The notes under the pieces were generated by a model. The model made no database searches. It had not been told where the DNA came from and was given only the letters and a program-made list of their open reading frames with translations. The position numbers and the translations under genes are program-made. 64,000 nucleotides of DNA from an uncultured candidate division Zixibacteria bacterium (GTDB taxonomy: Bacteria > Zixibacteria > MSB-5A5 > UBA10806 > 4484-95), in the NCBI GenBank assembly GCA_963668625.2, contig CAXXKA010000006.1, forward strand, positions 832,001 to 896,000. The letters run 5' to 3'. Shown piece after piece: positions 1-64,000 of the stretch; position 1 is the stretch's first letter; the number at the start of each line of letters is the position of its first letter.

Positions 1-122
1 CTCCCTTAAGTGGTTTAGATGAACTTAATACAATGGTAGGGTTTTACGGAGATGAGCTTAGATACCTTAATAACGTACATGGTTACAATCTAAGTGCGGA
101 TGGTACAAGAATGTTTCGTTGA
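1..122 (+). CDS. 3' end of a CDS truncated by the window edge; possibly a polymorphic (RHS-like) toxin C-terminus
   Basis: Open frame from 3 to TGA at 120-122 reads PLSGLDELNTMVGFYGDELRYLNNVHGYNLSADGTRMFR*. The stop overlaps the GAGGAGG RBS of the next gene. Confidence 0.45.
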   Translation, partial: PLSGLDELNTMVGFYGDELRYLNNVHGYNLSADGTRMFR

Positions 123-131
123 GGAGGATGA

Positions 132-497
132 ATGGATAGAAAAACTGTTGTAGATAATATAGTCAATTTGGCTAATGACTTCTATAGAAGAAGAAATATT
201 TCTATGTACCAATTATTTCTGGACTCAGGATACTTAACCTTACAAGAAGAAATATCTATCGATGAGATCAAAGCAGAGTTAAGAAGTTGCCCTTATCTTA
301 TAGAATCATGGTTTAATTATTCTGATGACCAAAGAATTAGTAATGGGTGGTACGTTAGGAAAGAAAGCGAGAATAATTATATAATTAATAGAATAGAATC
401 CGATTCAATTTCTACATTTACGAGTAAACTCGACGCATGCGCACGTTTTGTGCAATTACAGGTCGAAGTATTGAAAAAAATGAAATTAGATAAATAG
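132..497 (+). CDS. hypothetical protein, possible immunity protein
   Basis: 121-aa AT-rich ORF with a strong RBS, tightly coupled to the upstream stop and followed by a terminator. Confidence 0.7.
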   Translation: MDRKTVVDNIVNLANDFYRRRNISMYQLFLDSGYLTLQEEISIDEIKAELRSCPYLIESWFNYSDDQRISNGWYVRKESENNYIINRIESDSISTFTSKLDACARFVQLQVEVLKKMKLDK

Positions 498-592
498 AAT
501 ATAGCGTAATCTTTGTACTTAATTCTATTATCTATTCAGTCAGTGGAACTTGTTCTTGATAATGCAATTGACACAGTCCTTCTAGGGATAAC

Positions 593-624
593 AACTGCCG
601 GGCCTGATCCCCGGCAGTTTTTTT
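593..624 (+). terminator. Rho-independent terminator
   Basis: AACTGCCGGG-cctgatc-CCCGGCAGTT hairpin followed by a T-run. Confidence 0.75.
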
Positions 625-878
625 ATAAATCACATTGAGTAAAATTGAATATTATCTGCCACAACATTGGCTTATTTTTACGAGTAGTGAAGGGAAGGAT
701 TATCTTTTTCATTTGCTATTATTAAATACCTTACATCTTAGATTGTATAGCAGATGCACCGATTTTTACCGGGTTTTACATCGGCTTTGTTAATTACTTC
801 AAATCTCTTTTATTCTTTTATCGTGGTGTCGTTGATCTAATAAATTTGTAACCCTTCGGAGCCTACCGTGCCATTTTG

Positions 879-1552
879 TGTCATAGGTCGGGTAAAACCG
901 GCCAGTTTGGATCGCTTTAAAACCGGCCACTTGAGGAGGCTTTATTTGCCATATTGTCTATCCGTAAAGGAGGACAGATATGGCGAATCAGCTCAAGATG
1001 GTTATGGTTCAGGCGATTATAGGCTTACTGGAGCAGGGCTGGTCACATCGGCGGATAGCCCGTGAACTGGGTATTCATCGTGAGACAGTGGCCCGGTATG
1101 ATCGGTTACGGCACTCAAAACCGGCCAACCCGACCCCGGCTCAGATATAACAGACTTCTCAAAACCGGCCAATGCGACCCCCGGGTTAATGCTGCCGGAT
1201 CACTCATTAGGTCCACCAAGCTTATGTCAACCTTTCGATGAGATCATCAATTATAGGCTCGAGCAGAATCTATCCGGCCAGCGGATCTGGCAGGCTCTGG
1301 TCGAGGAGCATGGTTTCAACGGTTCTTACAGTTCGGTCAAACGTTATGTTCGCCGCCTTGGTATGATCCTGAGCTTAATCCCAAGATAGTCGAGTTCGCC
1401 CGGCATTACGGCTTCGTGTTTTTACCTACGATCGTATACCTTGTTTCAAAGGTAAGGTTGTGCGCAGCATCCCACGTGAAAAGCGGTGTGAAGTATGTCA
1501 AAAGCAACGCCCTGAAAAGCCGGACATTCACCAGTCTTGAGGAGCAGAATAA
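879..1552 (+). mobile_element. decayed IS21-family element (left end plus istA fragments)
   Basis: Starts TGTC and carries repeated AAAACCGGCCA boxes (~894, ~919) typical of IS21 ends, followed by istA-like fragments. Confidence 0.75.
980..1552 (+). pseudogene. istA: IS21 transposase IstA pseudogene (frameshifted, internally deleted)
   Basis: ATG 980 MANQLKMVMVQAIIGLLEQGWSHRRIARELGIHRETVARY (HTH); then QRIWQALVEEHGFNGSYSSVKRYVRRL; then DPELNPKIVEFARHYGF and SGVKYVKSNALKSRTFTSLEEQN in shifting frames. Confidence 0.8.
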
Positions 1553-1669
1553 AGAGAGGCTTGTTTAAATCGAAGTATTATGGAAATCACTTAAAACAAA
1601 AATGTTCGTTTCTAACCCGATCCCAGCTGCTAAATATTAATCCGATCCGTGACACCGTGATATAAGACC

Positions 1670-1747
1670 ATGTTGAGCAGCTAGAAGAATACATAATGCT
1701 TGAAATAATACGAAAAAATGGGTCTCAAAAATAATTCCGCGTGCCTG
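1670..1747. repeat. 78-bp direct repeat, left copy
   Basis: ATGTTGAGCAGCTAGAAG...TAATTCCGCGTGCCTG matches 4479-4556 with one mismatch. Confidence 0.95.
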
Positions 1748-1933
1748 TAACACGGGGGGGTAGTAGAGTACACATAGAGGCTACATAATGGTAGCAAGTA
1801 GTTGCTTGGCAACTATATATGGCAAATTTTCACCGGAGGGGGTTAAAAGATTCAAACGTGACCGAGAGGACACGGTTTTTTAAAACCATTTGACAGAAGA
1901 AGTAATAGTAGTTACTTGCGTATAAAATCCATC

Positions 1934-1962
1934 TTGACTTAGCATTGTTTAAAAGGTATTAT
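1934..1962 (+). promoter_or_regulatory. sigma70-like promoter for the yfbU cassette
   Basis: TTGACT-17 bp-TATTAT. Confidence 0.55.
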
Positions 1963-2026
1963 TGAGAATATAATTTGAAATGTGTGTGTAGTTTATTTTG
2001 TTAAATTGATGATTGAAGGAGAACTT

Positions 2027-2569
2027 ATGAATGAAAGAAGAATAGTGCTAACCGTTAATGAACGCTTAATGCTTTCTAATCAATATTGTATTCTTGAAGC
2101 TCTCTATCCAAAAGAAGCTGTTTTATTCAAAAGGATGCGCACGATAGTTGAAGAGGGATATGAACTTCATTATAACGATCTTAATGCGACAATATTAGAG
2201 AGCAGAATCTCAGTAGAAGATTGCAAAGAAGTTATGGATATACTAGATATGTATCGGGCGTTACTTTTTAGCTACCGCAGAATAGATGAAAAAGAAGATA
2301 TAGATGCTAAACAATTAGAATTCGAAGGGTTTGACGGAAATTCATCATCAGGAAGACTAGGATATGCACGTTTTTTAATACTAACTCAAGAACGGTGGCA
2401 GGAAGTTTTAGAAGGTAGACCTGATTTTGATTTAAACAGTCATCGTCAAGTAATTGAGATGTATCGTAGAATGCTTCAAGTGTGGAAGGAGATTGATGAT
2501 AAATTTAATCTAAAAAAAGATGAAATCAAAAATATAATTGAAGCAAAAATACATCCGGATTATAAATAG
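2027..2569 (+). CDS. YfbU (UPF0304) family protein
   Basis: ERLMLSNQYxILExLYP, GYELHY, EVMDILDMYRAL, FEGFDGN, LNSH and YRRML motifs; GAAGGA RBS before ATG 2027. Confidence 0.85.
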   Translation: MNERRIVLTVNERLMLSNQYCILEALYPKEAVLFKRMRTIVEEGYELHYNDLNATILESRISVEDCKEVMDILDMYRALLFSYRRIDEKEDIDAKQLEFEGFDGNSSSGRLGYARFLILTQERWQEVLEGRPDFDLNSHRQVIEMYRRMLQVWKEIDDKFNLKKDEIKNIIEAKIHPDYK

Positions 2570-3048
2570 TGTTAGAGGTTATATATATAATTGGTTCAAT
2601 TGCGTCTATTATTGGAGCTATAATATCATGGCGATTTGCAGGTAGGGCAAGGAAATATGCATCATATGTAATGGAACAATTATCGAATAAGCGAAAAATA
2701 TCTGAATTGGCTGAATTAAAGACAAAATGGGATGAAACTTATGGTGAACTACGTGATTTTGGGCCAGCAATGAGAGAGTCGGAATTGAGAGGGAAAGATT
2801 CTTCTAAAGCGGCTAAGCTAGTTCAAGATTATATTGGTGAAGTAAAAAAGCGTAGTTATAGCCTTAGTAACATAAATAATCTTGATGAAATTTTAAGAGA
2901 AATTGGTATAAAGTTAAAAGAGTTTACTGAGGCATATGAGGCTAAAGTTTTAAAAGATAAAGGAAGCAAGCTATTAGGAGATTTAGGTGATCTGGATGCA
3001 AAAATAAGAGCATCATTTATTGCGGCTAAAGATAAAATTGAAATTTAA
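2569..3048 (+). CDS. hypothetical protein, N-terminal TM helix plus helical domain
   Basis: 159-aa ORF overlapping the yfbU stop; hydrophobic N-terminus IYIIGSIASIIGAIISW. Confidence 0.7.
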   Translation: MLEVIYIIGSIASIIGAIISWRFAGRARKYASYVMEQLSNKRKISELAELKTKWDETYGELRDFGPAMRESELRGKDSSKAAKLVQDYIGEVKKRSYSLSNINNLDEILREIGIKLKEFTEAYEAKVLKDKGSKLLGDLGDLDAKIRASFIAAKDKIEI

Positions 3049-3223
3049 TATCTGAATATGTAATTAAAATAATAAAACTATTACCCTACGCTGAACTTGC
3101 GTGCCCATGGGGTGGCCATAATCGCAATGTTCGCGGCATTCATGAAAACCAAATAAGCATGATTTAATAACCAAACTGTTAGGTGGAGTAGAGGTTAGTA
3201 ATATTATTGAGGGATAATCCAGA

Positions 3224-3904
3224 ATGGTAAAAAGAAGATATAATAAAAAAATAAGAAAGGAAGTTCAGGAAAATAAATATTGGAAAATAATAGTAGATAT
3301 AGCTACTATAGCGATTGCTGGAGGTATGTTATACAATGCTTATTTATTATATGATATAAACGAGGATGTGGCAAAATACAATGAAGCTAATTTACAGCCA
3401 CAATTGTTTGTAAATTTAGATACTTTAGAGACATTTGAATCTAGAGAGAATGAAGTAGAAATAAATAATATTATTGAAGATATTTTAGATTCTATGGATA
3501 TTCATTATTCATGGATAAATAGTGGGGAGACTGTTGCAGTAAATGCTTATGTAATAAAGCCAAGATTATTTTGTGATAATGCGAGTAATATCATTTTACC
3601 AGTACCTCCAAAAAGCGATGTTTATACTTTTATATTACCAAAAAAGGATATTAAAAGAGCATGCAAATTAAGCGGAGATGAAAAAGCATTTAAGAAGTTA
3701 GAAAGAAAGAAGACGGTATATTTATATTTTGCCGTATTTTATGAAGATTTAAAAGAGAAAAAATACTTATCTATTTTTATTAAGGGTATTAAAATCAAAG
3801 AAGACAGTAAAGGTATATATGTAGAACATTATGATGAAAAGCATAAAATAATTAAATTTGAATCAGAATTAGATTCAACGGTAACTATATCGTGGGATTC
3901 TTAA
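3224..3904 (+). CDS. hypothetical protein with one N-terminal TM helix
   Basis: 226-aa AT-rich ORF; TM IIVDIATIAIAGGMLYNAYLLY; GAGGG RBS. Confidence 0.7.
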   Translation: MVKRRYNKKIRKEVQENKYWKIIVDIATIAIAGGMLYNAYLLYDINEDVAKYNEANLQPQLFVNLDTLETFESRENEVEINNIIEDILDSMDIHYSWINSGETVAVNAYVIKPRLFCDNASNIILPVPPKSDVYTFILPKKDIKRACKLSGDEKAFKKLERKKTVYLYFAVFYEDLKEKKYLSIFIKGIKIKEDSKGIYVEHYDEKHKIIKFESELDSTVTISWDS

Positions 3905-3927
3905 ATAATAAATAAAATGTTTAACAT

Positions 3928-4359
3928 ATGAATTACGAATGGATAATAGGATTTGCAGGTATTTTTATTGGTTTTTTCTTAAGCAGAATTGATAAGTTTA
4001 TTGATGAAAGAAAAAGGATTAGGAATGTAAAAAAGATACTAATTAAGGAATTAGAGTTAAATGTTGAAGCGTTAGATATAGCTATAGAAGATAATGAATC
4101 AAATAAAGTGAAGGTGTTATTATCAGCTGGTGATGAATTAAGGATGGATGTATTTAAAAGTTATCTAAATAAGATTGATAATTTGAAATTTCATCAACTT
4201 GATGCTTTATTCGATGGTTATGATTCATTAATATATTACAAAAGTAAATGTGAATTTGTAAGTAAAAAAGAGAATAAAAGACAGTATCAAGATAAGTTAT
4301 ATAAGAATGCTAAGGATACTATGAATGATCTTATTCATGCAATAGAGTCAATTGAATAA
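3928..4359 (+). CDS. hypothetical protein with N-terminal TM helix
   Basis: 143-aa ORF; WIIGFAGIFIGFFLS followed by a basic stretch and ELELN. Confidence 0.7.
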   Translation: MNYEWIIGFAGIFIGFFLSRIDKFIDERKRIRNVKKILIKELELNVEALDIAIEDNESNKVKVLLSAGDELRMDVFKSYLNKIDNLKFHQLDALFDGYDSLIYYKSKCEFVSKKENKRQYQDKLYKNAKDTMNDLIHAIESIE

Positions 4360-4434
4360 CTTAGTAAATGGTAAAACACAAAGTTCGCAAATCACACAAC
4401 TCGGCGTAGTTAAAATTATAGCGAAGTTAAGCTT

Positions 4435-4473
4435 AAAAACCGTGCCAATAGAATTGGCGCGGTTTTTGTTTTT
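4435..4473 (+). terminator. Rho-independent terminator closing the cassette
   Basis: AAAAACCGTGCCAAT-aga-ATTGGCGCGGTTTTT followed by a T-rich tail. Confidence 0.7.
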
Positions 4474-4478
4474 ATAAT

Positions 4479-4556
4479 ATGTTGAGCAGCTAGAAGAATA
4501 CATAATGCTTGAAATAATACCAAAAAATGGGTCTCAAAAATAATTCCGCGTGCCTG
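4479..4556. repeat. 78-bp direct repeat, right copy
   Basis: Matches 1670-1747 with one mismatch. Confidence 0.95.
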
Positions 4557-4570
4557 GGTAGTAAGAGACT

Positions 4571-4835
4571 GATCTTTCCTCGCTTTGACGGACACGTAGA
4601 TAAGGCGTATATTAATCATCAGGAGGTGTCTGCATGGGAGACGGATGCAGATATAACCGGTGATTCAAGCTTGAGCGAGTCCGCTTACCAGTAGGTCGGT
4701 AAGCCGTGGTTCCCGACTAACCAGCGTATGGAATATCGAATATACTTGCATGAATCAGTAGAATACTCAATCGGCGTATTTCGTGTAAGTCGGTTACACC
4801 GCCCCTTAGCAGGAGCCGCAGTTCGCTGACCTGCG
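4571..4835 (+). mobile_element. highly decayed IS3-family remnant (left end plus orfA fragment)
   Basis: TGA...GGACAC...AGGAGGTGTC end-like sequence, then ATG 4634 MGDGCRYNR*FKLExVRL, resembling IS3 OrfA (RY..EFKLEAVRL) with stops. Confidence 0.4.
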
Positions 4836-4853
4836 ATTAAAGATAGTCACTCA

Positions 4854-5555
4854 TCACTTATTCACCAGTAATTTAAAACCTCGGCCGTGGATATTGACTA
4901 TCTCTATGCGGTCATCCGGTTTAAGATATTTACGGAGCTTGGATATGAAAACATCCATACTGCGGCTGTTGAAATAATTCTCATCACCCCATATCTGACG
5001 AAGGGCATCGCCGCGCTCCAAAGTGTGATTGACATTCAAACACAGCAGGCGCAATAGCTCGGATTCTTTAGAGGTGAGCTTGAACTCGGATGTTTTACCG
5101 GTCAGGGTTCGTTTGTCGCTGTCGAAAATAAAATCGCCGATCTCGAAACTACCTGGCGAATCTCCACCAGTATCCCGGTTGACTCGCTTCAATACCGCTT
5201 GCATACGAAGCATCAATTCCTCGACACTGAAAGGCTTGGTGATATAATCATCACAACCGACTTTGAAGCCCTTGATTTTGTCCTCCTGAAGAGATTTAGC
5301 GGTGAGGAAGATGATCGGTACGGACTCATTCTTTTTTCGTATCTCCGAGGTAAAAGCGAAACCATCCATTTTAGGCATCATGATGTCGACCAGGCAAAGA
5401 TCGAAAGAGCCGGTGTTGAAAGTATCCAACCCCTCGCGGCCATCCTGGCAAAGGGTGACCTGATATCCATGCAGTTTGAGATGTTCGCAGACTATCAGGC
5501 CGAGGTTATGGTCATCCTCTAACAGGAGTATTTTTGCTTTTGATGATTCCGTCAT
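4854..5555 (-). CDS. OmpR/PhoB-family response regulator (RprY-like)
   Basis: REC domain (LLEDD, DIMMP, KPF) plus winged helix (SRSMDVFISKLRK, HGRGFKL). Confidence 0.95.
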   Translation of the reverse strand: MTESSKAKILLLEDDHNLGLIVCEHLKLHGYQVTLCQDGREGLDTFNTGSFDLCLVDIMMPKMDGFAFTSEIRKKNESVPIIFLTAKSLQEDKIKGFKVGCDDYITKPFSVEELMLRMQAVLKRVNRDTGGDSPGSFEIGDFIFDSDKRTLTGKTSEFKLTSKESELLRLLCLNVNHTLERGDALRQIWGDENYFNSRSMDVFISKLRKYLKPDDRIEIVNIHGRGFKLLVNK

Positions 5556-5617
5556 CTTCTATTCCTTTACCTGTTGATCGCCTCTTTGATAACGCGGCGT
5601 CCAGATAGGTGGAGTAC

Positions 5618-7225
5618 TCAATCTTTCTGCGGAAAGTACAACTCAACCCTCGTTCCTTTACCGGGCTGGCTTTTGATTTCAACTTTGCCTTTATGCGCCT
5701 CGACCATCAACTTGACATAGCTGAGGCCCAGTCCGAACCCTTTGACATCATGAACATCACCGGATGAAACCCGGTAGTATTTATTGAATACCATCTTTAA
5801 ATCGCTTTTACTTATTCCAATACCTTTATCGGATATTCGAATATAAATACCTCCATCGGCGTTCAATGTAGAGATATTAATTTTGGGATATTCAGGCGAA
5901 TATTTCAACGCGTTATCCAAAAGATTATTAATGATACCGCTCAAATGAACTTTATCCGAGCTTATGACCGGGTTATCAGCTTTATTCTCGAAAGCCACGG
6001 CTCCCGATCGTTTGGCAACCGAAAGCGATATGTTATCGACTGCCTCCTTTATGACCTCGTGAATGTCGATCGAATCGAGGTTAAGTTTGATATCGCCGTT
6101 TTCCATCGAAGCCATATGTAGTATTTTTTCCGCCTGATTGCGCATACGTTTGTTTTCATCCTGAATCATTTTAGAAAATTGCCTGACCTTCTCATTGTCG
6201 GATATCATATCCTCTCGTAGTATCGCCTCTGTTGCTAACGTGATGGTGGAGATAGGTGTTTTGAATTCGTGAGTCATATTGTTAACGAAATCCGCCATCA
6301 GCGCCGCATTACGTTTTTGCATGAGTATCACTTTAATGGTGTAAATGAATGTCGTTATGATTATTAATAGAAATATTCCAATTATAGCAAGCATCGGTAA
6401 TATCTGTTTCCACAGGTATACCTGCCGATCCGGGAAATAAAGTAGCAACTCCGTATCGGGTGATAAAATATCGAGAGGAAAAAGGCGCGTGCGATATCCG
6501 GTAGCTATCAGTTCGTCCTCGAATTTCGCCGGGGCGATTATTAGCGAATCGGGTTTGCTCAGACTGATACCGAACACATAATCAAGATAAACATTGACCT
6601 CGGCCAAACTCCGGGTAAGGCTGGAATCGATCAGGGCCGAATCGATTCGACTTTCCACCGGCACCGATTCCGAAACCCACATCTGGCTAAGTACCCTTTG
6701 CATGAAATCGACTCTACTGTCGGTAATTGCGCCGAATATTTTGATGCTACTCGCTGAACTATCACTTCCTGTTTTGAATTTATGTTTTTCGGTTTTGAAT
6801 ATCTCGATGTCATTGCGTCGCCGCTTATCCAGCAAGTTGATTGAGTCGAGAGTACCGTTTTGAATACAGGTGCTGAAAATCGTACTATCGAAGCAGCCTT
6901 CCCGGGTGATAACGGTGTCGGCTTTAAACAATATCAATTTCGATCTGACAGTATCAGCCATCGAGGAGTCATCGGCGTCCACGGTGATAGTCATGCTGTC
7001 GAGATCATCCAGGTCACCGGCAACATCGATGATAACCGACACCGCTTGATGAACCTCGATCAGGTCGATAGCCGAGTTAAGCGCGGTGGCGACATTGTTG
7101 TTGAACGTTTGCTCACGCGATTTGATGGCATCCCTAAGCAATAAGCCTTGCAGAAAAATCAAACCGGCCAGGGATACTACGATCAACGCTATTAACGTGC
7201 CGACTTTTTTGGTACCCAATATCAT
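5618..7225 (-). CDS. membrane sensor histidine kinase
   Basis: Two TM helices; H-box NMTHEFKTPI, NLLDNALKY, DKGIG, GFGLGL. The ATG at 7225 is preferred over the ORF start at 7282. Confidence 0.93.
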   Translation of the reverse strand: MILGTKKVGTLIALIVVSLAGLIFLQGLLLRDAIKSREQTFNNNVATALNSAIDLIEVHQAVSVIIDVAGDLDDLDSMTITVDADDSSMADTVRSKLILFKADTVITREGCFDSTIFSTCIQNGTLDSINLLDKRRRNDIEIFKTEKHKFKTGSDSSASSIKIFGAITDSRVDFMQRVLSQMWVSESVPVESRIDSALIDSSLTRSLAEVNVYLDYVFGISLSKPDSLIIAPAKFEDELIATGYRTRLFPLDILSPDTELLLYFPDRQVYLWKQILPMLAIIGIFLLIIITTFIYTIKVILMQKRNAALMADFVNNMTHEFKTPISTITLATEAILREDMISDNEKVRQFSKMIQDENKRMRNQAEKILHMASMENGDIKLNLDSIDIHEVIKEAVDNISLSVAKRSGAVAFENKADNPVISSDKVHLSGIINNLLDNALKYSPEYPKINISTLNADGGIYIRISDKGIGISKSDLKMVFNKYYRVSSGDVHDVKGFGLGLSYVKLMVEAHKGKVEIKSQPGKGTRVELYFPQKD

Positions 7226-7265
7226 GTAATTAATATAGGCGAAAATCCAGCGATAAGCACTCAAT

Positions 7266-7315
7266 TTAACATAATTTAACATTCGATAACATTTCTTAAC
7301 TATTCCCGGAGTAAC
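7266..7315. promoter_or_regulatory. tandem TTAAC boxes, putative OmpR-type operator in the divergent promoter region
   Basis: TTAAC/ATAAC at 7266, 7276, 7286 and 7296 (exact 10-bp period), plus GTAAC at 7311. Confidence 0.6.
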
Positions 7316-7371
7316 TTATCAATTTATATACAGTAATAGAACCAAGCAAAATAATAACAACGAGAGGAGTT

Positions 7372-8139
7372 ATGATGAGGCCATCAGTATGGACGAAAAA
7401 GCATTGCCGCACGGCGATTGCCAGTCTAGTATTCGCTTTAATATTAATGGTAGCCACGGGATATTCTCAGGCAGTTACCACGCTCGTAATAGATGACCCT
7501 GATGAGGTCATGAATATCAACGAATTCGGCGGCTTAATAGTCGGGATGAACGATACCGTTACGGTGCAGATGGTATTTCCCGAGGATCAAAGAGCGGATG
7601 CCTATAAGGCGCTGGATATTCGTTTCGGTGATATTATCAAGATGGTAAACGGTAAAACAATAACCTCGGTGAAACCACTCAAAGAAATATACGATAACGC
7701 AACATTCGGTGAAATTATCAAACTAGGCATTCTACGTGACGGCAAAATGAAGCTGTTGAAATTCGAGAAAGCCGATCCTGAGGTATTGCCAAACAACATG
7801 CAAATAACTATGGATGGATCGAGCGAGGTGCAAACTATGACGACCTTGTTTATTGACGGGATGATGATCTCCACTGCGGACAATAATGTTGTCATCAGCG
7901 ATGTCATTTCCAATATGTCGCCGGAGTTTACCGGCTATACACCGGCGAAGGGAGATTATATCGTTCAATTACAGGGCAAGGAAATAAGCTCTCCCGATGA
8001 ATTCGATAAGATATACGAAAGTATAAAGCAAGGCGATATGGTAAAACTGAAACTTCTCAGCGGAGATAAGGAGAAGGAATGTTCGTATATCAAACCTGCT
8101 CAAACGGAACAACAAACAATTATTCAAAAAGCGGGATAA
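7372..8139 (+). CDS. exported protein with two PDZ-like domains
   Basis: Signal peptide; GDIIKMVNGKTI and GDYIVQLQGKEI PDZ signatures. Confidence 0.75.
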   Translation: MMRPSVWTKKHCRTAIASLVFALILMVATGYSQAVTTLVIDDPDEVMNINEFGGLIVGMNDTVTVQMVFPEDQRADAYKALDIRFGDIIKMVNGKTITSVKPLKEIYDNATFGEIIKLGILRDGKMKLLKFEKADPEVLPNNMQITMDGSSEVQTMTTLFIDGMMISTADNNVVISDVISNMSPEFTGYTPAKGDYIVQLQGKEISSPDEFDKIYESIKQGDMVKLKLLSGDKEKECSYIKPAQTEQQTIIQKAG

Positions 8140-8157
8140 TTAAACAAAGGATGTATC

Positions 8158-9660
8158 GTGATAAAATCGCGCCTGAAAATACTGCTTTTCATAATGCTAC
8201 TAGGCTTTTCCTGCCAGGCGTCTTTCGGCCAGGCTTACAGCACTTTTAACGAACGCGATGATCAATACCGTCTGCTGGGATTGAAGCGGGCGAAGGAATC
8301 ATACGAGGTTGCCCGGGCGGAATACGAGCGGCAGAAAGAACTGTTCGATAAGCGCCTTATCTCGCAAACCGAACTCGATCAAGCGCGTGGCGTATTTTCC
8401 GATGCCGAGGTAAACTATCAGCAATCGCTGCTGGCCGTGTTGTTCGAAAAACAGTTTATCTCGGTGCAATCAGCGGTAAAGTACCATGCCCCCGATGGCT
8501 CCCGCCATGTGCGTTTGACAATGGCCAACACCTCAGGCGGTTCCGAGGAGTTTCAGAAGATGCTCAAGATCGATGACGAGCTTTTCAGGTCTCTTCAACC
8601 TAATATTATACACAATACTTACGTGTCGTTGATGAACGATGACAACGCTATAGTCAGCCAGCCTTATGAGGCAAAAATTACCGAACTTCGATATAGCCAA
8701 CCGCAGACGATCGATTTCCGGCTTCTGCAAGACCTTGACGCCGTAACCGTGTTCGTAATTTACGGTAATGGAAATCAGCGAAGCATGAAAATATTTCTTC
8801 AAAAAGATTCCTCGGTGAATAAAGTCGCAGTTCAATCGGAGCAGTTTTCTCAGGAGGTCGAACTCGGCAAAACCGCCAATTACGGTTTGACACTCGAGCT
8901 GTTCAGTGGTATCGAAAATACATTCTCACTCGAGGTGGTCAACCTACCCTCGGAAATAAGCCATTATTTCAGCAATGCCGACGGTAATGTCAGGCTGAGG
9001 CAGGTCAAGTTTAACGAAAGCAGCCGGACTAAAAATGCTATCCTGAAAATAACGTTGCCCGACAGGACCGGGGCCGAACTCGCGATGGATGAGCCGATCG
9101 TTTTCTATGCCCTGGCAATGCCGCAAAACAAGCTCAAGGATGTGAGCGGTAAGCGTGAACATCACTGGACGGAGGAGGAACTGATTGCTCTCGATATTGG
9201 CTATGTCAGGCTGGAATTGATACCTCGCGGTAGAGGCGAATTGATAGTCAGGGCGCCACAGCTATATCGTAGTATACTTCCCGATGAGACAGTTGAGATG
9301 AGCCTTGACCTGGTTAACGAAGGCAGTCGTCGATTGGACCACATTGAGATCGAGGCCGACCCGCCGCTCAATTGGGATAAAGAGATCATTCCCCAGAATC
9401 TAGCCTCGCTGGATATTAACGAAGAGGCGAAAATCAAGCTCAAATTTACCCCGCCTGAAAATATAGCGATGGGTAAATACGAGATCAGGATTAAAACCTC
9501 AGGACTTTCCAGCGGATTACCGGTATCAGGCAGCGAGAAGATAGCTACGGTGGAGATACGTTCCAAAACCAATATTATCGGCACGGCTGCTATCGTGTTG
9601 TTTATTCTGCTGATTGTCGGGGGAATAGTATTTTACGGTATAAGGCTTTCAAGAAAATAA
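8158..9660 (+). CDS. exported NEW3/Ig-like domain protein with N-terminal coiled-coil hairpin and C-terminal TM anchor
   Basis: Signal peptide; AEYERQKELFDKRLISQTELDQA hairpin; NEGSRRLDHIEIEADPPLNW...FTPPENIAMGKYEIRI (NEW3-like); C-terminal TM followed by RLSRK. Confidence 0.75.
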   Translation: MIKSRLKILLFIMLLGFSCQASFGQAYSTFNERDDQYRLLGLKRAKESYEVARAEYERQKELFDKRLISQTELDQARGVFSDAEVNYQQSLLAVLFEKQFISVQSAVKYHAPDGSRHVRLTMANTSGGSEEFQKMLKIDDELFRSLQPNIIHNTYVSLMNDDNAIVSQPYEAKITELRYSQPQTIDFRLLQDLDAVTVFVIYGNGNQRSMKIFLQKDSSVNKVAVQSEQFSQEVELGKTANYGLTLELFSGIENTFSLEVVNLPSEISHYFSNADGNVRLRQVKFNESSRTKNAILKITLPDRTGAELAMDEPIVFYALAMPQNKLKDVSGKREHHWTEEELIALDIGYVRLELIPRGRGELIVRAPQLYRSILPDETVEMSLDLVNEGSRRLDHIEIEADPPLNWDKEIIPQNLASLDINEEAKIKLKFTPPENIAMGKYEIRIKTSGLSSGLPVSGSEKIATVEIRSKTNIIGTAAIVLFILLIVGGIVFYGIRLSRK

Positions 9661-9680
9661 CTGCTAATGAAAGGTAAGAT

Positions 9681-10469
9681 ATGAATGAGACTAGCATAAA
9701 TTTCACGCCTGCACTGGAGGCAAAGAACCTGACCAAAATATACGAGGATGATGTAAGAGCGTTGGACAATGTCTCGTTTACGGTGAAACCGGGGGAGATA
9801 TTCGCTTTACTCGGCGGAAACGGAGCAGGCAAAACAACAACTATAAATATCTTTCTCAATTTCATAGAGCCTACGGAAGGGCAGGCTTTAATAAACGGTA
9901 TAGACTCGTCGGGGGAGCCGTTGAAGGCCAAGAAAAACGTGGCCTTCGTTTCGGAAAACGTGATGTTGTATTCTAATTTTACTGCCATCCAGAATCTCGA
10001 TTTCTTCGCGCATCTTGGCGGACAAAACGAATACAGCCGAAGCGATTATCATGATATATTGTTCCGGGTTGGGCTGGATGAGAAATACCATTCGAGGAAG
10101 CTGAAAGATTTTTCCAAAGGGATGCGTCAAAAATGCGGTATCGCCATAGCTATATTGAAAAACGCTCCCGCGGTACTTCTGGATGAACCTACCTCGGGAC
10201 TCGATCCGAAAGCGGGGCGCGATTTCATAGAGCTGCTTAAATCACTTAAAGATGAGCGCAAGGCGATACTCATGTCCACTCATGATATATTTCGGGCCAA
10301 GGAGATAGCCGATACGGTGGCGATCATGGATCGCGGTAAGCTGGTGATGAAAAAATCAGTGGCTGAGATTGCCGATAAGGATCTCGAACATATTTACCTT
10401 CAGTATATGAGCGGTTTTAACGGCGTGGATGAAGGAAGTGGAGGGCTTTATGCTGAAGGTCATCATTGA
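9681..10469 (+). CDS. ABC transporter ATP-binding protein
   Basis: GGNGAGKTT, FSKGMRQK, LLDEPTSGLD, H-loop STH. Confidence 0.95.
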   Translation: MNETSINFTPALEAKNLTKIYEDDVRALDNVSFTVKPGEIFALLGGNGAGKTTTINIFLNFIEPTEGQALINGIDSSGEPLKAKKNVAFVSENVMLYSNFTAIQNLDFFAHLGGQNEYSRSDYHDILFRVGLDEKYHSRKLKDFSKGMRQKCGIAIAILKNAPAVLLDEPTSGLDPKAGRDFIELLKSLKDERKAILMSTHDIFRAKEIADTVAIMDRGKLVMKKSVAEIADKDLEHIYLQYMSGFNGVDEGSGGLYAEGHH

Positions 10470-11877
10470 AAAAGAGATTCGCGATCTTGTCGGCTCCTCC
10501 AAGTTCGTTATCACATTCGGCGTATGCGCGTTTTTGGTCATCCTGACATTTTACCTGGGGGCCACGCGTTACAAGCTGAATCTAGCTCAGCATGAAGCTT
10601 CGAAATCCGAGCTGTATCGGTCGATGGAGGGAGTGACCGATTGGTTTGATATCGAGGATATCAATATATTTCTGCCACCTCAACCGTTGGCTGCTTTAGT
10701 GTCCGGCGTCTCCAACGATATCGGGCGCACCGCTCATATCTCCGGTCAAGGATCGATTCCCACCGAGGACAGCAGGTACAACGAGGACCCGATATTCGCA
10801 ATCTTCCGCTTTATCGACCTGGAGTTCATTTTCGCTGTCATCCTGTCGCTATTCGCTATTCTGCTAGGCTATGATATGATAAGCGGAGAAAAGGAGAAAG
10901 GCACCTTGAAACTCTCGTTTGCCAACGCCATACCGAAAGGCCAGTACATATTAGGCAAACTGATCGGCTCGTTGATTACGCTATTCATTTCGATAATACT
11001 TGCTATCTCATTAGGGGTGCTGGTATTCGTGCTGATGGGAATAGAGCTGAACTCGGGAGAATGGCTGCGCCTGGGTTTGATAATACTTTCCGGGATGCTT
11101 TTTATCGGTGTATTTCTCAATCTTTCGGTATTCATCTCGGCGCTTACTCATCACTCGGCCAATTCGTTTCTGATCCTACTGGTTATCTGGGTGATGTGCG
11201 TGCATATAATTCCCCGGGCGTCGGTGTTGATGGCGGCGCGTTCGGTGGATGTATTATCCGTGGATGAGATCACCTATCAAAAGGCGATATTGTCAGCGCA
11301 ACTTTCCGAGGAGTTCCGGGATGGCATGATGAATTTCTCGATTGCCCCGAATACGGGCGATCCCGAAACGATTAATATCGGAAATATAAACCGATATATC
11401 GATTCGTTGAGTGGCATCCGTGAAGCCAAGATGAATAAATTGTCATCCCGTCTGGATGAGCAGCGAACGAACGAACAGCGGCAGCAGGAGATTCGGGCAA
11501 TGGGCATCGCCAGGATATCGCCTGTAACCGCCTACTCGCTTTCGGTCGCCGACCTGGCCGGCACCTCGACTCGGCTGAAAAACAGATTTTTGGATGAGGC
11601 CATCAAATACCAGGACGAGTTCCGGGAGTTTATCAAAGAGAAAACCGGTTTCAGTTTAGGCAGTGGCCTGAGAGTTACAGCAACTTTCGATGATGGCAGC
11701 GAACAACAAAAGCCTGAGCCAATCGATATCGGGGAGATGCCGGCGTTTACGTTTGCCAATCACGGTATTAAAGAGGCGGCTAATAGAGCGGTGAAAGATA
11801 TGGGCTTACTTTCGATTTTTAACCTGTTGTTTTTCGCCGGAGCGTTCATCGCGTTCGTGCGGTATGATGTCAGGTAA
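10450..11877 (+). CDS. ABC-2 type permease subunit with large extracytoplasmic loops
   Basis: KEIRD N-terminus, ISGEKEKGTLKL motif, multiple TMs, C-terminal RYDVR. Confidence 0.9.
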   Translation: MLKVIIEKEIRDLVGSSKFVITFGVCAFLVILTFYLGATRYKLNLAQHEASKSELYRSMEGVTDWFDIEDINIFLPPQPLAALVSGVSNDIGRTAHISGQGSIPTEDSRYNEDPIFAIFRFIDLEFIFAVILSLFAILLGYDMISGEKEKGTLKLSFANAIPKGQYILGKLIGSLITLFISIILAISLGVLVFVLMGIELNSGEWLRLGLIILSGMLFIGVFLNLSVFISALTHHSANSFLILLVIWVMCVHIIPRASVLMAARSVDVLSVDEITYQKAILSAQLSEEFRDGMMNFSIAPNTGDPETINIGNINRYIDSLSGIREAKMNKLSSRLDEQRTNEQRQQEIRAMGIARISPVTAYSLSVADLAGTSTRLKNRFLDEAIKYQDEFREFIKEKTGFSLGSGLRVTATFDDGSEQQKPEPIDIGEMPAFTFANHGIKEAANRAVKDMGLLSIFNLLFFAGAFIAFVRYDVR

Positions 11878-11889
11878 GGGTAGGTAATA

Positions 11890-13349
11890 ATGTTAAAACA
11901 TATGATAAACAAAGAGATAAGAGCAATTTCATTAAGCCCCAAATTCACCGGCACGTTTTTGGTTTGCTCAATACTGATACTTCTTTCCATGTATTCTGGG
12001 ATCAGGGAATATAATGCGATGAACGAGCGCTATCATTCGGCCTCGCAACTCGTAGATCAGAAAATAGAGCAAGTTACATCATGGAGCAGTATGAACACGC
12101 GTGTTTACCGCGAGCCCGATCCGATGCTGGTTTTCGTTTCAGGACTCGACTACGATATCGGCCGCTGGACGCCGATTTCCGATGAAAGCAGTATCAAGCT
12201 AAAAAACAGCGCTTACTCGGATGATCCGATTTATGCCGTATTCAGATTCATCGATTTCGGTTTTATCGTGCAATACGTGCTGACTTTATTTGCGCTGCTG
12301 TTTACGTTCAATGCCATAAACGGGGAACGAGAGGATGGTACGCTCAAGCTGGTGCTATCCAATTCGATTAAAAGAGCTAAATACCTGACCGGCAAGATTG
12401 TCGGTACCTGGCTCAGCCTGGTTATTCCGATAAGTATCCCGGTACTTCTGGGACTTCTCTTGTTGATGATATTCAATGTGCCGCTTGGTGCGGAGGATTG
12501 GCTGAAGATAATATTATTTCTGGTATTTTCGCTGATACTATTCACATTCTTCATTTCGCTGGGGTTGTTGATATCCGCGCTTACCCGAAAATCCTCTACC
12601 TCGTTTTTAATCAGCCTCGTGATCTGGGTTATCCTGGTGATAATCATTCCCCGGGCCGGGATTATGGCTGCTGGTTATATGGTGAACGTGCCGCGCGTGG
12701 CTGAAATAGAAGGGCAGTTAAGCAAGTACTCCCAGGATTTATGGAGGAATTCAATCAGGGATCATCGGAGCGCTGGGCGGAATACGAACAGGAAGGTGAC
12801 GATATATCAATCGATGATGAGATGTTGTGGGAGATGCTCGAGGTCGAGGATTCGCTGCAGCATGTACTCGAACAGAGAATTCATGCTTTCGATTTGAAAC
12901 TGCGAGAGGATTTACGCCAACGGAAAATACAGCAAGAGAGGTTGGCTTACGTACTTTCGGGCATATCGCCAGTGGCCGCTTATCAGATAGGCGCGATGTC
13001 TTTAGCTGGCACCGATGCCGAGATAAAGAAGCGTTACGAGGACGCTGCCAATAACTTCCGACATGAGTTTTACGAGCATGTAGAGAAGAAGAAGAAGGAG
13101 ACCGGTGATCTGGGCAGGATGATCGTTACTTTTACTATGGATGATGATGGCAATCAGAGCATGTCAAGCGCCGGCGACCGCGAGCCGGGCAAGCTCGATA
13201 CCGACGGCCTGCCGAAATTCTCACCACCGAAACAGACATTGAGCGAGGCAATATCGCCCACGGTATTGCCAATCGGTATGATACTGATGTATTCGATAGT
13301 CGCTTTCGGTGCGGCCTCGGTGGCATTCGTAAGGTATGATGTGAGATGA
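11890..13349 (+). pseudogene. second ABC-2 permease subunit, split by a single frameshift near 12743 (pseudogene or sequencing error)
   Basis: ORF 11890-12897 (INGEREDGTLKL) and ORF 12741-13349 (ends RYDVR) join as QDLW-EEFNQ if one G is restored; paralog of the upstream permease. Confidence 0.8.
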
Positions 13350-13432
13350 TGCTGCGGTAGGTCACGCGTGACTAACCCGCGCAAGATTTTACAACCGTGG
13401 TATGCATGAAATAGCAGAGAATTCAACAAGTG

Positions 13433-13675
13433 GTAGCCCACCTCAGGGGGACTATTGAGAAGTCTATTTCATGAGTTGTTGGGCGAACGAAGTCCTTTAT
13501 TCATCTTTTCCCGGCGACATGCCGCATGAATGCAGCAGGAAGGAAAGGATTCCTTCCTGCTCAGTGAAAGATAAAATAGTGGCAGCCCACCTCAGGATAG
13601 AAGATCTGAGGTGGGTTAGCCTGCTTGCAGCAAACGAATATCCCCGCCCCGTTGTCAGGAGCTACAGCTCCTGAC
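13433..13675. repeat. REP-like palindromes
   Basis: CCCACCTCAG-N10-CTGAGGTGGG (13586-13615; half copy ~13436; related copy 40198-40222) and perfect GTCAGGAGCT-ac-AGCTCCTGAC (13654-13675). Confidence 0.65.
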
Positions 13676-13814
13676 CTACGCCTCACCCCATCTCATAAAC
13701 ATCTAAATAAATTATTTCTTCATCATAAAAAAGTTAGCTGACAGTAAATCATCAACTTAGAAAAACAGGTGTGCTTGCACCATCTACTCAGGCTCAATTA
13801 TTATTCATTGCGGC

Positions 13815-13843
13815 TTGACAGCTCGGAAATTCCATCGTATAAA
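13815..13843 (+). promoter_or_regulatory. sigma70 promoter upstream of tdk
   Basis: TTGACA-17 bp-TATAAA. Confidence 0.6.
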
Positions 13844-13879
13844 CACCCGGTTGTAATGTTAATATTAATTCTTCTTTAG

Positions 13880-13998
13880 GAGGTTGTTGAAAAGTTTGTC
13901 ATTAGCGTCGTTAGGAATCCTTTCCTGACGAAATACCGCTTGGAACCAGGTGACAGGAAGGGATTCCTACCACCTCAGGCAGGTTTTTCAACAACCTC
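13880..13998. mobile_element. MITE-like element with 14-bp terminal inverted repeats
   Basis: GAGGTTGTTGAAAA...TTTTCAACAACCTC with an internal IR TAGGAATCCTTTCCTG/CAGGAAGGGATTCCTA; related copy at 39346-39452. Confidence 0.65.
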
Positions 13999-14017
13999 TC
14001 AAGCAACGGTGGTGTGA

Positions 14018-14662
14018 ATGGTTCCCCCGAATGGTGATTTTATTAAACCGGGAGTTCTAGAAGTCTTTCCCGGATGTATGTTCTCGTTTAAAACCAGACG
14101 ATTAGTAGATAGAGTAAGACCGCTTCAACATATACCCGGAGCCAGATTTCTATTTATCCGGCCACAGATCGATACCCGTCCCCCGGATGTTCGCAACGAT
14201 CCGCTCGATTACGCTAACTGGGAGTTCGTTGACCAGAATAATCCCGAGGGCATATTCGACCTGGTACAAACGGTTCATTGCTATATCTCTATCGATGAGG
14301 CGCACTTTTTCGGAGATGGATTCACGCAAGTGATCGAGGAACTTCTACTGGACGGTAAGAATGTAGGAATAGCCGGACTTGATCTCGATTTTAAAGGTGA
14401 ACCGTTTGGCCAGATGCCGGATATCCTGTGTATGGCCAACGAGGTTTACAAAGGCTCGGCTGTCTGCAAATACCCTGGATGCGGCGCGCCTGCCACGCGA
14501 ACTCAGCGGCTGTTAAACGGCCGACCGGCGGATTACGACTCGCCGCTGGTAGCAATCGAGGGCGAGGCGTATTACGAGCCGCGATGCCTGCACCATCACG
14601 AGGTGCCCGGCAAACCCAAGCTGGATACGGTTTATTTTGCCAGAAATGTGCAGAGTAATTAA
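14018..14662 (+). CDS. tdk: thymidine kinase (divergent P-loop)
   Basis: GCMFSFKT, RPQIDTR, IDEAHFF, AGLDLDFKGEPFG, Zn-site CKYPGC...YEPRCLHH, ATRTQR. Confidence 0.85.
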   Translation: MVPPNGDFIKPGVLEVFPGCMFSFKTRRLVDRVRPLQHIPGARFLFIRPQIDTRPPDVRNDPLDYANWEFVDQNNPEGIFDLVQTVHCYISIDEAHFFGDGFTQVIEELLLDGKNVGIAGLDLDFKGEPFGQMPDILCMANEVYKGSAVCKYPGCGAPATRTQRLLNGRPADYDSPLVAIEGEAYYEPRCLHHHEVPGKPKLDTVYFARNVQSN

Positions 14663-14765
14663 CATAGTATTTCAGAATCTTGACATTATCTATATTCCTA
14701 TTTGATATTTTGGGTGCAATTATATAAATTAGCCGCAATTAATTTAAAATATAAAGGGAGGAGCG

Positions 14766-15485
14766 ATGAATACGAGCCAAACTAAAGCCGTAACCGGAAA
14801 CCTGACTATCCATACCAACCCATTGATCGAGCAGGATCTTACTATTATGATGCAACAGGATGCTGATATACGTGATTACAACGGCGCGGTTACTCGTATC
14901 ACTTTCCTGCTTGCCTCTTTAGCCTCAGGTTTGTTAGATACTAAACAGCTCGAATTCACTACTAAATGGGGGGAAACCCAAAGCCAGGTGATCGACTCGC
15001 AGCCGCTTATCATATATATAGAGCGCGGGGTTAAAGCCATGCGTTACCCGTTCGAGCTATTATATCCCAATGCCGATACGCTTACATTAACAGCCTCCCG
15101 GGATGGTGATAATCCGTGGAACGCCAAGCTTACCATGATGAATATCAAATTTCCACCACATAATCCAAAACGTAAGTATATTATTGCGGATGCCACCTGC
15201 GCTACCGGCGGGACTATTTTCGCGGTCGCCGATTACCTCAGGAAAGAGGGCTTGATCTCGCCTGATAATAACGAGGTGGATAATTTGGCGGTAGTCAGCA
15301 TATTCACCGGCCAGCCCGGTCTGGACAGGTTATTCGAGACGTTCCCGAAAATTCATGTGTACACGGCCAGGGTAATTCCCGAGCTCGATAAGCATTGCTA
15401 TTTGATACACGGTCCTTATGATGCCGGTACACGCGGTAATTTCTGTATCGAGACGATTAAGACCATACCTGAGAGTAAGAAGTAG
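14766..15485 (+). CDS. upp: uracil phosphoribosyltransferase-like protein (divergent)
   Basis: NPLIEQDLTIM, PRPP loop IIADATCATGGT, ELDKHCYLIHGPYDAGTR (cf. LNExGYIVPGLGDAGDR). Confidence 0.65.
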   Translation: MNTSQTKAVTGNLTIHTNPLIEQDLTIMMQQDADIRDYNGAVTRITFLLASLASGLLDTKQLEFTTKWGETQSQVIDSQPLIIYIERGVKAMRYPFELLYPNADTLTLTASRDGDNPWNAKLTMMNIKFPPHNPKRKYIIADATCATGGTIFAVADYLRKEGLISPDNNEVDNLAVVSIFTGQPGLDRLFETFPKIHVYTARVIPELDKHCYLIHGPYDAGTRGNFCIETIKTIPESKK

Positions 15486-15572
15486 ACAAAGCCCACTCGG
15501 GGCTTGACTGACCCGCGTACATAATTACAAACACAATTTGAATTTATAGAAACAATTTAGATTAATATATCA

Positions 15573-15952
15573 TCTCATTACGAAGCGCTGCTTCGTGATG
15601 CCGCTGGCATTGGAACGGTTATTTTATAGCCCACGCCGGGTAAGCCGTTTCCCAAGCAGCGCTCGGGAAACAGGGAAAAGAGGGTAGCGCTCGGGAAACA
15701 GGGAATAGACGGCAACGTTTGGAGCACAAGGGAGAAATGCAAATGGATTTCTCCACCCGGTGTCAGCAGCTACAGAACTATGCACCCGATTTGTCGCCCT
15801 CGGCTTTTCGCTATAACTAATTATATCTTATCACTACTGTCCGGCCTTTCCATCTCGTTGCGAAGCGCTGCTTCTCAACGTGGCTTGTTTACCGGCAGAA
15901 TGCGCATTCTACATGACTCAAGAAGGTTTCCAAGCAGCGCTTGGAAACCAGG
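15573..15952. repeat. cluster of REP/BIME-like palindromes
   Basis: CGAAGCGCTGCTTCG (~15581, ~15860), GTTTCCCAAGCAGCGCTCGGGAAAC (~15647) with a duplicated AGCGCTCGGGAAACAGGGAA, and GGTTTCCAAGCAGCGCTTGGAAACC (~15925). Confidence 0.7.
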
Positions 15953-16115
15953 AAACTAAGCCTAACATCAGCAGGACATGTCAGGATGCATGATACGCTG
16001 AATATAATAATTATATCGGAAAATATTTTTCACTAACAATTCCAAAGAAAAATATAAAAATTAGCGAAAAACGCCGGACACTAGTGATATCTTATATTCT
16101 ATTACCAACCTCTGA

Positions 16116-16566
16116 TTATTTCCCTATCAGCTCCTCCACCTTGGCTATAACCGCCTCCGGATCGATTGGCTTGTCGATAAACATATCGGGCTTCAGCATA
16201 CCGTCATCCCGCATTTGTTTGATATTTTTTCGCATTGCCTCGCGCAAGGCTGTCGTAGGGACGCTCATGCGTATCATCCGATTCGGCGTCGAGATCATCC
16301 AACACCTCAGCCACGCCGGTAAGCATTATCACCGGTAAATCTTTGTATTTTTCATCCATCCTGAGCTGCTTTATAAGCACGAACCCGGTCTTTTTCGGCA
16401 TCATAACATCCAGTAAAACCAGATCCGGGTTTTGAGCTTTTATCATCTCCAAACCATCCCTACCATTATCGGCGGAGATGGGAGTATAGCCGTTCTCCTC
16501 CAGAGCGGCTGATAAAAACTTGACTGTGCTGACATCATCGTCAACTACCAGAACTTTTTTGGCCAT
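16116..16566 (-). pseudogene. single-domain response regulator, frameshifted near 16247 (or sequencing error)
   Basis: VLVVDDD and LLDVMMP in ORF 16204-16566; C-terminal FIDKPIDPEAVIAKVEEL in ORF 16116-16298; removing one base joins them as PYDSLREAMRK. Confidence 0.8.
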
Positions 16567-18025
16567 GATTGTTCTCCTTGTTTACGCCGGTTGCTGTTAT
16601 TGGAATCACGATCCGAAACACGGTACCCTTATCGGGTTCGGATTCGACATCGATATTTCCATTATGTACTTCGATCATTCTCGAGGTGATAGATAAACCC
16701 AGACCGGTGCCGGCCTTGCTTTTAGTACTGAAAAAAGGCGCGAATATATTGGCCTTGACATCCTCCGGCATTCCGCAGCCGTTGTCACTCACCTCGATAA
16801 CTGCGTTTTCTCCATTATGATTGCGATAAGCGGTAAGCTCAACCCTGGGTGTTTCACCCTCGCTATACTCTTTCCACAGGCAGGCATCGATGGCGTTAGA
16901 AACGATATCCATCACCGAGGAGTGAATCATCCGCGAATCGCACTGAACCAGAGGCATCTCAGGCGAGGAGTGGAGCTGAAATAGCACGCCTTTATCTGCC
17001 GCCGATTTCTCAATCACCTGGTTGATATCAGATAGCAACTGCGATAGGTCGACATCCTCCGGGCGAGGTTTCCACTCTTTAACGTACTTGAGCATATCCA
17101 TCGACATGGCGGTGAGCTTTTCGATACCCTCCTGCACGATATCCCAGCCCTCGGCCAGCATCTTCTTATTATCTTTGGCTATGCCTGTCCTGACCATATA
17201 CGAGCCGCCCTTCAAGGCATTGAGCATGTTTTTCATCGAATGTTGAATGCCGGTGAACACCTCGCCGATTGCCGCCAGACGTTGCGATTGTATAAGCTGT
17301 TTCTGCAGGCGTTTCTCCTCGGTGATATCCTTGCTGATTCCGATAGTGCCGATCATTTCACCGGCCGGATTACGCAGACGCGAGATAGTCAATAGAACAT
17401 CCCTGATCTGGTTATCGCTGGTGCGGAATTTGGTTTCGTAGTTGGCCACGCTTTCACGATGCTCCAACCTGCCGATGGCTATCTCTCTATCGCGAGGATT
17501 GGCAAACAGCATCTCTATAGGTTTGCCTAAAAGATCGAATCTTTTATAGCCAAGGGCATTTTCGGCGCCGGAATTTAGCGAGAGAATTTTACCGGTAGAA
17601 TTGACCGTGATGATTATATCGGCGGTGCTTTCCAGGATGCCCTCCAGATAATCGCGGGCTTTTTTCAGCTCGGCAACGAAAAACGACAGCATATCGGCCA
17701 TATCGTTAAACGAGGAGGCAAGCTCGCTGAATTCATCGCCATCATTCTCATGCAAACGATAGTCGAACTCTTTGTCGGCCAGCTTCTCCATCGCGATCGA
17801 TAACTTGTTCGCCGGTTTTTTGATATACAATCCGACAATGAACCATGAGAATCCGAAACTTAGTATTATTAATATTGATAAGGTGATAATCGTACGAATC
17901 AAACCGCCCCATTCGGAGATACGCAGAAGATAGAATCCGGAAATCAACACCAGCGAGTTTAGTATGAAAAACGCCAGACCCAATTTCCAAAATATCGTGA
18001 CACGAGAATACATGAGTAACCCCAT
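16541..18025 (-). CDS. HAMP-PAS sensor histidine kinase
   Basis: Two TMs, HAMP (DEFSELASSFNDM), PAS, H-box GIQHSMKNML, SNAIDA, DNGCG, GTGLGL. Confidence 0.92.
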   Translation of the reverse strand: MGLLMYSRVTIFWKLGLAFFILNSLVLISGFYLLRISEWGGLIRTIITLSILIILSFGFSWFIVGLYIKKPANKLSIAMEKLADKEFDYRLHENDGDEFSELASSFNDMADMLSFFVAELKKARDYLEGILESTADIIITVNSTGKILSLNSGAENALGYKRFDLLGKPIEMLFANPRDREIAIGRLEHRESVANYETKFRTSDNQIRDVLLTISRLRNPAGEMIGTIGISKDITEEKRLQKQLIQSQRLAAIGEVFTGIQHSMKNMLNALKGGSYMVRTGIAKDNKKMLAEGWDIVQEGIEKLTAMSMDMLKYVKEWKPRPEDVDLSQLLSDINQVIEKSAADKGVLFQLHSSPEMPLVQCDSRMIHSSVMDIVSNAIDACLWKEYSEGETPRVELTAYRNHNGENAVIEVSDNGCGMPEDVKANIFAPFFSTKSKAGTGLGLSITSRMIEVHNGNIDVESEPDKGTVFRIVIPITATGVNKENNHGQKSSGS

Positions 18026-18092
18026 CACCTTAGATTTACGGTAACGACTCGTTGAATACACTTTTCTTTATATCAACAGCCCCCGGTGGCTT

Positions 18093-19292
18093 TTATTCTT
18101 CCAATATAGAGGGTTGCCTGAGTACCCGCGCCTCGGTTGGTAGAAGTTTGAATATTTTCAGGCCGAATCCGAACATGAAACCTATTATACCGAACACTCC
18201 GATTGCCTGGAGCACCTCGAGGAAACTTATCGAATACGAGGCGATTCCCTCCTGTATGACCGACCGGGTTATCTCCATGTTAGGAAATAACTCCGCCGGG
18301 TGGGTAAGCCCCGGAATTACGATAACGTAACGTTCGCATAGCACGCCGAAAATCACCAGGCTGGAGGCCAGTACTATCCACTTGATAGAGCTGCTACGTT
18401 TTTTATTGAACAGTATGAACATGGGGATGACACAACCTACGAATATCAGGCCGAACCAGAACAGCAAGCTGTGCACGCCGCCGAACAGGTAGTACATTGC
18501 AGCTTGCCGAAGCTCGATCACGTAGGCACGATAAGCGTTTTCGACGAATAGAAAGTAAACCACCACCAGTATACAGATAGCCAGGAATCGTCCCAGCCAG
18601 ATTATGAGTTCATCATCCAGGTGACGTTTGGTGACTTTAAACAAGGTAACGATTAGTATTATCATCAAAGCAGTCCCGGAGGCCATAGCGGCCGCGACGA
18701 AGCTGGCCGGCAGCAGGGGAGACTCGTATAGTACTCGCGCGCCGAACCCGAATATCGCCCCGGTGCCTGAATGTACGCAAAATGCCCAGCCGAAAGCCAG
18801 TGTAGCGATCACTTTAGTCAAGGTTCGCCTCTCGGTGAAAAGCGCCCAGAGGTAAACAACACAGATTAAAATATGACCGATATAGAGAATCGGGTTGATC
18901 GAGAACATAGACTGAAGGTTGAAATGCACGAACGGCTCGACAAAAACCCGATCCATTCGACCCTGATCTGTTAGGATGGATAACAGCCCGGCTATCAGAA
19001 ACATCATAGCGACATACACGGCGATACGCGCGAACGGTTTGTATTCGAGTTTGCCGAAAACGCCGTACAGTCCGGAGATAACCAGTGAACCGGCTGATAG
19101 GCCGATATAGTAAACCGCCATTACTATTTGAAGTCCCCACGGTACGCGGGAATACATACCGGTCACCCACAATCCTTTATCGATAATGTATAATGTCGAG
19201 ATCAAACCGGTAATCGCGAAAGCCGCGAAAGTAATCATCACAACCCTATACACGAACGAGTTGCCCTCAATGCTTTCGAATTTTATCTCCAT
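18093..19292 (-). CDS. dsrP: NrfD/DsrP-family integral membrane quinone-interacting subunit
   Basis: About 10 TMs; TGMYSRVPWGLQI, DQGRMDR, HSGTGAIF, ERYVIVIPG; follows dsrJ and dsrO. Confidence 0.85.
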   Translation of the reverse strand: MEIKFESIEGNSFVYRVVMITFAAFAITGLISTLYIIDKGLWVTGMYSRVPWGLQIVMAVYYIGLSAGSLVISGLYGVFGKLEYKPFARIAVYVAMMFLIAGLLSILTDQGRMDRVFVEPFVHFNLQSMFSINPILYIGHILICVVYLWALFTERRTLTKVIATLAFGWAFCVHSGTGAIFGFGARVLYESPLLPASFVAAAMASGTALMIILIVTLFKVTKRHLDDELIIWLGRFLAICILVVVYFLFVENAYRAYVIELRQAAMYYLFGGVHSLLFWFGLIFVGCVIPMFILFNKKRSSSIKWIVLASSLVIFGVLCERYVIVIPGLTHPAELFPNMEITRSVIQEGIASYSISFLEVLQAIGVFGIIGFMFGFGLKIFKLLPTEARVLRQPSILEE

Positions 19293-19317
19293 AATTTACC
19301 TCGTTATTCCCGATTTC

Positions 19318-20058
19318 CTATAAACCGACATAGTAAACTTTCGGATTGGTACCCAGATCCTCCCGCAGTCTCTTAACTGCTGCGTTTCTGACAATGTGGG
19401 AGATTTTACTGTCAGGATCATTGAGGTCGCCAACCAGCAGGGCGTTTGCTCCAATGCGATGGCATACCTCAACACACGCCGGGAGACGACCACTATCCAG
19501 GCGATGAGCGCAAAGGTTACACGATTCGGCAACGCCATGCGATCTTTTGGGGTGGTCTTTATTATTCCAGTGCTCGTTCTCCTTGAAATTGAATGATCGG
19601 GCGTTATACGGGCAGGCGATCATGCAGTAGCGGCAGCCTATACAGCGGTGATGATCGACAATCACTATGCCATCCTCGCGCTTATAGGTAGCCTGCACGG
19701 GGCAAACCTGTGCGCAGGGCGGATTATCGCAATGGTTGCACATCAGTATCACTGATTTCTCGGTGGTTTCGTGCCCGACTTTGCTTTCGAGCTTGACCTT
19801 GCGTATCCAGTTTACATCCCAGCGGTTATCATCGAAATGAGCCACATTGTTTTCCTGACGGCAGGCATCGAGGCAGGCTGTGCAATTCTCGCGGCATTTG
19901 GTCATATCGATGAGCATTCCCCATTTCTTGCCGGCTAAAGGGCTGCCCTCGCTATCCCCATGTATTATCGAGGAGGTCAGGAAACGGAAGGCATATACGC
20001 TGGATGCGCCTATCAAGAAGGTGCCGCCGGTAATTTTTAGAAAATCTCTTCTATCCAT
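19318..20058 (-). CDS. dsrO: DsrO periplasmic 4Fe-4S protein
   Basis: Tat signal MDRRDFLK; WGMLIDMTKC, CNHCDNPPCAQVCP, CIGCRYCMIACPY, CNLCAHR...PACVEVC. Confidence 0.9.
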   Translation of the reverse strand: MDRRDFLKITGGTFLIGASSVYAFRFLTSSIIHGDSEGSPLAGKKWGMLIDMTKCRENCTACLDACRQENNVAHFDDNRWDVNWIRKVKLESKVGHETTEKSVILMCNHCDNPPCAQVCPVQATYKREDGIVIVDHHRCIGCRYCMIACPYNARSFNFKENEHWNNKDHPKRSHGVAESCNLCAHRLDSGRLPACVEVCHRIGANALLVGDLNDPDSKISHIVRNAAVKRLREDLGTNPKVYYVGL

Positions 20059-20082
20059 ATAGAATACACCTCGCTAACGATT

Positions 20083-20451
20083 TTATGGGTAATAGTGACA
20101 GCCGTAACAATCTGGTGTCATGCTTACCGAACTGTGACATTTGTTACAGAACTGCATCCTGTTGGTGTGGCAATCGCGGCATCTGCTCAAGCTGATATCA
20201 CCGCGTTTGCCATAGCGTACGAACTCCTCGCGTACCGATCTTAGCAGCTCCCAGTGGTGGTGACGCATATACTCGGTATCTTTCAGGCATTGCTTGTATT
20301 TAGGGTCGGGCATCTCGAGGAATGGTTTCGATTCCAACGTGGCTTTATGAGATGGATAAGCGATAAGGCTGTATGCAAACGGGAAGAGGATAATCAAAAT
20401 CGGAATAATTATTATAATTTTCGAGGATTTGTTATTGGATACTTTGCTCAT
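20083..20451 (-). CDS. dsrJ: DsrJ triheme cytochrome c
   Basis: N-terminal anchor; QCLKDTEYMRHHH; three CxxCH motifs (CRDCH, CNKCH, CYGCH). Confidence 0.88.
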   Translation of the reverse strand: MSKVSNNKSSKIIIIIPILIILFPFAYSLIAYPSHKATLESKPFLEMPDPKYKQCLKDTEYMRHHHWELLRSVREEFVRYGKRGDISLSRCRDCHTNRMQFCNKCHSSVSMTPDCYGCHYYP

Positions 20452-20460
20452 ACGATCCCC

Positions 20461-21723
20461 CTATCGTTTGATATTAGCAGTTGCAGTTATTTCCGACTCG
20501 ATCTTCCTGCCGGTATGCTCGGCATATACCAGAGCTACCGTACGGTAAACTATATGCGCCAGCTTGGAATAGGGCAGGTATAGCAAAAGCGAGCAGACGA
20601 ATACCAGATGAATGAAATAGGCTATATGACGATGTGGCTCCAGCCTGACATAGTGCAGCGCCTCGGTGATAAAGCCGGTTAAGGTCACGATGAATATCAC
20701 GGCGATCAGCGTCCAGTCGAAATAGTGAGAGGCTGAGGTGTTCTTGCGTTCGCGAAAGCGCTCGAATATCATTACCGATAAACCGCCCAACACCGATAGC
20801 CCGCCGAGATTCGCCAATATCTTCCATGGGCTGAAAAAGCCGAATGGATATACGAAACCATCCTGAGTGAGCGGGTTGATGCTCGAGGTTATAATCCAGA
20901 ACGTAACCGCAGATAATGCTATAAAACCGAAAAAGACACACATATGCGACCAATAACGGGTATGGTTCGAGGTACATTGATCGAAATTCTTGTGAATTAT
21001 TACATTACCGATTGCTGTCAGAATGCTGGAGCCGATACTTTTTACCGGCTTGATATTGTAGTATCTACCGGAGGATGATTTGAGTGTTTTCCAAAATCTG
21101 CTCGCACCGATCGTGATAGCTATCAGGGCCAGCCCGGTTATAATAAAGAAAAAACTATTAAGCAACCAGTGGGGGAAGATGTTGGAATAATTGAATACGA
21201 TTTTGCTTTCGGTGAATCCCGAGATGCCCAGCGTCTTTTCAAGCGGGTCTTTAAGGAATAGCGCTAAACTGAGTAAGATTATCGGTATAGCAATCATCAT
21301 GAGAGCTGCCGCAGGCTGGTTGGCCCATCTGCCTAAAAAACGCGGGAAGGAGTACTGCTCGATTCCATGTTGCCTGATAGCCGCTAAAACATCCCCGGGT
21401 TTGGCTCCCCGTGGGCATCTGACCGAGCAGTCGTTGCACTGGTAGCAAAGCCAGATATCGACATCGGTCATCAACCTGTTTTTCATCCCCCAGCTTGCCC
21501 AGGCCATCTCTTTCGAGGGAAACGGGCTGTGATCGGGCGACAGGGCGCAGGTGCTCGAGCAGGTGCCGCATTGCATGCATAGCTTGTATTGATCACCGCC
21601 GCTTTTGGATAATGCCCTGATGAAATCAAGATCTGGATCGACTACAGACGGCTTGTTGTTGCCTGATGATTCAGGTTGAGCCTCCGGTTGCCCCTGTTTC
21701 TGAATGTTCGCTGTATCCTGCAT
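20461..21723 (-). CDS. qmoC: QmoC, membrane subunit (2x4Fe-4S plus cytochrome b)
   Basis: CMQCGTCSSTC, PFPSKEMAWASWG, WLCYQCNDCSVRCPRGAKPGD, TM domain ending YLPYSKLAH. Confidence 0.92.
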   Translation of the reverse strand: MQDTANIQKQGQPEAQPESSGNNKPSVVDPDLDFIRALSKSGGDQYKLCMQCGTCSSTCALSPDHSPFPSKEMAWASWGMKNRLMTDVDIWLCYQCNDCSVRCPRGAKPGDVLAAIRQHGIEQYSFPRFLGRWANQPAAALMMIAIPIILLSLALFLKDPLEKTLGISGFTESKIVFNYSNIFPHWLLNSFFFIITGLALIAITIGASRFWKTLKSSSGRYYNIKPVKSIGSSILTAIGNVIIHKNFDQCTSNHTRYWSHMCVFFGFIALSAVTFWIITSSINPLTQDGFVYPFGFFSPWKILANLGGLSVLGGLSVMIFERFRERKNTSASHYFDWTLIAVIFIVTLTGFITEALHYVRLEPHRHIAYFIHLVFVCSLLLYLPYSKLAHIVYRTVALVYAEHTGRKIESEITATANIKR

Positions 21724-21797
21724 AACACTCTCATTGTTTTTCCGTGATGTTTAGCCGTTGATGCTCCTTTGTTTTATCTATATATGTTAATACTGTA

Positions 21798-24071
21798 TTA
21801 CATTCCCTTGAACGGGTTCATGCCGATTTCCTCGATCATCTCGGCGAAATTATTGAATATCTCCGGCAGCTTATGATAGTCCGATATTTGCAGCTGGTGA
21901 AGCTCCAGGCGTTGATCCTCCATCGACATCTGCTCCAGTTTTTCCCGAATATTTCCGCTTCGGTAATCTGCCAGCTCGCTGCCCTTGCAGAAATGACACT
22001 GGTAATCATCCCCGTACTTACAGCCGATTAGTATGACGCCATCATAGCCTTTCGATATCGCCTCGGTAATCCAAACACTATTTACCGATCCCAAACACCT
22101 GATAGGAATCACCCTGACAAACGGGCTGTAACTCAAGCGATGTTGCCCCATCAAATCCATAGCCGGGAAAGCATCATTTTCGCACATGATAGCCAGTATC
22201 CGGGGTTTCTCCTCGAACTCATCGGGAACCTCGATAGCCTGAATCATCGAGACGATTATATTAACCGAGAAATCCTTAAACGATACGATACGTTCGGGAC
22301 AGGCGCCCAGGCATACGCCGCATCTACGGCAGCGGGTTGCCTGAAGTAATGGCGTGCCTTTGGTATCTTCGTTTAATACGCCGAACGGACATTCCTCGGT
22401 GCAGCGTTTGCACTGAGTACATTTTTGCAGGAAGAAATCGGGATACGATTTATCACCCGCCCGGGGATGAACGGCCTCGCCTCGGGAGGTCATCTCGATA
22501 CACTGGATCGCTTTCAAGGCCGCGCCGGTAGCGTCCTCGATACTGTTGGAGCTATCCATGGGCGCGCGCACGGCCCCGGCAGGGTAGATGCCGGTACGGC
22601 GGCTCTCATAGGGGAAACAGATGAAATGCGAATCGGGGAAACCGTATTCCAGCGTCGGCAGGTCTGGTCCCTGACGGTATACCAGGTTCAATATCTCGGT
22701 TTTATCATGAGCCGCCAGTTCATCTATTTTGTCCTCGGCGGTTTTGCGCTGAGTATCCGTTTCACCTTTAATCATTGCTATTTTGGCATCCTCGAGCGCG
22801 CGTATTTTCTCACCATCGGCGGAGTTTGGTACCATCCCGGTAGCCATCACGATGAGGTCGACGCTAACCTGAATCCGGTCGCCGGGCATCGTGTTCTTAG
22901 CGGTGATTATCAACTTGCCATCCTTGCTTTCGCTGACCTCGGCGATATCGCCGCGCGTGAAGAATATGCCCTCATCCTCCTGCGCCGCCCGGTAAAAATC
23001 CTCGTACAATCCGGAGGTACGGATGAACTCGTAAAATATGAACGCCTTTGTATCGGAGCCTTGCTGACGGAGATACATGGCTTGTTTTATCGAGGTCAAA
23101 CAACAGATAGAGGAGCAGTATGAGTGATGTTCTTTATTGCGCGAACCGCCACATTGTATGAAGGCGATAGATTTGACCTCTTTGCCATCGGAGGGACGGC
23201 TTATCTTACCATAGTTTTTAACCATCTCCTCAAAATCAACGTTACGTATTACATTGTTGAATTTAGCGTAGGGTAAATTGCTGTCTATGGCCTTTGGCCT
23301 CCAGCCGGTCGCTTGAACGATAGAACCTACCCTGAAAGTATCAAGCGGCTCGGCATCGATATTGCCGTTTTCGGAAGGTTTAACCGTGACATCGAACAAG
23401 CCGGGCGCGCCCTCGATACGTGAGGTAACCGCCGATTTGAATACTTTAACACGCTTGTGATGCTCGACTTGCTCGATCAATTCGTTAACACCGACATCCT
23501 CAAGCTCACGGAACGGCGGTTTCGTTGGAATGGATTTATGTTGTTTGCCAAGCCAGCCGCCGAGCTTATCGGATTTCTCCACCAGTTTGACTTTATAGCC
23601 GGTATTGGCCGCTTCCAGGGCCGCGGTTAATCCGGTGATGCCGCCGCCTACTACCAGGATATTCTTGTTGATCTCCTCCTCGGATTTAAACGGCTCGAGC
23701 GGCTGCATTTTTTTGATTTTAGCGATATACATGCGCAGGTAGTCCTCGGCCATCATCTGCGTATCCTCCTCGTTGGGAGGCTGGCACCAGACCACATGCT
23801 CACGTATGGGGATTTTCTCGACTATCACATCCGCCGGAAACATATCATCACTGTATTGACGGGGTGATACGCCGGCGATAACCACCTTATTGAGCTGCTG
23901 GCTTTCTATATCGCGATTAATCGATTCTATATCGGGTATCTCGCATGAATCGATTTTCTTACAGAAAGGCGCCTTGTGCTCATCGGTGGCTACCTTACAC
24001 AATGCCTCGATATCGATTGCCTCGGCTATTCCATAACCCGTACATATGAAGACACCTATTTTATCCTCCAT
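21798..24071 (-). CDS. qmoB: QmoB (HdrA-like FAD/FeS domain fused to an MvhD-like domain)
   Basis: GGGITG, FIQCGGSR, CSSICC, DSHFICFPYESRRTGIY, two 4Fe-4S motifs, CENDA/RCLGS/GCKYGDDYQCHF; GAGG RBS before ATG 24071. Confidence 0.93.
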   Translation of the reverse strand: MEDKIGVFICTGYGIAEAIDIEALCKVATDEHKAPFCKKIDSCEIPDIESINRDIESQQLNKVVIAGVSPRQYSDDMFPADVIVEKIPIREHVVWCQPPNEEDTQMMAEDYLRMYIAKIKKMQPLEPFKSEEEINKNILVVGGGITGLTAALEAANTGYKVKLVEKSDKLGGWLGKQHKSIPTKPPFRELEDVGVNELIEQVEHHKRVKVFKSAVTSRIEGAPGLFDVTVKPSENGNIDAEPLDTFRVGSIVQATGWRPKAIDSNLPYAKFNNVIRNVDFEEMVKNYGKISRPSDGKEVKSIAFIQCGGSRNKEHHSYCSSICCLTSIKQAMYLRQQGSDTKAFIFYEFIRTSGLYEDFYRAAQEDEGIFFTRGDIAEVSESKDGKLIITAKNTMPGDRIQVSVDLIVMATGMVPNSADGEKIRALEDAKIAMIKGETDTQRKTAEDKIDELAAHDKTEILNLVYRQGPDLPTLEYGFPDSHFICFPYESRRTGIYPAGAVRAPMDSSNSIEDATGAALKAIQCIEMTSRGEAVHPRAGDKSYPDFFLQKCTQCKRCTEECPFGVLNEDTKGTPLLQATRCRRCGVCLGACPERIVSFKDFSVNIIVSMIQAIEVPDEFEEKPRILAIMCENDAFPAMDLMGQHRLSYSPFVRVIPIRCLGSVNSVWITEAISKGYDGVILIGCKYGDDYQCHFCKGSELADYRSGNIREKLEQMSMEDQRLELHQLQISDYHKLPEIFNNFAEMIEEIGMNPFKGM

Positions 24072-24075
24072 AACC

Positions 24076-25335
24076 TCACTCTCCTTCATTCAGGCATTGA
24101 ATAGCTTTCAGTGCGGCCGAGGTAGAATCCTTTGTCGCCCGCGAAACCTCGCACGGATGCTTGGCGCAGCCGACAGCGTAAATACCGTTGCCGTTCGCGC
24201 CGTTGTCTATGAATCCGTATTTATCATAATTGACCTCAACCGGGAATTTCAGTCCCTCGGTATTGGGTACCATACCGGTTGCCAGCACCACCATATCGAA
24301 TTGGTCATGCAGGTTCTCTCGAGTGATAGTGTCCTCGACATCAAGGATGAGATTGTGATTATCTCTCTCGGAGATTTCAGCCACCTTACCTTTTATGAAA
24401 TTGATATGATCATCATCAAGGATGTTGTAGTAGAATTTCTCGTGACGGCCAACTGCGCGGATATCTATGTAAAACATGGTTGCTTTAGTGTTTTCGTTAC
24501 TCTGCCTGAGATATCTCATATGTTTAAGCGAGGCCATGCAACAAACAGCCGAGCAGTAGGGGAGATGGTTGTCATCCCGGGAGCCCGCGCATTGCACGAA
24601 CGCCACGTTCTCCGCCGGTTTGCCATCGGAGGGGCGAAGTATTTTACCGCCGGTGGGGCCGCCCGCCGAGGCGAAACGTTCCATCATGACATTAGTAATT
24701 ACATTAGGGAATTTGCCATAACCGAGGTTGTCGAGATTGTTAGCGTCGTAAGGATGCCAGCCGGTGGCTACGATTATCGCGCCGACATCGAAAGCAATCA
24801 CCTTATCTGTCATTTCCAAATCGATTGCTCCCTCAGGGCAGATTTTCAGTATGTTGTCGGCGTCCTCCTCGGAAAGCGCCTCGCGATCGAGCATGTAGGT
24901 AGAGGGATATGCCATATCATGAGGTATGTACAGGGCTTTGGTGTTATCCAGGCCATAGTTGAAATCGTTTGGCCGTTCGGATTTCAGCTTATCGGCCATT
25001 TCCTCATCGATAGGTTTCCGGCCGGTTACATATCTTGGCTTAAGCCTTACTTTCACCCGGAAATCTCCAACCTCGCCGGAGATTTTCTCTACCTCGGCTA
25101 AAGTGTGTATTGTAATCCGGGGATTATTTCTGATTCTCCTGGTGTTGATTTCGAAGCCGCAGGTGGGTGGGCACATTTTGGGGAAATAGCGGTACATGCG
25201 CATTACCCTGCCGCCCAGATATGCCTCTTTTTCGACAAGTATAACCCGATAACCTACCTCGGCTGCCTCGACTGCCGCAGTTATGCCTGCAATTCCACCG
25301 CCAATTACCAGAATTGGTTTCGCATTGTTATTCAT
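24076..25335 (-). CDS. qmoA: QmoA (short HdrA-like flavoprotein)
   Basis: GGGIAG, YFPKMCPPTCG, FVQCAGSRD, YCSAVCCMASLK, C-terminal AALKAIQ. Confidence 0.92.
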   Translation of the reverse strand: MNNNAKPILVIGGGIAGITAAVEAAEVGYRVILVEKEAYLGGRVMRMYRYFPKMCPPTCGFEINTRRIRNNPRITIHTLAEVEKISGEVGDFRVKVRLKPRYVTGRKPIDEEMADKLKSERPNDFNYGLDNTKALYIPHDMAYPSTYMLDREALSEEDADNILKICPEGAIDLEMTDKVIAFDVGAIIVATGWHPYDANNLDNLGYGKFPNVITNVMMERFASAGGPTGGKILRPSDGKPAENVAFVQCAGSRDDNHLPYCSAVCCMASLKHMRYLRQSNENTKATMFYIDIRAVGRHEKFYYNILDDDHINFIKGKVAEISERDNHNLILDVEDTITRENLHDQFDMVVLATGMVPNTEGLKFPVEVNYDKYGFIDNGANGNGIYAVGCAKHPCEVSRATKDSTSAALKAIQCLNEGE

Positions 25336-25958
25336 TTTTATCTCTCGAATTAAATATTGATATCATCGATGTTTCACCTTGCGCTGATACTAGTGGACCG
25401 TAGAGTCGCATTATTTCCGGTATAGTTGTCCGTTCAGTCATTTTTAAAAAAGAAAATAATAAACGCACGATAACCGGAGACCGGCTGTAATACCACTGTG
25501 ATAGTTTCCCTGTTGTATTCTTATTTTCAAAGAAAAACAGAAATTATATTGTAATGTCTCTGGTGCTAATCTTGTAAATTGATATTGCTAACTTAACCTA
25601 CGTTCATATCAGAAATTTGTCAAGAGTTTTTTATTCGATTAATATTACACTTTATGTTCGCATAGTAAAAATAACGAACTCCGATTGTACTAAAATTATT
25701 AAGAAATATAGCAAGAGTTAACACGATTCACTATACGAGTTTTTGATAAGAGATATTAATTTGTGAATCCCGAATCGGCGCTACACCGGTTTTTGGGGGC
25801 AGATAGATACTAGATATTGCATTATAAGTTATTTAAATTGTATCAGAGAATATTTAACCTGCTCAATCAGACCTATAAAATGCCGAAATCTATAACAAGT
25901 CGTGATATCTCGGTTAGGTCTAATATTTTACGCGTGTTTCGTTGGAGTGATCGATTAG

Positions 25959-27701
25959 GTGATAAAAATCAAACTTAATATGCTGATTATTGGTTCGCAG
26001 TATAAAACCATTAATAAAATTCGCGCTATTCTAAAACATACCGAACAAATGGATGTTAAAGTTACTTACTCGTACAGCTTTGCCAATGGCCTGGCAAAAT
26101 GCCGGGATAATCATCATGATATTATTCTGATAAGCAAAAGCACCGAGAGTTATACCGAATTGGAGATATTGGAAACTCTCAGGCATGAGGGAGATGATCG
26201 CCCGATCGTGGTTATTTCCAGTATCTATGATGACAACCTGGCGGCTTCACTCATTAAGGCCGGCGCGGATGATTATATGCGTGCGGATACTATTGATGAG
26301 GGCTCGTTTTTAAAATCCGTAAGATATGCCCTGGATCGTTCTCGAATGCGTTTGATGTTAAAACGTGCCCAGCAATTGGAACATCATATGGCCTACCATG
26401 ATCAATTGACCAATCTTCCTAACCGTCAGCTTCTAATTGACAGGCTTCACCAGGCAATCAATCAGAGCCTGCGTTCGGGCGTGTACATGGGGGTTATTTA
26501 TCTGGATTTGAATGAGTTCAAGGATGTTAACGATACACTGGGCCATAAGATAGGTGATTTGCTGTTAAAGTCGGTGGCCGAGCGTCTGAAGCATAGTATT
26601 CGCCAGAGTGATACGGTATCACGGCTGGGTGGGGATGAGTTTATGGTAATACTAAACGGAATCGCCGGCCCTCGCGATGCCGCGCGAGTTGCTAAAAAGA
26701 TCAATATCGAACTGGCTAAACCTCATAAACTGGAGAACCATTCAGTCAGCATGTCAGCCAGTATCGGAATCAGTATTTTCCCGTGGGATGGCGACAATGT
26801 CGATTCGCTTATGAAAAACGCCGATAAAGCAATGTATTTGGCCAAGCGTTACAACACCGGGTACCAATTTTACCATCGTACCATGAACGAGCAGGTTGAG
26901 GCGAAAATCAGACTCGAACGAAACCTGTTAAACGCCCTGAAAAATGACGAGCTAGTGCTTCATTTTCAGCCCATACTCGAAACATATAGTAATAATGTCA
27001 GCGCTTTCGAGGTACTATTAAGATGGAACCATCCCGAGGTTGGCATGATGTATCCGATCGATTTCTTGCCCGTGGCCGAGGAGAGCGATCTTATCCAGAA
27101 GATTCAGAGCTGGGTCATAAATGCCAGTATAGGGTATCTTGAAGAAATTAGAAAATTCAATTATACTGCCAAATTTTCCATTAATGTATGTAATCGGGTA
27201 AATCAAAGAGACGATTATAAACAATGGTTCGATTATAAAATCAGCGAGTTCGGAAACTACGCGGAAAATTTCATACTGGAATTTAACGATCCAACCTCGA
27301 TGGAAAATATAGATGATTTATCGATTTTGCTAAGGCAGGCTAAAAAAAACGGCCTTCAGGTTGTGATAGATAATTTCGGTAGCGGTTTCTCCTCGCTGGC
27401 TTTATTAAATAATTTACCACTTGATATGGTCAAAATCGATAGATCGCTTTTGAAAGTTGATTCTCAATCGTTAAATGATATTCAATTACTTGATGGCCTG
27501 GTTGATTTGACTCATCGCATAGGGCTAAAATCGATAGCCTCCGGAATAGAGACAAAGGAGCAGGATTTGTTCGCCGACAGGATAGAATGCGATTTGAAAC
27601 AAGGTTATTACTACAGTAAACCGTTTCCCGGCAGTCAATTGAAATCATACATAAGTAATTCAATGAAATCTGCGAAACAGACGTTCAGCCAGGTAAAGTG
27701 A
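25959..27701 (+). CDS. REC-GGDEF-EAL protein (intact GGDEF, degenerate EAL and REC)
   Basis: HDQLTNLPNR and RLGGDEF; EAL domain reads EVL, LEFND, IDNFGSG, ASGIE. Confidence 0.9.
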   Translation: MIKIKLNMLIIGSQYKTINKIRAILKHTEQMDVKVTYSYSFANGLAKCRDNHHDIILISKSTESYTELEILETLRHEGDDRPIVVISSIYDDNLAASLIKAGADDYMRADTIDEGSFLKSVRYALDRSRMRLMLKRAQQLEHHMAYHDQLTNLPNRQLLIDRLHQAINQSLRSGVYMGVIYLDLNEFKDVNDTLGHKIGDLLLKSVAERLKHSIRQSDTVSRLGGDEFMVILNGIAGPRDAARVAKKINIELAKPHKLENHSVSMSASIGISIFPWDGDNVDSLMKNADKAMYLAKRYNTGYQFYHRTMNEQVEAKIRLERNLLNALKNDELVLHFQPILETYSNNVSAFEVLLRWNHPEVGMMYPIDFLPVAEESDLIQKIQSWVINASIGYLEEIRKFNYTAKFSINVCNRVNQRDDYKQWFDYKISEFGNYAENFILEFNDPTSMENIDDLSILLRQAKKNGLQVVIDNFGSGFSSLALLNNLPLDMVKIDRSLLKVDSQSLNDIQLLDGLVDLTHRIGLKSIASGIETKEQDLFADRIECDLKQGYYYSKPFPGSQLKSYISNSMKSAKQTFSQVK

Positions 27702-28605
27702 TTTCTGAAATTTGATCCGGTGTTTCTATAGCTATTTTTTTGAGCTCGATCCGCTTTTTCGTGTCATACAGTTGTTCGAGATATTTGAATGCCACCACAC
27801 CGATAATACCTATAACTATGCCGGCGATAACATCCAGAGGGTAATGGTATCGGCCGTAAATCGTAGCCAGTATCAGCGTAATGAGTACCGGCGCTAAGGC
27901 CACGAATAGCCTTTTACCATAACGAAAAACCAGGATAAACATGACCGTGGCCGCCGAACAATGTGCCGAGGGGAAAGCCCCGCCTTTAAGCATATGATCC
28001 GATTCCAGCATTTTGGTGAACGATCGGAATATGTAACCTTTCAGCTCGACCGAATACATATCGGCCATAGCCACCCGGGGGCCAACTACTGGAATCAGCG
28101 AGTAAAGCACGTAGCAAATAAAAAACGAAATTAACAGCGAACCCAACAGATGTCGCCATTCGTTATCGCGATGGGTGGCGTATAACCAGATAGTAGTGAA
28201 CGGGATCAGTAGCAGGTAGACAGAGTATGAAAGCAGCATCCACTCGGTAAGAAGGGGATGATAGTATTTCTGCACCCAGATAGTGGGGTGTACTCCGAAA
28301 AACCAATTCTCCAGATCGATAATATAATCATCGAAAACACCATCGAAAAACATATGCACCTGATGCCCCGCTACCTGGTAGAAAAACACGGTAAGCACCA
28401 CAGGATAGAGGCTGCCGATAAATTTACACACCCTGTTTTTGAATCTGATTCTGAGGAATATACTGATTAACGTAAGCGCCAGGCATCCCGAGTAAACCGA
28501 AATGATATAATACGGGTCATCGAGATTATAACCCAGTAGCGATACGTAAAGTATCTGAAATATGCAGTAACTGATCACTATCAGATCGATAAGTGTCAGT
28601 TTCAT
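27685..28605 (-). CDS. PAP2-superfamily membrane phosphoesterase (Aur1/IPC-synthase-like)
   Basis: PVVGPR, AFPSAH and YGRYHYPLD motifs; multiple TMs. Confidence 0.85.
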   Translation of the reverse strand: MKLTLIDLIVISYCIFQILYVSLLGYNLDDPYYIISVYSGCLALTLISIFLRIRFKNRVCKFIGSLYPVVLTVFFYQVAGHQVHMFFDGVFDDYIIDLENWFFGVHPTIWVQKYYHPLLTEWMLLSYSVYLLLIPFTTIWLYATHRDNEWRHLLGSLLISFFICYVLYSLIPVVGPRVAMADMYSVELKGYIFRSFTKMLESDHMLKGGAFPSAHCSAATVMFILVFRYGKRLFVALAPVLITLILATIYGRYHYPLDVIAGIVIGIIGVVAFKYLEQLYDTKKRIELKKIAIETPDQISEITLPG

Positions 28606-28621
28606 GATTTGCTCTTTTAGT

Positions 28622-29305
28622 TTACCGCCCATATACAATGAATATATCCAATGCCACCCCTAGTGTCCAGTGCCATATGAATATCGGCCAGATAGATCGG
28701 GTTTTCAGGACAATTATCCCGAAAACTATCCCGGCAAAAATCGCGCTGAATATCTCGCCATCCGGTTTGCCGATATGTATCAGACAGGAGGGGATGGTTT
28801 GAATAAGCACGCTGTTTAGTTCTCCGAATTTACTTTTCAATCCGAATAGCATGAAACCCCGGAAAAACACCTCCCAGCCTATATAGTACAGGCCATACAT
28901 GAGCCAGTATTGCCAGCCGACCGAGTGATTATGCAATAGTCCCCGGTATAGCGGATACTCAGCCATGAAATCGGGATTATCGGCGGTCAGGTACGCAATC
29001 AGTACCATCACCGGTATACCTGCTATCGCGATAATCAACGATAATCTGCTGATACCTAATGACAGCCCCATATCTTTTAAATAATCTCCGAATCCGAAAC
29101 GCCAGATTAATACTGGAATTATACCCATCAAAACGAAAGAGGCTAAAAAATAATAGTACTGAGATATCGGGCCGTTTACCGGGCCGAAATGATTTTCATA
29201 AAAATCCGCTGAGCCGTAATAAACAAATATCGTAAGTACGATCGAACAATACAACAGTATAGCCGAGGTTCTCACATTACTGATTTTTGGAATTTCTAAA
29301 CGCAT
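28622..29305 (-). CDS. CPBP (CAAX/Abi) intramembrane metalloprotease
   Basis: WEVFFRG, IHIGKP, IWPIFIWH motifs. Confidence 0.85.
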   Translation of the reverse strand: MRLEIPKISNVRTSAILLYCSIVLTIFVYYGSADFYENHFGPVNGPISQYYYFLASFVLMGIIPVLIWRFGFGDYLKDMGLSLGISRLSLIIAIAGIPVMVLIAYLTADNPDFMAEYPLYRGLLHNHSVGWQYWLMYGLYYIGWEVFFRGFMLFGLKSKFGELNSVLIQTIPSCLIHIGKPDGEIFSAIFAGIVFGIIVLKTRSIWPIFIWHWTLGVALDIFIVYGR

Positions 29306-29434
29306 TTACACTCCTGCAACTAATACGTGAATGCCTATTATAGGGTTCAATTAAATCCCTGTCAATAATATACAAAATACTTGATATGCATCCGAATCTG
29401 ATATATGTTTGGTGAATTGAGAAAGGATGCTTAA

Positions 29435-30853
29435 ATGAAGAGAATGCTTACTTTGTTTGTTGTCTGTGCCGTAACCCTGTTTACTTACCAGGTGTTTGCC
29501 CAGATTGGCCACGAACAGGAAACTGAGATACGCGATACTTCATCAGTTTTCGAAAAACATGTCGAGCCTGTCGAAAGCTCGGAACATCAAACTGAGCCCG
29601 TGGAGTCCGAGGATTCCGGCCACGGGAACTCCGACTTTGCCGAAATCTTGATTTCACTGGTGATTATTTTATTGGCGGCTAAAATTGGCGGTGATTTATG
29701 CGAGAGGATAAAACAACCGGCAGTTTTAGGCGAGCTGTTGTTTGGTGTAATTATCGGTAACCTGTATTTGTTGGGATTTCATGGATTCGAGCACATTAAG
29801 CATCACATTTCAATCGAAATATTGGCGGAAATAGGCGTAATCATCCTGCTTTTCGAGGTTGGTCTGGAGTCGAATCTCAAAGAAATGATCAAAGTCGGCT
29901 TGCTATCGTTTTTGGTGGCCGTGCTTGGCGTAATCGCGCCGTTTTTGCTCGGCTGGGGCGTTTCGGCGTATTTTATGCCTGAAGCCTCGATATATGTCCA
30001 CGTATTCATAGGCGCGACTTTAACCGCCACCTCGGTGGGAATAACCGCCAGGGTTCTTCAAGATATGGGGAAAATTCGAACTCGGGAATCGAAGATTATT
30101 CTGGGAGCGGCAGTTATCGATGATATTCTCGGGCTCGTAATCCTGGCAATCGTTATGGGTATCATAACCTCGGTAAATACCGGCGGTGGTGATGTTTCCA
30201 GCCTCCAGATACTGTTGATCGTCGGCAAAGCGTTCGCGTTTATCGTAGGCTCGATCCTGATAGGCGGCTTTCTTGCACCTTATCTTTTCAGGTTCGTTGC
30301 CCGGATGCGTGGGGCCGGGCTATTAATATCGTTTGCCCTGATGTTCTGTTTCGTGCTGGCTTATATCGCCCAACTCATTAATTTAGCTCCGATCGTTGGC
30401 GCATTCGCCGCAGGTCTAATCCTCGATGATGTCCATTATAAGAGCCTGACAGATAAAGGCGAGAAACAGCTCGGCGAGTTACTTAAACCAATTGCTGCAT
30501 TCCTGGTACCGATATTTTTCGTTCATATGGGCATGCGGGTAGAACTTCTGAGCTTTGGCAATGTTGCCATTCTCGGTTTCGCCATGGTTTTGACACTGGT
30601 TGCTATAATAGGCAAGCAGATTTGCTCGCTGGGAGTTGTTTTCGAGAAAAATATCAATAAATGGGTTATCGGACTGGGGATGATACCCAGAGGCGAAGTA
30701 GGCCTGATATTCGCCGGGATCGGTTCCAAGCTTATGATCGATAATGTACCGGTTATCGATTCGAACACGTTCTCAGCGGTTGTCATTATGGTTATCCTTA
30801 CAACTTTGATAACACCTCCTGTTTTAAAGGCAGTATTTTCAAGAAGTTCTTAG
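29435..30853 (+). CDS. CPA2-family cation:proton antiporter
   Basis: KQPAVLGEL, TATSVGI, AAVIDDILG, GMIPRGEVG. Confidence 0.92.
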   Translation: MKRMLTLFVVCAVTLFTYQVFAQIGHEQETEIRDTSSVFEKHVEPVESSEHQTEPVESEDSGHGNSDFAEILISLVIILLAAKIGGDLCERIKQPAVLGELLFGVIIGNLYLLGFHGFEHIKHHISIEILAEIGVIILLFEVGLESNLKEMIKVGLLSFLVAVLGVIAPFLLGWGVSAYFMPEASIYVHVFIGATLTATSVGITARVLQDMGKIRTRESKIILGAAVIDDILGLVILAIVMGIITSVNTGGGDVSSLQILLIVGKAFAFIVGSILIGGFLAPYLFRFVARMRGAGLLISFALMFCFVLAYIAQLINLAPIVGAFAAGLILDDVHYKSLTDKGEKQLGELLKPIAAFLVPIFFVHMGMRVELLSFGNVAILGFAMVLTLVAIIGKQICSLGVVFEKNINKWVIGLGMIPRGEVGLIFAGIGSKLMIDNVPVIDSNTFSAVVIMVILTTLITPPVLKAVFSRSS

Positions 30854-30913
30854 TGACTTCCTTAACATATCCACCTATATGACGATAAAGAAATAAGGTG
30901 GATAGGTACGTTT

Positions 30914-32467
30914 ATGTCTTTGACCGGTAGAATCGAAAAACTTTATTTTATCGCCAAGCTGTTCGCTATAGCGCCGCTGGTTAGCTGGGTTTACTTCCAT
31001 GCTAAAAGCGATATATTATCCCAATTTACAGTACTACTTCTTGTTTATGGTCTTATAAACATGCTAATCATGTGGTTGTCGGGTAAACGCCTGATCAAAG
31101 GATCCGGTATATATTTCCCGTTAACAGCTATTGATGTGCTTTACGTATTCTCCTCGATGGCTTATTTCGGGGAAGCGACACAGAATATGTATGTGCTGTT
31201 TTATTTCTTGATACTACTGCTTTCGATTATCAGGCCTGCCTCGGCGGTTATACTGGCTGCTGCCGTTTTTACCGTTACATATATAAGCACCTCGTTAATC
31301 AGTCCGGAAACGGTTACTGTCGGCGAGATAGTGATACGTTGTTTATATATTTGGCTTACCGGCGGAATGGGCTTTTTTATTGCTCGCTTTATCGGCTCCT
31401 CGGAGAAAAAACTGCTTAAAACCCTGGATGTTTTAAACGAACGTACATGGGAACTCGAATCTTCTCAGTCTATGCTCGAGAATATGTACGAGACAACGCG
31501 AATGTTTTCTACGATTCTCGACATCTACGAGTTAATGGATTCGGTATTGAATGTCGCTAAAGAGCTTCTTCAGGTGAAAAAATGTACTATTATGATGATT
31601 GATCAACGTGATAAAAACCTCTGTATCTATGCTGAACTCGATTATAATAAGAAACATATCTATAAACCGCCGAAAAGCGTCTCGGAAAAGATGCCAAACG
31701 ATATCGGTTCTTTAATTGCCGCCAAATACAGCGAAAGGCTGATTATTGGCGAGGATAAAAGCAAACGGGTGATGGAGGTGCCGCTTATATCTCATGGCAA
31801 AGTGCTGGGGCTTATCCAGATAGAGCCCCCGGCGAATCAGGAATATGCCGAAAAGGAACGCAAGAATTTCACCATCCTGGCCAACGCCACCGCTATCGCT
31901 ATGGATAACGCGGTTTTGCATATGAAAATGCAGGAGTTAACGGTCATCGATGAGTTAACCGGGTTGTTTAATTATCGCTATTTCAGGTCAAAACTCTCCG
32001 ATGAGGTAAGACGTGCCGAAAGATATCATCAAACCATGTCAATCTTAATGATCGATGTGGATCATTTTAAGGAAATAAACGATACCCAGGGACATCAAAC
32101 AGGTAATATAATACTTCAGGAGATAGTAAGCCTGATCAAGCGCTCGGTTCGGGATGTCGATGTCGTTGCCAGGTACGGCGGCGAGGAGTTCGTGGTTTTA
32201 TTGCCGCAAACACAAATCAAGCATGCGATGACAATTGCCGAGAGAATGCGTCGCAATGTGGAAAAATCGTATTTCACGAATTTCCAGGGACAACGAGAGA
32301 TCAGGGCGACGATCTCGATTGGCGTGGCTGTGTATCCCGATGGCGTCGACACTACCGATCAGCTTCTGGATAAAGTCGATCAAGCCATGTATCGGGCTAA
32401 GCGGGATGGCCGTAACCGGGTTGTCGATGCCGGAGCGATTATTGCACGGGTTAAAGCAAGCGAATGA
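30914..32467 (+). CDS. membrane GAF-GGDEF diguanylate cyclase
   Basis: N-terminal TMs, GAF, DELTGLFN, I-site RDVD, RYGGEEF. Confidence 0.93.
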   Translation: MSLTGRIEKLYFIAKLFAIAPLVSWVYFHAKSDILSQFTVLLLVYGLINMLIMWLSGKRLIKGSGIYFPLTAIDVLYVFSSMAYFGEATQNMYVLFYFLILLLSIIRPASAVILAAAVFTVTYISTSLISPETVTVGEIVIRCLYIWLTGGMGFFIARFIGSSEKKLLKTLDVLNERTWELESSQSMLENMYETTRMFSTILDIYELMDSVLNVAKELLQVKKCTIMMIDQRDKNLCIYAELDYNKKHIYKPPKSVSEKMPNDIGSLIAAKYSERLIIGEDKSKRVMEVPLISHGKVLGLIQIEPPANQEYAEKERKNFTILANATAIAMDNAVLHMKMQELTVIDELTGLFNYRYFRSKLSDEVRRAERYHQTMSILMIDVDHFKEINDTQGHQTGNIILQEIVSLIKRSVRDVDVVARYGGEEFVVLLPQTQIKHAMTIAERMRRNVEKSYFTNFQGQREIRATISIGVAVYPDGVDTTDQLLDKVDQAMYRAKRDGRNRVVDAGAIIARVKASE

Positions 32468-33414
32468 GCAGTATCACGGAAAGACTGATTTTAGGAATAA
32501 AAAATACTATACTTGATGATGACGAGCGACGAATACTTCAACGTATCAGTCCCGGCGGCATTATCTTATTCGATAGAAATATCGAAAGCCTGCCTCAGCT
32601 TGAAGCTCTTGTCGATGATATTAATTCTATTCTGGCCAATAAGCCGTTTATCGCGATAGATTTCGAGGGCGGCCGGGTAAGACGAGGCTCGGAGTTTTTC
32701 GGCAGGCTGGAGATGCCCGCTTATTACAAGGGAGATAAATTCAGCGAACTATCCGGTCATGCCAAAGCTGTTGCCATAATATTTAACGATATCGGCATAA
32801 ATCTGAATTTTGCGCCTGTAGCCGATCTTGATTATCTACCGCTAAATCCGGCGTTGACCGGCCGCGTGTACTCGGAGCGATTCGAGGAAGTCGCGCGATA
32901 TTGCAGCGAATTTATCGACGCCTTTCAAGGTAACGGCATTCTCTGTTGCTTGAAACATTTTCCCGGTCTCGGCTCCGCTGTTAACGATCCTCATAAGGCA
33001 GTATCTATAAGCTGTAGACCTGCCGAGAGTATAATCGAAAATGATATCAACTCGTTTCGGGCAGGTATCGAACATAGCCCTGGATTTCTCATGACCAGCC
33101 ATATTATTTTAGCCGAACTCGATAATGTTATTGCGACGTACTCGGAAAAGGTGATACATTTAGCCCGGAATATAGGCTTTGAGGGTGTGATTGTCAGCGA
33201 TGATCTATCTATGGGAGCTGTTGATGAGTTATCGCCGGCCGAGCGGGCGCATAATGCTCTCAAAGCGGGCCACGATATGGCGCTTATTTGCCATGATAAC
33301 GATAAATACGAGGATATTGCCGAATATCTCGAAAAGAATATTGACACGCTCGTAAAACACGGGCATATCGAGGCGTTAAACAGAATCAGAAATGCGAAAA
33401 ACGAACTGCCTTAA
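32464..33414 (+). CDS. nagZ: beta-N-acetylhexosaminidase (GH3)
   Basis: IDFEGGRV, NFAPVAD, KHFPGLG...DPH, SDDLSM. Confidence 0.88.
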   Translation: MSSITERLILGIKNTILDDDERRILQRISPGGIILFDRNIESLPQLEALVDDINSILANKPFIAIDFEGGRVRRGSEFFGRLEMPAYYKGDKFSELSGHAKAVAIIFNDIGINLNFAPVADLDYLPLNPALTGRVYSERFEEVARYCSEFIDAFQGNGILCCLKHFPGLGSAVNDPHKAVSISCRPAESIIENDINSFRAGIEHSPGFLMTSHIILAELDNVIATYSEKVIHLARNIGFEGVIVSDDLSMGAVDELSPAERAHNALKAGHDMALICHDNDKYEDIAEYLEKNIDTLVKHGHIEALNRIRNAKNELP

Positions 33415-34564
33415 AGATTTAATATCCGGGAAGAGTAAAACCATCATCGGTTTAAACAGCGGTACCTCTGCCGATGGTATAGACGCGGCTGTTATTCGGG
33501 TTTCCGGTAATGGCTTCAAGTCGAAAGTGGAATTTATTCGCGGAGCAACGTATAAACACAGCCTGAAATTAAAATCCCGGATATTGAAATACGCCCAGCC
33601 TGAATTCAGAGATGGAGTCAATTGGCTTAAGCTCGATATCGAATTGGCAGAAATGTTCGCAAAAGCATGTCTCAAGGTAATAAAAAAAGCCAGGCTACGT
33701 GTGGCCGATATTGATATGATCGGCTCGCACGGCCAGACAATCCGTCACTTACCGGCTGCTGATAGCCAATCGTTATCTTATCAACTGGGCGATCCGGCCC
33801 GAATAGCTGCTTTTACCGGCATTACTACTATTGGTGATTTCCGTATAGCCGATATCGCCTCGGGCGGGCAGGGAGCGCCGCTAACCCCGATCGTTAACGC
33901 CATTCTGTTCGGCGAAAGCCGGAGATCGGTGGGCGTTTTGAATATCGGTGGTATTGCTAATATCTCGGCCATTAGTTATTCTGATGGGAAATACCGCTTG
34001 TTCGGTTGCGATACGGGACCGGGAAACATGCTCATAGATTGGCTTAGTGACAGGCTCTTTAACCGGGAATACGATAGTAACGGTAAAATCGCCGCCACCG
34101 GATATGTAGACAAAACGCTGGCTAGCTCAATGCTCAAGGCGAAATACTACAATATCAAGGGGCCGAAATCCTCGGGGAGGGAACAGTATGGCGCGCGTTT
34201 CGCCGAGACGTTTTTGCATAAGGCTAAAGCAAGAGGATTAAAAAAAGAGGACATAATTGCAACGGCCTCATATTTAACCTCGAAAGCAGTACGAAAATGT
34301 GTTAAACTCAACGGGCTAAAGCTCGATCTATTAATAACAACAGGAGGCGGAACTAAAAACCGGTTTTTGATGAGAACTCTGGAGGAGCTGTTGCCTGATA
34401 TCGAGTTCAGGCAAGCGACGGAGTATGGTTTTCCCAATGATTATCTCGAAGCGGTTAGTTTCGCGATTTTAGCTAACGAGACATTATGTTCAAACAGATA
34501 CGACCTGAAAAAAGTAACCGGATCACGACAGGAAATAGTCTTAGGCAAAATCTGCCAGGCTTGA
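33392..34564 (+). CDS. anmK: anhydro-N-acetylmuramic acid kinase
   Basis: GLNSGTSADGID, GSHGQT, DFR..D..GGQGAPL, NIGGIAN, DTGPGN. Confidence 0.93.
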   Translation: MRKTNCLKDLISGKSKTIIGLNSGTSADGIDAAVIRVSGNGFKSKVEFIRGATYKHSLKLKSRILKYAQPEFRDGVNWLKLDIELAEMFAKACLKVIKKARLRVADIDMIGSHGQTIRHLPAADSQSLSYQLGDPARIAAFTGITTIGDFRIADIASGGQGAPLTPIVNAILFGESRRSVGVLNIGGIANISAISYSDGKYRLFGCDTGPGNMLIDWLSDRLFNREYDSNGKIAATGYVDKTLASSMLKAKYYNIKGPKSSGREQYGARFAETFLHKAKARGLKKEDIIATASYLTSKAVRKCVKLNGLKLDLLITTGGGTKNRFLMRTLEELLPDIEFRQATEYGFPNDYLEAVSFAILANETLCSNRYDLKKVTGSRQEIVLGKICQA

Positions 34565-35784
34565 TTTCGATTATACTCGTATTATTTTTATGCGGGACAT
34601 CGTTTGGTTTTTCCAAGCGAAAACCGCCCGAGAAATTCGAGTTCGACCGCCAGATTAGAGTCTGGCTGGGCGAAACCGACAGCGCTTCGGTCAATACCTC
34701 CGGCGAGATGATTATCGAATGTTATCGTAATGGTGATCGGGGAGAGATTTATTACACCTCCTCGGCCATTGAAATTAGCGCCGGCGAACGTGGAATTACG
34801 GTGATGGATAACAACGGCATACTGGCCCTCGATCTGACCTCGGTGGTATTCAAGCCACGATTCCCGAACGTGTTTTTGGATTATGACGAAAAACGATATC
34901 GTGGATTTATCGAATGCGACAGGTCGGGGGATGATCCGCATGTCAGGGTATTCAATTTAATCGATATAGAGTCGTACTTGAAAGGCGTATTGCCGGGAGA
35001 GTTGGGAGAGAGAACCGAGGATGAGTACGAGGCGGCTAAAGCTCAGGCTATCGCGGCGCGAACTTACGCAATCTGGAAACTATCCTCACAAGAAAATGAC
35101 AGGCATATTAAAAACTCCATCGATGACCAGTTGTACCTGGGGGCTAACGCCGAATTACCGCTATTGAATAAAGCGGTAGAGGAAACAGAGGGGATGATAT
35201 TGACCTATGATAGGTTGCCTATAGCGGCTTATTATCACGCGGTTTGCGGCGGTTCCACCACGCCTATCGAAAAAGTATGGCAAAGTGACGGCCTGCCCTA
35301 TCTAACAGGCGCCGTGGATGGTGATTACTGCCAGTGGGCTAAGACATTTTTCTGGAACGAGGAATTCGACATGGAGAGGTTGAAAACGAACCTCAGTAAT
35401 TATTTCGGAGGTAAAGGCAAACTCCCCCGAAAGGGATTCGGTAAAATTACTTCGATCAAATTCAAAAAGGATCACTCTATCGGCCGTATGGTTGAAATGC
35501 AAATAAAGACTACTACCGGCGAATTCGAAGTCGAGTCGGATCAGATAAGATGGGCGTTGAAAAAAGCATCCTCGAATAACGGAATATTACCCTCGACCCG
35601 GTTCAATTTCAGGATCAAGAAAGCCGGCGGCTCGATTACGGGCCTCGAGTTGGTTGGCGCGGGCAATGGTCATGGTATCGGCATGTGTCAGTGTGGGGCT
35701 ATCGGGCGGGCGCGTGACGGCGCTTCATACGCTGAGATTTTAAATACTTATTATCACGATATTACGATCGAGAAAATATATTAG
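34486..35784 (+). CDS. SpoIID/LytB domain protein (start uncertain, possibly TTG 34561)
   Basis: YLKGVLPGE, KAQAIAARTY, DQLYLG, GHGIGMCQ.GA. Confidence 0.88.
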   Translation: MFKQIRPEKSNRITTGNSLRQNLPGLISIILVLFLCGTSFGFSKRKPPEKFEFDRQIRVWLGETDSASVNTSGEMIIECYRNGDRGEIYYTSSAIEISAGERGITVMDNNGILALDLTSVVFKPRFPNVFLDYDEKRYRGFIECDRSGDDPHVRVFNLIDIESYLKGVLPGELGERTEDEYEAAKAQAIAARTYAIWKLSSQENDRHIKNSIDDQLYLGANAELPLLNKAVEETEGMILTYDRLPIAAYYHAVCGGSTTPIEKVWQSDGLPYLTGAVDGDYCQWAKTFFWNEEFDMERLKTNLSNYFGGKGKLPRKGFGKITSIKFKKDHSIGRMVEMQIKTTTGEFEVESDQIRWALKKASSNNGILPSTRFNFRIKKAGGSITGLELVGAGNGHGIGMCQCGAIGRARDGASYAEILNTYYHDITIEKIY

Positions 35785-36446
35785 TCATCCACCGGCAAAC
35801 TTCCCGGGTTGGCGTTAAGCGTATCGACAAAATTAAGCGCCATGTGTTGAATTTTCTGTGCGTTTTCATCTATAAGAGTGAGTTTATCCAGAGTACCGCT
35901 ATCATAAGCCGTGGCTGATTGCATTATCAACTGAATGTTCCCTATAATCGCTGTCAGCAGGTTATTAATTTCACTGTTATACGATAATGTCATACTGACA
36001 ATATCCCGCTTGGATTGATTTTCCTGCATTTGACTATGAATATTATATAGTTTGAGGTTCAAGCGATAGCATTTAAGGGCGGTTTCCAGGGCAGAGAGGA
36101 AATTTTGTTTGATATTCGAATCGTCTTTAACGAAAACGCAGGCGTTATCGAACGTGGTATCGGTAGAGTCGTGTTTGCCGGGAATGTCATCGATTATGAT
36201 AATTCCGGGATTCGGCGTCAGGCTGCTGATCGTCTTAACGAGTTTCCTCCTGTCTCTCGAGTTGGAGGGGTATTTCATCACGATAGCGTTGCATTCGTCG
36301 GTTTTTAAAAATCCGATACTTTTATCGAGGGAATTTTCGTAAATGACATCCAGGGCCGGGAAAGATTTCTTAATCTCGGCGTTCGTCGGTAAATCGAAAT
36401 GATATTCGCTGTCTACGATCAAAACTATTTCTTTGCCCATACGCAT
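35781..36446 (-). CDS. degenerate receiver domain plus HisKA-like helix pair without catalytic domain
   Basis: IVLIVDS pseudo-REC; SEINNLLTAIIGNIQL resembles an H-box lacking His. Confidence 0.6.
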   Translation of the reverse strand: MRMGKEIVLIVDSEYHFDLPTNAEIKKSFPALDVIYENSLDKSIGFLKTDECNAIVMKYPSNSRDRRKLVKTISSLTPNPGIIIIDDIPGKHDSTDTTFDNACVFVKDDSNIKQNFLSALETALKCYRLNLKLYNIHSQMQENQSKRDIVSMTLSYNSEINNLLTAIIGNIQLIMQSATAYDSGTLDKLTLIDENAQKIQHMALNFVDTLNANPGSLPVDD

Positions 36447-36530
36447 AGGATATCGTCTATGTGATAGCTGGAATTCAATCGCCTGAAAATCGAGCGATCG
36501 TTTCCTGTTTCATCGTGTATAGGCGTTTAT

Positions 36531-38168
36531 TTATTTAACGAACGCGAATTTGATTGTCCGGCAAGCGGATGGGCTATGCAGGTAGGCAAGGTAAAAGCCC
36601 GAGGCTATTTTTTCGGCGGATTTATTTTTTGCGTCCCATATTTTTTCGTTAATACTATCCCCATCGGGGACTAAATCGATTGATTTGACTTTGTCACCGG
36701 CGACCGTATAAATAATGATTTTGGAATTTTCGGTGATCGGAGGATCGAACAAGAATATCACCGAATCGTGCGCCGGATGAGGAGCGACGAAAACGGGTTC
36801 GCCGTCGGGAGAGGCTATTTCGCCACTGTACATATTATAGAACCGCGCGATTCCCCAACCATAATCGTTATCGGGGCTGCCGGAATTGGAGGCGTAACGT
36901 TTTAGATTATAAAGGATGGCTCCAATATCCCAATCGGGGTGGGCCTCCAGTATAAGCGCCAGACCGCCTGCGATTATCGGGGCGGAAAAAGATGTTCCGT
37001 TGGAGGTGAGGAATCCACCGCTATAATAATTAGCAGTGACCACGCCCTGTGCCAGCGCGCAAACATCGGGTTTAATACGGCCGTCAGCGGTGGGGCCGGG
37101 AGAGGAGTTGGCGTACAGGGTGCCATTTGAAATTATGCCACCGGCCGCGATAACCGAGTCGCCGTCGGCCGGGACGATTAACGTGCCCCAGTTATTTCGG
37201 CGTTCGTTGCCAGCGGAGTTAACCACGATTATTCCCAGCGAAGCGGCCATATCGGCGGCGGCGGTGATAGCAGGCGTGTCGCCATCGAGATCCGATTGGT
37301 CATACCAATCGGTGTAGCCTACCGAACTGGAGATTATATCAACACCGGCAACCTCCATCGACTCGGCGGCGGCGATCCAGTAGTCCTCCTCGATCTGTAC
37401 CTCGGGGTAGTAAAGCTCGGTTTTGGCCAGGAAAAATTCGGCGTTGTAAGCCGCGCCTATAAGATTACCCTCGCTGTACCCGCCGATAACCGACCAGGTT
37501 GCCGTACCGTGGCTCTGCTGGACATCCTGAGAGTCTTGCACGTCACCGTCGTTGTTGATAAAATCATAAGTAGCCAATAAACGTCCGTCATCTATGATAT
37601 GGCTCATTGCCGAATGTTCGAGATTAAAACCGGTATCCATGATACCGATATATACGCCCTCGCCGGTGAAATTCAGACTGTGAAGAGAATCAATCTGGCA
37701 TAAGTGAAGCTGTGTATATGACGGGCCGTAGTCCAGGGCGGTGTACTCCAGAGGGGATAGTGTTTTGGCCATCTGAGGAGTTAGCTCCTCGTTATCGAAA
37801 GTTCTATTTTTAAATGTAGCTACCTGTTTAATGTCTTTAATAAATCCTAGCTGCCTGACTTGATTGATCGCCTGTTCCGAGCCCGCTACACTCACCGCTC
37901 CAAGCCATCTGGAGACCACATGCACGGTTAATCCGGCATTCTCTATCTGCTCTATAACCTCCGGATCGGGGCGGTAGTCATGTTTGTCTAATGGTGAGTC
38001 AAAACCGCGGATAGCTCTTCGGTTTTGTGCACGTTCAGATACATTGACTTTGGTGTTAATATTATCATCACTTACGAATAGCCAGTGTTTGGGCTGCATT
38101 GCTTGAATACTGTTGCTATTAATAATAATTATTATTAATATTGCACTATAACCTGTTAATTTCCGCAT
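36531..38168 (-). CDS. secreted S8 subtilisin-like peptidase with C-terminal FlgD-Ig-like domain
   Basis: DTG, HGT and GTSFSAP catalytic motifs; tail WDAKNKSAEKIASGFY; signal-like MRKLTG... (start uncertain). Confidence 0.9.
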   Translation of the reverse strand: MRKLTGYSAILIIIIINSNSIQAMQPKHWLFVSDDNINTKVNVSERAQNRRAIRGFDSPLDKHDYRPDPEVIEQIENAGLTVHVVSRWLGAVSVAGSEQAINQVRQLGFIKDIKQVATFKNRTFDNEELTPQMAKTLSPLEYTALDYGPSYTQLHLCQIDSLHSLNFTGEGVYIGIMDTGFNLEHSAMSHIIDDGRLLATYDFINNDGDVQDSQDVQQSHGTATWSVIGGYSEGNLIGAAYNAEFFLAKTELYYPEVQIEEDYWIAAAESMEVAGVDIISSSVGYTDWYDQSDLDGDTPAITAAADMAASLGIIVVNSAGNERRNNWGTLIVPADGDSVIAAGGIISNGTLYANSSPGPTADGRIKPDVCALAQGVVTANYYSGGFLTSNGTSFSAPIIAGGLALILEAHPDWDIGAILYNLKRYASNSGSPDNDYGWGIARFYNMYSGEIASPDGEPVFVAPHPAHDSVIFLFDPPITENSKIIIYTVAGDKVKSIDLVPDGDSINEKIWDAKNKSAEKIASGFYLAYLHSPSACRTIKFAFVK

Positions 38169-38198
38169 TAATGCACTTAATAGACCCATGATATTTGC

Positions 38199-38227
38199 TT
38201 GACTTTTACCGATAAACATAGTATCCT
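38199..38227 (+). promoter_or_regulatory. sigma70-like promoter for the ECF sigma gene
   Basis: TTGACT-17 bp-TATCCT. Confidence 0.4.
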
Positions 38228-38269
38228 TTCCGATGTTAGTACAAAGTGGTACAAACATGATAGGATTTT

Positions 38270-38872
38270 ATGCCGAACGATAACACAAATCAAGACAAAA
38301 AACAGCGGTTCGAGAAGCTTTTCTTGCCGTTGATGGATAATTTGTATAATCTGGCTATGCGAATGACCCGTAATCAGGGGGATGCCGAGGATTTGGTTCA
38401 AGAGGCATACTTAAAAGCTTACAGGTTTTTTGACCATTTTCAGGAAGGCACCAACGCGAAAGCCTGGATAATTACGATTTTAACCAATACTTTCCGTACT
38501 AAATACCGTAAAACCCAGAAAGAACCCGATCAGGTTGATTTCGATGCGGTAGAAAATTTCTTTCTAGTAGACCAGATGAAACCGGCTATTTATCCGGCGA
38601 ATAAGTCCGAGGCCAGGGATAGTAATGAGATCACCGACATACTAAAAGCTTATGTGTCGGATGATGTTATTAAGGCTTTGGAGAATATCCCGGAACAATT
38701 CCGTATGGCGGTGTTGTTATCAGATGTTGAACGATTCAATTACCAAGAGATTGCCGATATCATCGGAGCGAACGTAGGTACCGTAAAATCGAGGATTTTC
38801 AGGGGGCGTAGACTATTACAAAAACAGCTCTACGAATTAGCCAAAGAGCGGGGGATAGTCGGGAAGCAATAA
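38270..38872 (+). CDS. ECF sigma factor (SigH/SigR-like)
   Basis: DAEDLVQEAYLKAY, FQEGTNAKAW, GTVKSRIFRGR. Confidence 0.93.
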   Translation: MPNDNTNQDKKQRFEKLFLPLMDNLYNLAMRMTRNQGDAEDLVQEAYLKAYRFFDHFQEGTNAKAWIITILTNTFRTKYRKTQKEPDQVDFDAVENFFLVDQMKPAIYPANKSEARDSNEITDILKAYVSDDVIKALENIPEQFRMAVLLSDVERFNYQEIADIIGANVGTVKSRIFRGRRLLQKQLYELAKERGIVGKQ

Positions 38873-39111
38873 TGATAAAGTGTGAAGAGGTCCTCAAGCA
38901 CCTTTACGAGTATATCGATAAGCAGCTTGATGAGGGGACCCATGACAAGATTGAAGAGCATCTGAAATACTGCAAACATTGCTGCAGACATCACGATTTC
39001 GAAATCGAACTTCGTAATTTGGTTGTCCGCAGTTGTTTTCAGAAAAAAGCCCCGGATGTTTTAAAAGCGAAAATCAACGGGCTTTTAGATGATATTGATC
39101 GTCAAAAGTAG
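38872..39111 (+). CDS. soluble zinc-binding (ZAS/zf-HC2) anti-sigma factor, RsrA/RshA-like
   Basis: CEEVLKHLYEYID...HLKYCKHC (Hx3Cx2C); no TM; coupled to the sigma gene. Confidence 0.88.
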   Translation: MIKCEEVLKHLYEYIDKQLDEGTHDKIEEHLKYCKHCCRHHDFEIELRNLVVRSCFQKKAPDVLKAKINGLLDDIDRQK

Positions 39112-39144
39112 CCCGCTTTATTAAAATAACATCCGCCCCAGTTA

Positions 39145-39177
39145 ACGCCGGCTTAATCAAGCGGCGTATTTTTATTT
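39145..39177 (+). terminator. Rho-independent terminator
   Basis: ACGCCGGCTT-aatc-AAGCGGCGT followed by a T-rich tail. Confidence 0.55.
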
Positions 39178-39345
39178 CTAGATCATAAAGTATTTTATAC
39201 GAATTGATTTAATTACTATCGCTAACTGAGTAGCTTGATAGCTGAATTCAATATGCATGTCAATCTCGTGAAAACGGGAATCTGTTTTTTAATTATTTGA
39301 TCCGCACGATAGCATTGTCAACAAGCCCTTGGTTCCAAAGTGCTG

Positions 39346-39452
39346 GGATTGTTGAAAAAGTTCTTATTAAAGCTTGAGGTGTTAGGAATCATTTCCTGAC
39401 ACCTGATTTAAGGATTCCCAGCGACTCGCGTTGATAGCTTTTTCAATAATCC
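39346..39452. mobile_element. MITE-like element related to 13880-13998
   Basis: GGATTGTTGAAAAAG...CTTTTTCAATAATCC terminal IR and shared internal GTTAGGAATCxTTTCCTGAC. Confidence 0.6.
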
Positions 39453-39474
39453 TTTGCTTGGGGTTACAAGCTGA

Positions 39475-39954
39475 TCAAAACCGATCATCCGATTTATGCT
39501 TTTTAGATTTCACCGCGTTGCTCTCCAGCCAGCCAGTTTTGATATCCTCAGCATTATCAAACTGCGGTACGTACGGCTTGATATCAAGTATCGGCGTACC
39601 ATCTATGATATCGACATTCTCTATGTGAAGAGTATTGCCCTCGATAGCTGTTAGTTTCACCACCGATATGCCGATAGGGTTAGGCCTTCTTGGCGCACGA
39701 GTAGCAAACAGCCCGCGTTCGGTATCATCGAGAAACGGCGTGACCTTGAGCGAGTAGCCCTCCGACAGATGGAAATGGTAGATCAGTATGATATGCGAGA
39801 AACCATCGAGATCAGCTAACGCCTCGGCGTATTCGGGGTTGATATCCACGCTGCCTTTGATGCCATCCGCACCCGAGGGTTGAATGGGCATGCCCTCGCG
39901 GTTTTTATGCGGTGAGTGTATGGTGCCGATGGGAGTGAAGATGATTTTGTTCAT
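39475..39954 (-). CDS. tsaA: tRNA (t6A37)-methyltransferase TrmO/TsaA
   Basis: FTPIGTIHSP, GLFATRAPRRPNPIG, DGTPILDIKPY; ATG 39954 preferred. Confidence 0.9.
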   Translation of the reverse strand: MNKIIFTPIGTIHSPHKNREGMPIQPSGADGIKGSVDINPEYAEALADLDGFSHIILIYHFHLSEGYSLKVTPFLDDTERGLFATRAPRRPNPIGISVVKLTAIEGNTLHIENVDIIDGTPILDIKPYVPQFDNAEDIKTGWLESNAVKSKKHKSDDRF

Positions 39955-40122
39955 AAGTGTATTATATTTTTGTTCATGATGTAATAACAAGTGATTTATT
40001 ACAGCTCCGTAGGCAAGGTTGACCTTACACACCGCCGCAAATATAAACCAGGTTAATTCCACACTATCGCTATGGATGAACCTGGTCTATAATATGCTTA
40101 CTTAGCCCATAAAATCTAAATC

Positions 40123-40222
40123 GAAACAGAGTTCCTCGAACACGAGCATTACCAAACAGAGTTTGGTAACGAGAAAAGACTACTTCAATTAAACAATCCC
40201 ACCTCACAGTAGCTGAGGTAGG
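40123..40222. repeat. REP-like palindromes
   Basis: TTACCAAAC-aga-GTTTGGTAA and CCCACCTCA...TGAGGTAGG, similar to the elements at 13.6 and 15.6 kb. Confidence 0.55.
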
Positions 40223-40362
40223 CTACCCGGCTGACACCTGGATTCGTGCAGAATGTCGCCGGGAAAGGATGAACAAAGGACTTCGTCCGCCCAGCGACTC
40301 GTGCAAACAACTTTATCAACAACACTAAAACGGGAATCTCATTTCATCGCCAATAAGCTATT

Positions 40363-41730
40363 CTACAGCTCCGCCATCTCAATCGTAAAATGCCTGAGCA
40401 CCGGCGCTTGCCACTTGATTTTCAGCGGCTTGACCAGGCTCTTGTTATCGCGAATCTTGGCGAATACATTAACGACATATTTCAAATGCGCCATCGAGTA
40501 AACCCGTCTCGGGATAGCCAGCCTTACCAGCTCCATCTCCGGGAATTTCTCGGTGCCATCGGGCTGCATACCAAGCATTATGCCGCCTATCTCCACGCTG
40601 CGCACGCCGCCCTCGGCATATAATGCCGCCGAAAGCGCCCAACCGGGGTAGTGTTCGCGTTTCATTTCCGGTAGAAGCGATTTGGCATCCACGAAAATAG
40701 CGTGACCACCCGGAGGGGATACGATTGGCACACCGGCCTCAACCAGCATATCGCCGAATTGCTTTGTCTGGGTTATGCGGTAGTGAAGGTAATCCTCATC
40801 GAGCGCCTCCTCCAAACCACGGGCTACAGCTTCGAGATCACGTCCGGCCATACCGCCATAGGTGCGGAATCCCTCGATCAGGATAAGCATGTTGGTGATA
40901 CTGGCGGCTAAATCATCATTATTGGTAGCAAAGAAACCGCCGATATTAGCCAGACCGTCTTTCTTGGCCGACATTGTGCAACCATCGGCATAGCTAAACA
41001 TCTCCTGCGCGATTTCTTTGATAGTCTTGTTCTCGTAACCTTTTTCACGTTGCTTGATGAAATAACAATTTTCGGCATACCGGCAGGCATCGAGTATCAT
41101 CGGGATACCGTGCTTATGCAGAAGCTCGCTGTAAGCTTTGATATTCGCCATCGCAACAGGCTGACCGCCGCCGGCATTGTTGGTAACCGTGAGCATACCC
41201 AGCGGAATATGTTTCGCGCCTTGTTTTTTTATCAAGTCCTCGACCTTATCTAGATTGATGTTGCCTTTAAACGGGTAGTCCGAGGCGGGATCTTTGCCCT
41301 CATCGATGACCAGGTCAAGTGCGGTCGCTTTCTGATGTTCGACATTGGCTCGGGTGGTATCGAAATGCGTATTCGAGGGGACGAAATCCTCATTGCCGAG
41401 CACGCTGGTGAAAAGCAGGTTTTCGGCAACTCGTCCCTGATGCGCCGGGATTACGTGTTTGAACCCGGTGATATCGCGAATGGTATTCTCGAAATTGAAA
41501 TAGTTATTACAGCCGGCGTAAGACTCATCACCGGTCATCAGGCCGGCCCACTGATTATCGCTCATGGCTGAGGTGCCGGAATCGGTAAGCAGGTCGATAA
41601 AGATATCGGCGGCTTTTATCTTGAATACATTGTAATGTGCCTGTTGGAGCTTCTTGAGGCGTTCATCGCGAGGGAGAAGCTTGATTCGTTCAACTGTCTT
41701 GGTCTTGTATGGTTCGGGGATGAATTCCAT
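40363..41730 (-). CDS. tnaA: tryptophanase (beta-eliminating lyase family; tyrosine phenol-lyase not excluded)
   Basis: IDLLTDSGT, GDESYAG, HQGR, PLP lysine motif MSAKKDG, RLAIPRRVY, LRHF. Confidence 0.85.
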   Translation of the reverse strand: MEFIPEPYKTKTVERIKLLPRDERLKKLQQAHYNVFKIKAADIFIDLLTDSGTSAMSDNQWAGLMTGDESYAGCNNYFNFENTIRDITGFKHVIPAHQGRVAENLLFTSVLGNEDFVPSNTHFDTTRANVEHQKATALDLVIDEGKDPASDYPFKGNINLDKVEDLIKKQGAKHIPLGMLTVTNNAGGGQPVAMANIKAYSELLHKHGIPMILDACRYAENCYFIKQREKGYENKTIKEIAQEMFSYADGCTMSAKKDGLANIGGFFATNNDDLAASITNMLILIEGFRTYGGMAGRDLEAVARGLEEALDEDYLHYRITQTKQFGDMLVEAGVPIVSPPGGHAIFVDAKSLLPEMKREHYPGWALSAALYAEGGVRSVEIGGIMLGMQPDGTEKFPEMELVRLAIPRRVYSMAHLKYVVNVFAKIRDNKSLVKPLKIKWQAPVLRHFTIEMAEL

Positions 41731-42142
41731 TATCTACTCTCCTGAGTATCATGCTAAAAATTAAAAATACGCCCAGGAATACGAATGTGAATACGAAGCT
41801 CTGGGCGAGCCAGAAATATATGTAATGATCCATCGGTCCGGAGAAAATCGAGCCGATGAAATCCGGTATCTCAATGGTGGCGTTTGCCGAAAGCGGTTGA
41901 AGCCGCTCGGCAGGCGAGGCCAGCGCTATAGGGATATTGCCCAGCACGAAATGAAGCGCCGAATAGCCGAGAGCCAGTTTGATTATTCGCCCGTTTACGA
42001 ATTGTTTGCCTAATATGATAAATGAGAACAAGATAATAGTCATCGCCGAAAGGATGGAGAATACCGACATGCCCATGCCGAGTCCCATGAATACCAGTTC
42101 GATTATCCCTGCCAGGCAGAATAAGATGATGTAGCGAGTCAA
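41690..42142 (-). CDS. hypothetical membrane protein
   Basis: 150-aa hydrophobic ORF in the same-strand run; GGAGG RBS. Confidence 0.6.
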   Translation of the reverse strand: MTRYIILFCLAGIIELVFMGLGMGMSVFSILSAMTIILFSFIILGKQFVNGRIIKLALGYSALHFVLGNIPIALASPAERLQPLSANATIEIPDFIGSIFSGPMDHYIYFWLAQSFVFTFVFLGVFLIFSMILRRVDNGIHPRTIQDQDS

Positions 42143-42158
42143 GTTTATCCTCCGAGAA

Positions 42159-43187
42159 TCATTTTCCGTTCAACGAGTTATTTATCTTTTTGAGTTCGAA
42201 ATTAGGTTTCAAATAACCGACTTCCTTATCTCTCCAATTGTATATGATCTCATGATGGTATTGTTTCAGGCTGTCGATCTCCGAACTCGTAACAATACCC
42301 AGTTGTCTCAATATATCAAGGCTGAATGGGGCTATTCCACGTTTGGCGCCATCGGTTATCTTGGCGGCCATACCCCAGCCCCTCTCGAACATGCCCACGC
42401 AATGTAATCCCTCAGCGCCGCCTTTGGCAATCAGTTTTTCCTTGCAGGTCAACATTAAATCCGTATCGTAGCGCCCCTCGCCGGCTACCATCCCGGGATG
42501 ATCCAGCATCGCTTGAGCTATGTTGCCATAGGTCTTTGCCTTATCTCGAGACACGGAGTGTGGAGTTACCAGGTGCGCGAAACCTAAAGCCATATTATAA
42601 AGAGGCATGGCCTGAACCGGAACCGAGCAACCATCAATACCAATACCTATTTTCTCCTTTGGATAATCGCATATTTTGGCGATCTCATCCAAAATTATTT
42701 GCTGCACCGGGTGCGAGGGTTCGAGGTAATTTTCAATCGGCAAGTTTTTGAATACGCATAACGCCAGCATGCCGGCATGTTTGCCGGAGCAGTTATGATG
42801 CAGCTGATTGAATTCGATACCCGGTTCCGGTTTGATATTATTAGCCGTATAATAATGAGGTATATGAATACCGCATTTAAGATCGGATTCGCTCAAGCCG
42901 ATTTTATCTAATATATTTTGCACCACTTTAGCATGATGATCCCGGCCATTATGTGAACCGGAGATTATAGCTATTTCTTCATTGCTGAATTTAAATCGAT
43001 GCGCTGCCCCGGATTCGATTATCGGGATTACCTGAAACGGTTTGGCTGAGGACCTCAAATATGTTATTGTCTGTGGATCACCGAATTGATATAGAATCTT
43101 GCCCTCAGCGCTAACAACTACACAGTGACCGCAATGCGATGATTCGATTATATCTCCTCGGTACACCTCGACTACTTTATTAAACAA
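42159..43187 (-). CDS. L-asparaginase II (Rhizobium AnsA-type) family
   Basis: RSSAKPFQ, SHNG, NCSGKHAGML, DGCS, KGGAEG. Confidence 0.9.
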   Translation of the reverse strand: MFNKVVEVYRGDIIESSHCGHCVVVSAEGKILYQFGDPQTITYLRSSAKPFQVIPIIESGAAHRFKFSNEEIAIISGSHNGRDHHAKVVQNILDKIGLSESDLKCGIHIPHYYTANNIKPEPGIEFNQLHHNCSGKHAGMLALCVFKNLPIENYLEPSHPVQQIILDEIAKICDYPKEKIGIGIDGCSVPVQAMPLYNMALGFAHLVTPHSVSRDKAKTYGNIAQAMLDHPGMVAGEGRYDTDLMLTCKEKLIAKGGAEGLHCVGMFERGWGMAAKITDGAKRGIAPFSLDILRQLGIVTSSEIDSLKQYHHEIIYNWRDKEVGYLKPNFELKKINNSLNGK

Positions 43188-44054
43188 CTATACTCCTAAA
43201 TCTTTTAATATTTCGGGAATATCCATAAATGTTTTGCAGTGATGTGCGCCGGCCTCGGTTAGAGCCGCGACCTTGCTTTGTGCCGTCCCCACATTACCCT
43301 CGACTATTGCGCCGGCATGTCCCATACGTTTACCGGGGGGCGCCGAAAGCCCACCGATCAAGAATAACACCGGTTTTGACATCCTGGAGATTTGCTCGGT
43401 AGCTCGTTCCTCGTACACTCCACCTATCTCGCCGCAGAGTACCACAGCTCTGGTCTCCTCATCTTTATCGAAAATCCGTAATATCTCATCGAAAGTCGAG
43501 CCCAATACCGGGTCACCTCCCAGTCCGACACAGGTCGTCTCGCCATAACCGGTGCGGGTGAGTGTATCGGCTACGTAATAAGTAATCGATCCCGAGCGCG
43601 ATACGGTGCCGACTTTGCCGCGTTTGAAAGCGATATCCGGGATTATCCCCACATTAGCCTGGCCGGGGGAGATGATACCGGCGGTATTACCGCCTATCAC
43701 TGTAGTACCGTGCTCCAGGGCGGCCTTGCGGACATACATCATATCGGCGATGGGGATATGCTCGGGGACTACCACTACGAACGGTATACCGGCGTAAATC
43801 GATTCCAGGGCGGCGTTCCTCGCGAATTTAGCAGGCAGGAATATCACCGAGACATCCGCGCCGGTTGAGGCCACGCACTCATCGACAGTATCGAACACGG
43901 GCATGCCTTCCAACTCCTGTCCGCCTTTGCCGGGGGAGGTGCCGCCGACAATATTGGTGCCATAAGCTTTCATCCTTTTAGCATGGAAAGAACCGCCGCC
44001 GCCGGTTATTCCCTGCACCATTACTTTTGAGTTTTTATCTATCAGTATTGCCAT
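43188..44054 (-). CDS. sucD: succinyl-CoA synthetase alpha subunit
   Basis: VQGITG, SRSG, GGDP, GEIGG, phospho-His motif MGHAGA. Confidence 0.9.
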   Translation of the reverse strand: MAILIDKNSKVMVQGITGGGGSFHAKRMKAYGTNIVGGTSPGKGGQELEGMPVFDTVDECVASTGADVSVIFLPAKFARNAALESIYAGIPFVVVVPEHIPIADMMYVRKAALEHGTTVIGGNTAGIISPGQANVGIIPDIAFKRGKVGTVSRSGSITYYVADTLTRTGYGETTCVGLGGDPVLGSTFDEILRIFDKDEETRAVVLCGEIGGVYEERATEQISRMSKPVLFLIGGLSAPPGKRMGHAGAIVEGNVGTAQSKVAALTEAGAHHCKTFMDIPEILKDLGV

Positions 44055-44066
44055 TCTTAATTTCCT

Positions 44067-44407
44067 TTATTCTAATTCTTTTAAGACATTATCAATATCT
44101 ATTTTTAGCTCAGGAACATCCTTAATAGCAATTTGCCATGCGAGTTCAAGGTCGATGCCGAAATATTTATGTATAAAACATCTCTTAAGCCGGCAATCTT
44201 CCTCCATGGTACATTTGGATAAGTTGTTTTAAAATCATCAGGCATGTTTTTAACTGCTTCGCCAATGATTTCCAGCCTTCTTATCACAGCATCTTGAATC
44301 TTATATGAAGAAAGGAATTCATCCCACGCAATATCTTTCAGATACATTCCAATTTTATTCGCGCTTTCTGCTATATGATGTAGAAATATCGTAATGTCTT
44401 TAGCCAT
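44067..44407 (-). pseudogene. HepT/DUF86 HEPN RNase toxin, frameshifted inside the Rx4H motif
   Basis: DAVIRRLEIIGEA and VPWRKIAGLRDV; a one-base frameshift near 44175 continues IHKYFGIDLELAWQIAIKDVPELK...ELE* to 44067. Confidence 0.8.
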
Positions 44408-44693
44408 AAAACACCTCTTGCTCTTTCAGTATTTTATTTATTAACAAAGGGTGTAAGTACCTGTAAGTTACGATATCAGCTTTTCGGCCTAGTATATCCT
44501 CTAATTTAAGCTTTAAACCAACCAAATCCAGAAGGTTTTTACCGGGCACGAATTCCACCAATAAACCAATGTCACCATCAGATGTCAGTTGACCCGATTC
44601 GATAGAGCCAAACAATGCAGCTTTGCTAATGCCAAGCTTAGATAAGGTATTGGATATGACTTGTTTGATTTTATCTTTCTCGGAAATTGCCAT
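44400..44693 (-). CDS. minimal nucleotidyltransferase (MNT/MntA) antitoxin with degenerate motif
   Basis: LFGS-x10-DIG (canonical DxD), LEDILGRKADIVT; overlaps hepT. Confidence 0.82.
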   Translation of the reverse strand: MAISEKDKIKQVISNTLSKLGISKAALFGSIESGQLTSDGDIGLLVEFVPGKNLLDLVGLKLKLEDILGRKADIVTYRYLHPLLINKILKEQEVFYG

Positions 44694-44696
44694 CGT

Positions 44697-45158
44697 TTAT
44701 TCCTTCTGATCGGTGTACTCGATATTCAATTCGTAATCGCCCGCAGTGATCTTAACGATATGATAAGGCGTGGTGATAACGGGAAGCATCATGCCGCCGC
44801 CACCTATATGGTTGATCACTTTCAGATAGAGGTTATCGCCCACGCGGCTAATCTCGGATATCTCCACCGAGTAGCCACTGCTGTTTTTAGTGCCCATAAA
44901 TACCGCAATGGCGTTGTATTTCTCGAAATCAATCGGCTGTAACTCCGGCATCGGTTCAACGTTACCCTGCGCCAGATGCCATATTCTGTTCCAATTCTCG
45001 GCGTTATCGACAACGAACACCGCCGAGGTATCTATCAGGCTATGCTGACCGGCCAGTACCGTCTCGAATGGTAGAGGGCCGCTTGCCGGCTTTTTCGAAA
45101 ACGCCAGGCAGCCTATTACCAGAAACACCGCAAGTATCGAAACTGATATTGTTTTCAT
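44697..45158 (-). CDS. PrcB C-terminal domain exported protein/lipoprotein
   Basis: Signal peptide; IDFEK..IAVFMGTKNSSGYSVEI...VITTPYHIVK. Confidence 0.75.
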   Translation of the reverse strand: MKTISVSILAVFLVIGCLAFSKKPASGPLPFETVLAGQHSLIDTSAVFVVDNAENWNRIWHLAQGNVEPMPELQPIDFEKYNAIAVFMGTKNSSGYSVEISEISRVGDNLYLKVINHIGGGGMMLPVITTPYHIVKITAGDYELNIEYTDQKE

Positions 45159-45159
45159 C

Positions 45160-46347
45160 TCATGCTCCTTTAGCCAGCTCTACCGCTCTCTTGGCGATCT
45201 CCTCGATCGGTTTCTCTATACCGAATGATTCGATATTCTCGAATAACTCCGGTGATTCCTTTTTCGCCTCATCGAAAATCCGTACGCCCTCCTGCCACAT
45301 GTTGCCGGTCATACGCATCACCATAGGCTTGGAAAGACCGTGTTCCTTGAGGAATTTGGTGACACCCACAGCGAAATCATCGCAACGGGATATACCTCCG
45401 AAACGAGCGCCGAATATGACTTTCACGTTCGGGTTTTCATCCAGGAGCACCAGCATCTTGGCGATTCTCTCCGGGGATGGCCCGCCGCCGGAGTCCATGA
45501 AATTGGCCGGTTTACCGCCGAAATGGGTGATGAAATCATTGCCCATTATACCGAATCCGGCGCCGCCGGGGAACATACCGATATTGCCCTCGAGATCGAG
45601 ATAAGGGATGCCCCATTCGCGAGCCTGTTTCTCACGGGGGGTAAGTTCTCCCTCCTCGTGACGTTTCTCGATGCCGCGTTCGGCCAAATCGGGGTGGCGG
45701 AATAACGAGTCATCATCAAGACTGACACGGGCATCGGCGCAAATAAGTTTTCCCTCTTTAGTCAGTACCAATGGGTTTATCTCTGCTAGTTTGCAATCAT
45801 AGGACTTATAGAAGCCGAAAAGCCTTAAAGCTATGGCGGCAAAATCGCGCAGGCTGGTCGATGGTAGCCCTATCTTTTTAGCTATACTCATAGCCTGGAA
45901 ATCGTATAACTGCTGATCGATATCGAATTCCAATTTATGAATTTTCTCGGGAGTTTTTGCCGCTACCTCCTCGATATCGACACCGCCCTCACCACAGGCT
46001 ATCAAAGTGATTTTATAGTCGGCTCGGTTGAGGGTAATACCCAGATAAATTTCCTTATTTATATTAATCGCTTTTTCCACGAGAAGCTTTTCGACCTGGT
46101 AACCTTTGATTGTCATTGCCAGTATCTGTGATGCGATATCCGCAACTTTATCAGAGCTTTCAATAAGCTTGATACCGCCTGCTTTTCCGCGCCCGCCCGT
46201 TAGCACCTGAGCTTTGAGTACCACCGGTAAGCCGAGTTTTTCCACTGCTGCTACCGCCGCCTCCGCAGTGCTAACCGGGATGGACTCCGGTAAAGGGAGT
46301 TTGTGGTCTTTATATAGCTGTTTAGCCTCATATTCGTATAACCTCAA
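45160..46347 (-). CDS. sucC: succinyl-CoA synthetase beta subunit
   Basis: LYEYEAK, KAQVLTGGRGKAGG, EINPL, GAGFG, PANFMDSGGG, GGISRCD. Confidence 0.92.
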   Translation of the reverse strand: MRLYEYEAKQLYKDHKLPLPESIPVSTAEAAVAAVEKLGLPVVLKAQVLTGGRGKAGGIKLIESSDKVADIASQILAMTIKGYQVEKLLVEKAININKEIYLGITLNRADYKITLIACGEGGVDIEEVAAKTPEKIHKLEFDIDQQLYDFQAMSIAKKIGLPSTSLRDFAAIALRLFGFYKSYDCKLAEINPLVLTKEGKLICADARVSLDDDSLFRHPDLAERGIEKRHEEGELTPREKQAREWGIPYLDLEGNIGMFPGGAGFGIMGNDFITHFGGKPANFMDSGGGPSPERIAKMLVLLDENPNVKVIFGARFGGISRCDDFAVGVTKFLKEHGLSKPMVMRMTGNMWQEGVRIFDEAKKESPELFENIESFGIEKPIEEIAKRAVELAKGA

Positions 46348-46656
46348 AAAGCCTCCTCGCTTAGTATGATTCTCACGATAATTATGCTAATTTTATAAAA
46401 TACTTGTGATTAAGTCAATGAAAAAGGCTGTGTTGTCTGATGTTACAAGAAGTGTATCTCTACTTATCCAGTATAGATATGTTAGTCTATAAAATTCTTG
46501 ACAGTAACTTATTAATTATTATTATATACGCATAATATATGTAGCGCGTAGTACCTGCGAATACATGTATTTTGATAGGGCCGGATGTTTTAAATCAACT
46601 AAATTAAATGGGGTAGTTGTTGAAAATGAATTACTCTAATAAGGTTAGATGTTGTT

Positions 46657-49600
46657 ATGAGTAATAAAGATAGTGAAACAAACTTAATAAATCAGTTTAA
46701 CAGGTTTATTGATAGTGTTAAGGAAATATTTCCGGCAAAGCTAATAGATCAAACAAATGCGGGAGCTTTTGCGCAGTTGTTTCATACTGTGCACACTCCT
46801 GCGTTATTGTTAAGTATCCCGGATGGCTTAGTGCTTGATGTTAATATCAGTCTATTGAATCAACTTGAATATTCCTCGGTGGAAATCGTAGGCAAAACAC
46901 TTATTGAATCTGATATATGGGGTTCGTTCGATTTGAAGAAGGAGGCCTCAGGGCAGCTCAATCAACCTGAAAGCATGAGCCTGAAACTGAAAACGAAATC
47001 GGGACGATTGCTTGAATTCAAGCTGGATGCCAGTAAAGTCGAATTAATTTCCGGAGAGGCATTCCTTTGCGTATTAGAGAGTAAAGCCAGGGATGACTCG
47101 ATACAGGATTTCGTATTGAAATTCGAAAGTATCGTCGATAACTCCGATCATGGTGTTTGCGTGGTCGTTAAGAGTAAGCATTTATACGTAAACAAACGCT
47201 TTTCCGAGATAACCGGGTTACCGCTCGAATATATATACGATGTAACTCCGGATGTCATAATAAAAGATATTTCTCATCCAGATTTTTACCAGATCGTCAT
47301 ATCGAGCTATCGTGAATTCATATCGGAAGTTACCTCGAACGGCAGCGTCGAGTTGAAAATCGTACATCCTGACGATGGTGAGAAATGGGTTGAGATTCAA
47401 GCAAGGTTGATGAATATAAACGGCGATCGGGTCATACTGATGGTACTTATAGATATAGACGAAAAGAAGAAAGCTTATGAAAAGATAAGATCCGATCAAC
47501 ATCTGTTTAAAAGTATTCTCGATACTACCCTGGATTATGTTTTCATAAAAAATGAAGAACTTCGATACACTCTCGTTAACACTCGGATGGAGAAATTGTT
47601 CGGGAAATCCTCGAGTGAACTACTGGGCAAAACCGATGTCGAACTTTTCGATAAGGAGACCGCCGCTCAAATTTCTGCAACCGATACGCTCGTGCTTAAA
47701 GGCGAGGTGATCGAAGAGGAATGCGAGAAAGTAATAAACGGTAAAGTTATAGCATTCCATATAGTCAAAACGCCTCTTTTCAACAAGGCTGGCCGGATTG
47801 TCGGACTTTATAGCGTTGCCCGCGATATTACCGAGCAACGAGATTCGAGACAGCGCCTGGAGGACTCGGAGCTGAAATTCAGGAATATAATCGAAAACAC
47901 TAAAGATACCATTCTTACCTACCAGCCGGATGGAACGATTTCGTATATAAGTCCGGGAAATAATTTCTATGGTTACGACCTGGATAAGGTGGTTGGCAGT
48001 AAGGTATTCGAATACGTATATCCTGATGATTTGAAGAAAGTGGCGGCCGGTTTCCAGGAGACTTTATTGACCGGTCGCGGTTTTACCTCGGAGTTCAGGT
48101 TGGTCGGTGGAGAAAACGACAGGATTTTCTATGTAGAGGAAAGTATTTGCGCGATACGCGAAAACGACAAAATAATTCAGCTATCCGGAGTTATTCGCGA
48201 TGTTTCCAAGCGCAAAATAGCCGAGGCCGCGCTACGCGAAAGCGAAACGAAGTATCGGCGACTGATAGAGAACATGAATGAGGGACTAGGCGCGATCAAC
48301 GAGGATGGAATAATTACTTTCGTTAATAACAGCGCCTGCAGAATGTTGGGATACACCCAGGATGAACTGGTAAACAAGTCAGTCATGGAATTGGTCGATG
48401 AGGATGACCGGAAAATCCTAACCGAGCAGTTCATGCAAAGGAAAAAAGGCGATAGGGCCAACTACGAAATCACCTGGCTCAAGAATGACGGTAGTAAAGT
48501 ACATACTATTATGTCATCCGTACCGGTATATGATCGAACGGGAGATTTCTCCGGTAGTTTCGGTATTCTGACCGATATCACGGATCGTAAGAATGCCGAA
48601 GAGGCGTTGAAGAAATCCGAAGAGAGATATCGTCAGGCGGTCGAAAATTCACCCAGCCCCATATTCACTGTCGATAAAAGAGGTTTCATTAGGACATGGA
48701 ACACGGCCTGCGCGAATGTGTTCGGTTACGATGAAACGATAATCGGCGAGTATTACGAGCTTATAATAGCTGAAAAAAGTAATTATCCGCTAATCACCGA
48801 AAAGATAAACGAGGTCTTCCAGAATAAGTATCACGCGGATATAGAGCTGAAGTTAAAAACCAGGGAAGGGCGAGTTCGGTTTATGGTTTCTCGTCTTTAT
48901 CCGCTTCTGGATGAAAAAGGCGAGGTGGAACGTTGCGTTTTCACTAATACCGATATTACGGATCGAAAAGATATCGAAAATGCCCTGCGCGAGAGCGAGA
49001 AAAGGTTCCGCGATATGGTGGAGTTGTCGCCAGAGGGTGTGTTCGAGTATGACAGTAATGGGGAAATATCTTTTGCTAATGCAGCCGCATTAAAAATATT
49101 TCATTTAACTCCCGAATTATTGGAATCCGGTTTGCGGGGTGAATCATTGATAGTGCCTGAGGAGCGGGAGCGAGCTCGAAAGAATATGTCGAGATTGCTA
49201 AATGGCGAGAAGATTGGCCCGAACGAATATCGAGTCATCCGGCCTGATGGCAGCATATTCAGGTCTGTTATTCATTCCACGCCTGTCTACAAAAACGACA
49301 AAATTGTAGGCGTACATGGAATAATCATTGATATCACGGAAAATAAAAAATCAGAGGCGGCTCTTCGTGAAAGTGAATTGTTTAATCGCGCCGTTATCGA
49401 TAAATCTCCGCTTGGAGTCTCCGTTCGTAGTAAATCGGGAAAGCTCCTGAGTTGTAACGATTCGTGGAAAAAGATATGGGGGAAAAGCGATCAAGAAGTC
49501 GAAAAGTATTTAGCCGAACCGGATCGGCCGAGCCTGGTATTCGACCGCCGCGATGATTATTTGACCCCCTGGCATAATCAACTGAGACGAGTTTATGAAG

Positions 49601-52170
49601 AGGGGGGATATCTATTCGCCCCCGAGGTGAAGTTGCTTTATCACAAAAAAGGCGGCGATCGCTGGGTCTCACAGCATTTCTATGCCATTACCGATAGCGA
49701 GGGACAGGTCGATAAGGTTGTAATCCTGACCGAAGACATAACAGAACGAAAGCGTGCGACCGAGGCGCTTAAGCTTTCCGAGGCTTATTATCGTGGGCTG
49801 TTCGAAAGCGCTCATGATGCCATAATCGTGTTCGACCCGGAGAATGAAATCATTCTTGATGCCAATAAAAGCGCCTATCTGAATTATGGTTTCGAGAAAA
49901 GCGAATTTATCGGTATGTCAATGAAAGATATCTCGAAGGATGTAAAAACCGGCCAAAGACATATCAGTAAGACGCTTAGAAATAAATCGTATTATTCGTT
50001 TGAGACTATTCAATATCATAAAAATGGTATGGAGATGATTCTCGAGGTGAATGCTTCTATTATCAAATATAATGGTCGGGATGTCATACTCAGTGTCAAC
50101 CGCGATATCACCCAGAGAAAGAAAGCTCAGGAGGAACTGCGTTTGAGCGAGGAGCGGTTCAGGACAATCGTCAATTCCGCGCCTATTTCGATATTCGCGA
50201 TGGATACCGATGGTATCATGACATTTCTCGAAGGGCATCCTCTCGAGAATGCAGGTATGCATAAAGACACGATAATAGGAACATCAATATTTGATATATA
50301 TCCGCATCCTGATGGCAGAAAACTGTACCGGCAAGCCCTGGAGGGTAAACTTAATAAATATCTTGCGAGTTACAACGGCAGGCTATTCGATATTAACCTG
50401 ACAACGAGGAAAAACGAAACAGGAAAGACTGTCGGGATTATCGGAACAGCTACGGATGTTACGGAAAGCCTTCAAGATAAAGAGGCTCTCAGGCAAAGCG
50501 AGAAATGGCTAAGGACGATAGTAACCGCCTCGACCTTAACGTTGTTTGCGATCAGTAAAGATGGTTATTTCACATTTCTCGAGGGACGACTCCTGAAGAC
50601 ACTCGGTTTCGATAAAGATAAACTTATCGGCGAATCTGTTTTCGATATATTCGAAACTGATTTCGATGATGACATCTGGGAACAATCCTTGGAGGGAAAG
50701 ATCCGAAATCACGTCTTTAATTATCGAGATAAAATTATAGAGGCAAGGTACTCCCCGCAAACCAATGATAAAAACGAGATGATAGGTGTCTACGGTGTCG
50801 CTCTGGACATAACAGAGCAGAAAAAAATCGAGGATGCTCTGCGCGACGGGGAGGAGAAATATCGACTGCTGGTCGAGGCGGCCGGACAGCCTATCTATTC
50901 GTTAAATCGGGATGGTATATTTCTAACGATGAACAATGTCGCCGCCGAATATCTGGGCGGGAAGCCGAAAGATTTCATCGGTAAAACCATGTGGAATCTT
51001 TTCCCTAAAAATATTGCGGATGTTCAAATGGCGGATGTTATAAAAGCCATCGATACCGGTAAGAAGCTCACATTCGAGAGCCCGACTCTGTTTAAAAACG
51101 AGGAAAAATGGTTCATTACCAGTATCCAACCTCTACAGGATGCTGAGGGAGCGGCAAGTTCGGCGTTGCTGATAAGCAGTGATATCACGCAAAGGAAACG
51201 TATAGAGGTACGAGACAGGGCTAAATCACAATACCTGGATGACCTGCGAAGAGCGCAATCGATCAATGAATGCCTGGCCCTGTGCTGCCGTACGATTCGA
51301 GACGCGAAAATATTCAAACGTTCGATTTTGACTATTCATGATGAAAAGCGCGCTATTGTTAATTACGGGCAGGTTGGTTTAAGCGAGATGGATATCAAGC
51401 ATACCCTGGGTACTCAGGCGCCTGATTCGGAGCTGACCAGGCGGATGACACGCGAAAAATTCAAGATAAGCCATTCATACTATATCCCCGAATCAGAAGG
51501 GATGTTTTCCCCCATAGAAAACAGGTGTATAAACCAGGCGGAGAACACCTCGGCCGATAGCTCCGGCTGGAAAAACGGGGACGCTTATTTCGTGCCTTTA
51601 AAAAACGATAACGATCAGCCCGAGGGTTGGCTTTCAGCCGATACGCCATTCAGCGGCTTCTGTCCTGATCACGATGATGTGGTATTCATCGAGGAACTGG
51701 TTGATACCGCCGGTAATAAAATCAGGGAGATTCGCTACCTCGAATTGCTCGAAACCGAGCGAGAAGCCTTAAGAGAGAAAAATATAACCTTGAGGGAAGT
51801 GCTGGCCTATATCGAGGAAGAGAAAATGGAGATAAAGAATCAAATCGCCAATGAGGTTCAAAACTCCTTGATGCCGCTGGTCAAGAAACTGATTAATCCC
51901 GACGGTAAAGTAAACAATACCTGTTATAATATTTTAAGCCAGGGGCTCGATTCATTGGTAGCCCCATCCAGTATTAAGCAAATATACTCTAAACTTTCTC
52001 CCCGAGAGATTGAAATCTGCAATCTGATAAAATCCGGCGCAACTTCCAAAGATATCGCCAATGAGCTCAGTATAAGCCTGGCAACGGTGCAAAAACATCG
52101 CGAGAGCATCCGTAAAAAGCTAAAAATAACAAATAAGAATATCAATTTAATGACATTCCTTAAGGGCTAA
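46657..52170 (+). CDS. giant multi-PAS (~12) plus GAF-like plus C-terminal LuxR HTH protein
   Basis: Repeated DITERK..E.ALRESE..R PAS/PAC linkers; C-terminus LSPREIEICNLIKSGATSKDIANELSISLATVQKHRESIRKKL; no kinase motifs. Confidence 0.9.
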   Translation: MSNKDSETNLINQFNRFIDSVKEIFPAKLIDQTNAGAFAQLFHTVHTPALLLSIPDGLVLDVNISLLNQLEYSSVEIVGKTLIESDIWGSFDLKKEASGQLNQPESMSLKLKTKSGRLLEFKLDASKVELISGEAFLCVLESKARDDSIQDFVLKFESIVDNSDHGVCVVVKSKHLYVNKRFSEITGLPLEYIYDVTPDVIIKDISHPDFYQIVISSYREFISEVTSNGSVELKIVHPDDGEKWVEIQARLMNINGDRVILMVLIDIDEKKKAYEKIRSDQHLFKSILDTTLDYVFIKNEELRYTLVNTRMEKLFGKSSSELLGKTDVELFDKETAAQISATDTLVLKGEVIEEECEKVINGKVIAFHIVKTPLFNKAGRIVGLYSVARDITEQRDSRQRLEDSELKFRNIIENTKDTILTYQPDGTISYISPGNNFYGYDLDKVVGSKVFEYVYPDDLKKVAAGFQETLLTGRGFTSEFRLVGGENDRIFYVEESICAIRENDKIIQLSGVIRDVSKRKIAEAALRESETKYRRLIENMNEGLGAINEDGIITFVNNSACRMLGYTQDELVNKSVMELVDEDDRKILTEQFMQRKKGDRANYEITWLKNDGSKVHTIMSSVPVYDRTGDFSGSFGILTDITDRKNAEEALKKSEERYRQAVENSPSPIFTVDKRGFIRTWNTACANVFGYDETIIGEYYELIIAEKSNYPLITEKINEVFQNKYHADIELKLKTREGRVRFMVSRLYPLLDEKGEVERCVFTNTDITDRKDIENALRESEKRFRDMVELSPEGVFEYDSNGEISFANAAALKIFHLTPELLESGLRGESLIVPEERERARKNMSRLLNGEKIGPNEYRVIRPDGSIFRSVIHSTPVYKNDKIVGVHGIIIDITENKKSEAALRESELFNRAVIDKSPLGVSVRSKSGKLLSCNDSWKKIWGKSDQEVEKYLAEPDRPSLVFDRRDDYLTPWHNQLRRVYEEGGYLFAPEVKLLYHKKGGDRWVSQHFYAITDSEGQVDKVVILTEDITERKRATEALKLSEAYYRGLFESAHDAIIVFDPENEIILDANKSAYLNYGFEKSEFIGMSMKDISKDVKTGQRHISKTLRNKSYYSFETIQYHKNGMEMILEVNASIIKYNGRDVILSVNRDITQRKKAQEELRLSEERFRTIVNSAPISIFAMDTDGIMTFLEGHPLENAGMHKDTIIGTSIFDIYPHPDGRKLYRQALEGKLNKYLASYNGRLFDINLTTRKNETGKTVGIIGTATDVTESLQDKEALRQSEKWLRTIVTASTLTLFAISKDGYFTFLEGRLLKTLGFDKDKLIGESVFDIFETDFDDDIWEQSLEGKIRNHVFNYRDKIIEARYSPQTNDKNEMIGVYGVALDITEQKKIEDALRDGEEKYRLLVEAAGQPIYSLNRDGIFLTMNNVAAEYLGGKPKDFIGKTMWNLFPKNIADVQMADVIKAIDTGKKLTFESPTLFKNEEKWFITSIQPLQDAEGAASSALLISSDITQRKRIEVRDRAKSQYLDDLRRAQSINECLALCCRTIRDAKIFKRSILTIHDEKRAIVNYGQVGLSEMDIKHTLGTQAPDSELTRRMTREKFKISHSYYIPESEGMFSPIENRCINQAENTSADSSGWKNGDAYFVPLKNDNDQPEGWLSADTPFSGFCPDHDDVVFIEELVDTAGNKIREIRYLELLETEREALREKNITLREVLAYIEEEKMEIKNQIANEVQNSLMPLVKKLINPDGKVNNTCYNILSQGLDSLVAPSSIKQIYSKLSPREIEICNLIKSGATSKDIANELSISLATVQKHRESIRKKLKITNKNINLMTFLKG

Positions 52171-52556
52171 TATTACGTATAAAGCTCTACGTATTGTTTA
52201 AGTGATATTGCCGGGTTGACAAGACACGGAAATTGAATTAATTTTATTTCAGATTAAGCGAATTACCTTATTATTATCAGGCATTCGGCTTAATCTGCTC
52301 TTTCAAATCATTTCATTCAAAGTGGCTTGTAGCGCCCGGGGGGAGCGCTTGGGCCACTATGCAATGAGCTACTATTGATCATATAGTTAAGTATCCCGGC
52401 GGAAATTCTTGGTTATCCCGTCATAGCTCGAGGGCTTTTGGGCCGTATTCAAAATCATAAATAGATAAATATATATACTGGATTATTTGATTGAGATTTT
52501 TAAGAGTAAATTAAAAAGTACTGAAAAAATCCTTATAGTTCGTTGATGATAATAAA

Positions 52557-52586
52557 TAAAAAAAGGGCGTCCGTATGAACGCCCTC
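52557..52586 (-). terminator. terminator downstream of rocD
   Basis: AGGGCGT...ACGCCCT stem with an A-run on the + strand. Confidence 0.65.
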
Positions 52587-52597
52587 GTATTTTAAAA

Positions 52598-53869
52598 TTA
52601 GCCTACTAAAACTTTCTCGAGTCTCTCCAGCAGGTAGTCGACTTCCTGATTATTGATAACCAGCGGTGGGGATATCCTGATAGTGTGACCGTGACTATCG
52701 TTGGCCATCACGCCCAGATCTAGCAACTGACGGCAATATGTCATGGCATCGCCATCGTTGACCTCGATCCCGATAAACAGGCCGCGTCCGCGCACCTCTT
52801 TAACCTTGGATGATCTCGAGGCGATATCCTCGATTTTCTTTTTCAGCATAGCTCCGATTTTGGCCGAACGTTCATGCAGCTTCTCATTTTCTATAACATC
52901 TAAAGCGGCATTTGCCGCTACGCCGGCCAGCGGGTAACCACCGTATGTGGAGCCATCACTGCCCGGTTGGAAAGCCATATTCATGAGATCGGAGTTGGTT
53001 ACGAAAGTGGAGACCGGTACCAGGCCGCCGGAGATAGCTTTGCCCAAAATGACGCCATCGGGTATGACATTCTCATGCTCGAAACAGAACATCTTGCCGG
53101 TACGTCCCAGGCCGACCTGGATCTCATCGAATAATAAAAGCAGATCGTTTTTATCGGCTAATTCGCGCAGGCTTTTCAGGAAACCATCCGGGGGCTGATA
53201 CATACCGCCCTCGCCCTGCATCGGCTCGACTAATATACCGCAGGTATTTTTATTGATGGCTTTCTCGACGGCGTTGATATCGCCGAACTCGACGGATACG
53301 AAACCAGGCGTGGTCGGTCCGAAACCGCGTTTGTATTTCTCGGTGGTTGAAAAAGAGATGACTGTAATCATACGGCCGTGGAAATTATTGTTGAAAACGA
53401 TGATCTCTTGTTTACCATCCTCAATGCCTTTGGCTTTGTAACCATAGTAACGAGCCATCTTAATAGCCGTCTCGACCGATTCGACGCCGCCGTTTTTCGG
53501 CAGGGTTTTATTGCCATTTTCGCCGAAACGAGGGGCAAGCTGCGGAATCATCGTGGAGACGCGTTTCAAGAACATCGCCAGGGAGTCGGTATAAACCACG
53601 TTAGAGATAACCGAGGCGTAGTTATTTTGCAGCGCTTTAATGAGGGCGTTTACGATATACGGATTATGATGACCCTGGTTGGCGGCCGAATAGGCGGCCA
53701 GGCAGTCCAGATGTTTATCGCCGTTGATGCCAGTTAACCAGCAGCCCTCAGCCTGACGGACGACCATATTCAAACGGCCATAGTGATGCGCGCCGAAAGT
53801 TTGTTCGATATCTATAATTTCTTTATCTGAAATTTGCGAAAATCCATTGATTGTTTTTTTCTCGGACAT
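52598..53869 (-). CDS. rocD: ornithine aminotransferase (class III PLP aminotransferase)
   Basis: DCLAAYSAANQGH, ETAIKMAR, NNFHGR, EPMQGEGG, DEIQVGLGRTG, LGKAISGG, GSTYGG. Confidence 0.85.
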   Translation of the reverse strand: MSEKKTINGFSQISDKEIIDIEQTFGAHHYGRLNMVVRQAEGCWLTGINGDKHLDCLAAYSAANQGHHNPYIVNALIKALQNNYASVISNVVYTDSLAMFLKRVSTMIPQLAPRFGENGNKTLPKNGGVESVETAIKMARYYGYKAKGIEDGKQEIIVFNNNFHGRMITVISFSTTEKYKRGFGPTTPGFVSVEFGDINAVEKAINKNTCGILVEPMQGEGGMYQPPDGFLKSLRELADKNDLLLLFDEIQVGLGRTGKMFCFEHENVIPDGVILGKAISGGLVPVSTFVTNSDLMNMAFQPGSDGSTYGGYPLAGVAANAALDVIENEKLHERSAKIGAMLKKKIEDIASRSSKVKEVRGRGLFIGIEVNDGDAMTYCRQLLDLGVMANDSHGHTIRISPPLVINNQEVDYLLERLEKVLVG

Positions 53870-54228
53870 AATTACTCCTTGAAATAAGTTTTTACCAAAG
53901 TTGTTAAAGGATTATAATAAAGTGTGGAGCAATGGTTTATAACTGACCATTGAGGTAAATGCGCCATAGAATAGATCGCATCAAGCGCATGAAAATCTCA
54001 TTATTTTTTGCTATTCTTACCATAAAAACAATCTATGCGTTTTGGCGATTTTGTCAAGATTATTCGCCCGCATCCTCCGGCCTTTATAACGTATATTAAT
54101 ACGAATTTGTTGCCAATTATTATTTACATTATTTTTAGAATATTGAAGCGGCTAGTCAAGTATTATATCCATAAATAGTCATTAATAGATTCACTTGCTT
54201 TTATTGATAATAGTTATATCTTCATGCC

Positions 54229-54954
54229 ATGCCTGAGAATGTGAAAATAGGGTTATACCAGGGTTATCATGGTGAAGGCGTGCCTATCGATATTGCCGAG
54301 ATAATTGCCGATGAAAAACCTGATATTCTCTGCCTTCCCGAGTATTTCTTTGTCAGGCCGGATGAGAAGTCGATTTTACTTTCGGCGGAGAGGCATGATT
54401 TTCATCTTCAGTATTTAGCCGATTTATCGAACAGGTTCCAGTGCGCCATAACCGGCGGGACGTTGTTGGTGCGGGAAAACGGATTAATGAAGAATCGCTG
54501 CTATTTTATCGAGGATTCGACGGTTGTCGATCACTACGATAAAATTCATCTTTATAAAAACGAGGGTAGAGGCCGGCTTACGCCCGGCCATGAGTATAAA
54601 GTAATCGATTATCGAAGGTTTAGAATCGGTCTGTTAATTTGCGCTGATGTTTTATATGAGGAATCATTCTACAATATTCGCGGGCTAAATCCCGATTTGA
54701 TTATCGTTCCAGTCACCTCTCCTCATATCGAGGGTGAGAGTATCGAGGATAAGTTAGCCCGAGATGAGCGTATTTGGACCGAGGCGGTGAAGATAACCGG
54801 CTGCCCGATACTTAAAGTCGGCAGTGTTGGTAAAATAGCCGGTCGGCGTTTACAGGGACGGTCGCTTCTGGCAACTAGCGGAGGAATATCTTTCAGGGTA
54901 GCGCCGGAAGATGAGGATAAACCGATGCTGAAATTTATCAACCTGACTGTATAA
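54229..54954 (+). CDS. carbon-nitrogen hydrolase family protein
   Basis: LPEYF, YDKIHL and LICAD give the E-K-C catalytic triad. Confidence 0.85.
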   Translation: MPENVKIGLYQGYHGEGVPIDIAEIIADEKPDILCLPEYFFVRPDEKSILLSAERHDFHLQYLADLSNRFQCAITGGTLLVRENGLMKNRCYFIEDSTVVDHYDKIHLYKNEGRGRLTPGHEYKVIDYRRFRIGLLICADVLYEESFYNIRGLNPDLIIVPVTSPHIEGESIEDKLARDERIWTEAVKITGCPILKVGSVGKIAGRRLQGRSLLATSGGISFRVAPEDEDKPMLKFINLTV

Positions 54955-54960
54955 GTTTGC

Positions 54961-54989
54961 TTGACTGCCGGGCGGCATGGTGATAAATT
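54961..54989 (+). promoter_or_regulatory. sigma70 promoter placing the TSS at the comEA ATG (leaderless)
   Basis: TTGACT-17 bp-TAAATT, then 6 nt before ATG 54996; no RBS. Confidence 0.5.
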
Positions 54990-54995
54990 CCGAAT

Positions 54996-55436
54996 ATGCA
55001 GCCTCTTTTTACATATCAGAGACGGATTTTACTGGCGCTGATATTTTTTATCCTCACCGGTTTGATGTTGAAAGTTATCGATCGCCAGCGGCAGTTAATC
55101 GGCTTCGATATTAAAGGCTTTCTTGATGGTTATAAATACTCGACAACAGTCGATACATCAGGAGAGAAAGTAAATCTTTCTACCAACGCTATTCCGAGTG
55201 AAAATGGCGTGGCTAAGGAGGAAAAGGCCGGCTCGGATATTTTGCTGAAAGTAAATATCAACACGGCCGATAAAATGACTCTTCAGCAGTTACCGGGCAT
55301 AGGCCCCGTGCTGGCAGGTAGAATAATAGAATACCGGGAGGCCAACGGGCGGTTCGATACCGACAAAGATTTAGCCGAGGTCAAAGGTATTGGCAAGATG
55401 AAACTGGCAAAAATCAGGGGATACATAGAATTTTGA
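54996..55436 (+). CDS. comEA: ComEA-family helix-hairpin-helix DNA-binding protein
   Basis: N-terminal TM; VNINTAD..LQQLPGIGPVLAGRII, VKGIG. Confidence 0.85.
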   Translation: MQPLFTYQRRILLALIFFILTGLMLKVIDRQRQLIGFDIKGFLDGYKYSTTVDTSGEKVNLSTNAIPSENGVAKEEKAGSDILLKVNINTADKMTLQQLPGIGPVLAGRIIEYREANGRFDTDKDLAEVKGIGKMKLAKIRGYIEF

Positions 55437-56287
55437 GCAATCTCGTAATCGATATAAAAGATGGCTACGCGGCAATCGCAACCGGTAGCGAAAATCAACG
55501 GGCGTATTATAAAATCCTGTTCGATGAATCTGATTTCGTAGGCGAATCAGGCAGCGCCAAATCGTTTACCTCCCTTAGCCTGTTCGAGCTTGCCGATGAT
55601 AATCTGAAAAATCTGCAAAGTCAGGCCGAGATGACCACGCTGGTCGTACCCATGCGATTTTCCATGGTAAAACCGGTGGATATCGACAAAGCCGGATTGG
55701 ACAGCCTGGGGGATGAATTCCTGACCTGGGAAAGCCATCAGCAACTCCCGGAGGATCTGGGTGATTTCGAGATCGGATTCTATAAGCTTCGCCGGAGTTT
55801 CGATGATAAAAGTTATAAGTTCATGTTCTATGCCTCCACCAGGGATTTCACCGATGTCCTGTCGAATTTCGTAGCCAGCAGCCCTGATCTTAAAGTCGAG
55901 ATCAAATCAGAGGCGATCGGTCTTTTCAACGCCGTTTGTTTGGCCTCCGATAAACAAGGGGTAGGCGTGGCTATCGCGCTGGAAAGCGACGGCGCTTCGG
56001 TGGTAATCGCTCATGATGGTGATTTTCTGGCGGGTAAATTCATTCCCGGTGATAACACCTCATTAGGCGAGGAGATCATGTATTACGTGTTCGCGAACTG
56101 CGCCGATGATCTCAAGCCTAAAGTGCTGATTTGCGGCGATCTCGATTATATGGATCATCTCGGCAGGCTAGATTGGGCGGATCGTTTGCAGATGCCGGCC
56201 CAGTTCGGCCTTCAAGCAGCGGCCGGTATCGATGAGCCAATGATGTATGTCGCGGCCGCAGGGGTTAATTTCCAATTCGATGATTGA
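55433..56287 (+). CDS. hypothetical protein, distant PilM-like
   Basis: LTWESHQQLPEDL resembles the PilM xWEAxQYIP motif; length and operon position fit. Confidence 0.55.
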   Translation: MSNLVIDIKDGYAAIATGSENQRAYYKILFDESDFVGESGSAKSFTSLSLFELADDNLKNLQSQAEMTTLVVPMRFSMVKPVDIDKAGLDSLGDEFLTWESHQQLPEDLGDFEIGFYKLRRSFDDKSYKFMFYASTRDFTDVLSNFVASSPDLKVEIKSEAIGLFNAVCLASDKQGVGVAIALESDGASVVIAHDGDFLAGKFIPGDNTSLGEEIMYYVFANCADDLKPKVLICGDLDYMDHLGRLDWADRLQMPAQFGLQAAAGIDEPMMYVAAAGVNFQFDD

Positions 56288-56832
56288 TCGTGCGGGTTAT
56301 TGCCGGTAAGTACAAGGGGAGACCTCTCCTCGGGCCGAAGAAAGACAATTTCCGGCCAACTTTAGACCGTGTTAAAGAATCTATATTCAACGTTCTGGGG
56401 CAGGATTTAATCGATGCCGTAGTGCTGGATTTGTTCTGTGGCAGCGGCGCATTGGGGATCGAGGCGTTATCGCGGGGAGCGATGCGGGCGACTTTCGTCG
56501 ATAGTAATAAGATGATACTGAATATCGCCCGGAAGAATATAGAAAAACTGGAGATCGAGAAGAAAGCCAAACTGATCATGAACGATACGTTCACTTATAT
56601 CGAAAGAAACGCCGGAATTCATAATCATATAATCTTTGCCGATCCGCCGTACGATAAACTTTATGGCGGTAATATTTGCAAATCGGTAATCGAATTTGAT
56701 ATATTGCATCAGGGAGGCATACTGGTATTGGAGAGATACCAGAAAGAACAACCCGAACACGAGAGCCTGGTTCTGGCAAAAACTCTGAAGTTCGGGCAAA
56801 CTGAAGTGGATTTTTATTTACGCGAGGCTTAG
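56284..56832 (+). CDS. rsmD: 16S rRNA m2G966 methyltransferase
   Basis: RVIAGKYKG, RPTLDRVKESIFN, DLFCGSGALGIEALSRGA, DPPY. Confidence 0.93.
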   Translation: MIVRVIAGKYKGRPLLGPKKDNFRPTLDRVKESIFNVLGQDLIDAVVLDLFCGSGALGIEALSRGAMRATFVDSNKMILNIARKNIEKLEIEKKAKLIMNDTFTYIERNAGIHNHIIFADPPYDKLYGGNICKSVIEFDILHQGGILVLERYQKEQPEHESLVLAKTLKFGQTEVDFYLREA

Positions 56833-56833
56833 G

Positions 56834-57313
56834 ATGAGAACAGCTATATACCCCGGCTCATTCGATCCGGTTACCAACGGTCATTCCGATATCATCGAAC
56901 GTGCGCTGGCGTTATTCGATAAATTGATTGTCGCAATAGCCGAGAATACCAGCAAACAAAATACGTTTACCGTGGAGGAACGCATAGAGATGCTGCGCGC
57001 GGTGGTTGGTGATGATGACCGGGTGGAATTAGTACAGTTTACCGGCCTGACAGCCCACTATGCCAAAGAACGCAACGTCGATGCTATCATACGAGGTCTG
57101 CGGGCGGTTTCCGATTTCGAGTACGAATTCCAGATGGCCCTGATGAATCGTCGCCTGGTACCCGAGGTGGAAACAGTGTTTTTGATGCCGCGTGGCAAGT
57201 ATTCGTATCTCTCCTCAACGCTGATAAAAGACATAGCCAAATTCGGCGGCGAGGTCGATTTGTTCGTAAACAAAACAGTGGCGGAGAAGCTCAGGGCGAA
57301 GCTTGGCAAATAG
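56834..57313 (+). CDS. coaD: phosphopantetheine adenylyltransferase
   Basis: YPGSFDPVTNGH, RGLRAVSDFEYEFQMA, LSST. Confidence 0.96.
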   Translation: MRTAIYPGSFDPVTNGHSDIIERALALFDKLIVAIAENTSKQNTFTVEERIEMLRAVVGDDDRVELVQFTGLTAHYAKERNVDAIIRGLRAVSDFEYEFQMALMNRRLVPEVETVFLMPRGKYSYLSSTLIKDIAKFGGEVDLFVNKTVAEKLRAKLGK

Positions 57314-57510
57314 AAAGACTCGTGCGTGTTATACCAGGCCGTTAAATGTATTGCGGGCGGCACACGTACCCGTGTACCCCATTTATGAAGGCTCAGCGAC
57401 CAGGCAAGCGCAGACGAGTATACACTGCCCGTCATGTAATGGGTGAAACCGATTAAACCCAATTTAATTGGAGAAATTAATTCAATTGATACATTATCAC
57501 CGAGAGTAGC

Positions 57511-58167
57511 ATGAAACATTTCATTCACAACGGAATCAAATACGAGGTAGATAGACAGGGGTATCTTCTGGACCCCGCAAAATGGGATGATAATTTCGCC
57601 GAAGGGATGGCGTCCAAGGTTCGGCTGCCCGATGGCCTTACCGATGAGCACTGGAAAGTAATCAGGTTCATCCGTAACTCATTCGATAAGATAAATATCT
57701 GCCCGCTTATTTACGTAGCTTGTAAGGAGAACAATATCGGATTGGGGGATATGAACCGGTTGTTTCCCACGGGCTACCATCGCGGGGCATGTAAACTTGC
57801 CGGTATCTCGTACCGTCAGGGATATTTCCACAAGTACCGAGTGGAAGGTAACCTACCGAGTATCGAAAGCGAGTACAAGCTCAAGGTCTATCGAATCGAT
57901 TCGCAGGGATTCCTGGTCGACCCGACCGAGTGGGATGAGAATTTTGCGGTGAACAAAGCGTTCGAAATGAAGATGCCGGGATTGCTTACCAAAAAGCACT
58001 GGCAGATACTAGTCTACCTTCGCGAGAAATTCATCAAGACGAAGGAAATACCTACGCTCTTTCAAACCTGCGAGATGAACAACCTGGAAATGCTCGAGTT
58101 CGATGAACTTTTTCCCGACGGCTATCATCGAGGTGCGGTTAAACTTGCGGGTTTGCGGTTGGAGTAG
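57511..58167 (+). CDS. tandem-duplicated TusE/DsrC-family protein lacking the C-terminal Cys arm
   Basis: Two repeats of D..G[YF]L.DP..WD.NFA...LT..HW..I...R...LFP.GYHRGA[CV]KLAG. Confidence 0.85.
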   Translation: MKHFIHNGIKYEVDRQGYLLDPAKWDDNFAEGMASKVRLPDGLTDEHWKVIRFIRNSFDKINICPLIYVACKENNIGLGDMNRLFPTGYHRGACKLAGISYRQGYFHKYRVEGNLPSIESEYKLKVYRIDSQGFLVDPTEWDENFAVNKAFEMKMPGLLTKKHWQILVYLREKFIKTKEIPTLFQTCEMNNLEMLEFDELFPDGYHRGAVKLAGLRLE

Positions 58168-58415
58168 GACTCGATATCGGTGTAGGGTTAAAGTTTATCT
58201 TTACCCCGAACATAGTACGATGCGTGCTTTAAGATTCTGCCGAATTCAGGTTAAAGGCAAGCTTTCCCCTTACATAGCAAAACGGCAAACGAGAACGCCT
58301 GCCGACTGAAAACTAAAATGTGATTTTAAAAATCGTTATGATCAATCTACGGTGTAAATAGCACTTGTGGTTGCGATACGTCCCCGTATCCCGACTTGTA
58401 TGCTTTCAAACTAAA

Positions 58416-58442
58416 GCCGGCGGACGAGGAACGTCCGCCGGC
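58416..58442. terminator. strong GC hairpin between convergent genes (terminator or REP)
   Basis: GCCGGCGGACG-aggaa-CGTCCGCCGGC. Confidence 0.55.
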
Positions 58443-58474
58443 CACATGAATGATTTTATCTGATTAAGTAGTAT

Positions 58475-59254
58475 CTACAATTGTTTCGCGCCGGGGAGTT
58501 TTTCCATACCCTGTAAGAATGGTTTAAACAGATCTATAGGAATCGGGAAGACCGTGGTGGAATTCTTCTCTGCGGCGACCTCTACCAGTGTCTGTAGGAA
58601 TCGAAGCTGAATACCGACCGGGGTTTGACCGATCGTGCTGGCTGCCTGATGAATACGCTCGGCGGCCTGTACCTCGCCATCGGCGTGAATGACCTTGGCG
58701 CGACGTTCACGTTCTGCCTCGGCCTGGCGGGCGATAGCTCGTTGCATCTCCTGCGGCAGATCGACATTCTTGACCTCGACCACGCTGACTTTAACGCCCC
58801 ACGGCTCTGTTTGCATATCGATGATGTTTTGCAGTTCCTGGTTGATTTTATCACGTTCGCCGAGTAGCTCATCGAGTTCGACCTGTCCCAGCACCGAACG
58901 AAGAGTCGTTTGAGCTATCTGCGATGTAGCGTAGATATAATCCTCAACATCGACGATAGCCTTGTTAGCATCCATAACACGGAAATACGCTACCGCGTTA
59001 ACTTTCACCGTTACGTTGTCCTTGGTGATGATATCCTGAGGGGGGACATCCATAGGAACGGTACGCATCGAAACTTTCACCATTTTATCGATAATCGGTA
59101 TAAGGATAATCAGTCCCGGGCCTTTCGAGCCGATTAGCCGTCCCAGGCGAAACACCACGCCGCGTTCGTATTCACGAAGCACCTTGATTGCCTGACTTAA
59201 GAAAAATAGCACGAGAAAAACGATTATTATCATGCTATACAAACTCTGAGCCAT
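58475..59254 (-). CDS. SPFH/stomatin (slipin) protein
   Basis: [41 protein letters not shown]. Confidence 0.95.
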
Positions 59255-59265
59255 TGACTCCTCCT

Positions 59266-60618
59266 TTAATCTATTTTGTCAACTTTTAATCTCATACCAT
59301 CAACGCCGATTACTTTCACCCGTGTACCTTTAGGGTAATCCTCGGTGCTGAGCGCCTGCCAGTATTCGCCATGAACGAAAACCCGACCTTGGCCATCTTT
59401 CAAATCCATAACCGTAGCGATTTCGCCGGTTAAACCCTGATCACCGGTAGTTACCTGACGTTTCTGCGCCTTAAGAGCGAAATAGATGGCAAACAGGAAA
59501 AATGCCGAGGCGAATATCACAACCGGTATAATTACGGACATCGATATTTGCATATAGGGTACCTCAGAATCTATCAGCATCATGGAGCCCAATGTCAGGC
59601 TGATAACGCCGCCGATGGCAAGACCTCCATAACTGGTTACATATAACTCGAGTATAAAAAGCACAAGTGCCAGCGCCATTAGGGCGACACCGGCATAATT
59701 TATCGGTAATGTCTGGAATGCGAAGAACGCCAGAATCAAGCAGATACCGCCAACTACTCCGGGCAATATCGCGCCGGGATTGGAGAATTCGTAGTACAGC
59801 CCGAGCATGCCAATAGTCATCAGGATATAAGCGATATTGGGATTGGTGAGCACCTCGAGTATCTCATTTTGTAATCCTTTGTTTACCACTTCAACCCGGG
59901 CGTCTCTGGTGTTTAACACTATCTCACCCGATAGCACCTCGACTGTATCACCATCGATTTGCCCCAATAGTTCCTCGAGATCATCGGCAATATAGTTTAC
60001 CACGTTCATCTCCAGCGCCTCATACTCGGTAATCGAGGCCGACTCGCGAACAGCTTTCTCCGCCCACTCAACGTTTCGTTTGCGCTTGGTGGCCAGTGTC
60101 TTGATTTTAGCTACGGCGTCATTGGTGATTTTTTCGTTCAGGATGGAATCGACCTCGCCGCCACCGCCAACCGGATGAGCCGAGCCGATATTTGTCTGTG
60201 GCGCCATTGCCGCTAGATGGCAAGCATAAGTCATGTATACACCGGCCGAACCGGCACGCGATCCAGCGGGCGCGATATACATCACTATCGGTACCTCCGA
60301 GGCGAGAATCATTCGGTTTATCTCCCAGGTAGATTCTGTCAGGCCACCGGGGGTGTTCAGCTCGATAATCAGGGCATCGGCGTTATCGTCAGAGGACTGC
60401 TTGATCGCTTTTTCAAGTACGCGTATAGTAATCGGCCCGATAGCGCTGTCTATGGATATCAGCTTTACCATGCCGGGAGAATCCTGCTCGTTTTCGGGAG
60501 TCCTGGTAACCTCAGCGGAGTCGGTTTCAACGGCCAGCGTATCATCTTCAGCAGGGCATGATAGCGCCGCAAAGACAATTATCAATGAAATTGATAATAT
60601 CGTTTTTAAATAGCTCAT
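59266..60618 (-). CDS. nfeD: NfeD long form, ClpP-class membrane protease
   Basis: [22 protein letters not shown] domain and OB-fold [10 protein letters not shown]; adjacent to slipin. Confidence 0.92.
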
Positions 60619-61067
60619 CTGTAACACTCCATCTGTTTTATACACAGATATTGTAGTTCACGCCTGATATAGTGTCAATATAATTTACAATATATCAATC
60701 GGACAAGTTTCCTGTTTGTGAAGTTAAATATCATTATATTCAATAAGTTATCGTCAGCGATTGATGGTTTAATCAATCGCCGGCATCAAATTAGTCAGCG
60801 AAAATACCAATACACCAGTGTCTGGCTTTTTGTATTATTGGCTGAAAAAGTCTCCCGGATGTCGAATCTGCCGGCCACGGAATTTCTATTTTTAAAACCT
60901 GTATGGAAGGATATCAAAACGAAGTTCATAGAATACGGTGGGTTACAAAATCGTAGTATTAGATCCTTGCCTGCACTTTAAGATTTCAGACCATCACTAA
61001 GTTCACATTAAGTCCGGAGCTGGAAACCTGAAATTATAACTTTACTTGATTAGCAGCCGGCTCAGAT

Positions 61068-61104
61068 AAAAAAAACGCCAAGCAGGCAGGCCGCTTAGCG
61101 GTTT
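61068..61104 (-). terminator. probable terminator of the ECF operon
   Basis: Imperfect stem CGCCAAGC/GCTTAGCG with an A-run on the + strand. Confidence 0.45.
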
Positions 61105-61155
61105 TGGGTAAGACAGCAGACTAATGTCTGCGACTACGTTATATGTTAAGCGACT

Positions 61156-61752
61156 CTAAAAGTCCTCTATTTCGACGAATTCATTGTCAGCCTCGAGATC
61201 CTCGTTCATGATAGAGCTTTGTCCGCCTGTACCATCACGTCGACAATCAAAACGTTTGCCTCGTTCCGGGCCGTTGTTATTCCGGCAGCCATCATAACCG
61301 CGCAGACCGGGGCCTCTGCCTTGCCCATATCTCGGACCACCATTGCCATGCCCATATCTCGGACCACCATATCCGCGGAATTTCATTGATTCATTAGCTT
61401 TAGCTCGCTGTTCGGCGGTAAGGATGTTCATACGATCGATTCTCTTTTCGAGCCTGGTTTTAGCCATCTTTGCCTTGATCGCGGAGACCTCATCGCTCTT
61501 TTTCATGATTTTAGCTTTATCGAGGTTATCGGCCATCATCATTTCGTGAAGTTCGAGCTTAGCCAATTCCAGGTCAGCTCTGTTTCGTATCATCTCCTTG
61601 CGCTCATCGAGTGAAAGCGCTTTAATCTGATCCACCTGCTGGTCGGTTAACTCGAGATCTTCCGCGTGGCGTAACAGATCACAATGTTGTGCCAGCGAGA
61701 CCGCCGGGATCATCAAAACGAATACTGCTAAAGTTGCTAAGATTTTTCTCAT
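61156..61752 (-). CDS. Spy/CpxP-family periplasmic protein
   Basis: Signal peptide; LELTDQQ and ILTAEQ (LTxxQ motifs); Gly/Arg-rich tail with a GGPRYG repeat. Confidence 0.82.
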   Translation of the reverse strand: MRKILATLAVFVLMIPAVSLAQHCDLLRHAEDLELTDQQVDQIKALSLDERKEMIRNRADLELAKLELHEMMMADNLDKAKIMKKSDEVSAIKAKMAKTRLEKRIDRMNILTAEQRAKANESMKFRGYGGPRYGHGNGGPRYGQGRGPGLRGYDGCRNNNGPERGKRFDCRRDGTGGQSSIMNEDLEADNEFVEIEDF

Positions 61753-61779
61753 TCTAATCACTCCTTATTAATTGTTGTT

Positions 61780-62304
61780 TCAGTCGTTAGAGTTCCGTCT
61801 ATGGAAACCGCCATTGTGCTTTTCACGACGGGCATCTCTGATTATTTCGCGCATCTGATGCATGAATTGCATTTCGAAAACATACAGGATGCCTATCTGT
61901 TTGACAGATAGAACGCCTTCCAGTTCTTTTCTGAACCTGGCTCTTTTATCTTTGATTCTGCTGTCAAACTCATCCAGCTTATCGAGTAGTTTCGTGATCT
62001 CTTTGTCATCCGTTTTTTCCTGCTCGGTAATACTTTTGAGTTCTTTCATCAATTTCATGCGCTCACCTTCCATATTTCTGCGGTTCTCATCGAACTCGTT
62101 GTAAATAGGGAAGAACGCCTGAGACTGCTCTGAGGTCAAATTCAGTTCCTCTGTCAGTTTCCATATTTTTACGGTCTTGATCCGATTCTCGATTTGCTCC
62201 CGCTTCGGGCCCATCGGCGGTGGCTCATCGAAAAATTCCTGAGCTGAGGCCAGGGAAAAAAGACCTAACATGATTGCTATCGTAATTATCTTTATCGATT
62301 TCAT
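61780..62304 (-). CDS. exported helical protein, Spy-like/anti-anti-sigma accessory
   Basis: Signal peptide; LTEELNLTSEQ..FFPIYNEF, VLSVKQ. Confidence 0.7.
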   Translation of the reverse strand: MKSIKIITIAIMLGLFSLASAQEFFDEPPPMGPKREQIENRIKTVKIWKLTEELNLTSEQSQAFFPIYNEFDENRRNMEGERMKLMKELKSITEQEKTDDKEITKLLDKLDEFDSRIKDKRARFRKELEGVLSVKQIGILYVFEMQFMHQMREIIRDARREKHNGGFHRRNSND

Positions 62305-62307
62305 CGC

Positions 62308-62928
62308 TTACCCCGCGTTACTTAAAAGTTCCTGAAGTTTCTCATCCAATATTTCCAGGCTCTCCTCGGACATCGTACTGATATCGATAGAGTTCTCCGA
62401 AAAAAGTCCACCACCACTGTTTAATTGTTCGTCATATACGTCAAGAGCGTCACTGTCGTCATCACTAAAAAAGTTGCTTAAAATATCCGAATACGTATCC
62501 TCGGTATAGACCGTATCACCGGTCGGGTAAATATAATCAGATGACAGCAGTGAGTATTCGAGATTGCTGCTTTCGTATTCGGCTACGGTATAGGCTGGCC
62601 TGTATATCGGAGGCCTGATTATGACCAGTCCAAACAGGATAACAGCGACTGCCGCCGACGCGAATCTTTTCAGCCAGCCAGTCAACGGAATCCGCTGTTT
62701 GCTTTCGATTTTTTCCCATACGCCCGGCAGGAAATCGGCCAGTTCGTAAGGATCGATTGCCGGATCGGGCTCTTTCGCCAGAAGGGATATCAGGGAGTAG
62801 TGCTCATTGTATTCGGCGGCGCACGAATCGCATGAAGCGATATGCGAATCCATCGATATTACCATATCCTGATCCAATTTACCTCGGCAGTAATCATCGA
62901 GGTGGTCTCTAAAGTCAGGGCATCTCAT
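62308..62928 (-). CDS. membrane-anchored zf-HC2 anti-sigma factor
   Basis: C...HIASCDSC (Hx3Cx2C), one TM, acidic extracytoplasmic tail. Confidence 0.85.
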   Translation of the reverse strand: MRCPDFRDHLDDYCRGKLDQDMVISMDSHIASCDSCAAEYNEHYSLISLLAKEPDPAIDPYELADFLPGVWEKIESKQRIPLTGWLKRFASAAVAVILFGLVIIRPPIYRPAYTVAEYESSNLEYSLLSSDYIYPTGDTVYTEDTYSDILSNFFSDDDSDALDVYDEQLNSGGGLFSENSIDISTMSEESLEILDEKLQELLSNAG

Positions 62929-63470
62929 GAGATTTCCCTCCCGTCTGCTAAATGTATCCTCAAGGAGGCCTTAAGTTTCTGTACCGCTTGATGGTAATTC
63001 GCTTTAACCGCGCCCTCGGTGATTTTTAGTATCTGAGCAATCTCGGCGTGGGCTTTTTCCTCGTAATGACGCAGAACGAATACGGTTCTCTGGCGAGCCG
63101 GTAGTTGATCAATAGCCTCGGCGATTGCATCTCCGAGTTCCTCCTGTTCGATATGATCTGTAGGAGTTTTCGAGAAGTTGGCAGGGGAGACATCCTCGAT
63201 TGATTCGGCGTGGCGCTCTTTATTACGATTCACGTAATTTAACGCGAGATTAACCGCAATCCGATAGACCCAGGTATAGAACGCCGACTCACCTCGAAAA
63301 GAGTGACGGTTCTTGTAGGCTTTCACGAAAGCCTCCTGCGCCAGGTCTCTGGCCTCCTCATTATTTCTGACAATCCGTAACACTACCAGGTAAATCCTTT
63401 CCTTGTACTTATTAACGAGCTCGCCAAAAGCCCGATCATCTGTAATGTCGTATTCATTCTGCCTGTCCAT
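62925..63470 (-). CDS. ECF sigma factor
   Basis: DLAQEAFVKAY, FYTWVYRIAVN, LPARQRTVFVLR, EIAQILKITEGAVK. Confidence 0.93.
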   Translation of the reverse strand: MDRQNEYDITDDRAFGELVNKYKERIYLVVLRIVRNNEEARDLAQEAFVKAYKNRHSFRGESAFYTWVYRIAVNLALNYVNRNKERHAESIEDVSPANFSKTPTDHIEQEELGDAIAEAIDQLPARQRTVFVLRHYEEKAHAEIAQILKITEGAVKANYHQAVQKLKASLRIHLADGREIS

Positions 63471-64000
63471 CTTACCCTTTTCATAACTTTAGACACAATG
63501 GTCTGTCAATGGTTTAATTGTGGCATCTTCATACCTAACATCTTTGACAATAATAGGTTTAATATTTACAATGGTTGATTGATACAATTTTGGATGTCTT
63601 CTGTTATAATTATTCAAGTGGCTCGTGTCCATAATATTTATGCACTGATAGCGACAGTTTTTATCGACATCTTTTAATATTAGCAATCTGTTTGGCCATC
63701 ACTACTTGACAATACACTAATAATACTAAATTAACTACATAATAAGCGTTCTTGTCTTTTCGTACAATATCTCTAAGGATAATTAAATAGTTTGATGATA
63801 AAAACATCTACCAATGTTAAAACTATACTTAATGGGAAATTATATCAAGCTAATAGTTATAATTCGTTCCATAATTATATAATATCTTAAAATGGTTTCA
63901 TTTATGTCAAAATCATAGTACATTAGTTGCTGTACTAAAATCATAGATACCAGCTCAGGAGGGAAAGATGAGATTGTTGTACGGCTTATTCGTTTGTTTG

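Follow-up and report, generated by a model that had tools for sequence, protein, structure and literature searches.

An operon of qmoABC and dsrJOP-like genes in Zixibacteria and other bacterial groups that probably encodes an undescribed membrane-spanning respiratory complex

The DsrMKJOP (Hme) complex is found in sulfate reducers, in sulfur oxidisers and in Archaeoglobus, and the quinone-interacting membrane-bound oxidoreductase QmoABC feeds APS reductase; how energy is conserved in sulfate respiration is still an open question. Here we analysed a stretch of 64,000 nucleotides (the window) from an uncultured Zixibacteria bacterium, in which paralogues of qmoA, qmoB and qmoC are followed head to tail by dsrJ-like, dsrO-like and dsrP-like genes on the minus strand (18093-25335; Table 1). 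The products of this operon probably form a membrane-spanning respiratory complex that has not been described. Like DsrMKJOP, the operon combines an anchored triheme cytochrome with a conserved cysteine, a four-cluster protein exported by the Tat system and an NrfD-type subunit of ten helices; the partner of this JOP trio is a dihaem cytochrome b of the HdrE/NarI type, which connects to cytoplasmic iron-sulfur subunits. Unlike DsrMKJOP, it includes neither DsrM nor DsrK; QmoC and the flavoproteins QmoA and QmoB stand in their places, and without DsrK the DsrC trisulfide has no catalytic subunit with a CCG domain. The DsrJ-like and DsrP-like proteins also differ from their DsrMKJOP counterparts in scoring below the NCBIfam cut-offs. 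Like QmoABC, on the other hand, the operon has a QmoC above the cut-off and a QmoA and QmoB with the same domain sets as the canonical proteins. It differs from QmoABC in lying away from aprBA and sat, in always having three extra periplasm- and quinone-facing subunits, and in its QmoC, whose copies group in a separate clade and carry changed conserved residues at the outer face.

The first-pass annotation had described six genes on one strand with short gaps and a dsrJ starting 9 bp past the qmoC stop, and all of these reading frames were recovered: qmoA and qmoB overlap by 14 nt, as calculated from the coordinates, and the subsequent gaps measure 74 nt (qmoB-qmoC), 9 nt (qmoC-dsrJ), 24 nt (dsrJ-dsrO) and 25 nt (dsrO-dsrP). 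It was also right that aprAB and sat are absent upstream, that the window contains no dsrM or dsrK, and that the next gene is a divergent GGDEF gene: tblastn searches of the window with the genome's own AprA, AprB, Sat, DsrA, DsrB, DsrM and DsrK gave no match, and the upstream neighbour encodes a receiver-GGDEF-EAL protein. Past dsrP the unit continues on the same strand with a histidine kinase gene, which starts 31 nt after dsrP, and a receiver-only regulator gene that overlaps the kinase gene by 26 nt and ends the unit at 16204. In the presumed promoter region, sigma-70-like matches occur on the minus strand at 25866-25837 and 25759-25730; these are weak evidence, because the promoter and terminator scan gave no more matches than shuffled sequence.

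Table 1. Features of the operon and its immediate surroundings in the window
Feature	Position	Strand	Basis
qmoA paralogue, HdrA-like FAD protein, 419 aa	24076-25335	-	ORF, HdrA2, FAD/Rossmann Pfam
qmoB paralogue, HdrA-like flavoprotein with 4Fe-4S ferredoxin and C-terminal MvhD/FlpD, 763 aa	21798-24089	-	
qmoC paralogue, HdrC-like cytoplasmic domain and six-helix HdrE/NarI/DsrM-type membrane domain	20461-21723	-	NF038018
dsrJ-like membrane-anchored triheme cytochrome c, 122 aa	20083-20451	-	NF038038 below cut-off, motifs
dsrO-like periplasmic iron-sulfur protein, 246 aa	19318-20058	-	NF045797, Fer4_11
dsrP-like NrfD-family membrane subunit, about 10 helices, 399 aa	18093-19292	-	Pfam NrfD
HAMP-PAS histidine kinase	16541-18061	-	Pfam HAMP, PAS, HATPase_c
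Receiver-only response regulator, 120 aa	16204-16566	-	Response_reg 70 bits
Region between the divergent qmoA and receiver-GGDEF-EAL genes, presumed to hold the promoter	25336-25958	.	
Receiver-GGDEF-EAL gene, divergent upstream neighbour of qmoA	25959-27701	+	

The membership of QmoA and QmoB in QmoABC rests on similarity, because no QmoA- or QmoB-specific family model was among the matches listed. QmoA matches HdrA2 (360.8 bits) and FAD/Rossmann Pfam families and is 53% identical to the canonical QmoA of the same genome (contig C1), with a median identity of 67% to the copies in 35 other loci. For QmoB, which matches FlpD (FlpD/MvhD, C-terminal; 125.7 bits), HdrA2 (391.3 bits) and Fer4 families, the corresponding values are 51% and 71%. 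QmoC reaches 385.9 bits with its own family model (NF038018, cut-off 300); its cytoplasmic HdrC-like domain carries two CxxCxxCxxxC motifs, and its AlphaFold2 model shows six long helices (pLDDT 72.7, pTM 0.73). Five histidines (H185, H244, H260, H372 and H390) are kept in operon-type and canonical QmoC alike; H357 and the stretch E362-P363-H364-R365-H366 are confined to the operon type, in which H357 and LEPHRH (361-366), located where helices 5 and 6 reach the outer side, are invariant. Canonical QmoC and that of the sister clade described below have an invariant R357, and Y366 is found in every canonical copy and in half of those of the sister clade. These operon-specific residues lie on the predicted periplasmic face and fit a remodelling of it. 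The last transmembrane helices of QmoC and of the genome's own DsrM are, judged by sequence, direct homologues, with 48% identity between residues 367-391 and 252-276, respectively, over 25 residues that include both histidines. This homology and the natural QmoC-DsrJ fusions reported below argue for the earlier suggestion that QmoC takes the place of DsrM.

The DsrJ-like protein scores 72.1 bits with the DsrJ model (NF038038, cut-off 100) and is 35% identical to the genome's own DsrJ, with which it shares an N-terminal helix, a conserved cysteine (Cys55) and three CXXCH motifs, the latter present in 31/31 operon-type copies. The DsrO-like protein lies above its cut-off (NF045797, 296.4 bits against 200), also matches Fer4_11, and shows four cysteine cluster motifs and a twin-arginine signal (RRDFLK, read in the sequence); it is 43% identical to the canonical DsrO. 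The DsrP-like protein is recognised by the Pfam NrfD model (158.9 bits), reaches only 76.6 bits with NF045798 (cut-off 350) and is 24% identical to the canonical DsrP of the same genome. With 68-87% identity (median 77%) to copies in other phyla, it is the most conserved subunit of the set. The fold of its AlphaFold2 model (pLDDT 78, pTM 0.82) most resembles that of ActC in alternative complex III (TMq 0.73-0.74), and PDB sequence searches with the DsrP-like, QmoC and DsrJ-like proteins matched only ActC (E 9e-4) and HdrC chains, and found no solved DsrMKJOP or Qmo complex.

ActC is the quinol-oxidising NrfD-type subunit of alternative complex III (ActABCDEF), and the operon also resembles this complex in its wiring from an NrfD subunit via a periplasmic iron-sulfur protein to c-type haems. 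In alternative complex III, however, the electrons stay periplasmic, whereas those of the operon's products would recross the membrane via cytochrome b to cytoplasmic flavoproteins. Genes of the ActA, ActB and ActF types were not found among the eight genes of the unit, and we rejected membership in alternative complex III since only the ActC-like fold is present; the resemblance is one of mechanism. As a modular reshuffling of HdrA-, HdrC- and HdrE-like parts, the operon can be compared with the QmoAB-HdrBC and QmoAB-HdrD variants and with methanogen HdrED, as far as these are covered by the searched part of PMC10504309; in the two Qmo variants the membrane part is lost or the cytoplasmic part exchanged, whereas the operon adds a periplasmic and quinone module.

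The operon is a second, paralogous set beside the normal sulfate-reduction genes. Another contig of the same genome (C1) carries the full canonical locus of sat-aprBA, qmoABC, dsrAB and dsrMKJOP, with aprBA and sat adjoining the canonical qmoC; the only DsrM (534.5 bits) and DsrK (715.1 bits) of the genome are encoded there, and the dsr locus also has a DsrL-like gene (NF009410, 565.8 bits). The operon is therefore an extra set and not a replacement, and the low identity of its JOP-like proteins to their canonical counterparts (24-43%) marks them as old paralogues. Only one aprA above the cut-off was found in the genome, so that both Qmo sets would share it. The first-pass annotation had considered its reading endangered if aprAB and dsrMK formed canonical complexes elsewhere, with no interface between QmoC and DsrP; it is the first half of this, canonical aprBA, qmoABC and dsrMKJOP on another contig, that was found.

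Of 47 related loci in other genomes, 35 have the six genes in the same colinear order. The remaining 12 are interrupted by a contig end (11) or an N gap (1), and no counter-example was seen among the 47 wherever enough DNA was present. The titles of the carrier records name at least seven groups (Zixibacteria, KSB1, LCP-89, Calditrichaeota, Planctomycetota, Acidobacteriota and Ignavibacteria). Among 80 metagenome loci, 46 have a full-length QmoC with a downstream dsrJ match, which directly follows qmoC in 42 and lies about 5 kb off in four (L150, L157, L159 and L173). The adjacency of qmoC and dsrJ, for which a synteny search had been proposed, is thus conserved across phyla, and the arrangement is conserved far more than expected by chance. 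In a quick QmoC tree, with SH-aLRT support only, the operon-type copies form one clade (37 rows, SH-aLRT 98), whose sister clade consists of four Planctomycetota copies in an ordinary qmoB-qmoC-sat context without JOP genes. In none of the 47 loci does an apr, sat or dsrAB gene lie closer to the operon than 10 kb, and the kinase and receiver are the only gene clusters that are widespread in its flanks. The operon's qmoB contains several in-frame stops in one genome, G086.

Four proteins of 526-556 aa consist of a complete operon-type QmoC, a linker and the DsrJ membrane anchor with its triheme domain. They were found with a profile of 31 DsrJ sequences; the window's DsrJ alone as query found no fused form. 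The four are 62-83% identical to each other, so the fusion has been inherited and is not a sequencing error, and one of them, checked at the DNA level, is a single stop-free frame of 547 codons, preceded by qmoB and followed by dsrO. Such a fusion agrees with the topology of the partners, as QmoC ends in the cytoplasm and the DsrJ anchor crosses the membrane from the inner to the outer side. From these four diverged fusions it follows that the Qmo and DsrJOP-like modules very likely form one complex.

The operon is, by its distribution among genomes, tied to dissimilatory sulfur metabolism, contrary to the first impression that it need not be linked to sulfate respiration. Among the 47 carrier genomes, dsrA was found above the cut-off in 43 and aprA in 42. 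In a phylum sample of 151 Zixibacteria genomes, the 12 carriers all belong to the 55 genomes with dsrA, and the 96 without it contain no carrier; with only 12 of 55 dsrA-positive genomes having it, the operon is dispensable. As aprA (54/151) and dsrA (55/151) mark nearly coincident sets in this sample, co-occurrence cannot decide between Apr and Dsr as the partner. In three carriers (G065, G077 and G082), metagenome bins that may be incomplete, an operon-type QmoB was found, but canonical QmoB and aprA were not; if this absence holds, the complex can work without APS reductase. The operon of G077 lies about 10 kb from the dsr locus.

On balance we consider it probable that the operon encodes one membrane-spanning QmoABC-DsrJOP complex, a second and separately regulated Qmo form of dissimilatory sulfur metabolism with APS reductase as best-guess acceptor; the physical assembly of all six subunits, the direction of electron flow, AprBA as the partner and any energy coupling are what we infer here. 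The ActC-shaped, ten-helix NrfD-type DsrP-like subunit would exchange electrons with menaquinol/menaquinone, and the Tat-exported four-cluster DsrO-like protein and the triheme DsrJ-like cytochrome would provide an electron route on the periplasmic face. The dihaem b domain of QmoC, at the place that DsrM has in DsrMKJOP, would take the electrons across the membrane and hand them through the HdrC-like clusters of QmoC to the flavoproteins QmoB and QmoA and on to a cytoplasmic acceptor, most plausibly AprBA. The APS step would thereby be fitted with the JOP add-on known from the DsrC-trisulfide step of DsrMKJOP, and would gain a second quinone site and possibly a quinone cycle, the uptake and release of protons, or electron transfer assisted by the pmf; a dedicated pair of kinase and receiver would switch the complex on. 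The suggested link to AprBA draws on what is known of canonical QmoABC and on co-occurrence. According to the searched text of PMC6303296 (citing Ramos et al. 2012 and Duarte et al. 2016), AprAB is the only partner demonstrated for any Qmo.

This precedent, the presence of aprA in most carriers and the 51-53% identity of QmoA and QmoB to the canonical pair make it unlikely, though worth keeping in view, that a single Qmo-JOP complex serves a different acceptor, in the Dsr pathway or in central redox metabolism (for example supply of DsrC or DsrAB, ferredoxin, NAD(P)), perhaps by flavin-based bifurcation or confurcation, or in an oxidative or disproportionating direction. Such a partner would be in line with the HdrA-like nature of both flavoproteins, the DsrL-like gene in the genome's dsr locus, the proximity of operon and dsr locus in G077, and the three carriers apparently devoid of aprA, although these are the possibly incomplete bins. 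It would also agree with the combination of dsrD and type-2 dsrL that the searched part of a review (PMC10591310) gives for dsrAB-carrying Zixibacteria, Acidobacteriota and AABM5-125-24; according to the review, type-2 dsrL is shared by reductive, disproportionating and oxidative organisms. Co-transcription of two separate complexes, namely a spare QmoABC and a spare DsrJOP docking on canonical DsrMK, is conceivable in a genome with canonical counterparts of both modules, and the contact between Qmo and JOP is a proposal. An uncontrolled complex prediction for the DsrP-like and DsrJ-like proteins with QmoC residues 125-420, each with its alignment, scored 0.18 against a mark of 0.32 and is counted neither for nor against such a contact. 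We regard two complexes as very improbable, as the QmoC-DsrJ fusions have persisted across their divergence, the six genes are strictly co-inherited across phyla, the JOP genes follow the operon-type QmoC clade only, and the residues specific to this type lie on the predicted periplasmic face of QmoC.

The neighbouring signalling genes raise the question whether the complex acts mainly as a redox sensor that keeps the kinase and receiver next to it informed of the state of the quinone pool, or of sulfur or redox species in the periplasm, instead of carrying bulk respiratory flux. The kinase has two N-terminal membrane segments with only a short outer loop and a cytoplasmic PAS domain, and the regulator has neither an output nor a DNA-binding domain; their protein clusters are present in 39/48 and 28/48 loci (the 47 and the window), respectively, and in 27 of its 39 loci the kinase, as read from the gene strings, is the next gene after dsrP and has the same orientation. 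However, six subunits and about 15 cofactors would be costly for sensing, two-component systems commonly adjoin the operons they control, and in the Planctomycetota and Acidobacteriota loci the kinase is nearby in varied position and orientation. A sensory role thus seems very improbable to us. A misjoin or a recent dsrMK deletion peculiar to this genome has practically no probability and was ruled out by the recurrence of the order in genomes and metagenomes and by the intact dsrMKJOP elsewhere in the genome, and the age of the JOP-like paralogues likewise speaks against it.

A full-text literature search, including PMC10861901, PMC10564751, PMC10591310, PMC9324843, PMC6303296, bioRxiv 10.1101/2020.04.01.018762 and PMC10504309, gave no description of a Qmo-DsrJOP complex in the text covered; Supplementary Table 1 of PMC10504309 has a Zixibacteria row 'QmoC-DsrO-DsrP' as raw synteny, with no comment. 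A 2024 study that assigned the function of DsrMKJOP calls the role of the DsrJOP subunits 'an enigma' in the part searched (PMC10861901). The operon amounts to a natural experiment, in which the same kind of JOP module is set on a different cytochrome b and a different cytoplasmic module; the job of JOP is therefore separable from the chemistry of DsrK and DsrC, which can be tested. The operon also bears on what drives the weakly exergonic step from menaquinol to APS. It is possible, if doubtful, that DsrJOP is a portable energy-coupling adaptor for any HdrE-type cytochrome b, be it DsrM or QmoC, and that here the APS-reduction step itself is chemiosmotically coupled, or pmf-assisted and reversible; if so, the enigmatic role of DsrJOP would be independent of DsrK and DsrC chemistry. 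In the source records, the DsrP-like proteins are named polysulfide reductase NrfD, molybdoenzyme membrane anchor or '[DsrC]-trisulfide reductase subunit P', and with such labels marker-gene surveys probably count the genes of the operon as ordinary qmo and dsr genes.

The source genome of the window (4.3 Mb in 10 contigs, 95.9% complete) carries a full canonical sulfate-reduction locus on its contig C1, with sat-aprB-aprA, a divergent qmoC, qmoA-qmoB adjoining dsrA-dsrB, dsrN-like, dsrL-like and dsrC genes, and dsrM, dsrK, dsrJ, dsrO and dsrP. A genome-wide search for aprAB, sat, dsrAB and dsrMK, as proposed in the first-pass annotation, thus found all of these genes, so that the operon replaces nothing; it is an additional set in this genome and not a substitute for the canonical one, and its proteins are old paralogues of the canonical ones. 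The canonical genes occupy one region of about 35 kb, in which qmoAB lie beside dsrAB, and qmoC is split off from them, about 17 kb away and divergent from sat-aprBA; between them are four paralogous genes (456-492 aa) that encode T9SS C-terminal sorting domains.

Scores and identities of the window's operon proteins and of the canonical proteins on contig C1
Protein	Window copy, bits (NCBIfam cut-off)	Canonical copy, bits	Identity, window vs canonical copy	Median identity of operon-type relatives to window copy
QmoA			53%	67%
QmoB			51%	71%
QmoC	385.9 (300)	410.7	35%	54%
DsrJ(-like)	72.1 (100)	171.2	35%	54%
DsrO(-like)	296.4 (200)	315.4	43%	67%
DsrP(-like)	76.6 (350)	474.4	24%	77%
DsrM		534.5		
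DsrK		715.1		

ORF calls on the window place the six genes head to tail on the minus strand, exactly where they had been annotated. All junctions are short: qmoC and dsrJ are 9 nt apart, and the remaining ones lie between a 14-nt overlap and a 74-nt gap. The unit extends beyond dsrP, as a HAMP-PAS histidine kinase gene begins 31 nt past it and is overlapped by 26 nt by a gene for a receiver-only regulator. No match to AprA/B, Sat, DsrA/B, DsrM or DsrK was found anywhere in the window, which bears out the claimed absence of aprAB, sat and dsrM/dsrK. QmoA and QmoB are HdrA-like, the latter with ferredoxin and MvhD/FlpD domains. QmoC and the DsrO-like protein pass their family cut-offs; reading of the sequences revealed two CxxCxxCxxxC motifs in the former and an RRDFLK twin-arginine signal with four Cys cluster motifs in the latter. 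The DsrJ-like protein, with an N-terminal hydrophobic helix and three CXXCH motifs (likewise read from the sequence), and the DsrP-like protein, a clear match to Pfam NrfD, score below theirs.

Coordinates of features in the window and in other genomes and loci
Feature	Sequence	Position	Strand
Low-GC island	window	1982-4359	+
Kinase and receiver-only regulator genes	window	to 16204	
qmoABC-dsrJOP-like operon	window	18093-25335	-
Very long ORF, 1837 aa	window	46657-52170	+
Tandem TusE/DsrC-family protein, 218 aa	window	57511-58167	+
Canonical sulfate-reduction genes (loci L005, L006)	G000 (source genome), contig C1	~500900-535300	
Operon qmoB with in-frame stops (locus L066)	G086:C24	2411-4695	
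QmoC match beside dsrA	G073:C121 (Acidobacteriota bin)	28560-29612	
Two tandem citrate-synthase-family genes	L024	13302-15622	opposite to kinase/receiver
Two tandem citrate-synthase-family genes	L026, L027, L029, L061		opposite to kinase/receiver

The view that the operon is not necessarily tied to sulfate respiration is contradicted by its distribution. Among 47 other genomes with the operon, dsrA is over the cut-off in 43 and aprA is present in 42 (over the cut-off in 41); two QmoC genes over the cut-off occur in 37 (rows counted by eye). In a sample of 151 genomes drawn evenly from the window's phylum, in which relatives are not independent, operon-type DsrP was found in 12, dsrA in 55 and aprA in 54 genomes, and all 12 operon carriers are dsrA-positive. 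The operon is therefore an accessory found in organisms that possess the full sulfate-reduction pathway. However, aprA and canonical QmoB were not found in three carriers (G065, G077 and G082), which are bins and possibly incomplete. Further counter-results are the operon of G077, located about 10 kb from its dsr locus, and the operon qmoB of genome G086, where several in-frame stops (TGA, TAA, TAG) reflect either a decaying copy or assembly indel errors. No apr, sat or dsrAB genes were found within 10 kb of the operon at the 47 loci.

With the window's DsrP-like protein as query, 1073 of 8000 candidates scored were matches, and the 120 matches listed are 76-93% identical to the window copy; where their source is named, they stem from Zixibacteria, KSB1, LCP-89, Calditrichaeota, Planctomycetota and Candidatus Electryonea. 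A scan with one genome per species yielded the 47 loci and extended this range to Acidobacteriota and Ignavibacteria. The proposed synteny search for qmoC followed by dsrJ had a positive outcome: all six genes are colinear in 35 loci, 11 break off where the contig stops, with the genes that fit still in order, and one is interrupted by a 100-N scaffold gap. Counting the window, 39 of 48 loci have the kinase cluster, which directly follows dsrP in 27 (gene strings read by eye), and 28 have the receiver cluster; in Planctomycetota and Acidobacteriota the kinase is close by but rearranged. No other widely recurring flank genes were seen at the 48 loci. Just downstream of the kinase/receiver pair, five loci show two tandem citrate-synthase-family genes.

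A quick maximum-likelihood tree unites operon-type QmoC in a single 37-row clade (SH-aLRT support 98). The sister clade comprises four Planctomycetota rows whose genes lie in the usual qmoB-qmoC-sat setting, with no JOP genes; the remaining canonical copies form a separate 23-row clade. The window's copy groups with those of an unclassified bin and a KSB1 single-cell genome (support 92) and not with that of a same-genus genome; the canonical QmoC of the source genome pairs with the same-genus genome (support 99), a contrast that points to transfer between phyla. Operon-type DsrP is present in only 2 of 40 close relatives. At positions conserved within each group, operon-type QmoC departs from the other two, with H instead of R at position 357 and the distinctive residues H364, R365 and H366 (Y in canonical copies at 366). 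A six-helix model places these positions at the outer ends of helices 5 and 6, and the helix order would put this H357/H364-H366 face on the periplasmic side. QmoC helix 367-391 is 48% identical to DsrM helix 252-276, both histidines included, a homology that supports the earlier suggestion of QmoC taking the place of DsrM. In an Acidobacteriota bin, a QmoC match lies within a 639-aa open frame, possibly a fusion, possibly a frame extended too far.

Whether the proteins form one complex or two is addressed most strongly by a QmoC-DsrJ gene fusion. A profile built from 31 DsrJ-like sequences and searched against longer proteins retrieved four fusion proteins (526-556 aa, pairwise identity 62-83%), all consisting of a complete operon-type QmoC, a linker of about 30 residues, the DsrJ anchor helix and the triheme domain. 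One of them, checked on DNA, is a single stop-free frame of 547 codons with qmoB upstream and dsrO downstream. The fusion is topologically sound: with its N-terminal domain in the cytoplasm, the six-helix QmoC model also has its C-terminus there, and from this side the DsrJ anchor crosses to the periplasm. Among 80 metagenome loci, 46 have a full-length QmoC with a downstream dsrJ match (one being the fusion), in 42 directly following and in four (L150, L157, L159, L173) about 5 kb away; 16 loci have less similar QmoC genes followed by 600 nt or more of DNA in which dsrJ finds no match.

Electrons might enter at a quinol site in the DsrP-like subunit and pass through the DsrO clusters and DsrJ haems to the haems b and then the clusters of QmoC, from which QmoB and QmoA would deliver them to a cytoplasmic acceptor, most likely AprBA. 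From the families involved (excerpts of PMC10861901 and PMC6303296) we infer which way electrons flow, what accepts them and any coupling to protons. In the excerpts returned by a full-text literature search no description of a Qmo-DsrJOP complex was found; a supplementary table of PMC10504309 lists, for a Zixibacteria bin, the raw synteny row QmoC-DsrO-DsrP, on which the excerpted text does not comment.

The membrane subunit DsrP-like is the best-conserved protein of the operon, an unusual pattern which suggests a role beyond merely anchoring the complex. In fold, its predicted model (pLDDT 78, pTM 0.82, about ten helices) is closest to ActC chains from alternative complex III (TMq 0.73-0.74, E ~1e-10); ActF ranks behind these and PsrC much lower. 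Several stretches that are invariant (117-134, 176-192) map to loops modelled with low confidence and are candidate partner or quinone contacts.

Elsewhere in the window, the low-GC island (30% GC vs about 45% elsewhere) shows strong GC skew and contains four small ORFs; a YfbU domain is present in the first, and the other three have no Pfam match. The protein with two tandem TusE/DsrC-family domains (104 bits over two stretches) is 33-37% identical to the DsrC of the genome and is surrounded by housekeeping genes.
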